Of a stretch of 64,000 nucleotides of DNA, positions 1 to 64,000 are shown one piece after another (positions within the stretch are counted from its first letter, which is position 1; every line of letters starts with the position of its first letter). Location of the stretch: positions 269,093 through 333,092 of the forward strand of contig CAVREM010000048.1 in the NCBI GenBank assembly GCA_963720005.1. Reading direction: 5' to 3'. The notes beneath the pieces were generated by a model. That model did not search any database, had not been told where the DNA came from, and worked only from the letters and a program-made list of their open reading frames with translations. This DNA comes from an uncultured Acidobacteriota bacterium. GTDB lineage: Bacteria > Acidobacteriota > Vicinamibacteria > Vicinamibacterales > CAVVIG01. A program made the position numbers and the translations under genes.

Positions 1-2
1 AG

Positions 3-1225
3 TTGTTCCTCGAACGCGCGCTTCACCTGACGCGCCGCGGTGGACGCCTTGGGCTGGTCCTGCCCTCCGGCGTCACTGTCGATCACGGGAGTGCCAGGCT
101 GCGGCAGCTTCTGCTCTCGCAGAGCAGTGTCGACGCCATCGTCGGGTTCGACAACCGTGCTGGCGTCTTCGCGATCCATCGGAGCATCCGGTTCGTGCTC
201 CTCACCGCCACGAGTGGGCAGCCGACGAATGAAATCGCCTGCCGCCTCGGCGAGCGGAACCCGGCCGCCCTCGAGACGGGTGGCTCCGAAACCGACGACT
301 CCTGGTATCCGGTGCGGATCACGCCGGCTGTGCTCGAGCGCCTGACAGGACCTGACCTGGCGCTGCCCGAGCTCACCTCCCGGATCGACCTGACGATTGC
401 CGAACGTGCCGCCGCGCTCTTTCGTCCACTTGGCGATTCATCAGGGTGGGGGGCGCGCTTCGGCCGCGAGTTGAACGCGACGGACGATCGCGGATACTTT
501 CGTCAAGCGGACCTGAAGGTCCGCACTACCACTAACGGGCGGACCTGAAGGTCCGCACGACACTGGGCGGCAGTCCCGGCCTGCCAATCATCGAGGGCAA
601 GCAGCTCGAACCGTTTGGCGTCGACCTCACGCGCTCGCGCTGGCGCATCGCGCCGAAAGACGCTGAACGCCTTCTCGGAACGCGGCATCGGCACTGGCGC
701 CTCGGGTATCGCGACGTCGCCAGCGCGACGAACCGGACGACGCTGATTGCCGCGATGCTGCCGCCGGGGACGGCGACCACCCACACGGTGTTCTGCTTGC
801 GGACATCGCTGCCGCGCGACGCGCAGAATTTTCTGTGCGCCCTCTTCAACAGCTTCGTCGTCAACTATCTCGCGCGGCTGCGCGTCACGACGCACGTGAC
901 GACGGCCATCGTCGAACGGCTGCCGATCCCGAAGTTCGATGAAGTTCCCGATGCGCCGGAGATCGCGCGGATCGCGACGGCGTTGGGGAACGTCCGGCTA
1001 AAGCCGGACGCTACGAAGCCGGACGCTACGAAGGCAGACACGACGACGACGCCCGTAGCGTCCGGCTTTAGCCGGACGTCCGAACTCGCCAGATTGAACG
1101 CTCTTGTCGCCGGCTGGTATCAGCTGACCGAGGCCGAATTCCGGCACGTGCTCGGCACCTTCCCGCTGGTGCCACTCGAAGAACGCGAGGCGGCGCTGCG
1201 TGAGTTTCAGAACCGCCGCGTTTGA
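3..1225 (+). CDS. N6-adenine DNA methyltransferase / type IIG restriction-modification enzyme, C-terminal part (5' end outside window); frame broken near 539-558
   Basis: ORFs 3..548 and 755..1225 plus hand translation of 542..754 read as one protein (GLPIIEGKQLEPFGVD, RLGYRDVASATNRTTLIAAMLPPGTATTHTVFCL). It resembles Eco57I-family enzymes. The frames differ by +2 because of a 32-nt duplication. Confidence 0.6.
507..558. repeat. two copies of the hairpin unit GCGGACCTGAAGGTCCGCAC, 32 nt apart
   Basis: Copies lie at 507..526 and 539..558. Each is an 8-bp-stem palindrome (GCGGACCT/AGGTCCGC). Confidence 0.9.
992..1078. repeat. REP-like hairpin cluster (GTCCGGCTAAAGCCGGACGCTAC family) inside the methyltransferase ORF
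   Basis: There is a forward unit, an extra GCCGGACGCTAC half-unit and an inverted unit (GTAGCGTCCGGCTTTAGCCGGAC). Translated in frame it reads VRLKPDATKPDATK...VASGFSRT. Confidence 0.85.
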
Positions 1226-1421
1226 GCAAGGTAACGCGTCGCCTTCTCGAGCGCGCGCTGCTCGGCCTCTTCCCGGGTCGATCCGTCGGCGCGCGCGAAA
1301 CGCGCGCCGGGATCGGCGTTGTAGATCGTCGTGTGATACACGTCGCCGAGCCGGTAGGTCTCGATTTCTATCTGCCAGCCGGCCAGTTCGGCGCGGCGAC
1401 GCGAATACCTTCGGGCTTCAT
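1207..1421 (-). CDS. small hypothetical protein (about 70 aa), needs one frame correction
   Basis: Hand translation of the minus strand gives MKPEGIRVAAPN, then ELAGWQIEIETYRLGDVYHTTIYNADPGARFARADGSTREEAEQRALEKATRYLAQTRRF. It shares a G-x-RF...ST-EEA...RYL motif with the ORF at 16712..17121. Confidence 0.25.
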
Positions 1422-1483
1422 GTCTTACCGCGAGGAGCTGCGCGCGATCCAGCGGCGCTCGCTGGCGGCGCAGGTCAGCTGGT

Positions 1484-2324
1484 TCAGGGCTTCTCTACGG
1501 CCGCGCCGACGAGGTTGCCCCACTCGGTCCACGAACCATCGTAGTTCCGCACGTTCTCGAACCCGAGCAGGTACTTCAGCACGAACCACGTATGGCTCGA
1601 GCGCTCGCCGATCCGGCAGTAGGCGATGACCGGTTTGTCGGCCGTGACGCCTTGCGCTCCGTACAAGGCCTTCAGCTCCTCGTAGCTCTTGAACGTGCCG
1701 TCGTCGTTGCACGCCTTCGCCCAGGGAATGCTTTTCGCGCCAGGGATGTGGCCGCCGCGCTGGCAGGTTTCGGGCAGTCCGGGCGGCGCAAGAATTTCGC
1801 CGGTGAACTCCTGCGGGCTGCGGACGTCGACGAGCGAGGCCGACTTGTTCTTCGACGACCTGCTGCACTTCCGGCAGGAACGCGCGCAGCGACATGTCGG
1901 GACCGCTCGCCTTGTAGGTCTTGGCCGGAAACGCCGGCTTGTCGGTGCTCAGCTCGCGCGCCTCGGCGATCCATTTTTTCCGGCCGCCGTCCATGATGCG
2001 GACGTCGTCGTGGCCGTAGATCTTCAGCTGCCAGAAGGCCCACGCCGCGAACCAATTGTTGTTGTCGCCGTACAACACAATCGTCGTCTTGTTGTCGATG
2101 CCGCTATGGCCGAGCAGCTCTTCGAGCTTCTTCATCGGCACGATGTCGCGGACGAGCGTGTCGCAGAGCTCGGTCGTCCAGTTCCAGCCCGCCGCGCCCG
2201 GCACGTGCCCCTGCTCGTAGGCGGTGGTGTCGACGTCGACTTCGACAACGCGCACGCCGGCGTCGGTGGCGTGCTGGGCAACCCAATCGGTCGTGACGAG
2301 TACATTCGGAATGGTGTAAGGCAT
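1484..2324 (-). CDS. sseA: thiosulfate/3-mercaptopyruvate sulfurtransferase (tandem rhodanese), one frame break near 1846
   Basis: N-terminus is [18 protein letters not shown]. After one extra base the hand translation continues [42 protein letters not shown] into ORF 1484..1666 ([20 protein letters not shown] active-site loop). Confidence 0.85.
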
Positions 2325-3347
2325 GTTGACCCTCGCTTTCACGGTCGTTGCAGGCGACCGTAGTCTACGCGGTCGTTGGCAAGCGTGAGCGAGGCCGCTC
2401 AAAGCGGACAATGTTGCCACGGATGGCGAACCGGCGGCATGTGGCTTCAGGACGGCGTACAGCGCCGCCATGATGGGCACGCTCACGTTGTGCCGCTGAG
2501 CTCTGCGGCAGAGGGCGCCCAGCAGCGCTTCGACTTCAATGGGTTTGCCCTGCTGCAGGTCGATGAGGAGCGAGGACCGTGTCGTTCCCGGAATGTCGTC
2601 GATGTAGCCGGCGACGCGTCCTGCCATGCCTTCCGGGACCTGGACCCCTTCGGCGCGCGCGACCGCCTCGACTTCGGCCACCGCTTCGACGAACTGCTGG
2701 CGGATGGTCGCATCGGCCCAGAGCGGGCCGATTGGCACCCGCGCCGCACCGGTGAATCCGGCGAACGGCGCAAGGTAGCAGAACTTCTCCCAGATCGGCA
2801 CGTGCGCATCGGCGACCGGCTCCGACACGATGTCGGCGGACGCGAACGCTTCGTGAAGCGCCTGGACGCGGGCCGAGACGCGCGAGGTGTCACCGGAGAC
2901 CTCGCCAAACACGATCCGCCGGTGCGTCCCGGTCTGTTCGATCACGCCTGGTGCAGCAACTGCCGTCGCGATGTAGGTCGAGCCGCCGATCACCTTCTGC
3001 GCGCCAACCGCCGCGGCCAGCTCATCGACGCTGTCGACGCCGTTCTGGAGGGTCAACGCGATCGCGTCGCCGCGCACGGCGCGCTCGAGCAGGCCCAGCG
3101 CCTCGCCGTTGCTGTAGGCCTTCACGGCGTAGACGACGACCTCGGCCGCCGGCGCGACAGCCGGATCGCTCTCCGCGCGGGCCCGCACCGAAAAATCGCC
3201 GAGCGGACTCTTCACCGAAAGCCCGTCCCGCCTGATCGCGTCGAGGTGCGCGCCGCGCGCGATGAACGTCACCTCGTGACCTGCTCGCGCGAGCTTCGCG
3301 CCGTAGTAGCCGCCGACCGCGCCCGACCCGACAATGGTGAACCGCAT
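2325..3347 (-). CDS. panE: 2-dehydropantoate 2-reductase; 3' end uncertain (no in-frame stop before the sseA start)
   Basis: MRFTIVGSGAVGGYYGAKLARAGHEVTFIARG Rossmann N-terminus and ApbA/PanE-like body, inside the 678-aa ORF 1425..3461. The core ends near LYAVLKP, followed by about 40 extra residues. Confidence 0.8.
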
Positions 3348-3378
3348 CGGTGGAGTATAGTGTCCGGCTGCGACTTCG

Positions 3379-4053
3379 ATGGTGCGGTTCTCTCCCAAGG
3401 CGCTCTCGTTCCTGCGCGCGCTCAAGCGCAACAACAAGCGCGAGTGGTTCAAGGCGCGCAAGGATCAATACGACGCGCTGCTCCGGGCGCCGATGATCGA
3501 GATCATCGAACGGCTGGCCATCGACCTCCGGTCGTTTGCGCCAGACCTGGTCGCCAGCCCGAAGGTGTCGCTGTATCGCGTGTACCGCGACACGCGATTC
3601 TCGGCGAACAAGGCGCCGCTCAAGACGCACGTGGCGGCGGTTTTTCCCTGCCGCGGCCTGCAGAAACACCAGGGCGCCGGCCTCTACTTCGAGGTCTCGC
3701 CGGGCTGGGTCTGGGTCGGCGGCGGCATGTATGCGCCCGAGACCTCGCAGCTGCAGGCCGTGCGCGAGCACATCGCCGCCAATCACCGGCGGCTGCGAGC
3801 GATCGTCGAATCGCCCGGGTTTCGCCGCGAGGTGGGCCGTCTCGAGGGTGAGCAGCTGCAGCGGATGCCCCGCGGCTTTCCGAAGGACCATCCGGCCGGC
3901 GAGTACCTGAAGTACCGGCAGTTCCTCGCCGGCCGGGAATTCCCGGCGGCGTTCGCCACGAGCGCGCGCTTCTACCCGGGCGTCGTGCAGGTGTTCCGGC
4001 AGATTGCGCCGCTCACACGGTTTCTGAACGAGGCATTATTGAAGTCCGGCTAA
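3379..4053 (+). CDS. DUF2461 (TIGR02453) family protein
   Basis: Intact 224-aa ORF. The N-terminus FLRALKRNNKREWFKARKDQYDALL and the YRVYRDTRFSANKAPLKTHV motif are typical of this family. Confidence 0.85.
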   Translation: MVRFSPKALSFLRALKRNNKREWFKARKDQYDALLRAPMIEIIERLAIDLRSFAPDLVASPKVSLYRVYRDTRFSANKAPLKTHVAAVFPCRGLQKHQGAGLYFEVSPGWVWVGGGMYAPETSQLQAVREHIAANHRRLRAIVESPGFRREVGRLEGEQLQRMPRGFPKDHPAGEYLKYRQFLAGREFPAAFATSARFYPGVVQVFRQIAPLTRFLNEALLKSG

Positions 4054-4094
4054 AGCCGGACGCTACATGACGTCCGGCTGAAGCCGGACGCTAC
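4044..4094. repeat. two REP-like hairpins of the same family (intergenic)
   Basis: GTCCGGCTAAAGCCGGACGCTAC at 4044..4066 and GTCCGGCTGAAGCCGGACGCTAC at 4072..4094. Confidence 0.9.
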
Positions 4095-4105
4095 GAAGTC
4101 GAACC

Positions 4106-5741
4106 ATGTCCTTCAACGGTCACCGCCGAGTCCCTCCACCTGTCAACGAACCGGTCCGAGTCGTACGCGCCCGGATCACCTGAACGCGCGTCGCTGAAGG
4201 CGCGCCTCGCCGCGATGGCGCGCGAGACGATTGAGATCCCGCTCGTCATCGGCGGCAGAGACATCCGCACCGGCCAGACCGAGCGATCGGTGATGCCGCA
4301 CGATCACGACCATACGCTCGCCACCTATCACAAGGCGTCTGAAGAGCACGTCGTCCAGGCGATCGACGCGGCGCGGGCGGCGCACGTGGAATGGTCGAGG
4401 TGGGCCTTCGCCGATCGGGCCGCGGTGTTGCTCAAGGCGGCCGAGCTCCTGACAACCACCTGGCGCGACACGGTCAACGCCGCGACGATGCTGGGGCAGT
4501 CGAAGACCGCGTTCCAGGCCGAGATTGATTCCGCCTGCGAGATCATCGACTTCTGGCGGTTCAACGTTCACTACGGCCAGGAACTGCTCGACGAGCAGCC
4601 GATCAGCGATCACACGATGTGGAACCAGCTCGAGTACCGCGCGCTCGAGGGGTTCGTCTACGCGGTGACGCCGTTCAATTTCACCTCGATTGCCGCGAAC
4701 CTGCCGACCGCGCCGGCGCTGATGGGCAACACGGTCGTCTGGAAGCCGGCATCGAGCGCGATGTTCTCGGCGCACGCCATCATGCAGCTGCTCGAGGAAG
4801 CCGGACTACCGCCGGGGGTGATCAACTTCGTCGCCGGCGACGCCGCCATGATTTCCAGGGTGTTGCTCTCGCACCGCGACCTCGCCGGCGTGCACTTCAC
4901 CGGCAGCACCAGCGTCTTCAACGACATGTGGAAGACGATCGGCGCCTCGATGGCGAGCTATCGATCGTATCCACGGATCGTCGGCGAAACCGGCGGCAAG
5001 GACTTCGTCGTCGCGCACCCGTCGGCCGACCCGGCGGCGCTCGCGACGGCGGTGGTTCGCGGCGGGTTCGAGTTCCAGGGACAGAAGTGCTCGGCGGTCA
5101 GCCGCATCTACGTGCCGCGATCGCTGTGGAACGACGTCCGCGATCGGATGACGGCGATGATGGCCGACATCCGAATGGGCGACATCCAGGACTTCCGGAA
5201 CTTCATGGGCGCGGTCATCGACAAGCGCGCGTTCGACAAGATTTCCGGCTACATCGACGCCGCGCGCAAGGACCAGGACGCGACCATCGTCAGCGGCGGG
5301 GAGTGCGACGACCGCGAGGGCTACTTCATCCGCCCGACGCTCGTCGAAACGAAGAACCCCGGCCATCGCCTGCTCTGCGAGGAGATCTTCGGGCCGGTGG
5401 TCACCGCGCACGTGTACGACGATCGTCAGTGGCATGACACACTGGCGCTGGTCGATCGGACGTCGCCGTATGCGCTGACCGGGGCCGTCTTCGCGCAGGA
5501 CCGGAAGGCGATTGTCGAAGCCAGCGCGGCGCTGCGCGACGCGGCCGGCAACTTCTACATCAACGACAAGCCCACCGGTGCCGTCGTCGGCCAGCAACCG
5601 TTCGGCGGCGCACGTGGATCCGGGACCAACGACAAGGCCGGTTCGAAACTGAACCTCGTCCGCTGGGTCAGCGCGCGGACGGTCAAGGAGAACTTCAATC
5701 CGCCAAGGGATTACAGATATCCATTCATGATGGAGGAATAG
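4106..5741 (+). CDS. pruA: L-glutamate gamma-semialdehyde (1-pyrroline-5-carboxylate) dehydrogenase; one frame break near 4160
   Basis: Intact 508-aa ORF 4215..5741 of the aldehyde dehydrogenase family (GETGGKDF, FEFQGQKCSA). The conserved N-terminus MSFNG..VPPPVNEPVR / SYAPGSPERASLKARL lies upstream in the neighbouring frame. Confidence 0.9.
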
Positions 5742-6972
5742 CGACGTTCTGCTCGTCAGAGCGGAGGAGCTGTGTCTTTCGCTTGGGATTGAAGAAGGGC
5801 GTCTTGACGACCCTTGCCTGGACAAGCTGGCGTACCGCCTCGATGGTGATCTCGAAATCGAGCAGCGTTCCTTCGTCGAAGTACGGCGCATCGATTGTCG
5901 CCAGCGCGATCAGCTTCTTCTGCACCGGCGACCACGCGGTGGTGGTGGCCCGGCCCACCTGGTCGCCGTTCTTGTAGACGGGCACCGCCACGCGCGACGC
6001 CGCGGCGGCAATCTGCGGCGCCATCCCGAGATGTTCGTACAACCGCTCGATCGACGGCCAGTCGATCTCGAGACCGACCACCTGGCGTTTCCACCCGGCA
6101 CGTGCCTCGTCGACGAGCGCCTGGCGGCCGACGAAGGCTCCGGCCTCGAGCTGCACGAGCCGGCCGAGGCCCATTTCGAACGGCGAATAGGTTTGCGCGT
6201 CGATCAAGGCCTTCTTGCAGCTCTGGAAGTCGACGTCGATGAGGAGCAGGCCCGCTTCGATGCGCGCCACGTCGAGCGCGAGCATGCCCGCCGGCCGGAT
6301 GTCGAACGGACGCCCGCCGGCCATGAGCGCGTCCCAGACCTCGACCGCGCGATCCCAGGCAACCCAGATCTCGTAGCCGAGGTCGCCCGTGTAGCCCGTG
6401 CGCGAAATGTCGACCGGCACGCCGGCAATCGATCCGCTGGTCATCCGGAAGTATTTGAGGTTGCGGATATCGGCATCCGCAACCGCGTTCAGCAGCCGGC
6501 CGGAGGTGGGGCCTTGCAGCGCCAGGGCGGCCACCTGCTCTGAAATGTCCTCGATGCGAACCTCCAGCCCGGCTGCGTTCTGGGTCAGCCAGCGCAGGCT
6601 CGGATCGGCAGCGGTCCAGCGGAACCGGTCTTCGGCAAGCCGCGTGACCGTCCCGTCGTCGATGACCTTGCCCCGTTCGTCACACCAGGGCGTGTAGTAG
6701 ACCTGGCCCGCGGCGAGCGCACGTGCGTCGCGGGTGATGACGCGATCGACCAGGGTCACGGCGTCGCGGCCGGTCACCAGGTACTTGAACAGCGGCGAGA
6801 CGTCGATGAGCGCCGCCGCGTTGCGGATGGCGTTGTACTCGTGCTCGTGGTGCGCCTCATATGCGCTCACCGCGTAGTAGCCGGACCACTCGCGGTAGTT
6901 CAGGCTCTCGCACAGCGCAAACGTCCGCTCGTGGACGGCGGTTCCGATGGGCATCACGGCGATTATAGTCAC
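5725..6972 (-). CDS. aminomethyltransferase (GcvT/DmdA-like, folate-binding) family protein
   Basis: Intact 415-aa ORF with GcvT-like motifs (ISRTGYTGDLGYEIW, ALDVARIEAGLLL). Its 3' end overlaps pruA convergently by 17 nt. Confidence 0.8.
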   Translation of the reverse strand: MTIIAVMPIGTAVHERTFALCESLNYREWSGYYAVSAYEAHHEHEYNAIRNAAALIDVSPLFKYLVTGRDAVTLVDRVITRDARALAAGQVYYTPWCDERGKVIDDGTVTRLAEDRFRWTAADPSLRWLTQNAAGLEVRIEDISEQVAALALQGPTSGRLLNAVADADIRNLKYFRMTSGSIAGVPVDISRTGYTGDLGYEIWVAWDRAVEVWDALMAGGRPFDIRPAGMLALDVARIEAGLLLIDVDFQSCKKALIDAQTYSPFEMGLGRLVQLEAGAFVGRQALVDEARAGWKRQVVGLEIDWPSIERLYEHLGMAPQIAAAASRVAVPVYKNGDQVGRATTTAWSPVQKKLIALATIDAPYFDEGTLLDFEITIEAVRQLVQARVVKTPFFNPKRKTQLLRSDEQNVAIPPS

Positions 6973-7116
6973 GCGACGAAAACGCGAGTCCAGTCAAGCC
7001 ACGAAAACACGAAACGAAGCTAGCCACGAAAACGCGAAAACACGAAAAACGCTTAATGAGATATGGTTGCTAGCCGTGTCTGGCGCATGAGCCATCTTCT
7101 TTTTGTGCTTCCGTGG
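6970..7116. repeat. inverted repeat built of CACGAAA(A) words
   Basis: The left arm (6970..7051) consists of CACGCGACGAAAA/CCACGAAAACACGAAA words. The right arm CTTCTTTTTGTGCTTCCGTGG lies at 7096..7116. The loop is about 45 nt. Confidence 0.75.
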
Positions 7117-7246
7117 TTAGAAGGTATCTCCAAAAACAAGTAGTTTGCGCTGCGAGCGAGCGCGCGAGCGAGCCATGCGAACGGCCGTCCATAGCTTCGC
7201 GGAGTGAGCCTCCGGCGAAGCGGCGCGCGAGAGCGTGTGGGGGAGT

Positions 7247-7267
7247 CCGAGGGGCGAAGCCCCTCGG
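7247..7267. repeat. GC hairpin CCGAGGGGC-GAA-GCCCCTCGG, 8 nt upstream of the ATG at 7275
   Basis: Perfect 9-bp stem with the same GAA-type loop style as the other REP-like hairpins. Confidence 0.8.
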
Positions 7268-7274
7268 GTAACTA

Positions 7275-8844
7275 ATGCGTTACGACGCGATCGTCATCGG
7301 CGGCGGCCACAACGGCCTGACCGCGGCCGCGTACCTCGCGCGCGCCGGGCGCAAGGTGCTCGTGCTCGAACGGCGGCACGTGCTCGGCGGGGCGGCGGTC
7401 ACCGAGGAGGTGTTTCCCGGCTTCCACTTCTCGGTCTGCTCGTACGTCGTCTCGCTGCTGCGGCCCGAGATCATCCGCGACCTCGACCTGCCCCGGCACG
7501 GCCTCGAGATCCTGCCGCTCGACGGCACGTTCACGCCGATGGCGAACGGCGACCACCTGTGGCGCGTCAACGATCACGCGAAGACCCGGCGCGAGATCGC
7601 GCGTCACTCGCGGCTCGATGCCGAGGCGTACGACGAGTACGGCAAGGCGATGGTCGAGATGGCGCGGTTCGTCAAGCCGATCCTGAACATGACGCCGCCG
7701 GACCCACTGTCGCTGAACCCGCGCGATCTGGGCAAGCTCCTCTTCCTCGGCAAACGCTTTCGCTCCCTGGCAGCCCAGGATCGCCGCAACCAGCTCCAGC
7801 TGATGACGATGAGCGCCGTCGACTTTCTCGATCAGTGGTTCGAGACCGACGTGCTCAAGGCGACGATGTCTGCGTCGGGGATCATCGGCACGTTTCTCGG
7901 CGTGCGCTCGCCGGGGACGGCGTACGTCCTGCTCCACCACTACATGGGCGAGATTGACGGCGCGTTCCGCTCGTGGGGATTCTCACGCGGCGGCACCGGC
8001 GCGATCTCGAACGCGATCGCGGCTGCGGCGCGCGAGGCGGGGGCCGAGATCCGGACCAGCACGAGCGTCGCGCGCATCCGGTCGAGCAACGGTACGGCGA
8101 CCGGCGTCACGCTTGCGAACGGGGACGAGCTCGATGCCACGCTGGTCTTGTCGAGCGTCGATCCGCGGCTGACGTTCCTGAAACTGCTCGATCCGCGCGA
8201 TCTGCCGACCGAGTTCGTCGACGAGGTGCGGCGCTTCAAGTTCCGGGGCTCGTCGGGCAAGGTCAACCTCGCGCTCGACGCGCTGCCCAACTTCACGTCG
8301 CTGCCTGGCGCCGGGCCCCCATCTGCGCGGCGCCATCTCGATCTCTCCGAGCGTTGATCACATGGAGCGGGCGTACGACCAGGCGAAGTACGGCGCGTTC
8401 TCGACCCGGCCCTACATCGACATGGTGATTCCGACGCTCACCGATCCGTCGGTGGCGCCGCCAGGCAAGCACATCCTGTCCTGCTTCGTGCAATACGCGC
8501 CGTATGCGCTGGCGAACGGCACGTGGGACGAGCAGCGCGAGGCGTTTGGCGACGCCGTGATCGACACGCTCGCCGAGTTCGCGCCGAACATCCGCGACAT
8601 CATCCTGCACCGGCAGGTCCTGACCCCGCTGGACCTCGAACGCGAGTTCGGGCTGTCGGAGGGCAACATCTTCCAGGGCGAGCTGACGCTGGAGCAGCTG
8701 TTCTTCCTGCGCCCCGCCCCCGGTTGGGCGCAGTACACGACGCCGATCCGCAACCTGTGGATGTGCGGCTCGGGCGCGCATCCGGGTGGAGGGATCATGG
8801 GGGCGCCGGGGCGAAATGCGGCGCTCAAGATCCTGAACAAATGA
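7275..8844 (+). CDS. NAD(P)/FAD-dependent oxidoreductase, phytoene desaturase (CrtI/COG1233) family; frame break near 8325
   Basis: N-terminus is YDAIVIGGGHNGLTAAAYLARAGRKVLVLERR. ORFs 7275..8357 and 8362..8844 join as LPGAGP-HLRGAISISPSVDHMERAYDQAKYG once one C is removed from a CCCCC run. Confidence 0.8.
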
Positions 8845-8858
8845 TGACGGTCACGCAG

Positions 8859-8912
8859 TCGTTCGTTCGTTCGTTCGGGTCTTCGGATCGTTCGTACGTT
8901 CGTCATTCGTCG
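8859..8912. repeat. GTCGTTC-word array (left arm of the pair flanking the four-helix-bundle remnant)
   Basis: GTCGTTCGTTCGTTCGTTCGGGTCTTCGGATCGTTCGTACGTTCGTCATTCGTC. Confidence 0.8.
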
Positions 8913-9133
8913 GTGAACCGTGCGCAACTCGCCGGCGAAAGGTACCCGTCGAATCCTTCAGAGATCGTTTCGTGTAGCAAGGGCGCGGCAAATCGCGAAT
9001 CTGATATGCCAACGATTTGAATCTGGCGAGGCCGGGCCAGTGGCAGTTAATGTGTACACCTCGAGCTTCAATGCGTCGCGACCTGCCAGGCATCGAGATC
9101 TTCGAACTTTCGCGCATCATGCACGCTGCGCAT
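8903..9133 (-). pseudogene. degraded four-helix-bundle protein gene (TIGR02436 / 23S rRNA-IVS protein / Avd-like family)
   Basis: Hand translation across three frames gives MRSVHDARKFEDLDAWQV, then RDALKLEVYTLTATGP, then IR..AAPLLHETISEGFDGYLSPASCARF. This matches the family N-terminus (F.dL.vWq) and the NIaEGf.r motif. It is shorter than the roughly 120-aa family members. Confidence 0.45.
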
Positions 9134-9169
9134 CACGCCTGTGCCTTCGTGTTTTCGATCGGCGCATGC

Positions 9170-9216
9170 CCGACGAACGACGAACGAGGAGCGTAGAACG
9201 CGAACGACGAACGACG
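9170..9216. repeat. GAACGAC-word array (right arm, inverted relative to 8859..8912)
   Basis: CGACGAACGACGAACGAGGAGCGTAGAACGCGAACGACGAACGACG. Confidence 0.8.
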
Positions 9217-9229
9217 TGGAGCGCGCCGC

Positions 9230-10824
9230 GTGAGCGCTCGCGACATCGTCATGATTGGCGCGGGTGTAAACGGTCTTGTGACCGCGACGCTCCTGGCGAA
9301 GGCGGGCCGCAAGCCGCTGGTCCTCGAGGGGGCGGAGCACGTTGGCGGATGCGCGATCACGTCGGAGATTGTGCCGGGCTTCAGGTGTCCGACGCTGTCG
9401 CATTGGGCCGCCATCGACGCCGCGCTCGTGCGCGAGCTCGGGCTCGAGCGGCACGGGCTGCAGATCGCGGCCGGCGAGGCGCTGGGGTGCGTGCCGTCCA
9501 TCGATGGCCGCGCGCTCACGATTTGGCGCGACCAGGCGCGCGCGCGGCAGGATCTCGCGGCCGTCTCGGCGCCAGACGCGGATCGATATCCGAAGTTCGT
9601 GGCGAGCGTCGAGCGCGGTGAACGGGGTCGTGCGAAAGCTGACCGCCGCACCTGCGCCGTCGATCGACGCGCCAGGCGCCGCGGATCTCATCGGCCTCTT
9701 GAAAACCGGCCGCAGCTTTCGAGCGCTCGGCCGGAAGGATGCGTACAGCCTCCTGCGCTGGCTGCCGATGCCCGTCTCGGATTTTGCGGAAGAGTGGTTC
9801 GAACACGCCGCGATGCGTGTCGCCGTCGCCGGGGCGGGCGTCTTCGGATCGCACCTCGGCCCGCGATCGGCCGGCAGCACGGCGATCTTCCTGCTGATGT
9901 CGGCGCGCCACCGCGAACCGCTCGCCTCCGGGTGGACGGCACGTGGCGGCATCGGCGCGGTCGGCGACGCGCCTCGCCGCCGCGGCTCGACAGGCCGGCG
10001 CGGAGATTCGGACGGGCGCACGCGTCCGCCAGGTGATCGTCAGGGACGAGCGCGCGCAGGGCGTCGTGCTCGACAGCGGCGAAGAGATTCAGGCCCGTGC
10101 GGTCGTTTCCAGCGCCGATCCCCGCCGAACGCTGCTCACGCTCGTCGATCCGGTGCACCTCCCGCCGGACTTTCGCGAGGCCGCACGCCATATCCGGATG
10201 CGCGGCACGCTCTCCAAGATCAACTTCGCCGTGTCCGCGCTGCCACGATTCTCGAGCCTGGCCGTCATGGACGGCGCCGGCCAGGCGGCTGCGCTGTCGG
10301 GATGGATTCGGCTGGCTCGCGACGTCAACGCGATCGAGCGTGCGTTCGACGCGGCCAAGTACGGCGCGATTGCGGACGAACCGTTCATCGAGCTCGCGAT
10401 TCCATCCCTCGCCGATTCGAGCCTTGCGCCCGCGGGACAGCACGTCGTGTCGGCATACGTGCAGTTCACACCCGCGGAGCTGCGCGGCACGACGTGGGAC
10501 GTCGAACGCGAGCGTCTCGGCGACCGTGTCGCGGGGGTCATTGAGAAGTACGCGCCAGGTTTCGAGCGCCTCGTGCTCGGGCGGCAAGTCATCACGCCCG
10601 CCGACCTCGAACGGCAATACGGGCTGACGGGCGGCCAGATCTTCCACGGCGAGCTGGCGCTCGATCAGCTGCATCTGGCCCGGCCGCTGCTAGGCTGGGC
10701 CCGTTATGCGACGCCCGTCCGCGACCTCTATATATGCGGCTCGGGGACCCATCCCGGCACCGGCCTCGACGGCCGAAGCGGCGCCCTGGCGGCACGCGAA
10801 ATTCTGAAGGCCATACGCCGCTGA
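9230..10824 (+). CDS. NAD(P)/FAD-dependent oxidoreductase, CrtI/COG1233 family (paralog of 7275..8844); two frame breaks (about 9610 and 9985)
   Basis: N-terminus is RDIVMIGAGVNGLVTATLLAKAGRKPLVLEG. ORFs 9230.., 9342.. and 9943..10824 are collinear with the upstream paralog, each shifted by +1. Confidence 0.75.
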
Positions 10825-10860
10825 AATAGCGTCTAATCGACAGACAAAGGAGCTCTGTCG

Positions 10861-12619
10861 ATGTCGCGAGTATCCCCCCTTCTCGTGGCCTTCGTCGTCC
10901 TTGCATCGATCGCACCCGCACTCGCCCAGGTCCAGGGCGGCGCCACCCCCGGTGTGGCGATTCCACCGCAACTGCCGCCGGGACCGCGGCCGTCGCCACC
11001 CCGCGATCAAGCGCCGGCAGCAACCGGCACGGCAAGAATTCGCGGAGTAGTGGTCGCCTCGGACGATAGCCGGCCGCTGCGTCGCGTGGTCGTGCGCGTC
11101 AGCGCACCGGAACAGCGCGAACCGCGCAGCGCCACGACCGATCTATCGGGACGCTACGAGATCGCCGATCTACCGGCCGGCCGCTACACCGTCAGTGCAT
11201 CGAGGGCCGGCTTCGTCACGATCAGCCATGGCCAGACGCGGCCGAACGAGATGGGACGACCGATTGACGTGCGCGACGGACAGACCGTCGAGCGCATCAA
11301 TTTCGCGCTGCCGCGCGGCGCGGCGATCACCGGTCGGGTTGTCGACGAATACGGCGAACCAGTGGCGGGCGCTTCCATTCAGCCGATGCAGATGCGTTAC
11401 ATGAACGGCCGGCTGCAACCGACGATGACCGGCGGTGGCGGGGGCATGTTTCAGACGCCAGACACCGGGGAATTTCGTGTTTGGGGTCTGGCGCCTGGCG
11501 AGTATTTGATCCAGGCAAACGTTCAAAGCGGCAGACCGTTCGAAACCGACGATCGCGCGGGCTATTCGACAACCTATTACCCGAACGCTTCCGTTCCGTC
11601 CGAGGCGCAAGTGGTCCGAGTCGAGATCGGCCAGACGATCAGCGGCATCGAGATCATGTTGAGTCCGATTCGCACCGCTCTTATCAGCGGGACAACGATC
11701 GACTCGCGCGGTCAGCCGCTCCGCGGTGGTCTCGTCATGGCGATGCCACAATCCAGCGACGGAGTCCTGGTCATGCGAAGCCAGCCCGGCCAAATCAAGC
11801 CCGACGGGACATTCACCATTTCCGGCTTCGCCCCGGGCACGTATACCTTGCGCGCAAACTCACCGCCCGCGGCGGGCGCCACTGTTCCGGAAACGCTCGT
11901 CGCCACGGTCACGGTGTCGGGCGGCGACGTCAGCGGCGTCGTCCTGATGCCCTTGCAGCCGGCGCACAATTGCGGGACGAATCCTGTTCGACCCGCCCAC
12001 GCAATCCCTCGAGCCGTCGATGCTTCAACTGATGGTCTCGCCCAAGAATCCTCGCATGATGATGGCGTTGCCTGTGCCGGGCCAACCGGTTATCAACGAC
12101 GACTTCACGTTCGAAGCGAAGGCAGCGCCGGGCGAGATGATCGTGCGTGCGTTTGCCAAGACGCCTGGATCGCAGTGGGCGATTAAATCGGTCACGCACG
12201 ACGGCCGTGACATTACTGAGGACGGGCTCAGCCTGGCATCAGGAGCCGCCGTCAAAGGCATCGACGTCGTTCTCACCAACCGCCTCCAGTCGATTTCGGG
12301 CGCGGTCACCAACGATCGTGGCGAAGTCGTGACCAACGTCACGGTCTTCCTCTTTCCGCAGGACCCTGACCACTGGTTCCCGGGTCCGATGTCGCTGGCT
12401 TCGACCGCTGTCGCCAGGCCGGATCAAAACGGCCGGTATTCAATCCGGACGCGCTTGAAGCCGGGCGACTACTATGCCGTGGCCGTGGAGTACCTGGACC
12501 AGAACCGCCGCGGCGGCGACCGCAGCTACCTGGAAGAACTGAGCAGGCAGGCGGTCCGTTTCAGCCTTCGCGAAGAAGAAACGAAGGCCCTGGACCTGAA
12601 AATTGCTACGCCCCGCTGA
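10861..12619 (+). CDS. secreted carboxypeptidase regulatory-like domain protein; frame break near 11965
   Basis: Signal peptide plus repeated CarboxypepD_reg-type motifs (IRGVVVASDD..PLRRVVV, DLSGRYEIADLPAGRYTVSAS, ITGRVVDEYGEPVAGASI). ORFs 10861.. and 12020..12619 join with a +1 shift. Confidence 0.7.
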
Positions 12620-12657
12620 GGGCATTAAACGTTCCGTCGCGGCGGCCGGTCTAACCC

Positions 12658-14312
12658 GTGGTGAGGCTGCTGATGCGGAGACCAGCCGTTTTCGTCCCAA
12701 TTCTCGTCGCCGCGCTCGCGGTGATGCCGTCCGCCGCGCCGTCGCCGGCCGACGACGCGTCAATCGTGCACGTGCTGAACCGGATCGGCTACGGCCCGCG
12801 CCCGGCCGACGTCGAGCGCGTGCGGCAACTGGGCATCCAGGCGTACATCGAGCAGCAGCTGCATCCCGAGCGTATCGCCGACGAAGGCATGCAAGCGCGT
12901 CTCGACAGGATGACGACGCTGACGCTCTCCACGAGCGAGCTGCTCGAACGGTACCAACAGCCGAACGTGCAGGCACGGCGGGCGCGTCAGCAGGCAGCGG
13001 CCAACAACCCGTCCGGAGCGCCGCCGGAACGGCCGATGCGCGACCCGAACATGCAGCCGCCGAACCTGCCGCTCGTGGAGTTGTCGGAGCAGAAACTGCT
13101 GCGCGCGATCTACAGCGATCGGCAGCTCGAGCAGGTGCTCACCGACTTCTGGTTCAACCACTTCAACGTCGACGCGCGCAAGGGTCCGGTGCGGATGATG
13201 CTCACCGAGTACGAGCGCGAGGCGATCCGCCCGCACGTGCTTGGCCGGTTCCGCGATCTCCTGGGCGCCACCGCCAAGAGCCCGGCAATGTTGTTCTACC
13301 TCGACAACTGGATGAGCTCGGATCCAAACGCGGAGCATGAACGCTCAGCGGCGCGCGCAGCGCAATCCTCTGCGCCCTCAGCGTCCTCAGCAACCTCAGC
13401 GTCCTCTTCCGCCGGCGCCGCCCGCGAACGCCCAACGGCGCGGGCTCAATGAGAATTATGCGCGCGAGCTGATGGAGCTGCACACGCTCGGCGTCGACGG
13501 GGGCTACACGCAGAAGGACGTCACCGAAGTGGCGCGCGCGTTCACCGGCTGGACGATCCGGAATCCGAGAGTGCGCGGCGACTTCATCTTCGAGTCGAGG
13601 ATCCACGACGACAAGGAGAAGGTCGTCCTCGGCCACAAGATTCGCGGCGGCGGCATGAAGGACGGCGAGCAGGTGCTCGACATTCTCGCCGAGCATCCGT
13701 CGACCGCCCGCTTCATCTCGACGAAGCTGGCGCGTCGGTTCGTCAGCGACACGCCGCCTTCCGCGCTGGTCGAGCGGATGTCGGCGCGGTTCACGGCCAC
13801 GCGCGGCGACCTGCGCGAAGTGCTGCGGACGCTGCTCACCTCGCCCGAGTTCCTCGCGCCGGCGTCTGTACTCGACCAAAACGAAAACGCCCTTCGAGTT
13901 CGTCGTCAGCGCCGTCCGGGCGACCGACGCGCCGCTGAACGACGCCCGCCCGCTCGTGCGATCGCTGCAGGACCTCGGGATGCCGTTGTATCAGTGCCAG
14001 CCGCCGACCGGTTACAAGGACACCGCGGACGCGTGGGTCAACACTGGAGCACTCGTCGGACGCATGAACTTCGCGCAGAGCCTTGCGAGCGCGCGGTCGT
14101 TCGGCGTTCGCTCGGATCGCGATCGTTCGACGTTCGACGCCTCGACGAACGCCCGAACGAAGAGCGCAGCGCCCGAACGACGAACGACAGAAGTCGATCC
14201 GCTCTTCGGCCTGACCGTCTCGGAGACGACGCGCTCGACGATCGCGCGGGCGACGACGCCGCAGCAGGCGCTGGCGCTGACGCTCGGCTCACCCGAATTC
14301 CAGAAACGGTGA
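12658..14312 (+). CDS. DUF1800 domain-containing protein; at least two frame breaks (between about 13330 and 13440, and about 13870)
   Basis: Family motifs VLNRIGYGPRP, LTDFWFNHFNV, LNENYARELMELHTLGVDGGY and YQCQPPTGY are spread over frames 12658.., 13337.. and 13956..14312. Confidence 0.8.
14097..14190. repeat. GTTCG/CGAAC-word inverted repeat inside the DUF1800 ORF
   Basis: GTCGTTCGGCGTTCGCTCGGATCGCGATCGTTCGACGTTCGAC ... GACGAACGCCCGAACGAAG..CCCGAACGACGAACGACAG. Translated in frame it reads SFGVRSDRDRSTFDASTNARTKSAAPERRTTE. Confidence 0.8.
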
Positions 14313-14315
14313 CGT

Positions 14316-15549
14316 ATGGTTTCCCGCAGAGTGTTCCTCAAGGACGGCGCCTTCGCGATGGTGAGCCTCGGCTTCGCGCCGTCGTTCCTGGCCAGAACCG
14401 CGTTCGCGGCGGCGCCGTCGGGCCGCCCGCGGCAATTGATCGCGATCTTCCAGCGCGGCGCCGTCGACGGCCTGAACGTGGTCGTCCCGTTCGCCGACGC
14501 CGACTACTATCGCGCGCGCCCGAGCATCGCGATCGCCCGTCCCGGCCGGAGCGACGCGGCCATCGACCTGGACGGCTTCTTCGGCCTCAACCCACGGCTT
14601 GAACCACTGAAACCGTTCTGGGCCGATCGCCGGCTGGCCATCGTTCACGCCTGCGGGTCGCACGACTCCACGCGCTCGCACTTCGACGCGCAGGACTTCA
14701 TGGAAAGCGCGACGCCCGGCGTGAAGTCCACGGGTGACGGCTGGCTGAATCGCTATCTCCAGGCGAGGCGCGTCGAGAACGCCGGTTCGTTTCGAGCCGT
14801 GTCGCTCACCCAGCAGCTGCCGCGGGCGCTGCAGGGCGTGGCGCCGGCCGTGGCCATGAGCCAGTTGTCGCAGTTCGGCGTCCGCGGCGACCGCGTCGGC
14901 GCGTCGTTCGAAGAGCAGTACGCGGCGGCCGCCGATCGGGTCCTGAATGGCACGGGTCGCGACACCTTCGACGCGATTCGCACCCTCAAGGCTGCCGACC
15001 CGTCGCGGTACCAGCCCGAGCACGGCGCCGACTACCCGCGCAGCCCGTTCGGCCAGGCATTGAAGCAGATCGCCCAGCTCTCGAAGGCCGGCGTCGGACT
15101 CGAGGTCGCATTCGCGGAGCTGGGCGGATGGGATACGCACGTCAACCAGGGCGGCGCGCAGGGACAGCTCGCCACGAGGCTCGATGACTTTGCCAGGAGC
15201 ATCGCCGCGCTCGTCACCGATCTCGGCGACCGCATGGAAGACACCGTGGTGCTGACCATGTCCGAGTTCGGCCGCGCGGTCAGCGAGAACGGCAACCGCG
15301 GCACCGATCATGGCCACGGCAACGCGATGCTGGTCATCGGCGGCAGCGTCCGCGGCGGCCGCGTCTACGGACGCTGGCCGGGCCTCGCCAGGGAGCACCG
15401 CTACGACGGACGCGACCTCGCGGTGACCACCGACTTCCGCGACGTTTTCGGCGAGATCGTCACGCGACACCTCGGGCTCGCAGAACCCAGCCGCCGTCTT
15501 CCCCGGTTATCCCATCAAGCCTGCGAAATTCGTCGGAATGTTCGCGTAG
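14316..15549 (+). CDS. DUF1501 domain-containing protein (Tat signal); frame break near 15481
   Basis: SRRVFLKDGAFAMVSLG twin-arginine-like leader and TDHGHGNAMLVIGGSV motif. The family-typical C-terminus LGLQNPAAVFPGYPIKPAKFVGMFA appears after removing one base. Confidence 0.85.
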
Positions 15550-15556
15550 AAGAACC

Positions 15557-15668
15557 TGTCGTTCGTCGTTCGCTGCAAGGACATCGAACGACACGATGTC
15601 GATCGTTCGACTTGGCGTCCGTCGAACGTCCGATACGATCGACGAAGCCGCTACGAACGACGAACGGC
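15557..15668. repeat. GTCGTTC/GAACGAC-word inverted repeat (intergenic, upstream of the BMC-H gene)
   Basis: The arms are TGTCGTTCGTCGTTCGC and GCTACGAACGACGAACGGC. The roughly 75 nt between them also contain CGAACG/CGTTCG words. Confidence 0.8.
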
Positions 15669-15692
15669 TACGCGTGGTAGCATGTGTTCGCG

Positions 15693-15983
15693 ATGGCTGA
15701 GAAGCGCGAGCTGGGCGACGCGTTGGGCATGGTCGAAACCCGCGGGCTGGTCGGAATGATCGAAGCGGCCGACGCGATGGTGAAGACGGCCAACGTCGTG
15801 TTCGTCGGCTGGCAGAAAGTCGACGCCGGACTGGTGACGGCCATCATCCGCGGCGATGTCGGCTCGGTCAAGGCCGCCACGGATGCCGGCGCCGCGGCCG
15901 CACGGCGCGTCGGCGAGCTGGTCGGCGTCCACGTTATCCCGCGGCCGGCCGACGACCTCGAGAAGATCTTCCCGATTTCCTAG
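15693..15983 (+). CDS. bacterial microcompartment shell protein, BMC-H (PF00936; PduA/EutM/CcmK-like)
   Basis: [76 protein letters not shown] is a near-canonical BMC-H sequence. Confidence 0.85.
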
Positions 15984-16007
15984 GGCGGATCTTTCCGCCA
16001 AGCTCCT

Positions 16008-16430
16008 TCAGCAGCGTGGCGTTCCCCAGTACTCAATGTCCAGCAGCGGCTGGTCTGGCGCTTTGAGCAGGTTGTAGAACTCGCCCCGGCTTGTCCGCGC
16101 GTAAATCTCGTGGCCATCCGTCAGCAGCTGCACCGCCCCGCCTCCACCGGTCGCCTCGAACAGCCGCGTCGAGAACTCCGATTTCAACGCGTCGAGCATC
16201 AGGTGCAGCTGATGAACCGTGAATCCGCGCCGGCGCAGATCGGCGAGGACCATCAGCTCGATCAGTTCGATCGGCGTGTAGCGGCGCTCGGTATATCCGC
16301 CGGCTTCCGTCCGGTGTGAAGGGATCGCGGGGGACAACAGTCCCCCGGCATCCCAGATTTGCAGCTGGCGGGCGGTGAGACCGGTGAGAGCGGCGACCTC
16401 GCGCGAGCTATACGTTCGTTTGAGCCGCAT
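16008..16430 (-). CDS. MerR family transcriptional regulator
   Basis: Intact 140-aa ORF. The N-terminal HTH is YSSREVAALTGLTARQLQIWDAGGLL. Confidence 0.85.
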   Translation of the reverse strand: MRLKRTYSSREVAALTGLTARQLQIWDAGGLLSPAIPSHRTEAGGYTERRYTPIELIELMVLADLRRRGFTVHQLHLMLDALKSEFSTRLFEATGGGGAVQLLTDGHEIYARTSRGEFYNLLKAPDQPLLDIEYWGTPRC

Positions 16431-16708
16431 GGGCTACGCGATCGGCCATGGCGGCCCCGGTGAAGTCCTTGTCGGTCAGGCCCCCTTCGCTGTGCGTCGA
16501 ATAGGTCAGCGTCACGCGCTTGTAGTTGATCTGGATGTCCGGGTGGTGGTCCGCCGCTTCAGCCTCGGGCACGAGGCCGTCCACGAACCGGACGGCCTCC
16601 GGGAAACCGGCGAAGGTGAACTGCTTGGTGATCTGATTCCCTTCAAGCCGCCAGCCTGAAAGATCCCTTCACGCGCTGTTCCGCATCCGACGCGGATAAC
16701 TTCGGCAT
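16408..16708 (-). CDS. 4a-hydroxytetrahydrobiopterin (pterin-4a-carbinolamine) dehydratase; frame break near 16665
   Basis: Hand translation gives MPKLSASDAEQRVK / DLSGWRLEGNQITKQFTFAGFPEAVRFVDGLVPEAEAADHHPDIQINYKRVTLTYSTHSEGGLTDKD. The 3' end overlaps the MerR start by 23 nt. Confidence 0.8.
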
Positions 16709-16711
16709 GAT

Positions 16712-17121
16712 CTACTCCGGTTTTCTGGCGCGCACGTCGTCCAGCCGCAGCCGCGCCGCTTCGACGGCCTTGAGGCCGTCCTTCTGCATCTCGATCGGCG
16801 ACGGTCCTTCGGCCGGGTCCGTGAAGGCGCTGCCGGCGATCGTTCGATGATAGTCGCGTTCCGCTTCCTGAAGCGCGGCGAGCGCGTCATGTGCTCGCGC
16901 TGCCACTCGAGCCACCGGGTCAGCCGCGCGATGGCTTCGGCTTCCGTCGAGGCCGCGCACTCGATCCCGAAGCGGCTCCCGTCGTCCACACGTTCTGCCC
17001 ACGCAATCCAGTCAGCGCCCCCGAGAGAGCGTGCGAATTCGATGGCTCGCTTCGCCTGTCGTTCGTCGTTCGTCGTTCGAACGTTCGTCGGTTGTGGGTT
17101 CGTCCATGCGTTTGCCCTCAA
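16712..17121 (-). CDS. hypothetical protein; frame break near 16890; start uncertain
   Basis: ORF 16669..17121 (AKRAIEFARSLGGADWIAWAERVDDGSRFGIECAASTEAEAIARLTRWLEWQRE) continues in ORF 16712..17002 (DALAALQEAERDYHR...RARKPE). The stop lies 3 nt before the dehydratase ATG. Confidence 0.35.
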
Positions 17122-17163
17122 TCATCGCTTCGTCGAACGCCGAACGCGCGAACGCCGAACGGC
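17057..17163. repeat. GTCGTTC/GAACG-word inverted repeat
   Basis: The left arm is TGTCGTTCGTCGTTCGTCGTTCGAACGTTCGTCGG. The right arm is CGTCGAACGCCGAACGCGCGAACGCCGAACGGCAG. Confidence 0.8.
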
Positions 17164-17167
17164 AGCG

Positions 17168-18298
17168 TCAGAGCCCGAACCGCTTGGGACTGGTGACCTC
17201 GAGAATCGGGTCGAGCTTGTTTTCGAGCATCACGTCAGCCACCAGCTGGGCCGTCAAGGGTGCGAGCAGGACGCCGTTGCGGTAATGCCCGGTCGCGTAG
17301 ACGAGGTTCGGCACGACCGTCGACGGACCAATCACCGGGATCTCATCCGGCGTCGCCGGCCGCAGGCCGGCCTTCGCGGCGATGAACCCTGCAGTCCAGG
17401 TGTGCGGCACGATTTCAGCGGCGGCTTCGATGAGGTCCCGGACTCCCGCCGTCGTCGTCCTCTCGTCGAAGCCGGCTTCCTCCACCGTCGCGCCGACCAG
17501 CAGCGTTCCATCGTCCCAGGGGACCAGGTAGCAACGCTCGGACCAGATGACGCGTCCGAGCGTCGGCCCGATCCACGCCAGCTGTAAGAGCTGGCCCCGG
17601 ACGGGCCGGACGGGCAACCGGACCTCTGCGCCCTCGACGAAAATCTGCCCGGACCAGCTGCCGGCCGCCAGCACGACACCGTTACCCGACAGTGACCCGC
17701 GATCGGTTTCCACTCTCAGATCACTGCCCGTGCTGACGATTCGCCGCACGCGCCCCTGCTCGATCAGCTGGGCGCCATGGCGGCGTGCTGCGGCCGTGAG
17801 CGCGCGCGTCAGATCGGCGGCCGCGACGAATCCATGCGACGGCACGAGCAATCCGCCGACTACCGCTTCCGAGAGGTGTGGCTCCTCGCTGCGCGCGCCT
17901 GCCGGCGTCCAGCAGCCGCGCGTGGACGCCCTTGCCGGGCAGCGTCAGCGCGGCGTTCTCGAGGCGCCGCAGATCCGTCGGCGTCGAGCGCGACTTCGAG
18001 GGTTCCCGTGCGGCGATACGGGGGCGATCACGCCGCCAGCTGCGCCGATGCGCGCGATGAACTTGTCGTAGAGATCCAGGCTGCGAACGGTGAGCTCGAG
18101 GAGCGGATGGCCCTCGTGCGCCTCGATGTACGGCGCCAGCACGCCCGCCGACGCCTGCGTCGCGCCCATGCCCGCGGGCCGATCGTCGACGATCTGCACC
18201 GATGCGCCGCGCCGCGCCAGCTCGTAGGCGACCGCGCAGCCGACGATTCCCGCGCCGACGACAACGATGTCGCTCGGAGCTGCCACGTGTGGCGCCAT
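17168..18298 (-). CDS. thiO: FAD-dependent glycine oxidase / D-amino-acid oxidase family; frame breaks between 17850 and 18020
   Basis: N-terminus is DIVVVGAGIVGCAVAYELARRGASV (ORF 17945..18298). The C-terminal part (ORF 17168..17851) contains ATGHYRNGVLLAPLTAQLVADV. Confidence 0.7.
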
Positions 18299-18356
18299 CT
18301 TACCAGCCCAACGGACCGCCGTCTGAGATCCGGTAAGATCGTCCGGTTACGCGTTC

Positions 18357-21300
18357 ATGAAAAAACTGCTCGTCGCCAACCGATCTGAGATCGCCATCCG
18401 CTGCTTCCGGGCGGCCACCGAGCTCGGGCTGCGCACCGTCGCCGTCTACAGCTACGAGGACCGCTTCTCGCTGCACCGGTTCAAGGCGGACGAGGCGTTT
18501 CTGATCGGGCCGCCGGAGGGCGGCGAGCCGGTCCGCGTCGTACCTGAACATCGACGCGCTCATCGCCGTCGCGCAAGCAGCACGGCGTCGACGCGATCCA
18601 TCCCGGGTACGGGTTCCTCGCCGAGAACGCGGCGTTCGCGCGCGCGTGCGAGGACGGCGGGCATCACGTTCGTCGGCCCGACCGCCGAGCAGCTCGAAAT
18701 GTTCGGCGACAAGACGGCGGCCAAGCGCGCTGGCGCAGCAAGGCGGGCGTGCCGACGATCCCCGGCACCGAGCACGGCGCTGACCGACCGCGGCGACGGT
18801 GCAGGCGCGCGGCCGAGCGAGATCGGCTACCCGCTGATCATCAAGGCCAGCTTCGGCGGCGGCGGCCGCGGGATGCGCGTCGTGCACGAGCGCCGGACGA
18901 GCTCGCCGAGCAAGCTCGACGAGGCGCAGCGCGAAGCCGGCGGCGGCGTTCGGCCGGCCGACGTGTTCCTCGAGCGCTACATCCCGCGCGCCAAGCACAT
19001 CGAGGTGCAGATCCTCGGCGACGCGCACGGCAACCTCGTGCACCTCTGGGAGCGCGACTGCTCGGTCCAGCGCCGCCACCAGAAGGTCGTCGAGGTCGCG
19101 CCGAGCATCAACCTCGCCGCACGAGCTTCGCGCGCACGGATCTGCGACGCCGCGGCGCGGCTCTGCCGGTCGGTCGGCTACCGCAACGCCGGCACGGTCG
19201 AGTTCCTGCTCGACGTCGATCGCGGCGAGTTCTTCTTCATCGAGGTCAACCCGCGCATCCAGGTCGAGCACACGGTCACCGAGGTCGTCACCGGCATCGA
19301 CCTCGTGCGGAGCCAGATCCTCGTCGCCGACGGCCACCAGCTGCACGAGCGCGCCGCTCGAACATCCCGCCGCAGGACGAGATCGAACGCCGCGGCGTCG
19401 CGATGCAGTGCCGCATCACGACCGAGGATCCCGGATCAGCATTTCATCCCCGACTACGGCCGGATCACGACCTACCGATCGGCCGGCGGCTTCGCGGTCC
19501 GGCTCGACGGCGGCAACGGCTTCGGCGGCGCGGTCATCACGCCGTACTTCGACTCGCTGCTGGTCAAGCTCACGACCTGGGGCAGCGACGCTCGAGGAGG
19601 CGGTGCAGCGCGCCGACCGCGCGCTGCGCGAGTTCCGCATCCGCGGCGTCAAGACGAACATCGCCGTTCCTCGCTCAACCTGATCGGCCACCCGACGTTC
19701 GCGATCCGGCGACGCGACGACGACGTTCATCGACGACACGCCGGAGCTGTTCCGGTTCCGCGCGCCGCGCGACCGCGCGACGAAGATGCTGTCGCTACCT
19801 CGGCGACGTCATCGTCAACGGCCGGCCGGACGTGAAGGGCAGCGTTCGACCCGGCACGCAAGCTGCCGACGCCGCCGGTCGCCGCCGTCTCGCAGCGGTC
19901 GACGCCGCCGCCGGCGGGCATGCGGCAGCAAGCTGCTGGAGCTGGGGCCGGAGAAGTTCGCGCAGTGGGTCCGCGAGCGAGAGCCGGCTGCTGATCACCG
20001 ACACGACGATGCGCGACGCGCACCAGTCGCTGCTGGCGACGCGCGTGCGCACCTACGACATGCTGGCGATCGCCGACGCGGTGGCGCAGGCTGATGCCGG
20101 ACCTGTTCAGCCTCGAGATGTGGGGCGGCGCGACGTTCGACACGTCGATGCGGTTCCTCCAGGAGGATCCCGTGGGACCGGCTCGACGCAGCTGCGGCAG
20201 CGGGTCCCGAACATCCTGTTCCAGATGCTGCTGCGCGCGAGCAACGCCGTCGGCTACACGAACTACCCGGACAACGTCGTCCGCGCGTTCATCAAGCGGA
20301 GCGCGGACGACGGCATCGACGTCTTCCGCATCTTCGACTCGCTGAACTCGACCGACGAACATGAAGGTGGCGATCGAGGCGGTGCGCGAGCGACACCAAC
20401 GCGCATCTGCGAAGCGGCGATCTGCTACACCGGCGACATCCTCGATCCCGACGCGCACGAAGTACCGCCTCGACTACTACGTGCAGCATGGCGAAGGAGC
20501 TGGTCGAGATGGGCACGCACATCCTCGGCATCAAGGACATGGCCGGGCTGTGCAAGCCGTACGCGGCGTACGCGCTGGTGAAGGCGCTGCGCGACGAGGT
20601 CGGACGTGCCGATCCACTTCCACACGCACGACACCAGCGGCATCAACGCGGCGCAGCATCCTGCGCGCGGCCGACGCCGGCGTCGACATCGCCGACGCGG
20701 CGATCGCGTCGATGAGCGGCATGACCAGCCAGCCGTACCTCAACTCGCATCGTCGCGGCGCTGCGGCACACCGAGCGCGACACCGGCCTCGATCTGGAGG
20801 CGCTCGACGAGCTGAGCCGACTACTGGGCGGCGGTGCGCGAGCTCTACTACCCGTTCGAAGAGGGCCTGAAGGCGCCGAGCGCCGACGTGTACCACCACG
20901 AGATGCCCGGCGGGCAGTACACCAACCTCCGCCAGCAGGCCAAGAGCCTGGGCCTCGAAGAGCCGCTGGCACGGAGATCTGCCGACGCGTACGCCGCGGT
21001 CAACCAGCTGTTCGGCGACATCGTCAAGGTGACGCCGTCGAGCAAGGTCGTCGGCGACCTGGCGCTGTTCATGGTGACCAACGGCCTGACGCGCGAAGGA
21101 CGTCCTGAACGCCGCGGCGCCGCTGCAACTTTCCGCGCAGCGTCGTCGAGATGATGCAGGGCCTGCTCGGCCAGCCCGAAGGCGGCTGGCCGAAGGCGCT
21201 TCCAGGAGATCGTCCTGCGACTCCGCGCGCGTCGAGCCGATCGAGGGCCGGCCGGGCGCGGCGCTGCCGCCGGCCGACTTCGCGGCGGCCGCGCGAAGGA

Positions 21301-21870
21301 CTCGCAGGAGAAGATCGAAGCGCGAGCCGCGCGACGAGGACGTGCTGTCGTACCTGCTGTACCCGCAGGTCTTCCTCGACTACGACGAGCACTCGGCAGC
21401 AGTACGACAACACGTCGACGTGATCCCGACGCCGGCGTTCTTCTACGGGCTGCAGCGCCGGCGAGGAGATCGCCGTCGAGATCGAGCGCGGGCAAGACGC
21501 TGATCGTCCGGTACCTCACGACCGGCGAGGCGCGCGAGGACGGCACGCGGACGGTCTTCTTCGAGCTGAACGGCCAGCCGCGCGAGGTGAGCGTCGCCGA
21601 CCGATCGGTCGAGGGCGTCGCTACAAGCGCCATCCCAAGGCCGACCCCGACGAACCCGAACCACGTCGCCGCGCCGATGCCCGGCAAGGTGTCGACGTCG
21701 CGGTGCAAGAACGGCCAGGCCGTCAAGGCAGGCGAGCGGCTGCTGTCGATCGAGGCGATGAAGATGGAGACGGCCGTCTACAGCCCGCGCGACGCGGCGG
21801 TCGACCGAGGTGCTGGTCGCGCCCGGGCGCCGTCGTCGAAGCGCGCGACCTGCTGGTCGTCCTGAAATAA
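18357..21870 (+). CDS. pyc: pyruvate carboxylase; very many frame breaks
   Basis: Biotin carboxylase motifs (MKKLLVANRSEIAIRCFRAA, KASFGGGGRGMRVV, FIEVNPRIQVEHTVTE), carboxyltransferase motifs (HTHDTSG) and the biotinyl motif EAMKMET are all present. They are scattered over all three forward frames. Confidence 0.9.
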
Positions 21871-21879
21871 CCGTCAAGC

Positions 21880-21900
21880 GGCGGGCCTAAAAGGCCCGCC
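21880..21900 (+). terminator. terminator-like hairpin after pyc (no U-tract)
   Basis: GGCGGGCC-TAAAA-GGCCCGCC lies 10 nt after the pyc stop. Confidence 0.4.
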
Positions 21901-21971
21901 CTACAGCCGGCTCGGCCGCCCTAAGCCGAGCCGAGTTCCGCAGCCAGAAAAGACCAATATTTCCAAGCGAC

Positions 21972-22000
21972 TTGACTAGACTGACGTGTCAGTCTAGACT
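21972..22000 (+). promoter_or_regulatory. sigma70-like promoter with embedded 22-bp perfect palindrome (putative TetR operator)
   Basis: The promoter reads TTGACT-N17-TAGACT. The spacer holds the palindrome CTAGACTGACGTGTCAGTCTAG (21976..21997). The candidate GTG start of the TetR gene is at 22008. Confidence 0.6.
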
Positions 22001-22007
22001 CGAGCCC

Positions 22008-22624
22008 GTGCCCACGCGCCGAACCGTCCTTCCAACCCGACGAACGCCGCCAGCAGCTGCTCGCTGGCGGCGACCTGGGTGTTCGCGCGAAAGGGGTACC
22101 GCCGGGCGGCCATCAGCGACATCATCGAGCGCGCCGGCGTCGCCCGCGGCACCTTCTACCTCTACTTCGCCAGCAAAGAGCAGGTCTTCCTCGCCATCGT
22201 CGAGGACTTCCACAAGAAAATCTCGGCCGCCATCACGACGACCAGCGAGCCGCCCGCGCAGCCCGTGACCGACCCGGAAGCGCTGCTCAGGATCAGCTTC
22301 CGCCGGTGGCTCGGCTTCTTTGCCGCGAACCGCGACGCGACGACCGTCATCTTGAAAGAGGCGTCGTCGATCGATCCGCGATTCGAGAAGGGGTTCGCGG
22401 AGCTCCGGCGGTCGGCCGTCGACTTCTTCGCCGCTCGCTACCGCCGGTTCCAGGAGCTCGGGATCGTCCGGGCGTCCATTCGTCCTGTGCTGATGGCGCA
22501 TCTGCTCATCGGCATGTTCGACGAACTGCTCAACGCGTTCGTCCTTACCGACCCGGACGCCGACCTCGATGCGCTGGCTGCGCAACTGGCCGACTTCGAG
22601 TGGAACGGCATTCGTCCCCACTGA
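22008..22624 (+). CDS. TetR/AcrR family transcriptional regulator; N-terminal roughly 25 codons need two +1 corrections
   Basis: ORF 22079..22624 begins FARKGYRRAAISDIIERAGVARGTFYLYFASKEQVF (HTH). Upstream frames read DERRQQLL and LAATWV, which continue the family N-terminus. Confidence 0.8.
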
Positions 22625-22633
22625 AAGGGCGGG

Positions 22634-23593
22634 ATGGTCCATCACATCGATCCGATCATCACCACCATCGGCGGCGTGCACCTCTGGTGGTACGGGCTCA
22701 GCTACTCGCTCGGCTTCCTCAACGCGCACCTCTTCCTCCGCCGCAACCGCGATCGGCTCGGGCTGTCACTGGCCGACGTGTATGAGCTGTCCTTTCTGCT
22801 GGCGTTTGGCGTGCTGGCAGGCGGCAGAGGGCTCGTCGCGTTCCGACACGAGTGGTCGTTCTACAGCGATCACCTCGCGCTCGTTCCGGCGGTCTGGCTC
22901 GGCGGACTCGCGACCCACGGCCTGATCATCGGCGGCTTTGCGGGCGTGACGCTGTTTTGCGTTCTTCGGCAGCGCCCCTTCCGTCCGATCTTCGACGCGC
23001 TCGCCATGCCCGCGGCCTTCATCCTCGGCTGCGGGCGGATCGGCAACTTCATCGACGGCCAGATCGTCGGCAGCGTGACCACGTTGCCTTGGGGTGTGCA
23101 ATTTCCTGAAGCCGAGGGATTCCGGCATCCCGTCGTTCTCTACGACGGTCTCAAGAACTTCCTCATCATCCCGATACTCTGGTCGGTGCAGCGCCGCGGT
23201 GTGCCGCCAGGTCGCATTGGCAGCCTTTTCGTGCTGCTCTACGCCGCGCTGCGCATTCCGATCGACCTGCTTCGCGAGTACCCGATCTCGTTCCTGTTCC
23301 TGCCAGCCGGCCAGACCTTCAACGTCCTGATGGCGCTGACCGGGCTGGCGTTGGTCATCAAGAACGTGTGGTGGCCCGCCACAACCGTTCCTGATTCAGG
23401 CGCGAGCGACGCGGGCGGTGACGTCCCGGTCGTACCGTCTGCCGCGCGTGGCATTCGCCGCACTGGTCGTGCTGGCCCTCGTGATCCCCAGCGACGCCAC
23501 ACGCGACATTCCCGCTCGCTACGGGCATCGGCACGAAGGCTTGTCGTACTCCTGGCTGTACCCACGAATCGGTGTCGAACCACAACAGGCTGA
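22634..23593 (+). CDS. lgt: prolipoprotein diacylglyceryl transferase; 3' end uncertain
   Basis: Multi-pass membrane ORF with the GRIGNFIDGQIVG motif. The Arg-rich tail after about 23400 looks out of frame or non-genuine. Confidence 0.8.
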   Translation: MVHHIDPIITTIGGVHLWWYGLSYSLGFLNAHLFLRRNRDRLGLSLADVYELSFLLAFGVLAGGRGLVAFRHEWSFYSDHLALVPAVWLGGLATHGLIIGGFAGVTLFCVLRQRPFRPIFDALAMPAAFILGCGRIGNFIDGQIVGSVTTLPWGVQFPEAEGFRHPVVLYDGLKNFLIIPILWSVQRRGVPPGRIGSLFVLLYAALRIPIDLLREYPISFLFLPAGQTFNVLMALTGLALVIKNVWWPATTVPDSGASDAGGDVPVVPSAARGIRRTGRAGPRDPQRRHTRHSRSLRASARRLVVLLAVPTNRCRTTTG

Positions 23594-23625
23594 GTCGGCC
23601 CTTCAGGCCGACAAGGAGTCGCACG

Positions 23626-24471
23626 ATGTGGCGCACACTGCTGGTCCTGATCGTTCTCACGGCGCTCCCGTCGGCCGCTGACGCGCAGGCACGCCGAATC
23701 GACGTCCGAGTCCCCGACGATTCCAGTGTGATTCAGCGCCTGGCGACGCGCGATGGCTCGCAGGTGTACGGACGCGTGGAAACGATCGGCGACGACTCGA
23801 TTGAGTTCAGGACGATCGACGGCGGACTGTTGACCATCGAGGTCGATGACCTCGTCGAACTGCGCGTGGTCGAAGGACGGGTCGTGAACGGAGAGGTTCG
23901 GCTGCGCGACCCTCACGGATCGCGGCTGTTCATTGGCCCCACTGCCAGGAGCCTTAGACGCGGCGAAGGCTACGTCACCCTTCACCAGTTCATGATGCCT
24001 TCAATGCAGGTGGGCATCACGGATCGCGTATCGGTAGGCGCCGCAACACCCCTTTTCTTCTACGGCGAGCCTCATCCCTTCCTGGTTACACCGAAGGTTC
24101 AACTGCTGGCGCGCGAGAAGCTGCAGCTAGCCGCCGGGACGATCCATCTCCTGAACGGCTCCAGTGACTCCACTGGCATCGCGTACGGCGTCGCGACCAT
24201 CGGGTCGCGAGACCACGCGGCGACGGTCGCCTTCGGTTACGCGTACAGCGGAAACGAGCGCCGCCCGGTTGCGATGTTCGGGGCCGAAGCGCGCGAGAGC
24301 CGACGCGTCAAGTGGTTTGCCGAGGGCTGGCTGTTTGGAGCGGACGATGGGCTGGTTACCTTCGGGGCGAGACTTCTCCGCGAGCGGTATTCGACCGAGC
24401 TCGGACTCGTCGTGCCGCTCGGCACGTACGGCTTTGTGATGCCGGTGGTCAATCTGACTTGGAGCTTTTGA
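23626..24471 (+). CDS. secreted hypothetical protein, possible outer-membrane beta-barrel
   Basis: Signal peptide MWRTLLVLIVLTALPSAADAQ, alternating beta-strand-like C-terminal half, and a terminal F. Confidence 0.5.
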   Translation: MWRTLLVLIVLTALPSAADAQARRIDVRVPDDSSVIQRLATRDGSQVYGRVETIGDDSIEFRTIDGGLLTIEVDDLVELRVVEGRVVNGEVRLRDPHGSRLFIGPTARSLRRGEGYVTLHQFMMPSMQVGITDRVSVGAATPLFFYGEPHPFLVTPKVQLLAREKLQLAAGTIHLLNGSSDSTGIAYGVATIGSRDHAATVAFGYAYSGNERRPVAMFGAEARESRRVKWFAEGWLFGADDGLVTFGARLLRERYSTELGLVVPLGTYGFVMPVVNLTWSF

Positions 24472-24489
24472 GCGGACGCAAGGAGACTG

Positions 24490-25026
24490 ATGATGAGTAA
24501 AACGATCCGGATGGCGGCTCTGGCGGCGCTGCTGTTCACGCCTGCCGTCGTGGAGGCGCAGGAGCCGCTCGGCGGCTGGCAGGGTCTCAAGGTCTCTTCG
24601 CTCGAAACGGTCTATGTCACCGACGACGCCGGCCGGCGCACGGAGGGCAAGCTGCTCAGGTTCGACGCGGATTCCCTGGTGATGCTCATCGACGGAATGG
24701 AGCAGCGGTTCGACGCGACGCACGTCCTGCGCGTCGACAAGCGCGGCGATTCGCTGAAGAACGGCGCCCTGATCGGCGCCGCCCTCGGCCTCCTCTTCGG
24801 GGGGATCGCGGCAGGGATCTCCGATTGTCCCGGTGAGGATCCGGGCGGCAACTGCACAGGCTTCAAGGTCGTAGGCTTCGCGAGCGCGCTGGGCATCTAC
24901 ACAGCGATCGGAACGGCGATCGACGCGATGGTTGTCGGACGGACTCGTGTGTTCGACGCGGGCCGGCAGGTTGCGGATCGCAGTGTCCCGGCCGCCCCGC
25001 AGTTGGCGATGCGCGTCAGCTGGTAG
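24490..25026 (+). CDS. secreted hypothetical protein with glycine-zipper segment
   Basis: Signal peptide MMSKTIRMAALAALLFTPAVVEAQ and a GALIGAALGLLFGGIAAGI segment. Confidence 0.45.
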   Translation: MMSKTIRMAALAALLFTPAVVEAQEPLGGWQGLKVSSLETVYVTDDAGRRTEGKLLRFDADSLVMLIDGMEQRFDATHVLRVDKRGDSLKNGALIGAALGLLFGGIAAGISDCPGEDPGGNCTGFKVVGFASALGIYTAIGTAIDAMVVGRTRVFDAGRQVADRSVPAAPQLAMRVSW

Positions 25027-25039
25027 GCCGGCCGTCAAC

Positions 25040-25113
25040 GTAGCGTCCGCCTTTAGGTGGACGTCAAAACGTCCGGCGTACGTCCACCACGTCCGGCTAA
25101 AGCCGGACGCTAC
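25040..25113. repeat. REP-like hairpin cluster, same family as 992 and 4044
   Basis: GTAGCGTCCGCCTTTAGGTGGAC (variant, inverted) at 25040..25062 and GTCCGGCTAAAGCCGGACGCTAC at 25091..25113. Confidence 0.85.
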
Positions 25114-25125
25114 GCTCTAACGGCC

Positions 25126-28018
25126 CTACGGACGACCGGCATCGAGGTCGTTCCAGTTCATGATGGCGTTGAAGCCGAGCGTATAGGTGCCGTGCGTCTG
25201 CCACCGCCAGAACGGGCGGATCGCAAACATGACGAGGTGCCCGTCGCCGAGGCGGGCATCGACCACCGCGGCGCGATTCGCCAGGAACTGACCGTTGGCG
25301 AGGGTCCCCGACAGAAGCAGTTCCCGCGGCTCGGATCCGAACTGGATGACGACGCGGGGGCGGAGGGCATCGCGCGCGGCCGTTCCACCCTGGGCGCGTT
25401 CACGGACCTCCGCGGTTTCTTCAGCTCGGGGCCGCTCGTTCGGCTCTGCGTCGCGCCGATTGCCGGCATCCGCCTCAAACGGTGAAATCTGCGGCGGCAC
25501 AGCGTTCGGCGTGATGATCTGACCGAGCCCGGCGTTCGGATTCTGTGGCGGCGCCGCCCCCCGGCCGCCAATTCCCCCGGCGTTCAGCACGGGCGCCTGG
25601 TTGAAGTAGATCGGGACGTCGGATCCTTCGTAGCCGTACGCGATCGGACTGAGGCGATCGGCCAGGCGGCCGCGCAGAATCGAACCGCGGACGAAGAGCT
25701 GCGCCGGTTGTTCCACTGTCACATCCGCAACCAGTCCGTAGTCCGGGAAGATCGCGGCCGTCGAGCCCTCGGTGATGAGCGTGCCGCCTTCCCGCACGAA
25801 CTTCGCCAGCTCCGCGAGACCTTCGAGCCCCATCCCACCGCGGATGTCGTCGCTCGAGTCGAGGAACCCCAGGTTCGGCGTCTCGTCGGTCTTCCTGTAG
25901 GGAAGCGGCGCCTTCCCCGTCAGCGCCATCCCATTTACCTGCGACACCGACGAACCGCCGACGTGCGGGAACAGGATCACGTCGTACTTCGCCCGCAGGT
26001 TGCCTTCGCGCAACTTCTGATCGGCGAAGTATGTGTACGGCACGCCGTAGGCGTCGAGCGCGGCGCGCCACCAGCCCTCGTCCTGGGTCCGGGTCCAGCT
26101 GTGGACGTAGCCAATCCGCGGCACGTCGAGCTCGTGCGTCTTGACCTTTGGCGCCTCGCGCACCGCCCGGGCCGAGAGTCCGAGCGCCTCGAGCGATCGG
26201 GCGAGCATCGCGCGGTCGCCCTCCGGGATCACGATCGATCCCGGCGCGGAACTTGCGGCCGGCGAGCTCGAAGTCTTCCTCGGTCGCGAGCATCCGCACG
26301 CCGGCGTTGCGGAACCGGAAGGTGGCCAGCGACGTATCGGCGGTGTGCTCGACGACGAGCACCGGGCCGGAGCCGTCGACGCCGCCGGGCGCCTTGATGT
26401 CGTCGCCAACCAAGGTCATCTTCTGACTGAGCAGCGCCTTGTCGGTGACAGGGAGGATCCGGACATCCCGCATCAACTGGAACGTCCAGCCGGTATCGTC
26501 GTAGGGCGACGGATTCTGTGGCGCGTAGTTCTGGACGGAGAAGTACATCTCGGCCAGTGTCCGAAACGGCTGATCGCCGCGCACGATGAAATCGCCGGCG
26601 CGAACGTCGACACCCCCAGCCCGGAACGTCTCGGTCGCGCGGGAGATCTCGAGGCCCTGGCGGCGCAGATCGTTCATCGCGATCGCGACATCCGCCTTGC
26701 GCCGCTGCCCCGCCGGGACGACCCAGCCGTGCACCGGCCCTTTGACCCCTTCCTCGATGGCGCGCTTGTTCTTCAGCCAGTAGTTCTCGAGGTACATCCG
26801 CCGGTTCTGCGCCACGTGCTGCAGCGAGAACAACACCGCCGACTGCTGAATGTTGGTGTTGTTGCGCGGACCCCACCGGATGAACGGCAGCGGCGGGTTC
26901 GGGCGGAACCACTCCTTGCTCAACTGCGTCGCGCCCGGGCGGACGTCGTAGGGTTCGGGCCCGTACCCCTGCACCTCGTAGAAACGCCCGGTCGCGTTGT
27001 GGCTGTGCGCGACGAAGATCATGTAGTTCGGCACCCAGCCGTCGTAGAACCCGTAGGTCCACACGCCGGGCACGCTGCGCTTCGTCATCTCGAGCACGTC
27101 GTTCTGCGCGAGCATCCACCATTCGCTCACGGTGATCGGATCGAGTGCGTCGTTGTACGGGCCGGTGCCGGTCGACGAGTACAGGTAGGTCTGCGCTTCG
27201 TGCAGGTCGTGCAGGATCGTCGGATGCCAGGTCAGCGTCACACGCGTGATCGCGCGCGTCAGCTCGAGCAGCTGTCCCATCCCGTCGCGGTTGTTGTCGT
27301 GCTGCACGTACTTGCCCCAGTACATCAGCGGCAGGCGCGCGTCTCCCTGCGCGCGCTTCTTGTTGAAGTAGTAGGTATCGACCTGCTTCTCGCGGCCGTC
27401 GACTTCGATGACCGGCGTGATGAGCGTGATGACGTTGCGCCGGATGTTCTGGATGAAGGGCGTTTCCTCGACGATCAGCCGGAAGGCGAGCTCGATGAGC
27501 ATCTCCGGGCCGCCATTCTCCGGCGAATGCATACCGCTCACCAGGTAGTAGATCGGCTTTCCAGTCTCGAGCAGCTTCTGCGCCTCGGCGTCGCTCGTCC
27601 GCCTGGGATCGGTGAGCGCATCGAGCGTCGCGCGATGCGAGTCCAGCGACGCGATCGTCGCTTCGTCGGCGATGGCGAGCGCCACGATGTCGCGGCCCTC
27701 TTCGGTTTTGCCGATGGTCCAGAACCTCGCGCGCGGCGACGCGGTGGCGAGCGCCTGGTAGTAGCGGTGGATGTCTTGTGCGTAGGTCAGCTCGCCTGGA
27801 GCGCCGACCGCACGTCCGAGAAACTCCAGCGGCGAAGGCACCGTCTCCGACGCCGGCAGGTGGTCCACCAGCTCCGTCGTGATCCGCGGATCCTGCAGGT
27901 ACTCTTTGATAAGCTCCGTGTACTTTTCATCGATCGCCTGGCCGCTCTGCGCGCCGAGCGCCAGAGCGGAAGCCAGGGTGCAGGCGAGGACGGCAGCGGC
28001 CGCAAGGCGCATCGGCAT
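25126..28018 (-). CDS. M14 family zinc carboxypeptidase-like large secreted protein; frame break near 26236
   Basis: Signal peptide plus SGMHSPENGGPEMLIEL and QHDNNRDG motifs (ORF 25475..28018). It continues as RKFRAG-SIVIPEGDRAML into ORF 25126..26409 after one extra A. Confidence 0.8.
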
Positions 28019-28191
28019 AGGCGGATTGTATGCTCTCCCTCAAGGACACATTCGCGAACAGGGGACAATCGGCGGCTGACGGCTGTCGGAGATAAGTGGC
28101 CTTTTTACAGTCATTTACGAGGCTCGTCCGTCCATCGCGGCAGGTACGCGGCTTGCGTTAGGGGGACTTGAAGCAAGGAGTATCAGCTCTC

Positions 28192-29194
28192 ATGAACCCG
28201 ATTCGATTCGCCCTGGCCGCGCTCGGCTTTACCTGCGTCGCGGCAGCCGCCGGTGGCGGATATCTCGCGACGCGCCAGAACGCGGCGGTGCAGCCGGCGG
28301 CGGCGGCGACGGTCGCGACAACGCCACCCGCGCCCGACGCCGCGACGGCTGCCGTCCCGGAAACCGAGGCCATCGTCGGCGACGTCAAGCCGGCCGACGT
28401 GGCGGCGCCACGTGCGGCCAGCGAGCGGCCGGCAGCACCCCGCGCCTCGTCGTCGCGGCCGGCGCCGGCCCGTCGCGCCGAAACGCTCCTCCGCGCGGAC
28501 AACGCCGCCGCCCGCCTCTGCATGGCCGGTCAGCGTCCCTTCGGGGTTCCCGACGGAAACCACCACGCCGCAGCAGCAACCGCCAAGCGACCCGGCCACC
28601 AACGCGAGCGATAACACGACGACCGAAGCAGCTCACGCGCCCGAGCCGCCGAAGGCGCCGGAAAAGGAGTTCGAGGAGCTCGTCGTAACGGCGAACTCCG
28701 TGGTTGGGCTGCAGCTCGACGGCACGATCACCAGCGATCGCGCCAGCGTCGAAGACCGCGTCGAGGCACGCGTCGTCCGCGATGTACGCGTGGGGAATGA
28801 GGTAGCGATTCCTGCCGGCGCGCGGGCGCTGGGATCAGTCACGCTCGTCGAGCGCGGCGGCAAGTTCAAGGATCGCTCGCGCCTCGGCATCCGGTTCCAT
28901 ACGCTCGTGCTGGCGGATGGCACACGGCTGCCGATTACCTCGGAAACGATCTTTCGCAACGGCGACGCCCCCGGCAACGCCAGCGCCGCCAAGATCGGCG
29001 GCGGCGCGGTCGCCGGCGCGATTCTCGGCGCGATCATCGGAGGCGCGAAGGGCGCCGCGATCGGCGCGGGAGCCGGGGCGGGCGGCGGCACAGCCGCGGT
29101 GATGGCCAGCGACGCGAAGGCCGCGACGTTCCCGTCAGGGACCGAAGTCACCGCCCGCATCCTGTCGCCGGTCACGGTAACGGTTGAGAGATAG
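28192..29194 (+). CDS. membrane-anchored hypothetical protein (Pro/Ala-rich linker, beta-rich domain, C-terminal glycine zipper); frame break(s) near 28500
   Basis: AAGGAG RBS followed by an ATG. The N-terminal TM segment is MNPIRFALAALGFTCVAAAAGGG. ORF 28253..29194 supplies the C-terminal domain (GGAVAGAILGAIIGGAKGAAIGAGAGAGGG). Confidence 0.4.
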
Positions 29195-29332
29195 GTCCCA
29201 GCGGTAAGAACAGGTGCCCCAGCAGAGCGCCTGCGGCCATGCCGAGCCGAGGACAAGCGAATCCGAGGCGAGCATCAGCGTAAGTTCGCGGCGGGGGCGG
29301 GGCCCCGCCGCCAGTGAAAAACGTGGCCAGAC

Positions 29333-29363
29333 GGCGGGAGTAGGTGGCCCGCCGCTTTGTTTG
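29333..29363 (+). terminator. rho-independent terminator-like hairpin
   Basis: GGCGGG-N9-CCCGCC followed by GCTTTGTTTGT. A second GC hairpin lies at 29288..29311. Confidence 0.45.
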
Positions 29364-29425
29364 TACGGACCGCCTGCCGTTTTCTGTACGGACGGTATGA
29401 TAGGCCTCTGAAAGTGAGGACCACC

Positions 29426-29956
29426 ATGCACAAGCAGCTCAGCGTGCTCATCGCCGCTGCCCTCATCGCGTCTGCCGCCATCCTCGGTGCGCAGCAGGTC
29501 ACGAAAGAAGAAGTCACCGGCATCCGAAACCTGAGCCGTCTCGAAACCACCGTCGCGTGCGCGGGCGCGACCGAGATCGAAGCCATCCCGAACGTCAAGA
29601 AGATGGGCTTCGTGTCGATGATCAACCTCCGCCAGGCGTCGGAGCCGGGTGCGAACGTCCCGCAGTCCGAGGCGGCTGCGAAGGCGGCGGGGTTGAAGTA
29701 CATCCACATTCCGTTCGATGCCAGCGCGCCCGACGCGGCCGTGGCCGACCGCTTCCTCGAAGCGATCAAACAGCCCGGCAACCAGCCGGCTTATATCCAC
29801 TGCGCCAGCGCGAACCGCGCCGCGGCGATGTGGTTCATCAAGCGCGTGCAGGTCGACCGTTGGGACAGCGATCGAGCGATGAAGGAAGCTGAAGCGCTGG
29901 GCCTGGCGAGTGCGCCGCTGAAGCAGTTCGCGACCAGCTACGTCGAACAGCCATAA
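29426..29956 (+). CDS. DUF442/TIGR01244-like phosphatase-fold protein, secreted
   Basis: Signal peptide MHKQLSVLIAAALIASAAILGAQ and an active-site-like YIHCASANRAAAMW loop. Confidence 0.65.
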   Translation: MHKQLSVLIAAALIASAAILGAQQVTKEEVTGIRNLSRLETTVACAGATEIEAIPNVKKMGFVSMINLRQASEPGANVPQSEAAAKAAGLKYIHIPFDASAPDAAVADRFLEAIKQPGNQPAYIHCASANRAAAMWFIKRVQVDRWDSDRAMKEAEALGLASAPLKQFATSYVEQP

Positions 29957-31390
29957 ATGAACGGCGAGGCATTCCGGCGCCACGGGCATGCGCTCGTCGA
30001 CTGGATTGCCGATTACCTCGAGCACTCGGATCGCTATCCGGTTCTCGCCCGGGTCGAAACCGGGCGAGATCGCGGCCGCGCTGCCCACCCACGCACCCGA
30101 AGAGCCCGAACCGTTCGACGCCATCATGGCCGACGTCGAACGGATTCTCGTCCCCGGGCTGACGCACTGGAACCACCCGCGCTTCCTCGCGTACTTCGCC
30201 ATCAGCGGGAGCCCGCCCGGGGTGCTCGCCGAGTTTCTGTCGGCGGCGTTCAATCAGCAGGCGATGCTCTGGCGGACGTCGCCGGTGGCCACCGAGCTCG
30301 AATACGTCGCGCTCGCCTGGCTGCGCCGCCTCATTGGCCTGCCGGACGCCTTCGAGGGGGTCATCTACGACACGGCCTCGATCGCGACGCTCCACGCGCT
30401 GGCGGCGGCCAGGCATGCGGCGGTTCCCGGCGTCCGGCCTGAAGGGCTCGCGGGGCGTCCCGACGTCGGGCGGCTGGCCGTGTACTGTTCCGAGCAAGCG
30501 CACTCGTCGGTCGACAAGGCGGCCATCACGCTCGGCCTCGGCGATACGGCGCTTCGCAAGATCGCCGTTGACGACGAGTTCCGCATGCGCGCTCGATCGG
30601 CTCGACGAAGCGATCCGCCGACGATCGTGCAGCAGGTGTCCTTCCGGTCGCCGTCGTCGCAACCGTCGGCACGACGGCGACGACGAGCATCGATCCGGTG
30701 CCCGACATCGCCGCGATCTGTGAACGCGAACGAATCTGGCTTCACGTGGACGCGGCGTACGGCGGGGCGGCGGCGATGCTGCCGTCGCATGCTCACGTAC
30801 TCGATGGCGCGGCGCGGGCGGACTCGCTGGTCGTCAACCCTCACAAGTGGCTGTTCACGCCGTTCGATCTCAGCGCGTTCTACTGCCGCCGCATGGATCT
30901 GGTTCGATCGACGTTTTCGGTGATACCCGACTTCCTCCGCACTCCCGAGCCGGAAGCACGAAACCTGATGGACACCGGGATCCAGCTGGGCCGGCGCTTT
31001 CGCGCGCTCAAGCTCTGGATGGTCCTGCGATCGTACGGAGCGCGCGGGATACGAGAGCATCTGGACCGGCACTTGCACTTGGCTCGTCTGTTCGCGGCCT
31101 GGGTCGACGGCGACGCCGATTTCGAACGCGTCGCCCCGGTGCCGTTTTCCGTGGTCTGTTTCCGGTGGAATCCCGCCGGACGGAGGCTGTCCGACGCCGA
31201 CGCCGACGCGGCCAACGAGCGGCTGGTCGAGACGGTGAACAGGACAGGAGAGGTATTTCTTTCCCACACGCGGCTGCGCGGCCGTGTCGCGATCAGGATG
31301 GCGATCGGCCACCTGCGTACGCAAGAGGCGGACGTCCGCCGGGCGTGGGAACTCCTGACGGATCACGCCAGCAAAGGAGCCGACTCGTGA
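29957..31390 (+). CDS. pyridoxal-phosphate-dependent group II decarboxylase (aromatic-L-amino-acid decarboxylase-like); at least three +1 frame breaks
   Basis: Family motifs HWNHPRFLAYF, SEQAHSSVDKAA, LHVDAAYGG and NPHKW (PLP lysine) are spread over ORFs 29957.., 29988.., 30334.. and 30698..31390. Confidence 0.85.
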
Positions 31391-31941
31391 AGACCTATCG
31401 ACTGACTACTGCGTTGATCCTGGGTGTCCTGCTCTGGCTGACGCCCGCTTCCGCCCACGCCGACGGGCTGTTCACGCCGTGGCTCGGCGTGAACTTCGCC
31501 AACGAACCTGCCGATGGCCGGACGAGTTTCGGCGTCACGGCGACAGGCATGGGCGCCGGCGTCATCGGCGGAGAGTTCGACTTCGGCTACTCACCGAACT
31601 TCTTCGGAGAGGAGAGCGCCTTCGGCAGCAACAATGTGCTCACGGTCGTTGGCAACCTGGTCCTGGGCATACCGCTCGGCGGCTCGAGAGGCTTCGGATT
31701 CCGGCCCTACGGCACCGTGGGCCTTGGCCTCATTCGAGCGAAGGTCGACATCCTCGAGCCCGACTTCTCGAGCAACGAATTCGGCATCAACGCGGGCGGC
31801 GGCGCCTTCCTGTTCTTCGGCGACCACGTCGGCATGCGCGGCGACCTGCGGTATTTTCGCGCCGGCTTCGACGAGCTGAACTTTCTGAACATCGACGAGG
31901 TCGACTTCTGGCGGGCGTCAATCGGGATCACGTTCCGGTAA
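31387..31941 (+). CDS. small outer-membrane beta-barrel protein
   Basis: The GTG start overlaps the upstream stop. The signal peptide ends ASAHA, followed by alternating Gly/aromatic strands (GGEFDFGYSPNFF, GINAGGGAFLFF). Confidence 0.6.
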   Translation: MKTYRLTTALILGVLLWLTPASAHADGLFTPWLGVNFANEPADGRTSFGVTATGMGAGVIGGEFDFGYSPNFFGEESAFGSNNVLTVVGNLVLGIPLGGSRGFGFRPYGTVGLGLIRAKVDILEPDFSSNEFGINAGGGAFLFFGDHVGMRGDLRYFRAGFDELNFLNIDEVDFWRASIGITFR

Positions 31942-31945
31942 CCGC

Positions 31946-32220
31946 CCGCGGAGGATACGGAGGACACGGTTTCAACACGGAGCCACGAAGACGCGGAGGA
32001 CGCTCGGAGAAGACACCAGGCGCGAATCGCCCGCGCAGCGGGCACTGAGACGAGAGCGTCAAATACAAGCCTGGATTGCATGGCGTGCATAAAAACGGCT
32101 CTGTCGTCAGCACGGCCGGCTACGCCGGCCGTTCGTCGCCCAATGTCTTCTCCGTGGGTAAGCTCCTTTCTCCGTGGCTCCGTGGTGAAGCCGCGTGCTC
32201 CGCAACCTCCCTCCGTGGCC
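31946..32220. repeat. inverted repeat of ACGGAGG/CCTCCGT words around a roughly 130-nt structured loop
   Basis: The left arm (31946..32014) is CGCGGAGGATACGGAGGACACGG..CACGGAGCCACGAAGACGCGGAGGACGCTCGGAGAAGAC. The right arm (32145..32220) is GTCTTCTCCGTGGG..CTCCGTGGCTCCGTGG..CCTCCCTCCGTGG. Confidence 0.8.
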
Positions 32221-32221
32221 T

Positions 32222-32659
32222 TCAGCTATCCAGCCTCCACAACTCCTTCCACGTCTCACCCTCGTCGTCGGTCTGAAGCGCGACGATGCCGTGTTGCGGA
32301 AAGCCGACGGCGTCGGGCACGAGCAGGCGCAGCAATCCCGGCAGGTGAGGGTAATGACCGGCGAGCATCATGTCGCGCGGCTCGTGGCGCAGGCGATCGC
32401 GGATCCAGGCGGGCGGATCATCGGGCTGTAAATCGCGGGCCGCCGAGAATTCCGCCAGCGCGTTGCACGCGCGCCAGAAGATCTCGGCCGTCTGTTTCGC
32501 GCGCAGCTTGCCGCTGTGCCAGACGACGGACGGTTCCGCGCCCTTGCTCGCCGCCGCCGCCGCCAGCCGCTCGACGGCGTCGCGGCCGGCCGGCGAGAGC
32601 GGACGCCTCGGATCGACCCCCGGGCCGACGGCGTCGCCGTGATGGACAAGGAATAAGCG
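32222..32659 (-). CDS. sixA: phosphohistidine phosphatase SixA (histidine phosphatase superfamily)
   Basis: MRLFLVHHGDAV (RHG-type motif), about 146 aa, intact. Confidence 0.75.
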   Translation of the reverse strand, partial: RLFLVHHGDAVGPGVDPRRPLSPAGRDAVERLAAAAASKGAEPSVVWHSGKLRAKQTAEIFWRACNALAEFSAARDLQPDDPPAWIRDRLRHEPRDMMLAGHYPHLPGLLRLLVPDAVGFPQHGIVALQTDDEGETWKELWRLDS

Positions 32660-32663
32660 CATG

Positions 32664-32737
32664 CAGTCGTCAGTCATCAGTCTCAGTCATCAGTGATCAG
32701 TCATCGAAGGACTGACGACTGTTGACTGTCGACTGTC
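32664..32737. repeat. inverted repeat of CAGTCAT/GACTG words
   Basis: Six tandem CAGTCNT heptamers are followed by GACTGACGACTGTTGACTGTCGACTGTC. It sits between the sixA start and the DUF1684 stop. Confidence 0.85.
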
Positions 32738-33614
32738 ATGGTTTCGGCAACTGACCCGCGTAATCGCGCTCGCCGGCGAGGATTCGCACGCTCAGCCGGT
32801 TCTCGGCGGGCGGAATCGGGCACGTCGTGTACGGGTTGAATGAGCAGGGCGGATTGTAGGCCTGGTTGAAGTCGAGCACCGTCGTGCCGTCGGCATTCAG
32901 GTCTGCGTACAGGAAGCGCGCGGCCTCATACGTTTCCTTGCCGCTCGTGCCGTCGCGGAAAATGAAATACAGCCGGCCGGGCCGAGTCGTCATCGGGCGC
33001 ATCTTGATCGCCTGTCCGAGCAGCGTGAACTCCACCACCCCTTCGGTGCGATAGACGTCGTAATCACCAACGAGCGTCGGGATCTTCAGCTCGCGCGGGG
33101 ATGCGTCTTTCACGAATCGCCCGACGACGCGGTATTGCTCGTCGATCGGAAACCACCGGTAGCCGGCGAACGCCTTCGCGATGTCGCTCTGTGGATCGTG
33201 GATGCGGATCGCCCGCCGGTCGCCGCTCGTGTGCACCCAGAACGACACCTCGCCGATGCGCAGCTGATCAGCGCCGCCGTTGTCACCATCGGACCTGAGG
33301 TCGATCGCCTTGTCGACAGGTTTCCCATTGAGCGTCACGCCCGCGCCGGCCGCGGGCTCGAAGGTAACCCGCCCTCCGCGATAGACGAATCGGCCTGCCG
33401 AGGCCGGGAAGCGCCGCGGAAGAACCACCTGGTTCGAAGGGCTGCTGCCGGCGCTATTGACGCCGTCCTTGAGAAACGACAGCCCCGCGAGCGGCACGTA
33501 GTCGCGCGTGTAGTCAGCCTCATGCTTCGCGCGCCACGCCTCCACCTGCTTCACCCACTCGGGATCTGCCGCCGCCAGGACAACCAACCCAAGCGCCGCG
33601 ATTTTGGACAGCAT
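32736..33614 (-). CDS. DUF1684 domain-containing protein
   Basis: Intact 292-aa ORF. The C-terminal signature is AYNPPCSFNPYTTCPIPPAENRL. Confidence 0.85.
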   Translation of the reverse strand: MLSKIAALGLVVLAAADPEWVKQVEAWRAKHEADYTRDYVPLAGLSFLKDGVNSAGSSPSNQVVLPRRFPASAGRFVYRGGRVTFEPAAGAGVTLNGKPVDKAIDLRSDGDNGGADQLRIGEVSFWVHTSGDRRAIRIHDPQSDIAKAFAGYRWFPIDEQYRVVGRFVKDASPRELKIPTLVGDYDVYRTEGVVEFTLLGQAIKMRPMTTRPGRLYFIFRDGTSGKETYEAARFLYADLNADGTTVLDFNQAYNPPCSFNPYTTCPIPPAENRLSVRILAGERDYAGQLPKP

Positions 33615-33618
33615 GTGA

Positions 33619-33699
33619 TCCTCTGCGCCTCTGCGCCTCTGCGTCCTCTGCTCCCTCAGCGTCCTCGTCTATTTCTCTCTGCGTCCTCGTCTACTTCTG
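33619..33699. repeat. CTCTGCG-word tandem array (single orientation)
   Basis: CCTCTGCGCCTCTGCGCCTCTGCGTCCTCTGCTCCCTCAGCGTCCTCG..CTCTCTGCGTCCTCG. Confidence 0.8.
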
Positions 33700-35412
33700 C
33701 AGCGAAGCTTCCCGTATGGCTTTGAACTCATTGCCCGGCTTCCACTCTGGAAACCTGTCGGCTTCGGCGACGCGGTAGCCGACGGCGAAGAATACCTTCA
33801 GGTCCTCGCGCGCGCCGCTCATGTCCCAGTCGGCCCGGACGATGTCGGACGGCTTGTGGTAGTGGTTCTCGGTGTAATCGTTGCGGACTTTCACCGAGTA
33901 CTCGGCGGCTTTCCGACGAAATCAACCCCTTCGTCGGGATCGAGCGCCGGCACGCCCTGCTTCGCGAAATTGAAGTGATCGGACCGGTAGTAGAACCCCT
34001 TTTCCGGTTCCGGATCGGGCCGGATCACCCTTCCCTGCTCGCCCGCCGCGTCGCGCACGTAGTCGTCGAGATCGGATGCGCCGAAGCCGACCAGCGTCAG
34101 GTCCGTCGTCCGCCCGTGGACGTTCAGCGTGTCGAGGTTGATGACAGCGGCGGTTTTGGCGAGCGGATAGATCGGCTGCACCGAGTAGTACTGCGACCCA
34201 AGAAGCCCCTGCTCTTCGGCGGTGACGGCCAGAAAAAGCACGGACCGCTTCGGCGGCGCCGTCAGCCTCGTGAAGGCGCGCGCGATCTCGACGATGCCGG
34301 CCGTGCCGACGGCATTGTCGACCGCGCCGTTGTAGATGCGATCGCCGTTCACCGCCGGTCCGACGCCGAGATGATCCCAGTGCGCCGTGTAGATCACGTA
34401 CTCGTTCTTGAGCTGCGGATCGCGGCCTTCGAGCTTCGCGACGACGTTCTGGGAGGCCATCGTGCGCAGCTTGTTGTTGAGGCGGATCGACGCGGTGAGA
34501 TTGAGCGGCACCGGCGTGAATTCCCTCGTCGCCGCCTGCTTCTTCAGCGTGTCGAAATCCTGGCCGGCCATCTTGAGGATCTCGCGGCCCTGATCGACGG
34601 TGATCCATCCCTCGATATCCGCGCGGCCCATGTTCTTGTCGGGCGTCACGAGATCCAGCTTCTCGCCCAGGTTGCCGCCCTGGAGCACCTCGAACGGATA
34701 GCCGGCCGGCTCGGTCTCGTGGATGATCAGCACGCCGGCGGCGCCTTTCTCGCGCGCCGATTTCGTACTTGTACGTCCAGCGGCCGTAGTAGGTCATGGC
34801 GCGACCGCCGAACGTCTTGGGATCGAGCTGCGAGGGGTTCGCCGGATCAGGCACCGGAGGATCGTTGACGAGCATCACGATCGTCTTGCCCTTGACGTCG
34901 ACGCCCTTGTAATCGTCCCACTCGAATTCAGGCGCGACGACGCCGTAACCGACGAACACCATCTCCGAGTTTTCGATCGCGGCGCTGTCGGCGACGTGCT
35001 TGGTCCAGGCGACCAGGTCGTCGCCCCATTTCAGCTGGCGCTCGGCACCCGAGGCGCTGCGGACGACGAGCGGCGCCCCGTCGGCCGTGATGCCGACGAG
35101 TGGGACCTTCTGCACGTAGCCGCCGTCGGCAGTTCCCGGCTTGAGGCCCGCCTTCTTGAACTGCTCGACCAGGTAATTGACCGTCGCCTCCTCGCCGTTG
35201 GTCCCCGGGGCGCGGCCCGCGAACTCATCGGAGGCCAGGACCTTCGTGTGGGCAAGCACCGCGTCGGCGTCGATGTCGGGCAGGTCGCCGATCGGCGTTC
35301 GTTGAACGGTCGGCGTCGGACCGGGAACCGTTCCAGCCGCAGGAGTGGATTCCGGCGACGAGCACCCGCCGAGCGCGAGGCACAGGGCGAGCCATGGGGC
35401 GATCTTCGACAT
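33691..35412 (-). CDS. M28 family aminopeptidase with PA domain (lipoprotein); two frame breaks (about 34735 and 33900)
   Basis: The lipobox is LALGGC. AHWDHLG, NGAVDNAVGTAGIVEIAR and AEEQGLLGS motifs are present. ORFs 33922..35412, 33891..34733 and 33691..33894 are collinear. Confidence 0.85.
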
Positions 35413-35441
35413 GAAGACTACAATACCCGAATAGATATCGA

Positions 35442-36485
35442 ATGATGCGTGCCTGGCTGTGTGTGGTCCTGCTCGGCTTGCCTGCGTTGTCGGCGCAGAC
35501 CGCCAGGCCCGCCTCCACGAATTCCACCCTCACGGCCGTCCCGGGGATCCGCGTCGGCCATCACACCTTGAGCGAACGGCCGACTGGCTGCACCGTGGTG
35601 CTCGTCGACGGCGACGCGGTCGGCGGCGTCTCCCAGCGCGGCGGCGCCCCCGGCACTCGCGAAACCGACCTGCTCAATCCGCTCAACATGGTCGACAAGG
35701 TCAACGCGGTCGTCCTGTCGGGCGGCAGCGCGTTCGGGCTCGATGCCGCGACGGGCGTCGTCCGCTGGCTGGAGGAGCGCGGGATCGGCTGGCCCACCGG
35801 CGCCGGCCGCGTGCCGATTGTGACCGGTGCGATCCTGTTCGACCTCGGAGTCGGCGGCAATCCGAAGATTCGTCCCGCGGCCGACTGCGGCTATCGCGCG
35901 GCGCAAGGCGCCACCGAACGACCGGTGGACGAGGGCAGCATCGGCGCGGGTGCGGGTGCGACGGTCGGCAAGTTCGGCGGCGGCCGATCGATGAAGGCCG
36001 GGATCGGATCCGCGGCCATCGTGCTGCCGTCGGGACTCATCGTCGCGGCCATCGTCGCGGTGAATGCCGTCGGCGACATCATCGATCCGGCGACGGGAAC
36101 GGTCGTCGCCGGCGTCCGCGGCCAGGACGGAAGGCTCGCCGACGCGCGCGTCCTGCTGCGGTCCGGTCAGACGGTGTCACCTCCCCCTGCCGGCGAAAAC
36201 ACGACCATCGGCGTCGTGGCCACCAATGCGCGCCTGTCGAAGGCGCAAGCCAGTCGGATGGCGCTGATGGCCGACGATGGATACGCGCGGGCGATTTATC
36301 CATCGCACACCGAGGGCGACGGCGACACGATCTTCGCGCTGGCCACCGGACGCTGGGACGGAACCGCCAACATCACCACGATCGGTGCCCTTGCGGCAGA
36401 CGTCATGGCCCAGGCCGTGGTCCGCGCCGCCACTCAAGCGACGGGCGTCGCCGATATTCCCGCTGCGCGGGACCTGCGGCGCTGA
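35442..36485 (+). CDS. P1 (S58, DmpA/BapA-like) family aminopeptidase
   Basis: Intact 347-aa ORF with a signal peptide and the GVRVGH...TGCTVVL and NAVVLSGGSAFGL motifs. Confidence 0.85.
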   Translation: MMRAWLCVVLLGLPALSAQTARPASTNSTLTAVPGIRVGHHTLSERPTGCTVVLVDGDAVGGVSQRGGAPGTRETDLLNPLNMVDKVNAVVLSGGSAFGLDAATGVVRWLEERGIGWPTGAGRVPIVTGAILFDLGVGGNPKIRPAADCGYRAAQGATERPVDEGSIGAGAGATVGKFGGGRSMKAGIGSAAIVLPSGLIVAAIVAVNAVGDIIDPATGTVVAGVRGQDGRLADARVLLRSGQTVSPPPAGENTTIGVVATNARLSKAQASRMALMADDGYARAIYPSHTEGDGDTIFALATGRWDGTANITTIGALAADVMAQAVVRAATQATGVADIPAARDLRR

Positions 36486-36490
36486 CGTTG

Positions 36491-36576
36491 CAATTCAGAA
36501 TTTGGAATTAGGGATTTGGAATTCGTGGCCAGAACCCATCAGCATTCCAAATTCCAAATTCCAAATTCATAATTAC
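36491..36576. repeat. inverted repeat of GGAATTT/ATTCCAA heptamers
   Basis: The left arm is CAATTCAGAATTTGGAATTAGGGATTTGGAATTCG. The loop is 16 nt. The right arm is GCATTCCAAATTCCAAATTCCAAATTCATAATTAC. Confidence 0.9.
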
Positions 36577-36592
36577 AGGCCTTCTACCACCA

Positions 36593-37648
36593 ATGACTCA
36601 CAACATTGCAGTCATCGCCGGTGATGGCATCGGCAAGGAAGTGATCCCTGCCGGGATTGCCGCGCTCGAGCGCGCCACGCGGGGTTCGGGTGTTTCCCTG
36701 CAGTTCACCGACCTGCCCTGGGGATGCGATTACTACCTCCGGCACGGGCGGATGATGGATGCCGACGGCTTCGAGCGCCTGTCGAAGTTCGACGCCATCT
36801 ACCTCGGCGCGATCGGCGATCCGAAAGTTCCGGATCACATCGCCGTGTGGGATCTGCTCCTGCCGCTGCGGCAGCGGTTCCAGCAGTACGTCAACCTTCG
36901 TCCGATGCGGCTGCTTCCCGGCCTGAGCTCGCCGCTCGCGAACCGCGGGGCGGCGGATATCGACATGGTCTGCGTCCGCGAGAACTCCGAGGGCGAGTAC
37001 TCGGGCCTCGGCGGGCGGATTCATGTCGGGACGCCGTTCGAAGCCGCCGAGCAGACCGGCCTGTTCACGCGCACCGGCATCGAGCGCATCCTCCGCTACG
37101 GGTTCGAGGTGGCCTCAAAGCGGCCGCGCAAGCTCCTGGCGAGCGCGACGAAGTCCAACGCGCTGCGCCACTCGATGGTGTTCTGGGACGAAGTCGCGGA
37201 AGTGGTCCGGAAGGACTACCCGGCGGTCGAGTACCGGAAATACCACGTCGACGCGATCGCCGCGCGGATGGTGACGCACCCCGCGTCGCTCGACGTCATC
37301 GTGTGCTCGAATCTGTTCGGGGACATCCTCACGGACATCGGCTCGGCCATCTCGGGCAGCCTGGGCATCGCGCCGGGCGCGAACATCAACCCGGAACGGA
37401 CATCACCATCGATGTTCGAGCCGATCCACGGCTCGGCGCCGGATATCGCCGGAAAAGGGATTGCCAACCCGATCGGCTGCATCTGGGCCGGCGCGATGAT
37501 GCTCGAGCATCTCGGCCATCCCGACTTGCACAACAAGGTCCTCGCCGCTATCGAGCGCGTCGTCGCGTCAGGGAAAAACCGGACGCCGGATCTCGGGGGA
37601 CATGCGAAAACGAAGGCCCTCGCGGACGCGATCGCAGCCGAGATCTAG
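36593..37648 (+). CDS. tartrate dehydrogenase/decarboxylase (isocitrate/isopropylmalate dehydrogenase family)
   Basis: Intact 351-aa ORF with IAVIAGDGIGKEV, VRENSEGEYSG and NLFGDILTD motifs. Confidence 0.85.
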   Translation: MTHNIAVIAGDGIGKEVIPAGIAALERATRGSGVSLQFTDLPWGCDYYLRHGRMMDADGFERLSKFDAIYLGAIGDPKVPDHIAVWDLLLPLRQRFQQYVNLRPMRLLPGLSSPLANRGAADIDMVCVRENSEGEYSGLGGRIHVGTPFEAAEQTGLFTRTGIERILRYGFEVASKRPRKLLASATKSNALRHSMVFWDEVAEVVRKDYPAVEYRKYHVDAIAARMVTHPASLDVIVCSNLFGDILTDIGSAISGSLGIAPGANINPERTSPSMFEPIHGSAPDIAGKGIANPIGCIWAGAMMLEHLGHPDLHNKVLAAIERVVASGKNRTPDLGGHAKTKALADAIAAEI

Positions 37649-37653
37649 ACAAG

Positions 37654-37765
37654 CCACGAAACCACGAAAACAATCAAGCCACGAAAGCACGAAAACACGA
37701 AAAGCAAAATTGGGTTTCGTGCTTTCGCGTTTTCGTGGCGTTTCTTCTGTTCCGTGTTTTCGTGG
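37654..37765. repeat. inverted repeat of CACGAAA(A) words between convergent genes
   Basis: The left arm is CCACGAAACCACGAAAACAATCAAGCCACGAAAGCACGAAAACACGAAAAG. The right arm is TTTCGTGCTTTCGCGTTTTCGTGGCG..TTCCGTGTTTTCGTGG. Confidence 0.9.
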
Positions 37766-37768
37766 CGG

Positions 37769-38842
37769 TCAGTGGGCGACGGCTTTCAGGTGCTCGCGCA
37801 GCAGGTCTCTCCCGAAGTCTCCCTGGAAGTCCCGCCACACCGAGTGGATGTGGTTGGCGTTGTTCTGGGTGTTGTCGAACTCGATCAGGAACGTCGGGCC
37901 CTGGACGCGGTAGTAGTGCCGCTGGCCACGCGCGGCATCGCCAGCCCAGGCGAACGTGATCTTCTCGACGCCTGCCTTGCGAATGCGATCGAGCCGCTCG
38001 CTGGCGATGTCGGGGGCCATCGCGGACGCGTAGGAGTCGATCACGGCCATCAGCATCTCGCGCTGCGCAGCGGTCAAGCGGTCGACGCCGATGCCGCCGG
38101 GCGCGAGCGGCTTGATGTCGAGCGCGTTCATCGTCGAGATGTCATTCGGCGCGGCGGCGTCAATCACCGCCTGTTTTCGCTGGCCTTCGTCGAGCGCCAT
38201 CAGGAGCGCCCGCGCGGAATCCTCCTGGGTCGCCAGGATCCTTGTGCCTTTCTTGGGCCCTTCGCGGACCTCCGCCGGGTTCGTCCCGAAAAACGAGGGT
38301 GACGCGGCCACGAAGCTGCCGTTGACGACGGTGAAGTTCAGCGAGACGTGGTGGCCTTCCACGCGCCAGCCCCACGCGCCGCGCGCCGAGGGCGTCCCGA
38401 AGACTGAAAAGAAGTAGCGAACCGGATCGCGCACCATGGCGTTACCGCCGCGGCCGGCTGGAGCCGCCTGCCGCGCGGCGCTCTCGATGACGTTCAGCAC
38501 CGTCTCGAGCTCCATGATCGCGGTGGCCGTCATGTAGCCGCGCTGGCTGAGCCCGGACTGCAGCAGCCCGTGGGCGAGTTTCCGCTGCGGCTCGGTCATC
38601 TCGCCGACGATCAGCCCGTTTCGCGGAAACATCTCGGTCGGGATGAAGTGCCATTTCAGGCGCTCTTCAGAATCGAAGGCATACGCAGCCTTCTGACGCT
38701 GCTCTGGCGTCAACGACGACAGGAACTTCGTCGCCGCATCGGCCATCGACGCGGCCGACTTTTCCGCCGTATAAGCGACGCCCATCCACGCGAGCAAGCA
38801 GCCAGTCGCGATCAACACCCGGGCAGAACGCACAGCAGGCAT
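37769..38842 (-). CDS. DUF3500 domain-containing protein, secreted
   Basis: Intact 357-aa ORF with a C-terminal HYYRVQGPTFLIEFDNTQNNANHIHSVWRD signature. Confidence 0.8.
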   Translation of the reverse strand: MPAVRSARVLIATGCLLAWMGVAYTAEKSAASMADAATKFLSSLTPEQRQKAAYAFDSEERLKWHFIPTEMFPRNGLIVGEMTEPQRKLAHGLLQSGLSQRGYMTATAIMELETVLNVIESAARQAAPAGRGGNAMVRDPVRYFFSVFGTPSARGAWGWRVEGHHVSLNFTVVNGSFVAASPSFFGTNPAEVREGPKKGTRILATQEDSARALLMALDEGQRKQAVIDAAAPNDISTMNALDIKPLAPGGIGVDRLTAAQREMLMAVIDSYASAMAPDIASERLDRIRKAGVEKITFAWAGDAARGQRHYYRVQGPTFLIEFDNTQNNANHIHSVWRDFQGDFGRDLLREHLKAVAH

Positions 38843-38892
38843 GGCCGGTCCTTTCAGTGCCGCAATTTTAGGCCGCCAACTCCAAGGCCACC

Positions 38893-38927
38893 AATCTTAA
38901 ATCTGAAATCTTAAATCTTAAATATCA
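38893..38927. repeat. tandem AATCTTA heptamer array
   Basis: AATCTTA AATCTGA AATCTTA AATCTTA AATATCA lies upstream of the ATG at 38942. Confidence 0.85.
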
Positions 38928-38941
38928 GGTATGGTGATCGG

Positions 38942-39943
38942 ATGCGGGCGCGCCTGGTGACCGCCGTGATCCTTGCAGCCGCCTCAGCCTCGCTGACGGC
39001 CCAGACCGTCGGCTCCGCTCGGGCCGGGGCGCCCTCCCGCCAACCCGACCTCAAGACCGTCCTCGCCCGAGCCGCCGCCTACGTCGAGGAGTTCCGCGAG
39101 AGGTTGTCTGGAATCGTCGCCGAAGAGACCTACCGCCAGCAGGAGATCCCCGGCGAGCGCCGGGAACTGCGATCGGATCTCCTGCTGGTCCGATCGGAAA
39201 CGTTCCCGCGGTGGCTGCATTTTCGCGACACATTCGAGGTCGACGGGCAGCCAGTCCGGGACCGCGAGGAACGGCTGACGCACCTGTTTTTCGAGCCTGC
39301 GACGGCGCTGGAGCGGGCGAAGCGGATCGCCACCGAAAGCAGCCGATACAACATCGGCCCGGTCGAGCGGACGATCAACGTGCCGCTCATGCCGCTGGTG
39401 TTTCTCGAGCGAAACGTGCAGCCGCGATTCCGTTTCTCCCGCAGGGCCGACAACGAGCGACCTGCCGTCCCCGAGCACCACGCCGCACATTTCCGTGTAT
39501 CCACAGAAGTGTGGGTGGTCCACTTCGAGGAGCGCGAGCGTCCGACGATCGTTCGCGATTCGAAGAATCTCCGCGATGTGCCGAGCCGAGGGCCGATTCT
39601 GGATCGAACCTACCAGCGGACGCGTACTGATGAGCGAGACGCGGGCGAATCATCCGTCGCTCCGTGCCGACATTGCAGTCAACTATCAATCGGAGCCTCT
39701 CCTCGGCCTCCTCGTACCGGTCGCGATGTACGAGCGATACGAGAATACGCTGCCGGCGCAGCGTCTCCACCGAGCCAACGCTGGCGTCGCATCGAGGCCA
39801 TCGCAACATACGGTAAGTTCCGCCAGTTTCAGGTCCACGTCGAGCAGGATGTCGATCTTCCACGATCTCCAATCGACCAACCTTTGACGGGCCCACCCGC
39901 GGCCGTCGAACGTCCGAACGACGAACGCCCGAACGACAGATAG
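38942..39943 (+). CDS. secreted hypothetical protein; frame breaks between 39590 and 39790
   Basis: Has a signal peptide. ORF 38942.. is interrupted by a segment that reads better in ORF 39495.. (RGRFWIEPTSGRVLMSETRANHPSLRADIAVNYQSEPLLGLLVPVAMYERYEN), then the frame returns. Confidence 0.4.
   Translation: MRARLVTAVILAAASASLTAQTVGSARAGAPSRQPDLKTVLARAAAYVEEFRERLSGIVAEETYRQQEIPGERRELRSDLLLVRSETFPRWLHFRDTFEVDGQPVRDREERLTHLFFEPATALERAKRIATESSRYNIGPVERTINVPLMPLVFLERNVQPRFRFSRRADNERPAVPEHHAAHFRVSTEVWVVHFEERERPTIVRDSKNLRDVPSRGPILDRTYQRTRTDERDAGESSVAPCRHCSQLSIGASPRPPRTGRDVRAIREYAAGAASPPSQRWRRIEAIATYGKFRQFQVHVEQDVDLPRSPIDQPLTGPPAAVERPNDERPNDR
39905..39939. repeat. GAACGAC-word array (single orientation) at the 3' end of ORF 38942..39943
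   Basis: GTCGAACGTCCGAACGACGAACGCCCGAACGACAG. Translated it reads VERPNDERPNDR-stop. Confidence 0.75.
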
Positions 39944-39950
39944 GAGACCT

Positions 39951-40773
39951 ATGCCTGCCCGACCGACGTGGAGGGGATACCTGAAAATCAGCCTGGTCAA
40001 CATCCCGATCAAGGTGTTCCCGGCGACCGACGCCGCAGCCACCCTCAGCTTCAACCAGCTTCACGCCGAGTGCCAGACGCGCATTCAACAGAAACGCTGG
40101 TGCCCGCACTGCGAGCGCGAAGTCCCGAACACGGACCTGGTCAAGGGGTACGAGTTCGAGAAAGGCCGCTACGTCATCGTCGAGGAAGAGGACATCGAGA
40201 AGGTCCGTGTCGAGTCGACCCGGGTCATCAACCTCGAGAAGTTCACCGACGACACGGCGATCGACCCGATCTATCTCGAGCGGCCGTACTACCTGGCGCC
40301 GGACGGACCGGTCGCGAAGGAGGCGTTCGCCGTGATCCGCGAGGGGATGAAGGGCAAGGCCGGCATCGGCAAGGTGGCGCTGTACGGGCGGGAGTATCTG
40401 ATCAAGGTCCAGCCGCGCGAACAGGGGCTGATCATGTACACGCTGCGGCACGCCAACGAGATCCGCAGCATGGACGCGATCGACGAGCTTGCCGACATGC
40501 CGGCGGCGGTCAAGCCCGACGAAGTGCGGCTTGCCGAACAGGTGATCGGGACGTTTGACGGCGAGCTCGACTTCGAGTCGTACCGCGACGAGTACCAGGT
40601 CGGCCTGCGCGAGATCATCGACGCCAAGATCGAGGGGCGCGAGATCGTCGCGCCGGAAGTGGAGGCGCCGCCCAAGGTCGTCAATCTCATGGACGCGCTG
40701 CGCAAGAGCCTGACGACCATCGAAGCCGACGAAGAAGAAGACGCCGGCCGCGCGATCCAGAAAGGCTGGATAG
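39951..40773 (+). CDS. ku: non-homologous end joining protein Ku; +1 frame break near 40712
   Basis: RPTWRGYLKISLVNIPIKVFPAT, KGYEFEKGRYV and LERPYYLAPDG motifs are present. After one extra base the tail reads PSKPTKKKTPAARSRKAG-stop, the Lys-rich tail typical of Ku. Confidence 0.9.
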
Positions 40774-41499
40774 CTAGAATCCCATGTTCCGGATATCGTT
40801 CTTCAATCCGGGGTTGACGCGGAACCCGGCTTGTTCGGCCGCTCTCACGGCTGCCTCCGCCTCCGTCTTCCGGCCGGTCATCATGTACACGACCGCCAGG
40901 TTGTTGTACGCCTCACCGAGCTTGCGGTTCGCCTCGACGGCGGCCTTCCACTCAATCTCGGCGTCGGCCAGCTTCTCTTGACGGAAGTAGGCAGAGCCGA
41001 GCGCAAGCATGACCTCGCCAGGCACTACCGCCTGCTCGTGGCGATCGCGACCGTCCATGGCTTCGAGCGTACGGAGCCGATCCTCCAATTGGACGGCGTA
41101 TGGGCCGGTCGCCCCTCTCGCGAGGTGGAGCCGGGCGAGCGATGTCTTGATTTCGCCGATCTCGTCGCGTCTCGCGCGATCGCGCTGGTCGCGCTCCTTC
41201 TGGGAGCGGGTGGCGAGACTTTGAAAGGCTTCACGAGAGCCCTGGTAGGCAGCGACAGCCGCGACGAACCGCTTCTGCGCCATCCGGCACTGCCCGAGGT
41301 TGTAATGCGCCAGAGCCATCAGCGGATCGATCTCGATTGCGGCTCGGAACTGCGACGCGCCCTCTTCCCACCGTTCGGCCCGCATCAGCAGGACGCCCTC
41401 TTTGTAGTGGCGTTCCGCCAGCCTCACGTCGACCGCTGGCGGTTGAGCCGCCGTAGAGCTCATGATCACGAACGCAACGACCGAAGCTGCTCCCGTCAT
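40774..41499 (-). CDS. tetratricopeptide repeat protein, secreted
   Basis: Intact 241-aa ORF with a signal peptide and several TPR-like A/Y/N-rich helical repeats (ALAHYNLGQC, AYNNLAVVYM). Confidence 0.75.
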   Translation of the reverse strand: MTGAASVVAFVIMSSTAAQPPAVDVRLAERHYKEGVLLMRAERWEEGASQFRAAIEIDPLMALAHYNLGQCRMAQKRFVAAVAAYQGSREAFQSLATRSQKERDQRDRARRDEIGEIKTSLARLHLARGATGPYAVQLEDRLRTLEAMDGRDRHEQAVVPGEVMLALGSAYFRQEKLADAEIEWKAAVEANRKLGEAYNNLAVVYMMTGRKTEAEAAVRAAEQAGFRVNPGLKNDIRNMGF

Positions 41500-41525
41500 C
41501 TTGACCTCCCGGCCGCCTGGGGGCG

Positions 41526-43613
41526 CTACTGGCGGTCGATTGTCAAAAGTTCAACATCCTCCAGGGTGCGCTTCGTCACTTCGTCGCGCAGGACCATGCG
41601 CAGTTCGTGGGCGCCCACCGCGTCGGCAGGCACGGTGATCGCGATCGTCACGGTACCGGGCCGCAACTGGCCGGGGGGACCGGCTAGCACTTCGGCGCCG
41701 TCCGCCACTCGGCGCAGGCTGTAAGCCAGCGTCACTCGCGGCCCCCCTGCGGCACTGTCAATCCCCGCCCCGATGACGTCGAATGCGCAGAACAGCCGCG
41801 CGCCCGCCCTGAACGTCCGCCGCGCGATCGGCACCGGCCGACCGGGCTGACCCGGCGCCGCGGATTGTAGCGTATCGGTCACGACAGGCGTCGTGATCCG
41901 CAGCCCGTCGGGCCATGGCACGTCGAACTCATGGCGGACGCTTCCGACCATGCCATTGGCGCGATCCCGTAGCAGAATCGTCGCGAAATAGCGGCCCGGC
42001 GCCAATGAGAACTCCCGCCTGATCGGCAGGCCCGTCCTCCGTGCCTGTTCGAATGCTTCCGCGGGCATGTCGAGCTCGACGAGCCGTTCGTCGCGCTGCA
42101 GCTCGCCCGTCTCGCGATGGCCGACGAGTACATACGACTCCAGGACACCGGTGTAGCGGCCGTCACGTGGCCGCAACTGAAGCGGAGCAGGATCGGCCTC
42201 CGCAACGAGCAGCGTCTGCACCTTGCCGTCGGAACCGGCACCGAATGCGTAGCTCGCAAGTCGGAGCGGAATGCCTGACACACCGAGCGGTGAATCGAGA
42301 CCGGCTCGCACTGCCGGAGCCAGCTTGTCGCCGGACGCCCGGCGTTGCGTCTCGGAAGCGGCGTAGTAACCTCCGCGGGCGCGCACGTCCACGCCGGAAC
42401 GGTTCACGCCAACCTCGATTTTGCGAAACGCGCCGTCGCGGCGTGTATTCGTCGAGCTGTAGCCCAGGAGATAGTACGAACGGCCCTGGTCGGCAAGACG
42501 GGTCAGACCGGAGACGAGGTTCGTCCCGGTAATCGTGCTGCCGCCGGTGTCGGTGGCGATCGCCCGTGTTCCGTCCGCATCGCGGGATGCCAGCGCCAGT
42601 GACGTCGTCGCATCGCGGTCCTCGACCGCTCTTGCGGTGTCGGCGCCGCCGCCCGCCAGACCGGGCTGGCCGGGTAGTCCTTCCGGGCTTCGGACATCGA
42701 CGAAATGCACTGCCACGTTTGCGTTCCGTGCGGTTTGCACGAGCGTGCGGAAGCCGGGAAGGGTTGTGTCCGGAATGAAGCCTTCGGAGAAGAAGAACAG
42801 GCTTTTGCGGCCGCGCGCCGAGGCGAGCGCGGCGGAGATCCGGTCGAGCGCACCGAGCGAGGCCTGGATGCGCGTCTGTGCCTCTCGATAGGTCTGACGC
42901 GCCTTCGCCTGGATGAGGGCAATGCCGGGAGACACGTCGAGCTCACGGCGCAGCGTCGGATCGCCAGGGGCCGCGCCCGCCTCCGGAATGATGTCGTTCT
43001 CGAAGAACCGCCTCGCCACCTGAGCCAGCGCCTGGGGGTCGGTCTTGAGCGTAATCGCCATCGCCTCGTGGTCCCAGATGCGGTCGGGCGTGTTCTCCAT
43101 CCGTCGCGCGCCCTGCAGCTGCCGAACGCGCTCGAGCAATGCGTCGCGGTCCTGCGGCAGCTCCCCGGTCCAGCCGAACCCGCTCGACGACAGCGCGATC
43201 ATGACGCGGTCTCCTGGACGGAGCACGTGCTCGATGAACTGCGCAATCGTGTCACGCGCCCGCGGCGTCGCGAACTGCGTGACGTTCATGTCATCGAAGA
43301 CGATGAAGAACCACCGGCCGGCCGCATCAGGCCGTTGCTCGTTGGTCGATACGCGCATCCGCCCCTGCAGTGTCGGTGGCGACGGCGGCAGGGCGATCGC
43401 GTCGAATGCGGTCACCTGCTGACGCACGCCATCCTCCCGGACCGTGAAGTCTTCCGGCCTAAGGCCCTGGACAGGATTGCCGCTACGATCGAACACGACC
43501 GCGTCAACCGTGACGAGGTCGACGCGCGAAGGAAAGGTCGGCTGCTGCGCTCCTGATCCCGTTGCGGCCGCGAGGACGAGGATGATGGCGGTAAGCAGAG
43601 AGCGTATGCGCAT
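41526..43613 (-). CDS. VWA domain-containing protein (TIGR03436 acidobacterial VWFA-related type)
   Basis: Intact ORF. The start was chosen at MRIRSLLTAIILVLAAATGSGAQQPTF, just after a terminator. It has the N-terminal VDLVTVDAVV..G.PV.GL..EDF.V.EDG motif and a VWA core. Confidence 0.8.
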   Translation of the reverse strand: MRIRSLLTAIILVLAAATGSGAQQPTFPSRVDLVTVDAVVFDRSGNPVQGLRPEDFTVREDGVRQQVTAFDAIALPPSPPTLQGRMRVSTNEQRPDAAGRWFFIVFDDMNVTQFATPRARDTIAQFIEHVLRPGDRVMIALSSSGFGWTGELPQDRDALLERVRQLQGARRMENTPDRIWDHEAMAITLKTDPQALAQVARRFFENDIIPEAGAAPGDPTLRRELDVSPGIALIQAKARQTYREAQTRIQASLGALDRISAALASARGRKSLFFFSEGFIPDTTLPGFRTLVQTARNANVAVHFVDVRSPEGLPGQPGLAGGGADTARAVEDRDATTSLALASRDADGTRAIATDTGGSTITGTNLVSGLTRLADQGRSYYLLGYSSTNTRRDGAFRKIEVGVNRSGVDVRARGGYYAASETQRRASGDKLAPAVRAGLDSPLGVSGIPLRLASYAFGAGSDGKVQTLLVAEADPAPLQLRPRDGRYTGVLESYVLVGHRETGELQRDERLVELDMPAEAFEQARRTGLPIRREFSLAPGRYFATILLRDRANGMVGSVRHEFDVPWPDGLRITTPVVTDTLQSAAPGQPGRPVPIARRTFRAGARLFCAFDVIGAGIDSAAGGPRVTLAYSLRRVADGAEVLAGPPGQLRPGTVTIAITVPADAVGAHELRMVLRDEVTKRTLEDVELLTIDRQ

Positions 43614-43621
43614 AAAGGAAA

Positions 43622-43645
43622 AGGGGGCGGATTGCTCCGCCCCCT
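43622..43645 (-). terminator. rho-independent terminator between the receptor gene and the VWA gene
   Basis: On the minus strand: GGGGGCGG-AGCAAT-CCGCCCCC followed by TTTTCCTTT, then the VWA ATG. Confidence 0.6.
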
Positions 43646-43679
43646 TCACTATCCGCCTCCCTCTGGAGCCGGTCAAGAG

Positions 43680-46600
43680 CTACCAGTCGAACCGCGCACC
43701 GAACCGGATCGAAAGCGGGGCCTGAAACGAGCTCGTGGACGAGCCGCCGCCTAGCGTCGGCTGTCCGAAGTTCGGGTTCACCGCACCGAACGTGATTTCG
43801 GACCAATTGTCGTAGTTCAGCGCCGCCCGGCGGTTGAACAGGTTGAAGACATCCGCCAGCACGGTCACGCGCTGCGCGCGCCGAGCTCGAAGCGGTAATC
43901 GGCGTGCAGGTCGACGCCCAACTCTACAGGAGTCCGCTCCTTGAAGCCATCGACGGTCTCGATGCCCTCGCCGCGCACCGTCAAGGGAATTTCGCCCGGC
44001 GTTCGCGTACGCCGGATTTCCGGCCAGCGCGGTCAGAGAGGTGCCCGAGATGGCGTTGAAGCCGAAGCCGAGGTTGAAGTGTCCAAGATGTAGTTGCCGT
44101 ACAGCTTCAACTGGTGCGGCCGATCGTTCGGCAGCACGCCGGTGCCGAGCGAGTCGCCCTGGTAGCGGATATCGCCGCGAGCCGCCGTGAAGTCCCGATC
44201 TGAGTGTAGGTCGGGTCGTTGGTCGGGAAGTCGAAGAGCGAGGTGATCGCCGGATCGGACTGGCCGTTGTCCGACCGGAAGAATCCCTCGAAGTTGCCTT
44301 CGAGCTGGCTGAACCGGTACGACGCGATCGCCGCACCAGTTGCCCGCCAACCGCCTGTTCAACGTGAGCTCGAACGCGTTGTACATATGCGTGGGGTCCT
44401 CGAACGAGCTCGGCAGGACACCGCCGCACGACACGGTCGGAACATCCGCGTTGACGTTCAGAATCGCGTATTCGACCGATGCAGCGCCGCACGCACCGCT
44501 GGCGAACGGCTCGAAGTAGCCGACCAGCGGCAGATCGGAGATGTCCTCCAGGATCTGCGGCATGTTCCTCCGGATGAACCGGAAGGCGAGGTTCGTCGAA
44601 TTCAGCACGTCGAACTCCACGCCGGCGAGGATCTCGTTCTTGTAGGTGGAGCCGGAATCAGGATCGATTGGCGCCGCGTGGAGTCCGGCCTGTTGAAAAT
44701 GCGTAAGCCCGCCGGCGAACAACGTGCCGTTGGCCACCGGTTGCGTCAGCGCTGCGTCTCTGTAGTCCTGCCGCGTGATGCCCGCGTCGGCCGACATCGA
44801 GCGCGCCGCGAGATCGTTGGGAATCTTCGCGTAGAAGCGGCCATACGATGCAAACAGTTTCGCCCGGCCGTCGCCCCTCAGATCGAAGGCCACGCCGAGC
44901 CGTGGGGCCAGGTTGTTCCACGCGAACGAACACCGGATCGCCGGTCCGGTGCCGTCACCCTGGCCGGGCCGCGTGTCGCCCTCGAAGCAGAGATCCGGAT
45001 TGTCGCCGACGGGATCGACACCGCTCAAGTTCTGACGCTCATACCGAATACCAGGCCGTATCGTCAGCCTGCCCGCCTGCCAGGTGTCTTGCAGGAAGAA
45101 GCTGAAGGCCTCCTGGTTGGTCACGTCGGTTGGAACGAGCTTGCCGCGAGTCGAACGGTGGAACGGTTCTCGCTGCATCGGTGCCGAGGCGAATCTGAAT
45201 CGGCCCGCCGGTCACCGTCGACCCACCGGTCGAGAGGAGAAGGTTCGGACCGCTATAGTCGAAGTCACGCGTGAACTCGATGTTTTCCAGCCCGACACCA
45301 TACCTGACTTGGTGATCGCCGGCGCCGCTCAGAATGTGCGTGGACTTGACGCCGTACTGGAAGTTGCTCCCTTTGTCACGCTCGTAGCTGCCGAGCCCGC
45401 CGCTGCGCCCGTTCGGCGTGAACCGCAGGTCCTGGTAGAACCAATCGTCGACGGTCGCAATCTCGTTGAACTTGTTGGACGAGCTCGCCAGGTTCGCTTC
45501 GACGAGCCAGCTCGCTCCGACAATGCCGTCGTATCGAAGCGTCTGATTGTGTCCACCGTACTCCAGCTCGCTGGAGCCACCGTCGATTGACGTCGTTCCC
45601 GGGGCGTCGGCGTACGCGATGCGGCGAAGCTCCGAATAGCGCTGCAGGCCGCTCTCACCCTTTGATGGATCGCCAAACAGCGAGACATCGAAGCGGTGAT
45701 TTCCGCTCACATTTGCGCTCAGCTTGCCGGCATACGACTGGATCGTCCGTTTGCGGTCGACAACCCCGAGACTGGCGTACCGGGAAGCCAGGCGGCGCGG
45801 TGAAGCCGCGCTGCTGCCACTGCGGGTTGTAGGTGCCGAAGAAGAAGAGTCGATTCTCCACAATCGGACCGCCGACGGAGATGCCGATGTCGGAATCATC
45901 GACGCTGGCGGTGTTGACAGTTGCCATTCGGAGTGGTCAGCTCCTTCCACGACGCTTCGAGCGCCGACGGTCTTGTATAGCCGAACAGGCCGCCGGAGAA
46001 CTGGTTGCCGCCGCTCTTCGTGATGACGTTGACGACGCCGCCGGTGGTCTGGCCGAATTCCGCCTCGAAGCCGCCGGTCTTGATTTCGGTTTCCTTGATG
46101 AAGTCGCTCGTCACTCCAGCGCCCAGCGAGCCGAAGATCGAGTTATACGCACCAAAGCCGCCGAAGCCTGTGTCGGTGATGTTGACGCCATCGATCACAT
46201 AAATGTTCTCGAGGCCGCTGGCGCCATTGATGGACGGATTCGCGTTGCCGCCGGCCAGGTTGATGCCGGCGCTCATCGTGACGCCCGGGACCCGTCCAGT
46301 GTGGACGCGAGCGAGCGACCGACTGGAAGGTGCTGGAGCGTCTCGCTGTCGAGGACGTTCCCCGCGGTGGTATTGGTGATGTCGATCGCGGTGGCCCCGG
46401 CCGTCACCTGAACCGTCTCCGCAATCCCACCGGTCTCCAGCGCGAGGTTCAACTCACGACGTGTGCCGAGCTGGACGCTTAGGTCCCTTTGCTCGGCGGC
46501 TTTGAAGCCTGAGAGCTCCGCGCGGACTGAATACGATCCGGGCACCAGCAGCGGCGCATAGAAGCGACCGTCGTTGTCAGTCACCATTGTGCGGGCACCT

Positions 46601-46755
46601 TGAGCGCCGGTGATCGTGATCGTCGCGCCCGGCACTGGCAGGCCCTGCGGATCGACGACGCGGCCGCTGATCGACCCGGTCGTCTCCTGCGCAGCGGCAG
46701 CGCCCGTCAGCGCCAGCGCGAATACGAGAAGAAGAGTCCCCATGCGTGCGAACAT
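43680..46755 (-). CDS. TonB-dependent receptor-like outer-membrane protein with carboxypeptidase regulatory-like N-terminus; many frame breaks
   Basis: Signal peptide MFARMGTLLLVFALALTGAAAAQ, then ISGRVVDPQGLPVPGATITI. Plug motifs are VIDGVNITD and GVVNVITKSGGNQF. The C-terminus is SIRFGARFDW. The pieces are spread over at least six ORFs. Confidence 0.8.
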
Positions 46756-46964
46756 CAGTTCTCTCTCCTTTGAAGAGTGGCCCGTTGCACGGACATAGCG
46801 CCCGGCCCAATGTTGACCGGTTGTTCTATAACGAATCCCACCGCTTTCGCAATCTTTTAATGATCGCGCAATACTAAAGTTCCGCGGCAAGCACCTCACG
46901 TGCCCTTTTGCACAATTTCAGTCAAATCTGAGTCTGAATTCAAACATTTGGATGACTTGCCGAC

Positions 46965-47265
46965 TTCCGCGCAGGCGATCGACGAGCATGCCGGCATGCC
47001 GGCGGCGGTGAAGCCCGATGAAGGCCGGCTTGCCGAACAGGTGATCGGAACGTTTGCCGGGGAGCTCGACTTCGAGTCGGTCCGCAACGACTACCAGGTC
47101 GGCCTGGGGGAGATCATCGACGCCAAGTTCGAGGGGCGCGAAATCACTGCGCCGGAGGTTGAGGCACCACCCAAGGTCGTTAATCTCATGGACGCGCTGC
47201 GGCAAAGCCTGGACAGAGCATCAGCACCACGGCGTTGCGATCCAACAGGTTGGATCAAAGACTCT
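46965..47265 (+). pseudogene. diverged partial copy of the 3' end of ku (C-terminal roughly 85 codons plus downstream nt)
   Basis: ORF 46900..47337 contains MPAAVKPDEGRLAEQVIGTFAGELDFESVRNDYQVGLGEIIDAKFEGREITAPEVEAPPKVVNLMDALRQSL, collinear with Ku residues encoded at 40475..40775. A hand count over the core gives about 87% nt identity. Confidence 0.7.
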
Positions 47266-47562
47266 AATCTTTTGGATAATCAGGGCTTCTGGATTTCAGG
47301 TATTTTCGAACAAACGGTCAAAAACCTTGAAAAGTGAGGATACATTCCCCAACAAATTGCCTATGATTCGCTGGCATTACGCGTGCTCTAGCGATGCTGA
47401 ACAACTGTTCAACAAGAAGAAAGGAAACCGCAAACAATGAGACGAAAAAGCCTTGCTCGTCGCGCTGCTGGCCGTCATCCTCGGCAGCCGTCCGCGCCAT
47501 TCCAGAGGATGAGATTGATCTTCGGGAAGCATCCACCAGGTCGTGCGTTTGAGGAGAAACCT

Positions 47563-50367
47563 ATGATGAAGGCTTTCGGCGGCATCGGTCTCGTGCTCAC
47601 TCTCATGTTCGTCCCGGCATTGACCGCGGCCCAGACGGCCCAGGTCGGTGGGGTTTCCGGCGAAGTCACCGACGCGACCGGCGCGCGCCTGCCAGGCGCG
47701 ACGGTGACGCTGGTAAGCGTCGAACGGGGCGTGGCACGATCAACAGTCACCGACGGCGAAGGCGCATACCGCTTCTCGCTCGTCGCTCTCGGCACTTACA
47801 ACGTGAGCGTGGAGCTCTCCGGCTTCACAACGGTCCAGATTACAAACAATCTCGTCGAAGCGGAAAAAACCACCCACGTGATGGTGTCGCTGCAGGTGGC
47901 AAGTCTCACTGAAGCGACCACGGTCGTCGGCAGACTCCGATCGTCGATGCGGGCAATCAGACGCAGCAGGCCCGGCTCCGTGTCGAAGAGTTCGAAAAGA
48001 TGCCCTGGGCACGCAGCTACCTGAATCTGATCGCGGCGGCTCCCGGTGTTGTCGGCACGGCCAACGTCAACTCCCACGGCGCGCTCACCAACAGCAACCG
48101 TTCATGTTCGACGGCGTGAACACGACCGACCCGACAACCGGCACGTTCGGCAGCAACCTGAACTTCGAATCAGTCAGCCGAGGTGGTTGTTCGCACGCCG
48201 CCGTGTCGGCGGGAATCGGGCGATCGTCAGGGAGCGTCATCGACGTCATCACGAAGTCGGGCACGAACCGGTTTGCGGGATCGTTCAAGTACCTGGCAGA
48301 AAACGACAACTGGAACGCGCAGAACAACGATGTGAAAAGCGAAGTCGCGCCGTTCCCGTCGCTCGCCCGCACCAAATACGACAAGGTGAACTCGATTTAC
48401 TCGGGAACGTTGGGTGGTCCAATCATAACAGAGACCGCGCCTGGTTCTTCGTGAGCGTATGAAGACTCGGCGGAGGACGACTCCCGGAAGTCCAGCTGAA
48501 CGCGCGGCCGGGCATCACGCCCGAAACCTTCCAACAGGTGCCGAAGATCCCTCGTTCAATGCCCGTGGAACGGTCCAGCTGGGCCCCGCGCAGAACCTTG
48601 TGGGTGAAAGTCGTGCGAACGCCAACGAGCGGGATTCGTTCGAAACGACTACTGGGGGGGCGTCAATTTTTCCGGCAGAGCGCGAATCACTCACTGCCCA
48701 GGAACAGGGGGGGACGAGCGTCGCGGGACGGTCCATCGGCTGTGCTCAACCCCCGCTGGACGGCCGAGGCGATGGATGGCTTATGCGACGGGAGTTCATC
48801 GACGGTGCGTCCCCTACGAGCGAACCAACGTGGACAACGGGGCACCGTATCTCGACTTGAACGACAACCGTGTCTACAACGGCGCGACGTTCGACGGTTA
48901 TGTCAAGCGGCCACGCCTGCAGGCAACCGGCGCGCTCAACAACTACACCACGATCGGCGGCCGCACGCACAACTTCAAGCTCGGGCTGGACTGGCAGAGT
49001 GTGACGTCTGAGAACTCGTTCAAGTATCCCAACAGCCAGCTGTTCTACGGCCTCGGATTCGACCCGGTCGCCAGAAGTTTTGCGACTAACCAGTTCTCGA
49101 GAGGACTACGATGATGCGCCGTCGCAGTCGAACGGCGATCTGATCGCCATCTACGCGCGCGACAAGTTCGAGATCGGCACGCGTGTGAGCGCCGAGGCGG
49201 GCCTCCGTTACGAGCGGCAGGGCGGCACGAGCGATGTCGGCGTCGACACGGTGGCCACGAATACGATCGCCCCAAGACTTTCGGCGAGTTACGCGCTCAG
49301 CGACGACGGCAAAAGTCTGCTGGTCGCTTCCTACGGCCGTTATTATGATGCCGTGTTGCAGACGTTTTCAGATTCATTCGCGAGCGTCCCGCAGCAGGAG
49401 AACTACAGCACCTACATCTGGAACGGTTCGGCATACGTGTTCGACAGCACCACCGTATCGGCCGACAATCCGTTCAGGCCGAATACCGACGTCCGGCCCC
49501 GCAGCCTCGACGAGTTCACCGTCGGCTTCGACCAACAGGTCGGCCGTACAATCGGTGCCGGTGTTCGGTATATTCACCGGACCTGGGGCAACTTCATCGA
49601 CGACATCATCACGTTCAACCCCGACGGCACGCGCAATCGCCGCGCTGAGAACATCGATTCGGCCGAGCGCACCTACCGGGGGATCGAGTTCTCGGTGGAC
49701 AAGCGCTTCTCGAGTGCCTGGTCGGCGATGGGCAATTACACCTACTCGAGAACCCGCGGCAACCACTTCGACACCGGCGACAACTTCACGACGCTCGAGG
49801 ACTACTCGAAGTCGACCTGCCGTCAGACCGTGGATCCTGGCCTGTTTGGCGGCGGCACGTTCCCATGCAGCGAGATCTTTCCGAACCTGTACGGCAAGCC
49901 GATTTTCGATCGTCCGCACCTGATCAAGCTCAATGCGGCGTACAGTCCGCCCGGTGGGTCCGGTTAATCTCACAGCCGGCTTCGTCGGCACGGCGACGTC
50001 GAAGACGACGTATCAGAAGCAGCGCACGGTCAGCGTGGTCAGTCCGGTGACGGGCGGCAATTTCGCGAACTACACGTACTTCTACGAGCCGCGGGGGAGC
50101 CAGCGCGTGCCGGGACTGCTGGACGTCTACGACTTGTCGCTGGAAGGGACCTGGCGCGCGGGACCGAGGAGGGACCTCGGAATGAAGTTCGAGATCTTCA
50201 ACATTTTCAACAACGAAGAGAAGCTCAACGTGAGCAACCTGAATTGGTGCAACTCGACGTCAACGGCCGCCTGCGCGACGGCGGTCGCCAACTTCGGCAC
50301 GGCGACCGCTCGCGGGGCGTTCCAGGGACATCGGACGTTCCGACTGACGGCGCTGTTTCGGTTCTAA
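47563..50367 (+). CDS. TonB-dependent receptor-like outer-membrane protein with carboxypeptidase regulatory-like N-terminus; many frame breaks
   Basis: GAGGAG RBS, then MMKAFGGIGLVLTLMFVPALTAAQ and VSGEVTDATGARLPGATVTLV. Plug motifs are FMFDGVNTTDPTTG and VIDVITKSGTNRFAG. The C-terminus is FRLTALFRF. Confidence 0.8.
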
Positions 50368-50389
50368 AACAGGGCTGGTGGGGCGGGTG

Positions 50390-50415
50390 GGGCAGACAGG
50401 CAAGTAGGTCTGCCC
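50390..50415 (+). terminator. terminator-like hairpin after the receptor gene
   Basis: GGGCAGAC-N10-GTCTGCCC lies 23 nt after the stop at 50367. Confidence 0.4.
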
Positions 50416-50459
50416 AATCTGCCCGTTCCATGTCCGATCCGCGCGCCCTCAGATCGCCG

Positions 50460-50863
50460 CTAACGACCTTGGACGCTGTCGAGGATGGCGGCCAGATCGA
50501 TGCGCTTCAGGATCGGCTCGCTGCCGGCCTCTTTGTAAATCTCGTTCGCGATCTGCTGGGAGAGAAGCTGCGGCAGGTCCGTCACGTGCGGATGCCGGAA
50601 CCGATCGACCTGGATCGTCGGGGCCGTTACCCCGAGATAGATTGAGAGCCGCAGCGGCACAGGGAGGTCGAACGCGAGCAGTTGAAGCCGACGAGGTGCC
50701 CCTGCTCCACGTGATGCCAGACGGTCGAGAGCAGCGTCGCCCCGTCCATGGTGGCGAGCGTCGCCGTGGTCGACTTAGGTTCCCGCTCTCGCCACCAGCC
50801 CACCGCCACGACACGGCACAGATCCGGATCCAGTGAACACCGCTCGAGTGGGCGGGAGGGCAT
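50460..50863 (-). pseudogene. truncated, frame-shifted ORF weakly resembling PolB-exo-like 3'-5' exonuclease (PF10108 type)
   Basis: ORFs 50627..50863 and 50460..50660 join as ..RVVAVGWW..GATLLSTVWHHVEQGHLVGFNCSR-FDLPVPLRLSIYLGV... This resembles the LV.FNG..FDlPvL core. The first acidic motif and the distal half are absent. Confidence 0.3.
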
Positions 50864-51042
50864 CAGGCCCTCCCGTTAGAGGCGCTCATCCCTCGATCAC
50901 GCTTTCACACTGAATGCGCCGCCTCGTGCGACTTCACCTGACACGTTGGCGCACGATGCGTCGATCCCCGCCTCGTTGCCAAGGATCCGTGCATGTCGAC
51001 TCATCACCGGGTCTATTTATCACCGGTGACAAGGAGGCATGC

Positions 51043-53997
51043 ATGTTCACATCCTCACGTGTCGCCAGCACCTCTCCTGATTAACCTCACGCTGTTGATG
51101 ACGCTACCGCGGCCTGGGCTTGCGCAGGATGGTGACAGTGGTGGCATCTTCGGCAGGATTACGGACACCCACGGTCTCGGTATTGCGAACGTCGGCGTGA
51201 CGATCGAATCAACCAGCTCGCCAGAGTCTCATCGGACACGGACTGCTATCGAGGGTTCGTATGCCATACCGCGTGTGTCTTCAGGATCGTACGAGATCAT
51301 TCCTCACGGCGCCGCAATTCAACGAGGTCCGTCGAACCATAACATTGCCACCGCACTTGGCGGTCCGATTCGACGTCACGCTCAGCATTGCCAGTTACGT
51401 GCAGACCGTTCAGGTGACAGCGGAACCGTCGCTGCCTGCCAAAGTGCCCGGGCAATCTACCTATCATTCTGGAGAAATCGAACTCCTCGCTGTACCACGA
51501 ACACCGCAAGGTATTGCGCAGCTGGCGCCAGGAGTAACCGATACCGCACCAACCGCTGGCCAGATCGCAATTAGCGGTGGCTTCGCCTTCGACAACTCTT
51601 TCCGGATGAATGGTGTTGATGTCGCCGACAACCTCTTTGCGGTGCCATTCAACCTATTCATCGAGGACGCTATCGAGCGAACCGACATATTGACGGCCGG
51701 TATACCAGTCGAATTTGGTCGCTTTACCGGCGGCGTCGTCAACGCCGTCACGAAGAGCGGCACGAACGTGTTTCGCGGAAGTTGGCGCGGAAATCTCGCG
51801 AGCCCATCCTGGTCGGCGATGACGCCGTTAGAACGCTGCGTGGCGCCGGGTCGGGTTACGCCTGCGGGTTGTGTTCCGGCAGCGCCACGGCCGAATGATC
51901 TACACATGACCCACGAGGCTACCGTCGGCGGTCCGATCGTTCGGAATCACCTTTGGTTCTTCGGCGCAGCACGTTCGGCCCGTGTGACCCACTCCGCTAG
52001 CCTGCCGCGAACGAACCTGCAGAATACTCAGACAGACGTAAACCGGAGGATAGAGCTCAAAGCATCCGGGGCCTTGACGAACGCTCATCATGTTGAGTTC
52101 GGTTACTTCAACAACTCTACGCGACAAACGCGACGACCCACACTACCGTCGACGATCGATCCGTTCGCACTCGGTGACCGACGCCTTCCGAACTGGTATG
52201 CGTCGACTGAGTACCATGGCATCGTTCGCGATTGGCTCGTTCAGGCACACTTCGCCGAACGGACGTTCCGCTTTGAAGACGCACACCGATTAGCAGGGTC
52301 CATCGCCGACTCGCCGTTTCTGACGCTCACTCGCGAGCGCGATCACTACAACGCGCCATTCTTTGACGGGAACGACCCAGAGTCCAGGCGTAGTCGACAG
52401 TTCACTGCAACAGCAGCTCGTCATGTACTGGCGCAGGCGAATCTACGTCATGACTTTAAGATCGGCTACGACTTCGCGCGCCACAGCCGGATCGGCGGCA
52501 ATTCCCAGTCTGTCACGGGCTATGTATTCAACGCGGATTACGCGACCGATTCGACTGGCGTGGCCCTCTACGACCCGCAGGGACATTTGCTACCAGTTTT
52601 CGCTCCTGGCGTGAGCTTGCTAGAGCACTGGTTGCCGGTGAAGGGAGCAGCACTGCATGCAATTACTCATACGCTTCTTGCACGCGATCGGTTGACCCTT
52701 GGTGACCGCTGGTCGGCCGACGTTGGTTTCCGGTACGAGTGGGTGACCAGCGAAACGAGCGTCGGCATTGATCGTCTGGCGACCAACACGTTGGTACCGC
52801 GCCTTGCCATCGCGCGCGATCTGAACGCAGATGGTCGACACATCGCGCAACTCTCGTATAGTTGGTACTCAGGCCGTTACAACGAGTTCCAGTTCGGTGC
52901 GAACAACAACGTCGGCAATCCCAATCTGCTCTTCGGCGTGTACACCGGACCTGCCGGCGCTGGTCGAGACTTCTTGCCGGGATTTGATCCGAACAACTAT
53001 CTGACCCTTTACGGCCAGTTTCCCGCAGAGAACGTGCACTACGCACCTCGCCTCAGGGCAGCGATCGCCAAGGAGTTCGCGGTGTCGCTCAGGAATGGTC
53101 TCTTCGGCAATCGTGCGTATATTGAGGCCGCGTTCATCCACCGCAACTTCGGCAGCGTTATCGAAGACTATATTCAGGTAGACAACGGATTCACGAACGT
53201 GGTTGTGGACGGCTTCAACGTGGGCACGTTTACGAACATCGTGTTCCAGAACACGAATGCGGCATGGCGGCGATATGACGCCCTTGTGTTCGATGGCCGC
53301 TACAGCGTCACCGATCGGTGGTTGGTGAACGGCAACTACACCTTGCAACTGAGGAACGACGGCAACTATGAAGGCGAAGGTACGAACCAGCCGGCTGTGA
53401 CAAGCCGCCTTGGCGATTATCCGGAGATTTTTACCGCCATTCGCCATTACCCCGAAGGGCGGCTCGATGATTTCCAGCGGCACAAGGTCCGCCTCTGGAC
53501 GATCTACCGTCTCGGCTTGTCTCGTTTTGGGGATGCCTCGTTGTCGGCACTGTCGCGTATCGATTCCGGCACGACCTATAGCGATGCAGCGGCCGGGCAG
53601 CCGATCACCCCGACGCAACGGGCAAAACTCGGCACGGCCGGGTACCCTGATGCGCCGGCCAACCAGACGGTTTTCTTTGGGGAACGTGGCGCCAATTTCT
53701 TCAAGGGTTTCCAGGTTTGGGACCTCGCCGCCACCTACAACGTGCCGGTGCTCCAGAATCTGCGGCCATATGTCAACCTTTCGCTGTTCAACGCCTTCAA
53801 CAACCAGAAGCTGATCCGCTGGAACACGACCGTCTCGCCCGATCCGACCTCGCCAGTCGACGAGAACGGCCTGCGCACGGACTTCCGTACGCGGGCCGAT
53901 CCATGGCCTTGCGACCAGCAACAACCAGTTCCCGGCGCCGTCGATTGGCGGGACGGGCGGCCGGACGTGGCGCATCGCGGCCGGCTTCCGGTTCTAG
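51043..53997 (+). CDS. TonB-dependent receptor-like outer-membrane protein with carboxypeptidase regulatory-like N-terminus; lower GC; three +1 frame breaks (about 51075, 51290, 53895)
   Basis: AAGGAGG RBS (alternative GTG start at 51056). Motifs are GIFGRITDTHGLGIANVGVTI, FRMNGVDVADN and GVVNAVTKSGTN. After the last correction the C-terminus reads SNNQFPAPSIGGTGGRTWRIAAGFRF-stop. Confidence 0.75.
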
Positions 53998-54000
53998 CAA

Positions 54001-54036
54001 GGGCCGGTAAGGCAGGAAGGGCTGGTAAGGCAGGAA
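54001..54036. repeat. tandem 18-mer x2 (GGGCYGGTAAGGCAGGAA)
   Basis: GGGCCGGTAAGGCAGGAA followed by GGGCTGGTAAGGCAGGAA, directly after the receptor stop. Confidence 0.85.
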
Positions 54037-54072
54037 AGTAACAGCCGTTAACCTGTCGGCTTAAGCAACGTG

Positions 54073-54106
54073 GGGCGGGTAGGGACAACCTACCCGCCCT
54101 TTTTTT
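54073..54106. terminator. strong bidirectional rho-independent terminator
   Basis: GGGCGGGTAGG-GACAA-CCTACCCGCCC followed by seven T. It sits between the convergent genes ending at 53997 (+) and 54090 (-). Confidence 0.75.
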
Positions 54107-54821
54107 GTCCTGCGCGGACGACTCGCCAGATCACCACCCCGAACAGCAGCGCCACCGCCGAGAGCATCGAGGCAAACAGGATCAGCGTGCGGTAGAGAAT
54201 CGACCGCGGCTGCATCTGCACCTCGAGCTCGAGCGGCTGGCCCCGCAGTCGATCCTGCAGCGCCTGCTCCCAGACGACGATGTTCCCACGGCGCAGGTTG
54301 TCGGGACCGGCATTGTGGTACTCGACGACGCTCGGAACATGGATGCGGAAGGCGACGAGCTCGTCTCCGGTCCAGTCCGCGGTCCGGTCCTGGTGCGGTG
54401 AGGAGACTCCACCCGCCACGGTCTGCTTGTAGACCACGGTTTCGCCCGGCTGTGCGAGCGAATACGAGGACCACGAAAATGGGCCGGCGGCGCCGAGCGT
54501 TCGCACGTCATCAGTCTCGAGACGGACGTGGACGTATTGCCGGCCGAGACGGCGGGACGTGGTGACGCGCATGACCCGAGTGGAAGGGGTCGTGAAAAAC
54601 TGCCGGACCGCTTCGCGATCGATGCGCGCCGTCGGCCGCGTATCGAACGACGTCCCGCGGAGCGCATTCAAGGCAGCGATCGAACTGTTGACGTAAATCG
54701 TCGCGCTCCCGTCGAGCGACAGATACATCTCCTCTTCGTACTCGTACTGCCGGATGAAGCCGCCGCCGGTGGTGCATGCGGCGGCGGCGATCACGAGGAC
54801 GCAGAGGATGACGACTCGCAC
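54090..54821 (-). CDS. hypothetical lipoprotein with C-terminal transmembrane helix
   Basis: The GTG start gives MRVVILCVLVIAAAAC (lipobox). The C-terminal segment is LILFASMLSAVALLFGVVIW. The upstream part of ORF 54090..55850 is antisense to polA and was discarded. Confidence 0.55.
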   Translation of the reverse strand: MRVVILCVLVIAAAACTTGGGFIRQYEYEEEMYLSLDGSATIYVNSSIAALNALRGTSFDTRPTARIDREAVRQFFTTPSTRVMRVTTSRRLGRQYVHVRLETDDVRTLGAAGPFSWSSYSLAQPGETVVYKQTVAGGVSSPHQDRTADWTGDELVAFRIHVPSVVEYHNAGPDNLRRGNIVVWEQALQDRLRGQPLELEVQMQPRSILYRTLILFASMLSAVALLFGVVIWRVVRAGQKKGG

Positions 54822-54840
54822 AATTTCGGATGATATAGTA

Positions 54841-54922
54841 GAGGACGCAGAGGGAAGAGGCGCGCCGCTCTGCGCTCTGCGCTCTGCCCTCTGCGCTCTG
54901 CGTCCTCTGCTACCTCTGCGTC
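54841..54922. repeat. inverted repeat of GCAGAGG/CTCTGCG heptamers in the divergent promoter region abutting the polA start
   Basis: GAGGACGCAGAGGGAAGAGG is followed by CGCTCTGCGCTCTGCGCTCTGCCCTCTGCGCTCTGCGTCCTCTGCTACCTCTGCGTCC. The TTG start of polA is at 54924. Confidence 0.9.
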
Positions 54923-54923
54923 C

Positions 54924-57772
54924 TTGAAACCTGTTCTGTACCTCGTCGACGGCAGCTCGCAGATGTACCGCGCGTACCACGCGCCGATCAGAACGGCCGA
55001 AGGCACGCTGCTGCGCAATTCGCAGGGGATCCCGACCAACGCCGTCTACATCTTCGTCACGATGCTGCGGAAGCTGCTGAAAGAACAGCAGCCGGAGTAC
55101 ATCGCCGCCTCCTTCGACCTCCCGGGACGGACCTTCCGCGACGACATCGTGTCGGACTACAAGGCGAATCGCCGGCCGATGCCCGAGGAGCTGGCCGGAC
55201 AGATTCCGCTCGTGCACCGCGCGTGCGAAGCGCTTGGCGTGCCGATCCTCACGCACGAACGATATGAAGCGGACGACGTGATCGGGACGATGACCGAGCG
55301 GGCGGCGGCCGAAGGGTATCGCGTGGTGATCGTCACCGGCGACAAGGACTTCTTTCAGCTGGTGCGGGACGGCATCCGCGTCTACAACCCTCGCGACGAG
55401 GGTGCCTGGTACGACGCGGCCGGCGTCAAGGAGAAGTTCGGCGTCTCGCCCGATCAGGTCGTCGACGTGCTCGCGTTGATGGGCGACACGATCGACAACG
55501 TCAAGGGGGTGCCGGGCATCGGCGAGAAAGGCGCGCGCGATCTCATTGCGGTCCACGGGACGCTCGACGCCCTGCTCGACCGCGCCGCCGAAGTGCCGCA
55601 GAAGAAGTATCGCGAGGCGCTCCTCGCCCACGCCGCCGAGGCGCACCAGAGCCGGGAACTGCTGCGGATCCACACGAACGTCCCGGTCGAGTTCGACATC
55701 ACCGCCTTCCGCTATCGCGGACCGACGCGCGAAGCCTGCTACGAGCTCTTCTCGGAGCTCGGCTTCCGCTCGCTGGTGATGGAGTACGCGCCCACGGCCG
55801 ATACCACCGCCAAGGACTACCAGCTCGTCACCACGCTCGACGGCGTGCAAAAGGTCGCGGCCGAGCTCAAGTCGGCTGGCCGATTCGCGATGCGCGTCCT
55901 GCCCGACTCTCCCGCCGCGGTGCGTGCGGGCATCGTCGGCCTCGCGTTCTCAATCGCCCCGCGCCAGGCGTGGTACGTCCCGATCGGGCACGTCGAGCCG
56001 TCTCAACTGCCCGCCGCGGAATCCGGTGCCGACCCTGAAAGAGGTGCCGACCCTGAAAGGGTCGGCCTACCTGGCAACCTGTTCGACCTGCCGGCCGATG
56101 ACGTCTCGCGCCTTCACCCTCTGCGCCTCTGCGCTCTGCGTCCTCAGCTCCCTCTGCGTCCTCTACTCCCTCTGCAATCCTCGACGCATTCAAGTCCGTC
56201 CTGGAGGACCCGTCGGTCGAGAAGGTTGGGCATGACCTGAAGTTCGACATGATCGTCCTGGCGCGGCATGGCATCGCGCTCGCCGGCGTTGGCATGGACA
56301 CGATGCTGGCGAGCTACCTGCTCGACTCGACGCGAACCGGCCATCCGCTCGAACCCACCGCCCTCGAGCACCTGAGCTACAAGGCGCTCACGGAAGAGGA
56401 CGTCTGCGGCCGGGGCGCCAAGGCGGTGAGCCTGGCCCACGTCTCTCCCGAGGCTGCCCTGAATTACGCCGGCGAACGGTCCGATCTCGCGCTGCAGCTC
56501 GCCAACCGGTTGTCGCCGATGCTGACGACCGACGGGCTCGACGCGCTCGATAAGCTCTATCAGGACATCGAGCGGCCGCTCATCCCGGTCCTCGCGCGCA
56601 TGGAGCAGGCGGGCGTCCGCCTCGATGCGCGAGCGCTGGCGGCGCAGTCGACTCACATCGAGCGCGAGCTGGCCAGGCGCAGCGAGCAGATTTACGAGCT
56701 GGCCGGCGAGCCGTTCAATATCAACTCGCCGCCCCAGCTCTCGAAGATTCTGTTCGACAAGCTGCAGCTGCCGGCGCTCAAGCGCAACGTCAAGACGAAG
56801 ACGGCGTCCACCGCGGTCGAGGTGCTCGAGGAGCTCGCCCTCGCGCACGAACTGCCGCGGATGATCCTCGAATGGCGCGCGCTGCAGAAGCTGAAGGGCA
56901 CCTACATCGACGCGCTGCCGCAGCTCGTGAATCCGGAAACGGGCCGCGTGCACACCTGCTTCAACCAGGCGGGGGCCGCCACCGGGCGCTTGAGCAGCAG
57001 CGACCCGAACCTGCAGAACATCCCGATTCGCACCGAGCTCGGCCGTGAGATTCGCCGCGCCTTCATCGCCGATCCCGGCCACGTGCTGATCTCGGCCGAC
57101 TACTCGCAAATCGAGTTCAGGGTGCTGGCCCACCTGGCCGACGAGGACGTGCTGATTGAAGCGTTCCGGGGCGGCGCGGACTTTCACGAGCAGACGGCGC
57201 TGAGGCTGTTCGGCGAGAACAGCGGGCGCGATCCGCACCAGCTGCGGGCGACGGCGAAGATGGTCAACTACGCCGTGCTCTACGGCAAGACCGCGTTCAC
57301 GCTGGCGAAGGACATCAACGTCCCGACGCAGGCCGCGCAGGAATTCATCGACGCGTACTTTGCCGGGTTCCCGAGGGTGCGCGCCTTCATCGACCGAACG
57401 CTGGCCGACGCTCGCGTGTCCGGGTTCGTCCAGACGTTGTACGGACGCCGCCGCCTGGTACCGGAACTGAACAGCCGGAACGGGCAGATGCGGTCGGCCG
57501 CGGAGCGAGCCGCCACCAACCATCCGATTCAGGGGACCGCCGCCGACATCATGAAGCGCGCGATGATCGACGTCGATCGGGTGATCGCGGCGATGCGGGA
57601 CGTCCGGATGATCCTCACCGTGCACGACGAGCTGCTGTTCGAGGTGCCCCGCGGCCGGGCGGAGGATGTCGCCGCCGTCGTGCAGGACGCGATGCAGCAT
57701 GCGGCAGCGTTGAAGGTGCCGCTGATCGTCGACGTCGGGATTGGCGAAAACTGGAAGGACGCGAAGGACTAG
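54924..57772 (+). CDS. polA: DNA polymerase I; frame change (+2) inside a repeat-containing insertion at about 56035-56176
   Basis: The 5'-nuclease N-terminus is MKPVLYLVDGSSQMYRAYHA (ORF 54924..56240). The Klenow-like part has the DYSQIELRVLAHL, QVHDELLFE-type and NYAVLYG motifs (ORF 56249..57772; its frame is open from 56102). Confidence 0.9.
56035..56175. repeat. composite repeat insertion inside polA: two GCCGACCCTGAAAG(GGTCGGC) REP-like units plus a CTCTGCG-word array
   Basis: GGTGCCGACCCTGAAAGAGGTGCCGACCCTGAAAGGGTCGGC at 56035..56076. CCCTCTGCGCCTCTGCGCTCTGCGTCCTCAGCTCCCTCTGCGTCCTCTACTCCCTCTGC at 56117..56175. Confidence 0.85.
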
Positions 57773-57779
57773 CGTGCGC

Positions 57780-57800
57780 GGCGACCCTGAAAGGGTCGCC
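57780..57800. repeat. REP-like hairpin GGCGACCC-TGAAA-GGGTCGCC after the polA stop
   Basis: Perfect 8-bp stem. It is the same unit type as the copies inside polA at 56035..56076. Confidence 0.85.
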
Positions 57801-58607
57801 CTACTTCGCCCAGCGCTCCTTGAAGAGCTCCCACTCGTCGCGCAGGCGCTCTTCTGGCTGCGCCGTCGCCTTCGCGCGATCGGGGATGATCCCGCGAAGC
57901 ACGAGCTGATCGATATCCCCCCGCAGGTCCGCGTTCTCGTCCAGGCTGAGCCCGGCGCGGACCCAACCGGCGAGCGCCGCGTCCCAAGCGACCGTCAGGT
58001 CGCCCTGGCCCCGGGCGGCCGCCGCCAGCCAGTACGAAGCCGCCGTGCTCGACGGATTCGCACCGACTTCGACTTCCATGCGATCGAGGATCTTCTGGTA
58101 CATCGCCCGGCGCTCGATATCTGCCTGCCGCCGGGCATCTCGGTCGATCGCGCTCGCCCACCAGTCGAGCAGACCGTCGCGCGCCGCGGGTGTGAGAAAG
58201 TCGGGACCCGCCAGGACGGCCCCGAAGATGGCGGCGGCCGCGCCGGGCGTGCCGTCGAAGAAGAGGGTCTCACCGAGACCGATGACGTATTCCACGCGCT
58301 CCGTCGGACTGAATCCCGCGGTGTTCAGTTTCTTCAGACGGTCCCGCGCGTTCGTCAAGTCGTCCGAGGCGGCGCTCTCCCGATAGCGCTCGAGATACGC
58401 ACGGGCTGCAATCAGGTTCGCGCTGTCGGCGCGCGCCGGCGTCAAGGCGGCTTCCTCGGCCGCCGAAAGCGCGGCGCTGAACTGCCGCTCGTTGTACAGC
58501 ACCCGCGCCCGTTCGAGCGGGTCGCGCGACTGGGCGGCAACGACCTGCCCGGCCAGACAAAAGGCCAGCGCAAGAACCCCGAACGACGAACGGCTGAGGA
58601 CGCCCAT
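57801..58607 (-). CDS. secreted hypothetical helical-repeat protein
   Basis: Start chosen at MGVLSRSSFGVLALAFCLAGQVVAAQS. The body is Ala/Leu-rich and helical. The upstream part of ORF 57801..59198 is antisense to pcnB. Confidence 0.5.
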   Translation of the reverse strand: MGVLSRSSFGVLALAFCLAGQVVAAQSRDPLERARVLYNERQFSAALSAAEEAALTPARADSANLIAARAYLERYRESAASDDLTNARDRLKKLNTAGFSPTERVEYVIGLGETLFFDGTPGAAAAIFGAVLAGPDFLTPAARDGLLDWWASAIDRDARRQADIERRAMYQKILDRMEVEVGANPSSTAASYWLAAAARGQGDLTVAWDAALAGWVRAGLSLDENADLRGDIDQLVLRGIIPDRAKATAQPEERLRDEWELFKERWAK

Positions 58608-58691
58608 CGCGCCATCGTAGCACATCATCAGCTCGACTAACCTCCTGAAAACACAGGCACTTGCGCGCTCAGGCACGATGGTTTTGGTACA

Positions 58692-59975
58692 ATGGCCGCG
58701 ATGAGGGAGCCGCGCGTCATCACGCGCGCCGAGCACACGATCTCGCGCCGCGACATCGACCCGGAGGCGTTGAAAGTTCTCTATCGCCTGCGGCAGTTCG
58801 ATCACATCGCATATCTCGTGGGCGGCAGCGTCCGGGATCTGCTCCTCTCGCGGCGTCCCAAGGACTTCGACATCGGCACTTCCGCGCATCCGTATCAAGT
58901 CAAGAAACTGTTCCGCAACTGCTGGATCATCGGCCGACGGTTCAGGCTGGCGCACGTCAAGTTCGGGCCGAAAGTGATCGAGGTCGCCACCTTCCGGCGG
59001 CAGCTCCAGCCGGGGGAAGAAGTCGCGCCCGCCGCGCCGGCCCAGCCGGGGAGAGAAGTCGCGGCGGCGCACCACGACAACACCTTCGGAACGCCCGAGG
59101 AAGACGCATTCCGGCGCGACTTCACGATCAACGCGCTCTTCTACGACATCGCCACGTTCTCGATTATCGACTACGTCAACGGCATGGACGATCTTCACGC
59201 CGGCATCGTCCGCTCAATTGGCGATCCGGAAGTGCGCTTCAAGGAAGATCCGGTGCGCATGCTGCGCGCGGTGGCGCTGGCGGCACGGCTGAACTTCACG
59301 ATCGATCCACCGGTCCTCGACGCCATTCGCCTTCATCGCCATGAGATCGCGCGCAGCTCGCCGGCGCGGCTGCTCGAGGAGTACTACAAGATCCTCCGCA
59401 GCGGGTACTCGGAGCGGATCTTTCGAGGGCTCGCGGAGGCTGGCCTGCTGGAGCCGATCTCCGCAGAGCTTCACCGGTCGGCCGGTGAGACCCTCTGGCA
59501 GTCGCTCGCGGCGCTGGACAGCTATCGTGCGCGATTCGCGAGCGTCCCCGAGACGCTCACCAACCCTGTGCTCCTCGGAAGCCTCCTCGTCCCGGCCGGC
59601 TTCCCGTCCCGAGACGCACGGCGCGACGATGCGGCCGCCGGAGAACGCACGCGGCCGGCGGGGCCGCGGCTGGGCGAGCTCCCGCTCGCGCGGCGGGACG
59701 TGGAGCGGCTCAGCCAGATCCTGCAGCTGCAGCGGCGCCTTGGTGACCTGGGCGCGAATCCCCGCGTGCAGAACGCGCTGACGCACCGCAACGTTTTCCG
59801 CGAGGCGCTCACGTGGTTGGATGTGCACGGCAACGGCCAGGCGCTCGTCGCGCACTGGAACGCCGTCGCCGAGCAAGGGGGCAACCAACCGGCCGACGCT
59901 GAAGGCCAGGGCGATCGACCTCCTCGCAAGCGCCGGCGAAGGCGACGCCGGCGCTACCGTCCCGCGCCCTCCTGA
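58692..59975 (+). CDS. pcnB: poly(A) polymerase I / tRNA nucleotidyltransferase family
   Basis: Intact 427-aa ORF with the YLVGGSVRDLLL..PKDFDI and RRDFTINALFYD motifs and an Arg-rich C-terminal tail. Confidence 0.85.
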   Translation: MAAMREPRVITRAEHTISRRDIDPEALKVLYRLRQFDHIAYLVGGSVRDLLLSRRPKDFDIGTSAHPYQVKKLFRNCWIIGRRFRLAHVKFGPKVIEVATFRRQLQPGEEVAPAAPAQPGREVAAAHHDNTFGTPEEDAFRRDFTINALFYDIATFSIIDYVNGMDDLHAGIVRSIGDPEVRFKEDPVRMLRAVALAARLNFTIDPPVLDAIRLHRHEIARSSPARLLEEYYKILRSGYSERIFRGLAEAGLLEPISAELHRSAGETLWQSLAALDSYRARFASVPETLTNPVLLGSLLVPAGFPSRDARRDDAAAGERTRPAGPRLGELPLARRDVERLSQILQLQRRLGDLGANPRVQNALTHRNVFREALTWLDVHGNGQALVAHWNAVAEQGGNQPADAEGQGDRPPRKRRRRRRRRYRPAPS

Positions 59976-59979
59976 AACC

Positions 59980-60063
59980 TGTCGTTCGGCTCCTTCGCTG
60001 ATCGTTCGAGGTTCGTCGTTCGAACGACAAGCGAAGCGACGCGAACGACGAACGACGAACGAC
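59980..60063. repeat. GTCGTTC/GAACGAC-word inverted repeat abutting the SDR start codon
   Basis: The left arm is TGTCGTTCGGCTCCTTCGCTGATCGTTCGAGGTTCGTCGTTCG. The right arm is AACGACAAGCGAAGCGACGCGAACGACGAACGACGAACGAC, followed directly by the ATG. Confidence 0.9.
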
Positions 60064-60954
60064 ATGGATCTTCAAAACAAGGCCGCGCTGATCACCGGCG
60101 GCAAACGGATCGGGCTCGTCGTGGCCGAAGAGCTCGCGCGGCGAGGGGCCGACGTCGCGCTCTCTTACGCGCGCTCGCGTGGCGAAGCCGAAGAGGCGGC
60201 CAGCCGGGTGCGAGCGGCCGGCCGCCGATCGGCAACCCTCCAGGCCGATCTCTCGTCGCCCGATGGCTGCCTCGCGGTCGTCAAGGGCGCCGTCGATGCA
60301 TTCGGCCGGCTCGACATCCTGATCAACATGGCCTCGGTGTACGCGCGGAAACCATTCGCCGATCTGCGCGTCGCCGACTGGAACGGCCCCCTGGAAGTCG
60401 ACCTGCGCGCGTCTTTCCTTTGTGCGCACGCGGCCGCCCCGCACATGCGCGCCCAGGGCGGCGGCCGCATCATCAATTTCGCCGACTGGATCGCGCGGAG
60501 CGGCCGTCCCCGCTACCCGGGTTTCTTGCCGTATTACGTCGCCAAGGCCGGCGTCGTGGCGCTCACCGAGGGGCTCGCGCTCGAGCTCGCCGGCGACAGG
60601 ATCCTCGTGAACGCGATCGCGCCAGGGCCAATCCTCGCGCCGCCGGCGACGAGCGACGAGGAGATCAAGGCGGTGGAAGACGCGACGCCGCTCGGCCACT
60701 GGGGCGGCGAGTCGGAGATCGCGAAAGCCGTCGTCGCGTTGATCGACAGCGACTTCATCACCGGGGAAACGATCCGCGTGGACGGCGGCCGCCACCTCGT
60801 AGACGCTCCAGAACTGAGAATGCAACTGACGAAGACTCGAGGAGCTGCAGGAGATCTTCGTGTTCACGCGTTCCTCAGTTCTCCGAGTCGACTCCCGCCT
60901 TGTCGAGGATGGCGGTCAGGACTGCCGGCGCCCGGCCGATGGGCAGGTTGCTGA
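60064..60954 (+). CDS. SDR family oxidoreductase; true 3' end probably near 60810
   Basis: MDLQNKAALITGGKRIG, YYVAKAG and ITGETIRVDGGRHL motifs are present. The ORF then runs on into the convergent gene. A stop exists in the +1 frame at 60808..60810. Confidence 0.8.
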   Translation: MDLQNKAALITGGKRIGLVVAEELARRGADVALSYARSRGEAEEAASRVRAAGRRSATLQADLSSPDGCLAVVKGAVDAFGRLDILINMASVYARKPFADLRVADWNGPLEVDLRASFLCAHAAAPHMRAQGGGRIINFADWIARSGRPRYPGFLPYYVAKAGVVALTEGLALELAGDRILVNAIAPGPILAPPATSDEEIKAVEDATPLGHWGGESEIAKAVVALIDSDFITGETIRVDGGRHLVDAPELRMQLTKTRGAAGDLRVHAFLSSPSRLPPCRGWRSGLPAPGRWAGC

Positions 60955-61748
60955 TGTAGAAGTGGCGCGCGCCCGCGTCGGCCAGCGTGCGAATCGTCCG
61001 CGCGCAGATATCCTCGGCGGTATCACCGCCTTCGAACTCCCGCGTCAGCTGCTCCGCCGGCACCGGCAGGAAGGCGCTGCAGCGCCTCCAGCGTGCGCGG
61101 ATTCGCGCTCCGGTAGTAGAACACACCGAACACGCCGGGCAGCGCGACGCCGCGCTGGTTCGCCACCTCGACGAAGCGCTCCACCTGCGCCGCATGATGG
61201 TGGCTCACCACCTGCGTGAGGTAGAACTCCGCGTTCAGATTGCCGGCCGTCAGGAAGTCTGCCTGGCGCTCGGGATCGGCGAGCGGGTTGGCCCACCCGC
61301 CGAGCGCGAGCGTGGTGTCGCGCGTGCGGATCATCTCGCGCAGCTGCCAGGCGTGCTCGACGCAGCGCGGTATTCCGAGCGCCTTGTCGCCGCCCAGGAC
61401 GACGAGATCAGGAAACCCGTTCTGACGCGCCCGCTCGGCGTACGACAAGCAGTAGTCGAGCGTGTGCTTGACGGTCATGAACGGGACCACTCGCTCGCGC
61501 GGAACGTCTCGACCGAGGTTGATGACCAGGTGCCTGAGGTTGTCTTCCTCCTCCGCGCCGACCGCGCTGTCGGTGAGGAACACGAACGTTCCCCGCCGGG
61601 TGAGCCGCTTCACGGCATGGTAGGTATCAATCCAGGCGTCCATGCCCTCGCGCGCCGCCAGCTCCGCCCGGGGCGGCCGCAGCTCCGCCGCAAAGACGGG
61701 CGAGCCGGAGCGAAGGGCGGTCAGGAGGTCGGGGACGGGTACGGACAT
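60875..61748 (-). CDS. methylenetetrahydrofolate reductase-like protein; frame break near 61080
   Basis: ORFs 61023..61748 and 60875..61195 join at LEALQR-LPVPAEQLTREFEGG. The body is a TIM-barrel-like MTHFR family fold (DLVVLGGD, FYLTQVV, HFYISNL). Confidence 0.6.
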
Positions 61749-61750
61749 CT

Positions 61751-61850
61751 GTAATTAGGAATTATGGATTAGGAATTAGGAATGGTCGCGGGCACGCGCC
61801 CACTCCGCACCCATTTCGATTTCCTAATTCCTAATTCCAAATTCCTGATT
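61751..61850. repeat. inverted repeat of AATTAGG/CCTAATT heptamers
   Basis: The left arm is GTAATTAGGAATTATGGATTAGGAATTAGGAATGG. The loop is a 35-nt GC-rich sequence. The right arm is TTCCTAATTCCTAATTCCAAATTCCTGATT. Confidence 0.9.
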
Positions 61851-62277
61851 GGCTTGCTTGCCGATGTGTCTTCAAGACTTCGTCGATCAGGAACAGATCG
61901 GTGAGCAGCGCCCGCAGGTGGATCGAAGCGTTCAGGTTGTCGACCAGCGGTGAGCTGATCGCCGGCTGCGCCAGGACCAGTTGCACGGCGGCCCGGGCGT
62001 CGAGGGCATCGCGTTCGAGCACGGCGATGAAGGCGGAGTACGGGGCTGGATCGACGTTCAACTGCGCGACGAAGCGCGTGAGAAACGTACTCAGGTCCGC
62101 GAGCGCCTGATCGCACTTGCCCAGGAACTCGCGGACCTGACTGTTGCCCTGATCGCTGACGAGCCCCTGTGCCGCGTAGGCCAGCAGGAACTCGTAGGCC
62201 GATTCGATCGCGTCGCAGCGCCTCTTGAGCTCGGAGCGGGCCTCGTCGAGCGAGGCCGCTTCCGCCGGCGTACTCAC
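61831..62277 (-). CDS. hypothetical all-alpha protein
   Basis: Intact 148-aa ORF. The start overlaps the upstream stop by 4 nt. I recognise no family. Confidence 0.5.
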   Translation of the reverse strand: MSTPAEAASLDEARSELKRRCDAIESAYEFLLAYAAQGLVSDQGNSQVREFLGKCDQALADLSTFLTRFVAQLNVDPAPYSAFIAVLERDALDARAAVQLVLAQPAISSPLVDNLNASIHLRALLTDLFLIDEVLKTHRQASQSGIWN

Positions 62278-63117
62278 GCGCGGCTCGCGGGCTGCGCTTT
62301 ATCCGTCACCTTCCAGCGCTGCGGATCGTGGTGCTCGAGATAGAGTCGGCGCGGGATCCACCCGAAGATCATCCCTTTCGTAATCCACCACTTGTCGGGT
62401 CGGACCGCGAAGTAGACATGCGCGATGACCAAGCCAACGAGACCGACGCCGGCGAGGCCGTGCAGCACGTAGGTGAAGCCCCAGGTCGCGTCGGTCATGT
62501 AGTACGGATCGCGCGTGAATAACGGCGTCCGGATGCGCGGCATCATCAGAAGCCCGGTGATCACCGCGGCGAAGCCGACGATAACGATCGCCAGGTGATA
62601 CAGCTTGTTGCCGAGCGGGTACTTGCCCGGCCGGTAGCCCGGCACCTCTCTGCCGAGCTCGAGCATGAGCTCCGACTTGAACTCGGGGATGTCCTTCGGA
62701 CCCACCCAGATCGACCAGAAGTCGAGCCAGAACGTGGCGTGGACGATGTGGTAGATGATCGACCCGGTCAGCACGAGCCCCGCTATCCAGTGCCACGTGA
62801 CCCACGGGAACCTGAAGCCGGCGATCGGCAGGAAGGCCGTGAACAGCAGCACGAACATCGACGCGGCCATGACCCAGTGAAACATCCGCGCCATGAACGA
62901 GTGGCGCTCGATGTGGTCCGGGAAGATCCTTATGCGACGCCTCGAGCGCCGCCGTCTCCGCCTCGCTCCGTTTCCGGTGCGCCGACAGCACCATGTAGCT
63001 GGCATGCGCGACGAGGAACATGACGCCCGCGAGGAGGGACGCCCACAGCAGGTCCCACGAAATGTGCGTGAGGATTTGTTGTCCCCAGGGATTGCGTCCC
63101 CATGTCAGGAAATCCAT
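62274..63117 (-). CDS. cytochrome b-type membrane protein (PF01292-like, formate dehydrogenase gamma / Ni-Fe hydrogenase cytochrome b-like); frame break near 62935
   Basis: The N-terminus is MDFLTWGRNPWGQQILTHISWDLLWASLLAGVMFLVAH (ORF 62299..63168). It continues FPDHIERHSFMARMFHWVMAASMFVLLF... with conserved His in the TM helices (ORF 62274..63005). Confidence 0.6.
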
Positions 63118-63157
63118 AGTGGCCCCTTGAATGACTGGTAGTTGATATCTAACGTGA

Positions 63158-63249
63158 CGAGGACGCAAGGAAGCAGAGGACGCAGAGCGCAGAGCGAGAC
63201 GCCTCGGCTACTCTGCGCTCTGCGTCACTCTGCTTCCTCTGCGTCCTCG
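63158..63249. repeat. inverted repeat of GCAGAGG/CTCTGCG heptamers
   Basis: The left arm is GAGGACGCAAGGAAGCAGAGGACGCAGAGCGCAGAGCGAGACGCC. The right arm is GGCTACTCTGCGCTCTGCGTCACTCTGCTTCCTCTGCGTCCTC. Confidence 0.9.
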
Positions 63250-64000
63250 ATTCGCGTTGCTTATGTCGTCGCGCGTCGCGCCCTGTCCGCGAATCGCGCG
63301 CTTCACCAGGTTGCGCATCAGCGGGATCTTGTAGCCGTTGTAGCGCAGCGGCTGCGCGCCCTGGATCGCCAGTTCGCCGGCCCGCGTCGCCGTCTCCTCG
63401 CTCCGCGGCTGCCCCGCAATCGCCTGCTCCACCGCCGTCAGCCGCAGCGGCCGCGCCGCCACCGCCCCCACCGCGATCCGCGCCGCCTGAATCGTGTTCC
63501 CCGACGTCTTGATCGCCGACGCCACGTTCACCAGCGGGAAGTCCCACACCTGCCGGTCCCGCACCTTCTCGAAGTAGAACTGCGCCCCGGCCCACGTCCC
63601 CGGGATCCGGATCGCCGTCAGCAGTTCGCCCGGCCGCAGCACCGTCATCCGCAGGATGTTGATGTCCGGCCCCACGAAATACTCTTCCGCCGACACCGTC
63701 CGCTCGCCGCCCAGGCTCCGGATCACCATCGACGCCTCCAGCGCGATCAGCGCCGGCGCCGTGTCCGACGGGCTCACCGCCACGCACCGGTCCGCCTGCA
63801 GAATCGCGTGCTCCCGGTTGATCGCCGTCGGCGTGTCCGCGTAGCAGATGTTCCCGCCCGCCCGGTAGCACGTCCACCCGCTCCGGTAATACCAGCAGCG
63901 CGTGTCCTGCGACACGTTCCCGCCCAGCGTCCCCTGGTTGCGAATCTGCGGCGAGGCGACCAGTTCCGCCGCTTCCATCAGCAGCCCGTAGCGCTCGCGC
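63208..64000 (-). CDS. xanthine dehydrogenase family FAD-binding subunit (CoxM-like); 5' end outside window
   Basis: SPQIRNQGTLGGNVSQ and the CO dehydrogenase flavoprotein C-terminal domain pattern are present. The last roughly 15 codons run into a heptamer repeat. Confidence 0.8.
   Translation of the reverse strand, partial: RERYGLLMEAAELVASPQIRNQGTLGGNVSQDTRCWYYRSGWTCYRAGGNICYADTPTAINREHAILQADRCVAVSPSDTAPALIALEASMVIRSLGGERTVSAEEYFVGPDINILRMTVLRPGELLTAIRIPGTWAGAQFYFEKVRDRQVWDFPLVNVASAIKTSGNTIQAARIAVGAVAARPLRLTAVEQAIAGQPRSEETATRAGELAIQGAQPLRYNGYKIPLMRNLVKRAIRGQGATRDDISNANRGRRGSRVTQSAE

Follow-up and report, generated by a model that had tools for sequence, protein, structure and literature searches.

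A hairpin at 36489-36577 lies in the spacer between the stop codon of a Peptidase_S58 gene (36485) and the start codon of an Iso_dh gene (36593). Its arms, 36489-36522 and 36544-36577, are 34 nt long and 85% complementary, are built from the words GGAATTT and ATTCCAA, and enclose a loop of 21 nt. The folding energy is -33.1 kcal/mol, compared with -14.4 kcal/mol in shuffled sequence (z -5.5). This focal hairpin is one of a set of repeats in the window, the whole 64-kb stretch of DNA from a soil acidobacterium that was analysed, the gene map of which was completed with Pfam. The data comprise these 64 kb of the source genome and about 100 kb from relatives. All 17 repeat loci listed by a first-pass annotation of the window are present and contain the words described for them.

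Repeat families in the window

The focal family has a second hairpin at 61747-61850 (AATTAGG/TTCCTAA; z -6.8), between two minus-strand genes. The GTCGTTC/GAACGAC family comprises a long element at 8859-9216 (z -2.4), with arms at about 8859-8915 and 9171-9216 around an interior of about 250 nt; element E at 14097-14190 (z -2.7), which is translated in frame at the C-terminus of a DUF1800 protein; element F at 15557-15668 (z -3.6), in the interval from the true stop of a DUF1501 gene (TAG, about 15546-15548) to the start of a BMC gene; element G at 17057-17163 (z -4.1), directly 3' of the stop of a minus-strand DAO-family gene; and a hairpin at 59980-60063 (z -3.2), which occupies the whole spacer between the pcnB stop and an SDR start. 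A direct CGAACGN array of about 4.5 copies on the plus strand (39905-39939), which forms no hairpin, is the 3' tail of ORF 38942-39943, just ahead of the Ku ribosome-binding site.

The most stable structure by z-score is a near-perfect 41-bp hairpin of the CTCTGCG family at 63158-63249 (-78.4 kcal/mol, z -10.8). A GAGGACGCAGAGG/CCTCTGCG hairpin occupies the divergent spacer upstream of polA (54836-54922; z -4.8), and two direct arrays lie on the plus strand: a CCTCTGCG-family array at 33619-33699, with periods of 8, 9 and 22 and no hairpin (z -1.4), and a CCTCTGCG array (56117-56175) that lies inside polA, has units of 9, 8 and 7 nt and encodes a Ser/Ala/Pro loop ahead of ILDAFKSVLEDP. About six copies of CACGAAA(A) form an array with a weak second arm in a divergent spacer (6970-7116; z -1.3), and a CACGAAA/TTTCGTG hairpin separates the convergent Iso_dh and DUF3500 genes (37647-37765; z -7.0). 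The remaining listed loci are a CAGTCAT/GACTGNN hairpin that fills the stop-to-start spacer of two minus-strand genes (32662-32739; z -5.9), a direct AATCTTA array of 4.4 copies on the plus strand of a divergent spacer, with no structure (38893-38927), and a 275-nt foldback between convergent genes, the arms of which are about 70 nt long and consist of CACGGAG(N)/CTCCGTGG words (31946-32220; z -10.2). Beyond the 17 loci first listed, a plus-strand TCCTCAGCG array of 4.6 copies with period 9 is present in a DUF1800 linker (13366-13406), and a one-word remnant, CGACGTTCTGCTCG, is present at 5742-5755 (site A).

The elements are imperfect palindromes of 60-390 bp, with arms made of a tandem 7-9-nt word and its reverse complement. 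This architecture of paired arms, which had been ascribed to most loci, is present at 12 of the 17, and the loops of these 12 hairpins span 6-250 nt; the other five (39905, 33619, 56117, 38893 and, weakly, 6970) are direct arrays without a second arm. The view that the words of different families are unrelated stands only in part, as the G+C-rich families have an ACG-purine core in common.

Periodicity and folding

A TRF census of the window identified 16 non-redundant period-7 arrays, compared with 2.45 in 20 dinucleotide shuffles, which agrees with the period of 7 that had been noted and makes 7 the dominant non-coding periodicity. Period-9 arrays number 21, compared with 2.4 in the same shuffles. 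Period 7 is the mode, 8 and 9 are also common, and arrays within genes use period 9. Model-free autocorrelation of spacers of up to 400 nt peaks at lags 7 (0.313), 14 (0.302) and 21 (0.291), and coding sequence exhibits period 3 only.

Folding z-scores were calculated with RNAfold against 100 dinucleotide shuffles per locus. At 12 of the 17 loci, folding is far stronger than in shuffled sequence (z -2.4 to -10.8), as the first-pass annotation had predicted for long hairpins. The stems are strongly stable and strand-symmetric, and several pairing registers score almost equally.

Selection of these structures as RNA hairpins, either as intrinsic terminators or as sense-strand stabilisers of mRNA, would be in keeping with their very stable stems and with the finding that nine of the 12 hairpins adjoin at least one gene 3' end. 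An intrinsic terminator, however, consists of a G+C-rich stem followed by a U-tract, and on neither strand is a hairpin followed by a T-run (the next 12 nt contain 5 T at most). A terminator scan of 31.8-40.1 kb identified 9 sites compared with 5.3 +/- 2.2 in shuffles, which is no clear excess, and one of the nine lies inside a listed hairpin (37725-37738, plus strand, within 37647-37765). Sense RNA has no stability advantage over antisense RNA, the mean difference being +2.1 kcal/mol and antisense folding better in five of nine cases. The set also includes one hairpin in a divergent spacer and two within ORFs, and a terminator or stabiliser role for it is very improbable. A sigma-70 promoter scan of the same interval found 1 promoter-like site compared with 1.0 expected; this sole match starts at 37646 and touches the 37647-37765 hairpin.

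Copies within genes

Arrays are present in 15 of the 39 spacers of at least 30 nt, in convergent, divergent and co-directional contexts. The hairpins had been described as placed exactly at gene boundaries, which is true only in part: at least four loci lie inside or overlap coding sequence. Element E (14097-14190) and the 13366-13406 array are inside DUF1800, the 56117-56175 array is inside polA, and the 39905-39939 array is the 3' tail of its gene.

Intragenic arrays have period 9 or a net length divisible by 3, and the DUF1800 protein is 27 amino acids longer with element E. At the 13366 site, the relatives L086 and L087 carry a full period-9 hairpin, which in L087 lies within an intact 479-aa ORF, and the intact 908-aa polA of the relative L091 translates a shorter orthologous array as SAPLRSASSAPSA. 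The idea that the 59-nt array of polA had been inserted out of frame, so that its excision would restore the frame, was rejected because the intact polA of L091 reads the orthologous array in the same frame; the frame break just upstream of the array in the window is probably an assembly indel. As the window carries many frame disruptions, part of the word degeneracy, such as the length of the A-run in CACGAAA(A), may be assembly error. The idea that frameshifts cluster at arrays was set aside, given the many disruptions elsewhere in the window.

Distribution among relatives and homology within families

The site-by-site history of the elements was reconstructed from five close relatives (L082/L084, L086, L087, L088 and L091). 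A metagenome scan with ORF 38942 returned four loci, two of which (L082 and L084) belong to close relatives. Contigs of related Vicinamibacterales contain arrays and inverted word pairs composed of other words, and about 50 outgroup loci contain none. The architecture is seen in independent assemblies, from both JGI (Illumina) and ENA. Gain, loss and resizing of elements are frequent between genomes of 93-97% identity; the presence/absence and word copy-number variation that such a comparison had been proposed to reveal were both found.

The focal hairpin is missing from the 11-nt orthologous spacer of L082/L084. Element E is present in L085 and L087 (100% identical), and L086 has GACGAACGACAG alone at the site. 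Element G is present in L087 with a different loop and absent from the 4-nt spacer of L086. The 59980 hairpin has an ortholog in L088/L090, and the 1-nt spacer of L091 is empty. The 38893 array is absent from L082, L083 and L081, and L001 lacks any spacer at the position corresponding to the 31946 foldback. New copies occur at sites that are empty in close relatives, and the elements therefore spread by copy and paste. Site A is a loss: in L086 and L087 this position has a CGTTCTG/GAACG hairpin about 70 nt long, the window retains 14 nt, and the deletion runs between short direct repeats. Empty sites hold word-like seeds, AATTCGAGAAT in L082 and GACGAACGACAG in L086.

The copies that make up a word family are homologous, with a fixed arm order and shared ends and interior. 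The word order of the arms is constant in every hairpin, termini are shared within a family (CTGTCGTTCG...CGAACGACAG), elements E and F have about 63 nt of non-periodic interior in common at about 87% identity, and the focal hairpin is homologous to the 61747-site element as it occurs in L091, with which it shares GGAATTCGTG...AGCATTCCAAATTCC...AATTACAG. The first-pass annotation had proposed a shared generating mechanism acting on different seeds. These features do not support an independent-seed origin, as the members of a family are homologous dispersed copies and not independent products; its accompanying view that the loci are not one MITE family is borne out, and no target-site duplications were found.

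Dispersed homologous copies of this kind could be ordinary non-autonomous transposons, MITE-like or REPIN-like, that are moved in trans by transposases from elsewhere in the genome and in which the tandem words are multiple transposase-binding sites within terminal inverted repeats. The defined and conserved ends, several of which read 5'-TG...CA-3', the fixed arm order, arm sequence conserved beyond neutral expectation and copy-and-paste gains at sites without alignable homology are all consistent with this. No target-site duplication was found at any of the four filled-versus-empty comparisons (36489, 14097, 17057 and 59980), and no target motif was found. The missing duplications are compatible with enzymes of the HUH/Y1 type (IS200/IS605, RAYT), which accord with such a lack. 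However, the 64-kb window contains no mobilising gene, and neither it nor the 20-kb loci fetched from relatives includes a transposase or an insertion sequence; a RAYT (Y1 transposase) gene is likewise missing from these 64 kb. Each of the many unrelated families would call for an enzyme of its own, and word-like seeds at empty sites, solo arms and in-place growth of arrays are not expected of cut-or-copy transposition. Ordinary transposition is a rather unlikely explanation.

Persistence of arms at orthologous sites

Resident copies stay at orthologous sites past the near-saturation of synonymous sites, and their arms are kept while their loops are not. Identity at fourfold sites is 0.49 between the window and L091, close to the random expectation of 0.39 and thus near saturation, and 0.505 between the window and L082. 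Arm identity at orthologous sites is put at about 0.8-0.9, and at 0.68-0.84 for 61747 and 63158 over all aligned columns, and loop identity is 0.26 in the orthologous comparison at 61747/63158, also over all aligned columns. The 61747 hairpin has orthologs in L088 and L091 with conserved arms and unrelated loops, and the arms of the L091 ortholog of the 63158 hairpin are 0.83-0.84 identical. Conserved arms with unconserved loops fit the shared structural selection that had been suggested as an alternative to a shared mechanism.

The same pattern would also be produced if the word arrays were sites for an oligomerising DNA- or RNA-binding protein of the host and the hairpin were secondary. Such a protein could be nucleoid-associated, a global regulator, or of the cold-shock type with one heptamer bound by each monomer. 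The direct-only arrays at 6970 and 38893 lie in divergent promoter spacers, as binding sites might; the paired tandem repeats of Geobacter metallireducens are interpreted in this way (PMC2700814); and CspB binds heptamer repeats, according to the work cited in PMC4679880. Many words would need many proteins, however, and three further features argue against such binding sites: copies lie within coding sequence and next to genes of all orientations, genomes of 93-97% identity often differ in the presence or size of elements, and no particular gene functions are associated with them. We consider this account improbable.

Change in place

Copies evolve by gain or loss of words or blocks in both arms, by paired word replacement and by deletion. 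The tail of gene 38942 contains no words in L082/L083, 2 in L081 and 4.5 in the window, and the L091 ortholog has a related GAACCNT array. The 37647 hairpin, 3' of Iso_dh, has 3 words per arm in L082/L084 and at least 5 in the window, where both arms have been extended by a block of about 25 nt. These two loci demonstrate the whole-word change in place that had been anticipated. At the 6970 array, the L086 ortholog has about 3 perfect copies and the L087 ortholog about 6; counted as CACGAAAA, the difference is 3 versus 6 copies. In the L086 ortholog of the 8859 element, the arms read TGCGTTC and GAACGCA/GAACGA, with GAACGCA where the window has GAACGAC, and the word has therefore been replaced in both arms. 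The orthologs of element F in L086 and L087 differ by indels, and the right arm of the 54836 hairpin is longer in the L091 ortholog.

The repeats might also be a purely neutral by-product of mutation, the hairpins being made and erased by slippage and fold-back template switching, with neither selection nor a dispersal mechanism. The excess of heptamer SSRs is a mutational pattern known in many bacteria, and seeds at empty sites, word-count variation, the site A deletion between short direct repeats and the strand symmetry of the stems would follow from such processes. A purely neutral origin does not account for the conservation of orthologous arms despite near-saturated fourfold sites, for the non-periodic interior and ends common to family members, or for the constant arm order, and is distinctly improbable.

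Classification

No match to Rfam was found at the gathering threshold across the whole window, and a tRNA scan of it found nothing. The loci do not qualify as REP or REPIN sequences: a REP is a single imperfect palindrome of 20-40 nt with a GTAG/CGTC tag, whereas the arms described here are untagged, non-palindromic tandem words, with element ends such as TGTCGTTCG and GTAATTAGG. The window does contain a genuine REP/REPIN family with the GTAG tag, at 987-1079, 4042-4094 and 25040-25113, which is separate and differs in sequence. In common with MITEs, the elements have terminal inverted repeats and are small, non-coding and multicopy, but target-site duplications are lacking at the four filled-versus-empty comparisons. 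The arrays have the properties of heptanucleotide SSRs or STRRs, with tandem units of about 7 nt above chance, an intergenic bias and copy-number differences among relatives. The 12 hairpins also agree with the paired sites of G. metallireducens, a match at the level of the published description.

Discussion

The repeats are best explained, with a probability that we put at roughly 50%, as a lineage-specific class of small, dispersed, REPIN/MITE-like foldback repeats with SSR arms in the Vicinamibacterales (Acidobacteriota). The copies occupy the niche of REPs, REPINs and MITEs: they lie in spacers whatever the orientation of the flanking genes, in the tails of genes and in protein loops that tolerate them. 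The arrays would be made and homogenised by replication slippage, in line with the known bacterial bias to 7-nt units, and arm complementarity may be kept by selection on the stem, by intrastrand template switching in which one arm is copied from the other, or by both. Upkeep of complementarity together with homogenisation within arrays would freeze the word for long periods. For spread, the elements would depend either on a trans-acting enzyme encoded outside the window or on copying primed by homology to word-like seeds. If they have a function, it would probably be that of a strand-symmetric structural element of DNA or RNA, as for REPs, and not of a canonical intrinsic terminator.

Several points weigh against this class of foldback repeats. 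The spreading step is unexplained, given that the window contains no mobilising gene and that no target-site duplication or motif was found; if spread is driven by enzymes, at least seven families would need several cognate enzymes; and conservation of arm sequence beyond pairing could mean that a sequence-specific protein reads the words. A broader reading is put forward tentatively: the repeats could be a distinct kind of prokaryotic repeat that needs no transposase, in which self-correcting hairpins that slip in register are seeded at microhomology, or their heptads could be read by a protein with a 7-nt periodicity. If transposase-independent, slippage may homogenise each arm with the opposite arm as template, new copies may be seeded wherever word-like microhomology exists, and the architecture, perhaps even the words, may be common to Vicinamibacteria, Geobacter and cyanobacteria.

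The first-pass annotation knew of no description of such a system. Paired sites in G. metallireducens, the heptamer SSR excess, STRRs and inverted arrays in Xanthomonas and Nostoc have all been published. Of these, the G. metallireducens pairs of tandem 7-9-nt sites and the cyanobacterial STRR heptamers come closest to the present elements. In the G. metallireducens paper (Aklujkar et al. 2009, PMC2700814), "global regulator binding sites" of classes 1-3 and related multicopy elements are defined as 3-5 tandem 7-9-nt words (GTTGCTYN, TCTCCGTS[Y] and MTYCTGA). These are paired on opposite strands at variable distance, are mostly intergenic, are missing from the sister species, are described in supplementary alignments only and are read as IHF/HU binding sites. 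The window elements likewise comprise several classes per genome of paired, opposite-strand, tandem 7-9-nt words, and the word TCTCCGTG(G), of class TCTCCGTS[Y], is also present in the window at 32150-32211. Geobacter, however, belongs to another phylum, the likeness is one of description, and the paper contains neither an evolutionary analysis nor a report of translated copies.

Heptanucleotide arrays include the cyanobacterial STRRs, GGGAATC in Xanthomonas, GGGGAYT in Nostoc and TAACTGA in Beggiatoaceae, and TTGTCAG and CTGAC-type arrays share one spacer in Nostoc (PMC4692102, PMC4679880, PMC2408588, and Mrazek 2007 as cited there). Like them, the window repeats are intergenic tandem 7-nt words with several families per genome, the copy number of which varies between close relatives at the same intergenic position, and some STRR or heptamer SSR arrays are inverted pairs able to form stem-loops, as are the window hairpins. 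STRRs and heptamer SSRs are nevertheless mostly direct and usually have one dominant G-rich or A/T-rich word, whereas 12 of the 17 window loci are inverted; unlike STRRs, each window family also has a defined interior and defined ends, and the hairpin is copied as a unit.

With REPs, BIMEs and REPINs the elements share a high copy number, an extragenic palindromic form, long hairpins of two inverted units, the lack of target-site duplication, an occurrence in spacers that includes operon interiors, and long persistence at a locus. Eukaryotic Foldback elements have long terminal inverted repeats composed of short tandem subrepeats. The window elements resemble these and MITEs in being non-coding, multicopy, 60-400 bp long, provided with inverted arms and variably present among relatives, and resemble Foldback elements further in an arm length that varies with the number of subrepeats. 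They differ from MITEs and Foldback elements in the lack of target-site duplication and of any related autonomous element in the sequences seen, in growth in place from seeds and in the occurrence of solo arms. Rickettsia palindromic elements are palindromic repeats that are tolerated as in-frame insertions in protein-coding genes, as are the in-frame copies in DUF1800 and polA; the window repeats, however, are unrelated to them in sequence, have tandem-word arms and are mostly intergenic.

Vicinamibacteria rank among the most abundant bacteria in soil, and little has been written on their non-coding DNA. The repeats occupy a large share of the spacers and extend into polA and DUF1800, will break or confuse assemblies and gene calls, and provide ready-made loci for strain typing. 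They link three scattered observations, the heptamer SSR excess, the cyanobacterial STRRs and the Geobacter paired sites, which may represent one architecture, and the fetched relatives constitute a tractable data set for a question of long standing, namely by what route REP-like hairpins originate, disperse with no transposase in sight and endure.

Periodicity and folding of the word arrays

The first-pass annotation had listed 17 loci built of short tandem words, most of them with reverse-complement words as a second hairpin arm, and all 17 match that description. TRF detected 16 non-redundant arrays of period 7, where shuffles gave 2.45, and 21 arrays of period 9, where they gave 2.4. A model-free autocorrelation of the spacers has its maxima at lags 7, 14 and 21, coding DNA showing period 3 only. 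Real hairpins are formed at 12 of the 17 listed loci (z -2.4 to -10.8), and the other five (39905, 33619, 56117, 38893 and 6970, the last weak) are direct arrays without a hairpin. Arrays occur in 15 of the 39 spacers of at least 30 nt, with convergent, divergent and co-directional settings all represented. Positions 40000-54000 have a lower G+C content (0.59-0.63), no word arrays and three TonB-dependent-receptor-like genes; L091, a related metagenome locus, has only one receptor gene in the interval from Ku to the gene upstream of polA, suggesting that part of this region may be a more recent insertion.

The focal hairpin (36489-36577) consists of TGCAATTCAGAATTTGGAATTAGGGATTTGGAAT, a 21-nt loop and ATTCCAAATTCCAAATTCCAAATTCATAATTACA, its 34-nt arms being 85% complementary, and its single-strand fold reaches -33.1 kcal/mol against -14.4 +/- 3.4 in dinucleotide shuffles (z -5.5). 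It fills the 107-nt spacer between the stop of a Peptidase_S58 gene (36485) and the start of an isocitrate/isopropylmalate-dehydrogenase-family gene (36593).

Family homology and site histories

Word order is constant in every hairpin of a family (GTCGTTC then GAACGAC in 5/5, CGCAGAG then CTCTGCG in 2/2, and so on). GTCGTTC members have the ends CTGTCGTTCG...CGAACGACAG in common, and two of them, element E (14097-14190) and element F (15557-15668), share a non-periodic interior of about 63 nt at 87% identity. Judged by such sequence homology, each word family is a set of homologous copies that has been copied to new sites.

Site histories were drawn from five relatives, all colinear with segments of the window: L087 (3-24 kb, 93-97% nucleotide identity), L086 (4-25 kb, 79-91%), L082/L084 (34-41 kb, 94% amino-acid identity in Iso_dh), L088 (57-63 kb, ~91% amino-acid identity) and L091 (38-41 and 54-64 kb, ~83% amino-acid identity). 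L082/L084 lack the focal hairpin, the orthologous spacer being the 11-nt TTCGAGAATCC. Growth from a seed of its own does not by itself explain the focal hairpin, since its ends and loop-proximal sequence are shared with the L091 copy at the 61747 site; together with the family homology, this match indicates that the focal locus is a recent paralogous copy from an older family. Separately, L082 carries REP-like palindromes GCGGACCTAAAGGTCCGC and GCAGGCCTTTAGGCCTGC (~1290-1400) within the 5' (signal-peptide) region of Peptidase_S58, and the window ortholog is without them.

Gains are also seen at other sites. The window, L087 and L085 share element E, whose site in L086 holds only GACGAACGACAG. 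Element G (17057-17163) is missing from L086 (spacer 4 nt), the 59980 hairpin, found in L088, is lacking in L091 (spacer 1 nt), and L082 is without the AATCTTA x4.4 array. Loss is seen at a convergent-gene site, where a hairpin of ~70 nt in L086 and L087 corresponds to 14 nt with one word in the window. Other copies persist: L091 holds orthologs of the hairpins at 61747, 63158 and 54836 and of the polA array, and the CACGAAA hairpin has an ortholog in L082/L084. Between these genomes, identity at fourfold-degenerate sites is 0.49-0.505 against a random expectation of 0.39, and identity is 0.68-0.84 in the arms over all aligned columns, higher in their cores, and 0.26 in the loop; an unrelated spacer gives 0.37 and a presumably functional promoter spacer 0.81.

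Arrays also change in place. The word count of a gene-tail array is 0, 2 or 4.5 across genomes, CACGAAAA has six copies in the window against three in L086, and each arm of the 37647 hairpin has gained a block of ~25 nt. At 8859-9216, both arms have changed, from GTCGTTC/GAACGAC in the window to TGCGTTC/GAACGCA in L086 or the reverse, the two words being exact reverse complements in either genome. Array regions are much more rearranged than their flanks, even between the window and L087.

The spacer at 21869-21970 is completely remodelled between very close genomes: it is occupied by (CGAGCCC) x10 in L087 (18950-19030) and by a REP-like hairpin together with a small CGGCTCGG/CCGAGCCG hairpin in the window, and neither arrangement occurs in L086. 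Next to it, a 29-nt near-perfect palindrome, TTGACTAGACTGACGTGTCAGTCTAGACT (21972-22000), lies upstream of a TetR-family gene and is kept in both L086 and L087. It is probably the TetR operator, overlapping a -35 box. The divergent spacer upstream of pcnB (58629-58691, CGACTAACCTCCTGAAAACACAGGCACTTGCGCGCTCAGGCACGATGGTTTTGGTACA) is ~94% conserved in L091 and L088, with synonymous sites near saturation; it has no Rfam match and could act as a regulatory element or a leader.

Copies within genes

Placement exactly at gene boundaries had been proposed, and many copies do lie in spacers, but Pfam and homolog alignments place several inside genes. Element E is translated in frame as ...FGVRSDRDRSTFDASTNARTKSAAPERRTTEV... 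in a variable loop at the C-terminus of a DUF1800 protein, adding 27 residues relative to L086, and a period-9 array (13366-13406) lies in a linker of the same gene. The array in polA (56117-56175) precedes the conserved ILDAFKSVLEDP, the polA of L091 is intact (908 aa) with an orthologous, shorter array translated as SAPLRSASSAPSA, and the array at 39905-39939 makes up the 3' tail of an ORF. In-gene arrays have 9-nt units or a net insertion that is a multiple of 3, as expected if reading-frame selection filters the insertions. In polA, the vestigial region of the 3'-5' exonuclease (56025-56175) shows a perfect tandem duplication of 18 nt (GGTGCCGACCCTGAAAGA x2), and the CCTCTGCG array comes after it. 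The version in L091 is shorter and translated, and the polA loop is thus a repeat hot spot.

Frame disruptions in the window are numerous: TonB-dependent receptor genes lie in 4-5 ORFs, DUF1800, DUF1501, amine oxidase and polA are also broken, and the affected genes fall into 2-5 ORFs in different frames (9230-10824, 12658-14312, 14316-15680, 44033-46899, 47437-50367, 54924-57772). DUF1800 (479 aa) and DUF1501 (460 aa) are intact in L087, and the breaks are therefore taken as probable indels of what is probably an error-prone long-read assembly, so that reading frames near arrays were not used as evidence. The elements themselves recur in assemblies of independent origin, Illumina (JGI) and ENA, and are thus not an artefact.

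Distribution among relatives

The nearest relatives are metagenome-assembled genomes of Vicinamibacterales/Acidobacteriota. In a set of 80 loci surrounding the dehydrogenase gene, those from Vicinamibacterales possess period-7/8 arrays and inverted word pairs with words that differ from those of the window (CCCGART, GTTCGGA x14, CAGGAGAT/ATCTCCTG, AGATCTAT x8, ATTGACG/TCAATCG, GAATTGGT and GGAAGGCA), and ~50 outgroup loci (Bradyrhizobium, Brevibacillus and others) possess essentially none. In L006 (15757-16150), adjacent GTTCSRG (~28 copies) and SCCCGRN (~16 copies) arrays surround a loop with arms that are not complementary; in L007 (12360-12600), a 135-nt module of a CAGGAGAT hairpin and a GGGGTTC array is tandem duplicated. 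The word CCCCGAR is common to L005, L006, L007 and L087.

Nature of the repeats and relation to published systems

No Rfam family matches the repeats, no hairpin is followed by a T-run, sense-strand RNA folds no more stably than antisense, and a promoter and terminator scan gave no clear excess over shuffles. Target-site duplications are absent from four filled-versus-empty sites, and transposase genes from the window and the relative loci. A GTAG-tagged classical REP (GTAGCGTCCGGCTTTAGCCGGACGT), arranged as inverted, REPIN-like pairs and one tandem pair (987-1079, 4042-4094, 25040-25113; further related copies around 502-561 and 21876-21900), forms a class of repeats distinct from the word hairpins.

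The word repeats are read as a REPIN/MITE-like class of dispersed foldbacks with simple-sequence-repeat arrays as arms, and the site histories show copy-and-paste gains, long residence with constrained arms, word-unit resizing, joint word change in both arms, and deletion. Slippage would create and homogenise the arrays, and a bias towards 7-nt units has been published for bacteria (PMC4692102, PMC4679880). The stem would be kept by selection, inter-arm templating, or both; since several registers of pairing have nearly equal scores, symmetric growth could be driven by hairpins paired out of register. Spread would be either enzyme-driven or primed by word-like seeds, and such seeds are found at three empty or collapsed sites. 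The arm constraint may reflect either stem selection or a word-reading protein.

The Geobacter metallireducens genome contains multicopy site classes, each of 3-5 tandem 7-9-nt repeats, paired on opposite strands and read there as IHF/HU sites (PMC2700814). Other publications describe an excess of heptamer simple-sequence repeats and word arrays in Xanthomonas (GGGAATC) and Nostoc (GGGGAYT), partly in inverted pairs, and in Beggiatoaceae (TAACTGA); spacers of Nostoc also hold TTGTCAG and CTGAC-type arrays (PMC4692102, PMC4679880, PMC2408588). Compared by published description, the G. metallireducens class 2 word TCTCCGTS[Y] equals the window word TCTCCGTGG (32150-32211). Rotation of the cyanobacterial STRR word CAACAGT gives the CAGTCAA variant seen in the hairpin at 32662-32739. 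These matches may be coincidence (~3% chance for the seven families of the window) or shared constraint. A literature search returned nothing on such repeats in Acidobacteria. Given the Geobacter, Xanthomonas, Nostoc and Beggiatoaceae precedents, the repeats are therefore not a categorically new system but a well-resolved variant of a known, neglected kind of repeat.

Follow-up and report, generated by a model that had tools for sequence, protein, structure and literature searches.

How has the 3′ end of a DNA-repair gene come to lie twice on one contig, with an outer-membrane receptor operon between the two copies? We addressed this question at the ku locus of an uncultured soil acidobacterium of the Vicinamibacterales (G000), using a stretch of 64,000 nt, called the window here, to which all positions refer. 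The locus was compared with that of three congeners (G001, G002 and G003) and of further lineages, given below by their L numbers.

The 3′ end of ku recurs as a headless relic

A preliminary description had claimed that the 3′ end of ku recurs at about 87% identity. Pairwise alignment gave an ungapped direct repeat of 237 nt between 40476-40712 and 46975-47211, with 88% identity (blastn 88.2%, E 3.5e-82), and a weak similarity of the two copies extended upstream to about 40455/46955. The first copy (40476-40712, + strand) is the 3′ part of intact ku, codons 176-254. The second (46955-47237, + strand, core 46975-47211) has the same orientation and is in frame, as had been stated, and an open frame of 145 aa (46900-47337) spans it with no internal stop, matches being found in the Ku-like middle only. 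Beyond 47211 the copy continues as ku tail with gaps: compared with the tails of the congeners, 2 nt are inserted and about 66 nt are deleted, which agrees with the internal deletion described for its Lys-rich tail. It covered only positions 180-259 of the 259 in the bacterial Ku model TIGR02772, scored 37 bits against a curated cut-off of 150, and had no Pfam match. The second ku copy is a headless relic and no gene, a 5′-truncated and decaying ku 3′ end. A few more nucleotides had been included in the repeat, but this downstream similarity (40751-40772 and 47238-47262) is probably due to chance because L046 and L049 are without it.

The relic lies where it had been placed, between two CarboxypepD_reg/OMP_b-brl_4 receptor genes that start divergently at 46755 (− strand) and 47563 (+ strand), and its flanks are indeed AT-richer, with a GC content of 0.47-0.55 versus 0.62-0.70 nearby. 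The AT-richer spacer upstream of the first of these genes (46756-46954) contains the junction with the relic; its part 46756-46876 is common to L045, and about 46877-46954 can be aligned to L045 only in part. No match was obtained in an Rfam scan of 46600-47700 (E≤1) or in a promoter and terminator scan of 46700-47620. A small hairpin after the relic (47238-47258, z = -1.8) and one at the ku stop (z = 0.3) were not convincingly better folded than shuffled sequences.

The intact ku and its tail

The functional ku gene (39951-40773, + strand) carries the Ku70/80 beta-barrel domain (PF02735, E 7.5e-42) and, with 143.8 bits against a cut-off of 25, was recognized as a full-length Ku. As assembled, its frame reads to a TGA at 40815-40817, and the stop at 40771-40773 is in the +1 frame. 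The ku tails of L045, L053, L046 and L049 were compared with it, together with a one-base correction; when one C of the CC at 40726-40727 was deleted, ku ended in ...IEATKKKTPAARSRKAG*, as in the relatives. Those ending ku exactly at the corrected stop include one contig from a separate JGI-hosted metagenome set. The biological stop is most likely the TAG at 40771-40773, the assembled frame extending to 40817 because of the one extra C, and this frameshift is probably a long-read or assembly indel error. The claim that the ku stop directly abuts the stop of the next gene (40773/40774) therefore stands after the one-base correction and fails for the frame as assembled.

Two kinds of ku tail were observed. 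The tail ...RKAG* is present in all four lineages in which ku is linked to the block described below (this genome, L045/L053, L046 and L049), and every ku without the block, other genera included, ends in ...KRARA* or ...KKRA*. That ...RKAG* is exclusive to block-linked ku fits incoming DNA that brought its own ku. Site by site, ku was found to be a mosaic throughout (92-98% identity per 100 nt), including a patch at 40118-40148 where G002 equals G003 and G000 differs, so that a single clean left crossover cannot be placed. A crossover at the repeat boundary (homology end at 40712, lower G000-G002 identity) was considered and was dropped on account of this mosaic. The other ku genes of this genome are on other contigs.

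The block between the repeats

Three genes lie between the repeats, all on the − strand. The first (40774-41499) encodes a TPR-repeat protein of 241 aa (Pfam TPR_2, TPR_16 and others); its stop (40774-40776) abuts the ku stop, and it likewise adjoins ku in L045, L046, L049 and L053. The second (41526-43676) encodes a 716-aa protein matching TIGR03436 acidobact_VWFA (194 bits against a cut-off of 81), the homologues of which are named 'VWFA-related protein'. In a search of 118 family genomes its best match reached only 36%, and its close relatives were found in metagenome contigs only. The third gene, receptor 2 (43680-46755), encodes a CarboxypepD_reg domain with an outer-membrane beta-barrel and is colinear with intact homologues of 1017 and 1021 aa, although its assembled sequence changes frame five times. 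Both large receptor genes are broken across several frames here, which probably reflects long-read indel errors, at least in large part.

Domain annotation of 40774-46955 showed these genes only and no integrase or transposase, bearing out the preliminary description, and no integrase, transposase, excisionase or transfer gene was found in the matching block of L045, L046 or L049. Among the inverted repeats listed there was no terminal pair at 40774/46955. Related receptor-VWFA-TPR operons were found in other genomic contexts in L047 and L048.

Congeners without the block

The three congeners are colinear with the window over 1-64000 but are without 40713-46974 and 47489-51505; the 6.3-kb TPR-VWFA-receptor block is thus missing in all three. 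Immediately after the ku stop they have the counterpart of 47238-47488, the sequence that stands after the relic here. It had been proposed that ku in relatives might be followed directly by the receptor gene starting at 47563. The congener ku does run straight into the post-relic sequence, but the gene that comes next codes for another receptor, and this genome has kept no more than 17 codons from its start. The intergenic sequence directly after their ku stop corresponds to 47238-47437 (+ strand) with 89% identity in G002, 84% in G003 and 77% in G001, and it is present in L049 and L050 too. Here it is followed by a remnant of the resident receptor gene (47438-47488, + strand) that comprises the start codon and the codons up to the 17th (signal peptide) and has a 2-nt deletion; homology to the congeners ends at 47488. 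A second block absent from the congeners follows (47489-51505, + strand), holding receptor 3, which starts at 47563 and shifts frame many times, together with the 5′ portion of receptor R; it stands in place of 405 nt of the congeners' receptor.

The order ku, receptor, polA without the block was also found in the more distant lineages L050 and L124, which supports the block-free state as old. In other genera (L013-L022) no TPR or receptor gene follows ku, and in G021 (L022) polA is downstream of it. A decayed tandem ku paralogue was also considered as the source of the repeat and was rejected, as two full-length ku genes were found at the locus in none of G001-G003, L045, L046, L049, L050 and L124.

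Origin and decay of the relic

A phylogeny of both ku segments, as the preliminary description had suggested, was built from the 237-nt core. In this maximum-likelihood tree, based on 237 sites only, the relic grouped with the ku ends of G002 and G003 with 99% bootstrap support, and the 3′ part of the intact ku was sister to them (97%). It is the fragment, not the intact copy, that clusters with these two congeners, and the grouping rests on shared derived sites at 40558, 40610, 40643, 40647-8 and 40670. The relic is orthologous to these ku ends, which argues that it is the displaced end of the resident ku.

The relic has 15 private substitutions, nine non-synonymous and six synonymous, and the non-synonymous changes hit eight codons that are invariant in all other sequences. 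From the tally of private changes, omega on the relic branch was about 0.5; pairwise dN/dS was 0.23-0.26 when one of the two sequences was the relic, as against 0.09-0.16 when both were intact. The relic is under relaxed constraint. Without its private changes it would be about 95% identical to G002; it is young in this genome and is now drifting. Sites 40489 and 40495, once taken as private changes common to the relics of G000 and L045, were an artefact of a shifted multiple alignment.

The same arrangement in other lineages

The metagenome contig L045, which comes from a different sample and is about 88% identical, shows the same gene order, including a ku fragment in the corresponding position. 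A chimeric assembly, named earlier as what would overturn the displacement reading, is countered by this independent contig, and a one-off misassembly is ruled out. The divergence of the block matches that of its flanks (about 88% identity to L045, about 80% to L046 and L049), and the block is therefore an old resident of the locus in some lineages. In the flank-based species order, lineages with and without the block are interleaved, so that several gains, losses or allele transfers are required under any model. Furthermore, the relic of L045 is closer to its own ku (90.7%) than to the relic of G000, which requires gene conversion or repeated 'refreshing' by crossovers inside the relic. The arrangement predates this genome and was probably spread by homologous recombination.

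A probable history of the locus

We consider it probable, with some reserve, that the repeat arose by recombination anchored in ku homology and that the relic is the resident ku end displaced by an incoming operon with its own ku. The preliminary description had offered incoming DNA that truncated a resident ku as one explanation, and the synteny of the congeners, the tree and the ...RKAG* tail all support it. We infer the direction of the event, its recombination mechanism and its later spread from comparison, and the polarity is not proven. The donor may have been a related Vicinamibacterales lineage, its DNA consisting of a ku with a different tail and the convergent TPR-VWFA-receptor operon. 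The first crossover would have been homologous, within or upstream of ku, and the other joint may have been illegitimate at its origin, so that the operon, by its promoter side, became fused to the resident ku at codon ~170. Such a product is what homology-facilitated illegitimate recombination yields; the alternative would be a later homologous transfer of the whole allele. The original ku 3′ end would thereby have been moved 6.5 kb and cut from the rest of ku, while its downstream spacer and 17 codons from the start of the receptor gene that originally adjoined it stayed attached. Presumably it still functioned as a gene end during part of the branch after the split from G002/G003-type sequence. 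Once in place, the relic could serve as a right-hand homology arm, with which the whole insert could enter block-free relatives by an ordinary double crossover, and the insert could also be lost through recombination between the two 300-nt direct repeats.

A more far-reaching proposal, which we offer only tentatively, is that the ku 3′ repeats act as a shuttle free of any recombinase, with ku as left arm and the relic as right arm, and that the operon has been gained and lost repeatedly across species. Gain by double crossover and loss by repeat recombination would then take place in soil Vicinamibacterales, and the relic would be 'refreshed' from the recipient's own ku at every transfer. If true, this would explain both the host-like relics in two lineages and the interleaved presence and absence of the block on the species tree.

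Under the displacement reading, the locus would be a dated, base-level example of an uncultured soil acidobacterium gaining an outer-membrane uptake operon without mobile-element machinery, with nothing more required than a housekeeping gene that offers homology and a single illegitimate joint. The ku-polA stretch is a hot spot of receptor-gene turnover in this genus. All this is ordinary genome history and reveals neither a new system nor a new mechanism.

Comparison with known systems

Integration that is homologous on one side and illegitimate on the other is well established (PMC3240628) and has been put forward to explain displaced gene ends of a similar kind (PMC5361080). This homology-facilitated illegitimate recombination is described for Acinetobacter, Streptococcus pneumoniae, Pseudomonas stutzeri and E. 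coli in PMC3240628 and in references cited by PMC5361080. As in such events, foreign DNA here lies beside a conserved gene that gives homology, no recombinase gene is needed, and the other end would be joined non-homologously, in the resident ku at codon ~170. In the laboratory, such events mostly remove DNA of the recipient and add no more than 1 kb, whereas here the gain is 6.3 kb, and a 300-nt stretch would now exist in duplicate, one copy having come with the donor DNA; unlike those events, this one is deduced from comparison. The locus also resembles the orphan ends of T6SS effector-immunity, Rhs and CDI loci (Kirchberger et al., 2017, PMC5361080), where an incoming module that is homologous in its upstream part replaces the working copy and the old 3′ end is left downstream as a relic. 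Those loci involve toxin and immunity functions, diversifying selection and serial relics (PMC5361080), whereas this one has a DNA-repair gene, a single relic and an outer-membrane receptor operon as cargo. Islands at the 3′ ends of tRNA and protein genes likewise have an intact end on one side, a partial duplicate on the other and cargo between direct repeats; unlike them, the present block has no integrase, and its repeats are 240-300 nt long at 88% identity rather than a short exact attachment core. It also differs from a transposon or insertion sequence in having no transposase and a duplication of about 300 nt rather than of a few bases.

Alternative explanations

A doubtful alternative is that block and relic are ancestral to G000, G002, G003 and L045, the relic being an old duplicate kept similar by gene conversion, and that the congeners lost the block through recombination between the repeats, which restored ku. 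L045 stands outside G000, G002 and G003 by flank identity (89-92% versus 93-98%) and nonetheless shares the relic and its position with G000, so that under simple vertical descent the ancestor of G002 and G003 would already have had the relic. The 300-nt direct repeats would ease such deletions, the clustering of the G002 and G003 ku ends with the relic is as if they had descended from it, and the two copies of L045 cluster together, as gene conversion would yield. However, the congener tail ...RKRARA* is intact and conserved in G001, L050, L124 and other genera, whereas the tails of both relics, that of G000 and that of L045, are broken, and a relic older than L045 is an unlikely source of a working gene end for G002 so recently. 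Crossovers would have had to fall within the initial ~50 nt of the repeat in G002 as well as in G003, and the decay of the relic in G000 amounts to only about one branch length at the omega given above.

It is very unlikely that the block is a site-specific mobile element, or the remnant of one, that targeted the ku 3′ end with a replacement gene end and then lost its recombinase. The layout would suit such an element, with the gene end intact next to the island, a partial copy displaced to the opposite side and direct repeats, as would the related operons in L047 and L048, but none of the mobility genes searched for was present in 40774-46955 or in the block of L045, L046 and L049, the repeat has no short exact core, and the operons elsewhere, 61% identical, resemble paralogous loci rather than recent insertions.

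An assembly artefact, in which strains with and without the block were stitched together through shared ku 3′ sequence, seems hardly credible. In its favour, the genome is in draft form (117 contigs, marker completeness 66%), isolated 1-nt indels are numerous in it, and the relic and its spacer look G002-like while the block looks like another lineage. Against this, the relic, with its eight private replacements and disrupted tail coding, copies no working ku end, and the spacer attached to it is not ku sequence; the independent assembly of L045 repeats the order and the relic, and L053, from a JGI-hosted metagenome, confirms the ku-TPR junction.

That the 145-aa frame is instead a working small gene for a free-standing Ku C-terminal peptide is extremely improbable: it is open over the Ku-like part, but it carries eight replacements at otherwise invariant residues, its tail coding is destroyed, its N- and C-terminal parts are without any match, the L045 counterpart is shorter and out of register, and the frame is absent or broken in L045 and L049. 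The frame at 46900-47337 should be annotated as a ku pseudogene fragment.

A second, severed copy of the ku 3′ end

The sequence studied belongs to a 7.4-Mb draft genome of 117 contigs (G000:C48:269093-333092). A repeat finder returned a single outstanding direct repeat within 38-50 kb, which paired 40476-40712 with 46975-47211 over 237 nt, ungapped and 88% identical (blastn, 88.2%, E 3.5e-82). When gaps were allowed, faint similarity extended back to ~40455/46955, and the right copy ran on into a damaged ku tail with ~66 nt missing and a 2-nt insertion. The left copy (B1) formed the 3′ portion of a gene for Ku (PF02735, E 7.5e-42). On either side of the right copy (the relic) was a CarboxypepD_reg/beta-barrel receptor gene, the two running away from it in opposite directions, and the DNA flanking the relic had 47-55% GC compared with 62-70% nearby. 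The preliminary description had proposed just such a diverged copy, in the same orientation, deleted in its tail and set in AT-richer DNA between divergent receptor genes, and this description held. Three minus-strand genes made up the module between the copies: a TPR gene (40774-41499), a gene for a 716-aa VWFA-related protein (41526-43676; TIGR03436, 194 bits) and receptor 2 (43680-46755).

The module-free arrangement in congeners

Three congeners (G001-G003) were colinear with the whole window, the identity of conserved genes to the source genome G000 being 97-98% for G002, 93-96% for G003 and 81-85% for G001, and 40713-46974 and 47489-51505 were missing in all three. Fine alignment gave the congener order as ku with the tail ...RKRARA*, a spacer (=47238-47437), and a receptor ATG with signal peptide (=47438-47488). 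By this order, the 530 nt at ~46955-47488 are a piece of the module-free arrangement, running from the ku end through the spacer to the receptor start, and in G000 they lie between two extra blocks. The preliminary description had asked whether ku in relatives directly precedes the receptor starting at 47563 (receptor 3); in the congeners the module was absent and ku ran into the spacer, but the next gene was a different receptor, whose start corresponds to 47438-47488.

A palindrome, TGAACA-AC-TGTTCA (GAAC-N4-GTTC), was present in the spacer at 47398-47411, 27 nt upstream of the resident receptor ATG, and was conserved in G001-G003 and in the metagenome contigs L045 and L049; other conserved spacer blocks included TCTAATCTTTTGGATAATCAGGG (47262-47284). 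The palindrome and blocks are possibly operator sites.

Ku tails and split reading frames

The ku frame as assembled extended to 40817, and the Lys-rich end with its TAG (40771-40773) lay in the +1 frame; dropping one C from the CC at 40726-40727 yielded a ku end of ...IEATKKKTPAARSRKAG*. In relatives, ku had this same ending, and its stop fell on the corresponding base, directly against that of the TPR gene. As the extra C was absent from relatives, including the JGI-hosted metagenome contig L053, the frameshift is probably a long-read or assembly indel error. The earlier claim that the ku and TPR stops abut was thus upheld after a one-base correction, but not in the assembled frame.

Many isolated 1-nt indels within coding DNA separated G000 from G002 and G003, several of which set G000 apart from both congeners at one and the same position (e.g. 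33631, 33904, 34752 and 36584). Receptor 2 was colinear with intact homologues of 1017 and 1021 aa from other assemblies, yet it contained five frame changes; intact receptor homologues in other assemblies measured 971-1021 aa. Because of these private indels and intact homologues, the ku frameshift and the split receptors were treated as probable sequencing indels. More frame changes than in receptor 2, above the background rate, were found in receptor 3 (47563-~50840), and the next receptor (R) had one near its 5′ end (51070-51330). The splits are likely indel errors at least in large part, and not evidence of gene death; real decay is possible, above all in receptor 3.

Every module-linked ku (window 40713-40773; L045, L046, L049 and L053) ended in a shorter ...RKAG* tail, whereas all other ku, across genera, had a basic end, ...KRARA* or ...KKRA* (G001-G003 and the compared loci L050, L124 and L013-L022). 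The Ku tail is dimorphic, and the confinement of RKAG* to module-linked ku indicates that the module travels with its own ku end.

Origin of the relic

An alignment of the 237-nt core covered the two copies in G000 together with the sequences of the congeners, the metagenome contigs and ten further genera. The ML tree, which supplied the phylogeny of the two segments proposed earlier, joined the relic to G002 and G003 (99% bootstrap) with B1 as their sister (97%). Among the 28 differences between the copies, ~15 were private to the relic, and at ~9-13 the relic carried the derived state of G002 and G003 and B1 the outgroup state. The private changes included nine non-synonymous ones, in eight codons invariant in all other sequences, even those of other genera; with six synonymous changes on the same branch, omega was ~0.5 by manual count, and pairwise ratios between intact copies were 0.09-0.16. 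Such an omega exceeds that of a functional gene, but falls a little short of that for a fragment inactive along its entire branch. With its private changes set aside, the relic was ~95% identical to G002, which is the backbone level. On this grouping, omega value and identity, the relic is what was once the ku end of this same lineage; it was severed fairly recently and is drifting.

Two further ku genes were present in G000 (C42:185771-186583 and C43:5203-5994; 69% and 31% amino acid identity to that of the window), and no further ku fragments were found in this genome.

The module in metagenome contigs

Among 118 family genomes, nothing close to the VWFA protein turned up (best, 36% identity); its close relatives, of 93%, 79-80% and 61-65% identity, came from metagenome contigs. 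L045, from another sample and ~88% identical to G000 throughout, carried ku, TPR, VWFA, receptor 2, a shorter ku fragment at the same position, the spacer and a receptor. The farmland scaffold L049 (~80% to G000) contained ku, the module, the spacer and a receptor, with both receptors intact; a recognisable ku fragment was not found between its module and spacer. In L046 (~80% to G000), ku and the module were followed directly by the genes preceding polA, with neither spacer nor ku fragment after the module. Related receptor-VWFA-TPR operons at 61% (L047 and L048) were not located next to ku, and in more distant lineages (L050 and L124) the order was ku, receptor, polA, with the module absent.

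Proposed history of the locus

The simplest account is the one already put forward in the preliminary description, that incoming DNA with its own ku truncated the resident gene; the RKAG* tail is module-linked, and the relic is the resident end. DNA carrying this ku′ and the module would have recombined with a module-free chromosome through one homologous crossover, in ku or upstream of it, and one illegitimate joint at the other end, which fused to the resident ku at codon ~170. Such a product is the expected outcome of homology-facilitated illegitimate recombination (PMC3240628), and like reasoning has been put forward to explain how effector ends were displaced at T6SS and Rhs loci (PMC5361080). 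That the arrangement is a real recombination scar of a known kind, and not a new system, is well supported; it makes a useful case history, and annotation at the locus needs correcting.

Since L045 shares the relic position, the founding event is older than G000. The G000 relic looked young and G002/G003-like, and that of L045 resembled L045's own ku (90.7%). With the position shared yet each relic host-like, we infer that ordinary double crossovers later carried the composite allele from one lineage to another, ku serving as left arm and the relic as right arm; at each such transfer, recipient sequence would take the place of most of the relic. The ku gene was mosaic along its length, which fits frequent recombination at the locus. 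A small recombination patch inside ku (40118-40148) comprised seven third-position sites in 30 nt at which G002 and G003 agreed and differed from G000.

Under the main rival, the composite is ancestral, and recombination between the repeats removed the module from G002 and G003. This view agrees with the species order, in which L045 falls outside G000/G002/G003; however, module-free genomes keep an intact, widely conserved ...KRARA* tail and the G000 relic shows little decay, and we regard this reading as doubtful. Gene conversion is an alternative to allele transfer for the likeness of the L045 relic to its own ku. Three other readings are unlikely: misassembly, the ku-TPR junction being confirmed in L053 (96.7% identical to L045); site-specific integration of the module, no recombinase gene having been found between the copies, as the preliminary description had stated for integrases and transposases; and a functional mini-ORF in the relic, in which eight otherwise invariant codons have changed and the coding of the tail is broken.

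Receptor turnover between ku and polA

Homology to the congeners broke a second time at 47488, within the signal-peptide codons of the resident receptor, and picked up again at 51506. The block in between (47489-51505) takes the place of 405 nt of the congeners' receptor and leaves only codons 1-17 of the resident receptor (47438-47488). It carries another receptor gene, which has an upstream region of its own, starts at 47563 and is split over many frames, and it also takes in the 5′ portion of the receptor that follows. The remnant of the receptor start is a counterpart to the ku relic. In L045, the slot held a different receptor, 75% identical to that of G002. The presence of different receptors in the same slot in G000 and L045 marks the ku-polA interval as a site of receptor cassette turnover.

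Upstream of ku, a 333-aa secreted protein (38942-39943) had no match among Pfam and NCBIfam families; some contigs from soil metagenomes contained as many as five paralogous copies of it in tandem, between DUF3500 and ku (L099, 1552-6005; L103, 2376-6850).

Follow-up and report, generated by a model that had tools for sequence, protein, structure and literature searches.

In-frame REPs of the GTAG and CGTC types have already been published in repair genes, DNA polymerase I among them, in the part of Di Nocera et al. (2013, PMC3733652) drawn on here. That part places a CGTC-3 dimer at residues 338-367 of DNA polymerase I (RPE_4821) of Rhodopseudomonas palustris (PMC3733652). Rickettsia palindromic elements (RPE) are larger insertions of about 100-150 bp that encode a conserved peptide and carry a CGTC terminus, according to the portions of PMC3733652 and PMC10969869 used for comparison.

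We analysed a 64-kb stretch of genomic DNA (hereafter the window) in which polA carries small repeats that are translated inside a core replication and repair enzyme of a little-studied soil phylum, extending the published pattern of REP-decorated repair proteins. Like the proteins in the part of PMC3733652 consulted, the locus has a short GC-rich GTAG/CTAC palindrome of a kind found mostly by gene 3' ends, here situated in frame in a replication/repair gene. Unlike them, it belongs to the Vicinamibacterales of the Acidobacteriota, a phylum absent from the GTAG-repeat phyla listed in that passage of the paper; its REP is joined by a second repeat family in the same loop, and the insert is conserved across a genus-level clade instead of being strain-specific. 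With RPE (PMC10969869) it shares a palindromic, translated sequence lying in frame in a housekeeping gene, in a surface loop compatible with the fold. This analogy, drawn in an earlier note on this DNA, is apt given in-frame orthologs and a loop modelled as disordered. The palindrome here is 21-25 nt long, carries a GTAG tag and resides in a free-living soil bacterium, so that neither its size nor its terminus is that of an RPE.

We put a probability of about 0.75 on the reading that a translated loop of polA has been colonised by repeats and that the change of frame within it is a likely assembly indel error. A permissive, disordered surface loop of Pol I would have received two dispersed small repeat families of the lineage: a REP hairpin tagged with CTAC/GTAG, and a single arm of a palindromic, CT-rich array whose units measure 7-10 nt. 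The insert may best be regarded as tolerated passenger DNA of the intragenic-REP or RPE kind, with no demonstrated function. Directly shown are the anatomy of the locus, the conservation of the insert, its frame in orthologs, the predicted disorder and the other broken genes; we infer the mode of repeat spread, the neutrality of the insert and the technical origin of the frame change.

Two repeat families in a loop of polA

The insert occupies the variable loop singled out in the earlier note, which does hold dispersed repeat DNA in frame inside polA. The features of the locus are:

54836..54924, + strand: palindromic array copy between a GATGATATAGT motif conserved in related contigs and the polA TTG start
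54924..57772, + strand: polA (DNA polymerase I), frame A to about 56125 and frame B onward to the stop
55992..56176, + strand: expanded loop from strand AWYVPIGH to helix ILDAFKSVLED of the exonuclease-like domain, 185 nt (remainder 2 on division by 3)
56025..56042, + strand: 18-nt partial tandem duplicate of the REP left half, GGTGCCGACCCTGAAAGA, in frame, encoding GADPER
56046..56070, + strand: REP hairpin GCCGACCC-TGAAA-GGGTCGGC with a flush CTAC tag (GTAG on the other strand), encoding ADPERVGL
56076..56105, + strand: native loop segment NLFDLPADDV, between REP and array
56106..56176, + strand: one arm of the CT-rich array family, 7-10-nt units, 95% identical over 37 nt to 54888-54924
56118..56133, + strand: two adjacent CCTCTGCG octamers, where the closest in-frame ortholog (L083) has one
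57780..57804, + strand: REP copy GGCGACCC-TGAAA-GGGTCGCC plus CTAC, in the 28-nt spacer between polA and a convergent gene

The loop comprises about 62 codons, in keeping with the roughly 60 reported earlier; those had all been called extra, and the extra part comes to about 49 when set against a basal loop of 13 residues or against E. coli Klenow with its 11. The Klenow alignment places 60 query residues where the chain has residues 66-76. The same alignment shows R-V-L at the ExoI residues D-T-E, and the 3'-5' exonuclease-like domain is catalytically dead. Extracting loop lengths from 164 related loci via tblastn anchors, we found the basal loop of 39 nt (13 residues) in 109, including more distant relatives. 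In an AlphaFold2 model of the ortholog P0010, residues 346-392 are coil with a pLDDT of about 30, flanked by segments at 93-97. The model, a check suggested earlier, thus shows the insert as a disordered loop between a confident strand and a confident helix. An (N/D)LF(D/G) motif like that of the native segment occurs in most expanded loops of the order, including loops without repeats. In the corrected gene, the loop-spanning peptide would read ...DDVSRLHPLRSASSAPSA...

The palindrome in the loop (GCCGACCCTGAAAGGGTCGGC, 56046-56066) is a REP, a short, stable, GC-rich stem-loop ending in GTAG/CTAC; its 9-bp stem folds at -28.6 kcal/mol (z-score -4.5). Together with the 18-nt duplicate (Tandem Repeats Finder at 56025-56059: period 18, 1.9 copies, 100% match), which is not present in L083, it makes up the two REP-like units, one a full hairpin, that had been recognised by eye. 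The hairpin also recurs just past the polA stop, as noted then (GGCGACCCTGAAAGGGTCGCC, 57780-57800; -20.5 kcal/mol, z-score -2.9). Both copies have 9-bp stems, loops of 3-5 nt and CTAC flush to the stem (56067-56070 and 57801-57804), and a 28-nt stretch is 89% identical between them; the two mismatches complement each other and leave the stem intact. In the second copy, the CTA of the tag is the minus-strand TAG stop codon of the convergent gene. The REP sequence pattern has three matches in the window against 0.02 expected by chance, and ten hairpins carry CTAC or GTAG next to the stem (four sequence types, nine flush); with 64 kb of genome covered, these copy numbers are lower bounds. REPs also form inverted pairs (991-1010 and 1059-1078), as in the REPINs of REPIN/RAYT systems. 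A methyltransferase-like ORF at 755-1225 also reads through REPs.

The second family consists of CT-rich units, which we parsed against L083, L163, L164, L017 and L001. In the window, their order from 56106 to 56176 is TCGCGC CTTCAC CCTCTGCG CCTCTGCG CTCTGCG TCCTCAGC TCCCTCTGCG TCCTCTAC TCCCTCTGCA, and orthologs translate the array as (S)APLRSASSAPSASS. The earlier count of about eight CTCTGCG-type heptamers is corrected to four exact and about five degenerate copies; unit lengths of 7-10 nt show that this is no pure heptamer array. Positions 56126-56162 match 54888-54924 at 95% identity over 37 nt; this second stretch adjoins the polA start on its upstream side, where an array had indeed been reported. 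The family is not confined to the flanks of polA: it is dispersed in the window at 13366-13406, 33619-33698, 54836, 56106 and 63159-63248. Intergenic copies fold as long hairpins (-50.8 and -81.7 kcal/mol). The arms of the copy at 54836..54924 (54836-54860 and 54888-54912) are 88% complementary, and its folding energy of -50.8 kcal/mol has a z-score of -4.65. By itself, the array in the polA loop is unstructured (-11.3 kcal/mol, z-score -1.0). The element upstream of polA is present in the window, L017, L001, L163, L165 and L083 and absent in L162, L164 and L086.

Cyanobacterial STRRs are short tandem heptanucleotide arrays in the intergenic DNA of free-living bacteria. The arrays in the window differ in having two inverted arms, in forming long hairpins (-50 to -82 kcal/mol) and in being translated in some copies. 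In DUF1800 orthologs, both arms of the family form a variable loop (RTQREQRTQR...PQRPLPP). Periodic CT-rich palindromic arrays can thus turn into coding sequence, as seen in polA, DUF1800 and a neighbouring signal peptide.

Could the loop be an ordinary low-complexity linker that arose in situ, its likeness to the repeats being convergent or having spread outward from polA? Such linkers rich in Ser, Ala and Pro are common, the insert is vertically inherited, and the polA array is one-armed and unstructured. Several observations oppose this account: 37 nt match the 5'-UTR copy at 95% identity, the REP combines the family CTAC tag with a compensatory stem variant, both array arms form the DUF1800 loop, and the methyltransferase-like ORF likewise reads through REPs. 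We regard an in-situ origin as improbable. A tandem duplication of polA, with the insert as the scar joining the gene's 3' and 5' flanks, was also considered and rejected: such an event would have placed the parts in another order, and both families are found elsewhere too.

The insert in related contigs

Alignment with related polA genes, a check proposed in the earlier note, reveals that the insert is conserved and in frame in close relatives, and that distant relatives have the 13-residue loop. The array is found at the same loop position in eight in-frame related contigs, most of which retain the hairpin or a remnant (carriers L083, L086, L162, L163, L164, L165 and L017; P0001-P0013 at the protein level). 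A metagenome scan returned two close relatives, L083 and L086. In array-bearing orthologs the insert translates as ...ADPxRVGL..NLFDLPDDDASAPLRSASSAPSA..., an in-frame Ser/Ala/Pro-rich linker whose length shifts as units are gained or lost and as the hairpin decays, giving a graded series from 13 to roughly 62 residues. The insert is old and common to relatives with about 84% or more protein identity.

The REP (SCGACCCTRAAAGGGTCGS plus CTAC) has orthologous copies at the loop in L083 and L086 and decayed copies in L162, L164 and L001; it also occurs at other positions in L083, L086 and L105. The spot after polA holds a CCGAGGGGCG.AGCCCCTCGG hairpin in L017 and L162 and an inverted GGACACAAA array in L164. 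Orthologs with the same residues as ordinary conserved protein sequence, bearing no similarity to the intergenic repeats, had been named earlier as a refutation. That refutation does not apply: the similar residues of the orthologs are encoded by the same repeat DNA.

The relatives also bear on the idea that a repeat-driven assembly error carried intergenic repeat DNA into polA and so created the entire insert. The best matches of both pieces do lie within 1.7 kb, at the two ends of polA. Against such an error, the same composite recurs at the same codon position, both at the DNA level and in frame, in independent assemblies from other samples and projects, and polA is collinear on both sides of it. 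Four of the in-frame array contigs bear names of the short-read-assembler type (k141_, Scaff, Ga...). An artefactual insert, raised earlier as a possible refutation, is scarcely credible.

The change of frame

Frame A of polA (start positions with remainder 0 on division by 3) spans 54924-56240, and frame B (remainder 2) stays open between 56102 and the stop codon at 57772, as first described; passing from A to B is a +2/-1 change, and the open frames overlap by 139 nt (56102-56240). Pfam matches in 54924-56237 are 5_3_exonuc_N and 5_3_exonuc, leaving the 5'-nuclease domains intact in frame A. Those in 56102-57769 are DNA_pol_A_exo1, DNA_polI_exo1 and DNA_pol_A (profile 3-381 of 381). No other damage shows in the Klenow-like part, which has 556 open codons, a GC3 of 0.89 and a full DNA_pol_A match. 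Intact Vicinamibacterales orthologs are 896-969 aa long and 84-88% identical. Past the change, the frame-A tail encodes ...LRLCALRPQLPLRP...

The change had been placed inside the array, and comparison with L083 locates it at the array start: one extra 8-nt CCTCTGCG unit produces a +2 change relative to that ortholog. From the LFD codons to the ILD codon, the window measures 101 nt (remainder 2). The same stretch is divisible by 3 in L083 (87 nt), L163 (81), L164 (96), L017 (87), L162 (69), L165 (69) and L086 (81). In L001 it measures 79 nt (remainder 1) and contains three octamers, so that the unit gain relative to in-frame orthologs is one in the window and two in L001. The frame change would amount to the gain of one CCTCTGCG unit or, what comes to the same, the loss of a single base on the 5' side of the array, and a single, full-length Pol I of about 946-949 residues is the most probable product in this organism.

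The window is broken elsewhere too. By searching for stop-to-stop segments with high GC3 and Pfam matches on neighbouring segments, we found at least four other conserved genes that are frame-broken. A PF00282 decarboxylase is split over two frames, 29961-30920 (remainder 0) and 30572-31387 (remainder 2), so the change in polA is, contrary to the earlier note, not the sole +2 change. PF08811 (DUF1800) spreads over three frames, the profile continuing without a gap from one to the next (153/154 and 294/295), an amine oxidase reading frame is rejoined on removing one C from a C5 run, and an M28 peptidase is apparently split into two overlapping frames. Out-of-frame polA occurs in the window, L001 and L166, all with other broken genes; L001 and L166 come from assemblies with contig_N-type names in which polA itself or its neighbours are fragmented. 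Among the 164 related loci, the loop is frame-broken in one, the error-laden L001. With at least four other genes in the window broken and the loop broken in 1 of 164 related loci, the likeliest source of the frame change is an indel error in an assembly prone to such errors.

These results also tell against the proposed division of the gene into a 5'-nuclease and a Klenow-like fragment. The eight array-bearing orthologous contigs are single-frame, and the first ATG, GTG or TTG of frame B is at 56249, beyond helix ILDAFKSVLED and the motif HDLKFD. A naturally split Pol I would pair its own start with a complete downstream domain, a combination that frame B lacks.

Were the frameshift real, gain of an octamer by strand slippage would truncate Pol I past the 5'-nuclease domain, leaving either a recent pseudogene or a polymerase part that is turned on and off reversibly, as at a contingency locus. 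The units, at 7 and 8 nt, do shift the frame on gain or loss, by one unit in the window and two in L001, and the 5'-nuclease domains of frame A are intact. The 5'-nuclease part of E. coli polA is enough for viability under many conditions, which fits such a truncation. We nevertheless consider it unlikely, given the other broken genes, the frameshifts that riddle L001 and L166, the divisibility by 3 of the LFD-ILD stretch in every in-frame ortholog examined, the lack of decay in the downstream 556 codons and the absence of a frame B start codon before 56249. When the out-of-frame tail served as query for recurrent truncated polA products, one match came back, in a heavily fragmented contig.

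The locus resembles slipped-strand contingency loci in having tandem units of non-multiple-of-3 length within an ORF, with a varying unit count and two contigs out of frame. It differs in that the gene encodes a core replication and repair enzyme, not a surface or restriction-modification function, the out-of-frame states occur only in error-prone assemblies, and the units are few and imperfect. That slippage in the CCTCTGCG/CTCTGCG tract truly switches cells between full-length Pol I and a product with the 5'-nuclease only, creating subpopulations that lack the Pol I polymerase, strikes us as far-fetched. Were it true, the repeat colonisation that Di Nocera et al. noted in loops of repair genes would gain a functional side.

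Full-length Pol I could in principle be restored by programmed -1 ribosomal frameshifting or transcriptional slippage, for which the 139-nt overlap leaves room. Inspection of 56100-56135 by eye revealed neither a slippery heptamer of the X XXY YYZ form nor a long run of A/T, the unstructured array offers no stimulatory hairpin, and the orthologs need no recoding. Recoding of this kind has almost no claim to belief.

A polA that was truly split or frameshifted would be of consequence, but the evidence favours assembly error. Coding arrays are spots where long-read assemblies break genes, and pseudogene calls there need read support. One point counts against a plain artefact: with about one frameshift per 10 kb in the window, a chance hit in a 70-nt array is unlikely, so the array is either specially error-prone or truly variable.

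Two further observations concern individual breaks. The differences in the loop are of whole units (8 nt in the window, two units in L001), which is what real slipped-strand mispairing would give; this speaks against an artefact and is unlike the 1-nt homopolymer indel at 8316-8320. The first DUF1800 frameshift, a candidate for a break inside that gene's own array, falls about 30 nt upstream of it on comparison with P0122.

Repeats within the polA reading frame

Within the window (65.6% GC), polA is read in two overlapping frames, the first encoding two 5'-nuclease domains and the second the latter half of a 3'-5' exonuclease-like domain plus a complete family-A polymerase domain (Pfam). Its orthologs carry Vicinamibacterales or Acidobacteriota names. 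A 185-nt loop of four pieces separates the peptides AWYVPIGH (ending at 55991) and ILDAFK (starting at 56177).

Features of polA and its loop
54924 (+): TTG start; first frame open to 56240
56102 to 57772 (+): second frame, open to its stop, overlapping the first
Just upstream of the hairpin: 18-nt exact duplicate of its left half
56046-56066: REP hairpin, perfect 9-bp stem GCCGACCC-TGAAA-GGGTCGGC, CTAC directly after
Within the loop: segment encoding NLFDLPADDV
56106-56176: CT-rich array, units of 7-10 nt

An earlier note had described a REP-like hairpin (repetitive extragenic palindrome) and an array in this loop, recurring at both gene ends. Coordinates and identities bear this out, with small corrections to the unit count, the number of extra codons and the view that this +2 frame change was the only one. 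The second REP copy, 3' of the polA stop (57780-57800, plus CTAC), has two differences from the 56046 copy that keep stem pairing, and occupies a 28-nt spacer separating convergent genes, a location described as typical of REPs (PMC3733652). Just 5' of the start codon, 37 nt (54888-54924) match the loop array at 95% identity. Scanning the window for perfect hairpins revealed 10 that have CTAC or GTAG beside the stem, 9 of them flush; this tag is the published REP signature (PMC3733652). The tagged hairpins form four sequence types (507, 991, 1059, 4044, 4071, 21880, 25090, 56046 and 57780), and three related contigs also have the polA type at sites away from polA. The array family is likewise dispersed (13366, 33619, 54836, 56106, 63159). 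Intergenic copies comprise two inverted arms folding as long hairpins, with predicted energies of -50.8 kcal/mol (54832-54926) and -81.7 kcal/mol (63150-63255; z-score -11.9); the polA-loop copy is a single, unstructured arm.

In alignment with the E. coli Klenow fragment, the 11 chain residues 66-76 give way to 60 window residues. R-V-L stands where the ExoI motif has D-T-E, so this exonuclease fold is probably inactive. Structural modelling, proposed in the earlier note, places the insert in a coil-like stretch: in the AlphaFold2 model of an intact ortholog (P0010), residues 346-392 have a pLDDT of about 30 and no secondary structure, between a strand (335-340) and a helix (394-406) at pLDDT 93-97.

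Inheritance of the insert among relatives

The best 120 polA homologs span 847-969 residues, most often 896-899. We measured loop length between flanking conserved peptide anchors in 164 related loci; it was 39 nt in 109, with graded expansions reaching 183 nt. Comparison with the closest polA genes, also suggested earlier, found the CTCTGCG array in frame and confined to the closest clade, whose protein identity is about 84-88%. There it is always translated as (S)APLRSASSAPSA(SSS), usually following ADPxRVGL, which the REP encodes, and NLFDLPDDD. At the DNA level, the loops of two related contigs (L083, L086) retain a near-perfect REP with CTAC, three others (L162, L163, L164) hold decayed versions, and a more distant one (L002) carries a tandem pair of REPs that belong to a different sequence type. 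Since relatives carry repeats at the same loop in both DNA and protein, the insert is inherited, translated and evolving. Misassembly of the insert was rejected, as the array, REP or remnants occupy this loop in related contigs.

In related contig L001 (5009-5275), a second palindrome is nested in the polA REP's loop, GCCGACCCTGA[CCGCCTCCGCCAAGGCTACGGCGGTCCGCCGAAGC...]GGGGTCGGC. This may be a repeat-in-repeat insertion within a coding loop, its details uncertain in an error-prone contig.

In-frame REPs and Rickettsia palindromic elements (RPEs) are already established, and intragenic GTAG/CGTC REPs are described as concentrated in replication and repair genes, DNA polymerase I being explicitly named (Di Nocera et al. 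2013, PMC3733652). A tagged palindrome, the polA hairpin has the structure of a REP; it is not an RPE, described as longer with a CGTC terminus (PMC3733652), yet it behaves alike. Additional here are the host phylum, co-occurrence with a second, periodic palindromic family, and clade-wide conservation with unit-number variation.

Origin of the frame change

We compared the distance between the LFD codons and the ILD codon in the window and eight related contigs.

LFD-ILD length and its remainder modulo 3
Window: 101 nt, 2
L083 (closest in-frame ortholog): 87 nt, 0
L163: 81 nt, 0
L164: 96 nt, 0
L017: 87 nt, 0
L162: 69 nt, 0
L165: 69 nt, 0
L086: 81 nt, 0
L001: 79 nt, 1

By unit comparison, the window equals L083 plus TCGCGC (6 nt) and one extra CCTCTGCG (8 nt), an octamer present three times in L001. 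Without one octamer the window reads DDVSRLHPLRSASSAPSASSTPSAILDAF, matching DPDVLTPLRSASSAPSASSTPPAFLDAL of L083; a one-base insertion near 56107 or 56119 also restores frame. Slipped-strand mispairing would yield exactly such whole-unit differences, and a random error is improbable by chance within a 70-nt tract, so we retain a small likelihood that the frameshift is real. However, among the 164 related loci the loop is frame-broken only in L001, and both L001 and a fragmentary relative (L166) come from contig_N-named assemblies with polA itself or its neighbours in pieces. Moreover, the Klenow-like part shows no decay, the first start codon in its frame is at 56249, and reading 56100-56135 by eye revealed no slippery site. 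Many other conserved genes in the window are also broken.

Other frame-broken genes
29961-31387: PF00282 PLP-dependent decarboxylase, split at profile positions 186/191; break about 30606-30620
12655-14309 (+): DUF1800 gene, spread over three frames; profile breaks at 153/154 and 294/295, with two frameshifts close to 13336 and 13870
7272-8841: amine-oxidase/phytoene-desaturase-like gene, continuous again once a single C is taken out of a C5 run (8316-8320)
33891-35412: M28 peptidase, apparently split into two overlapping frames; break near 34740

Together, these genes indicate an error-prone assembly. An assembly or sequencing error is therefore the most likely cause of the polA frame change, leaving a real feature of known kind, a repeat-decorated Pol I loop, with a probable assembly frameshift.

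Repeats in other genes and spacers

The DUF1800 gene carries the polA-loop array family (13366-13406, read as NPLRPQRPQQPQRPLPP) in a loop that is translated, varies in length and falls between positions 153 and 154 of the Pfam profile. Orthologs translate both inverted arms (RTQREQRTQR...PQRPLPP), and the loop spans 11-57 residues among closer ones. Two ORFs (3-548 and 755-1225, +; methyltransferase/restriction-like by eye only) continue uninterrupted through REPs, which suggests further REP-decorated coding sequence in this genome: REP 507-524 encodes ADLKVRT, and REPs plus 15-nt repeats at 991-1046 encode NVRLKPDATKPDATK. Beside polA, the signal peptide of a divergent lipoprotein-like gene (54770-54822, -) includes ILCVLV, one array unit encoded by ATCCTCTGCGTCCTC. 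The unit count is higher in orthologs (L163, MRASGLCALRLCAL; L164, VRAFRLCGLRVLCVLV), so the array appears to vary inside a third coding region too.

The repeat in the spacer 3' of polA differs from species to species: the GACCCTGAAAGGGTC REP in the window, a CCGAGGGGCG.AGCCCCTCGG hairpin in L017 and L162 (found too at window 7247-7267), and an inverted GGACACAAA array in L164. By sequence comparison, this indicates that small repeats turn over rapidly while the intergenic sites they occupy stay fixed.

Many further short tandem arrays of 7-9-nt units have unrelated sequences (32664-32737, 36498-36574, 61753-61850, 17058-17161, 14124-14188, 7000-7048, 37650-37706, 9171-9216, 38893-38923). Often two inverted arrays face each other, as in (CAGTCAT)x6 / (GACTGTC)x4, GAATTTG / ATTCCAA and AATTAGG / TTCCTAA. 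Periodic palindromic repeats may be a genome-wide habit of this organism, and the arrays recall cyanobacterial STRR heptamers.
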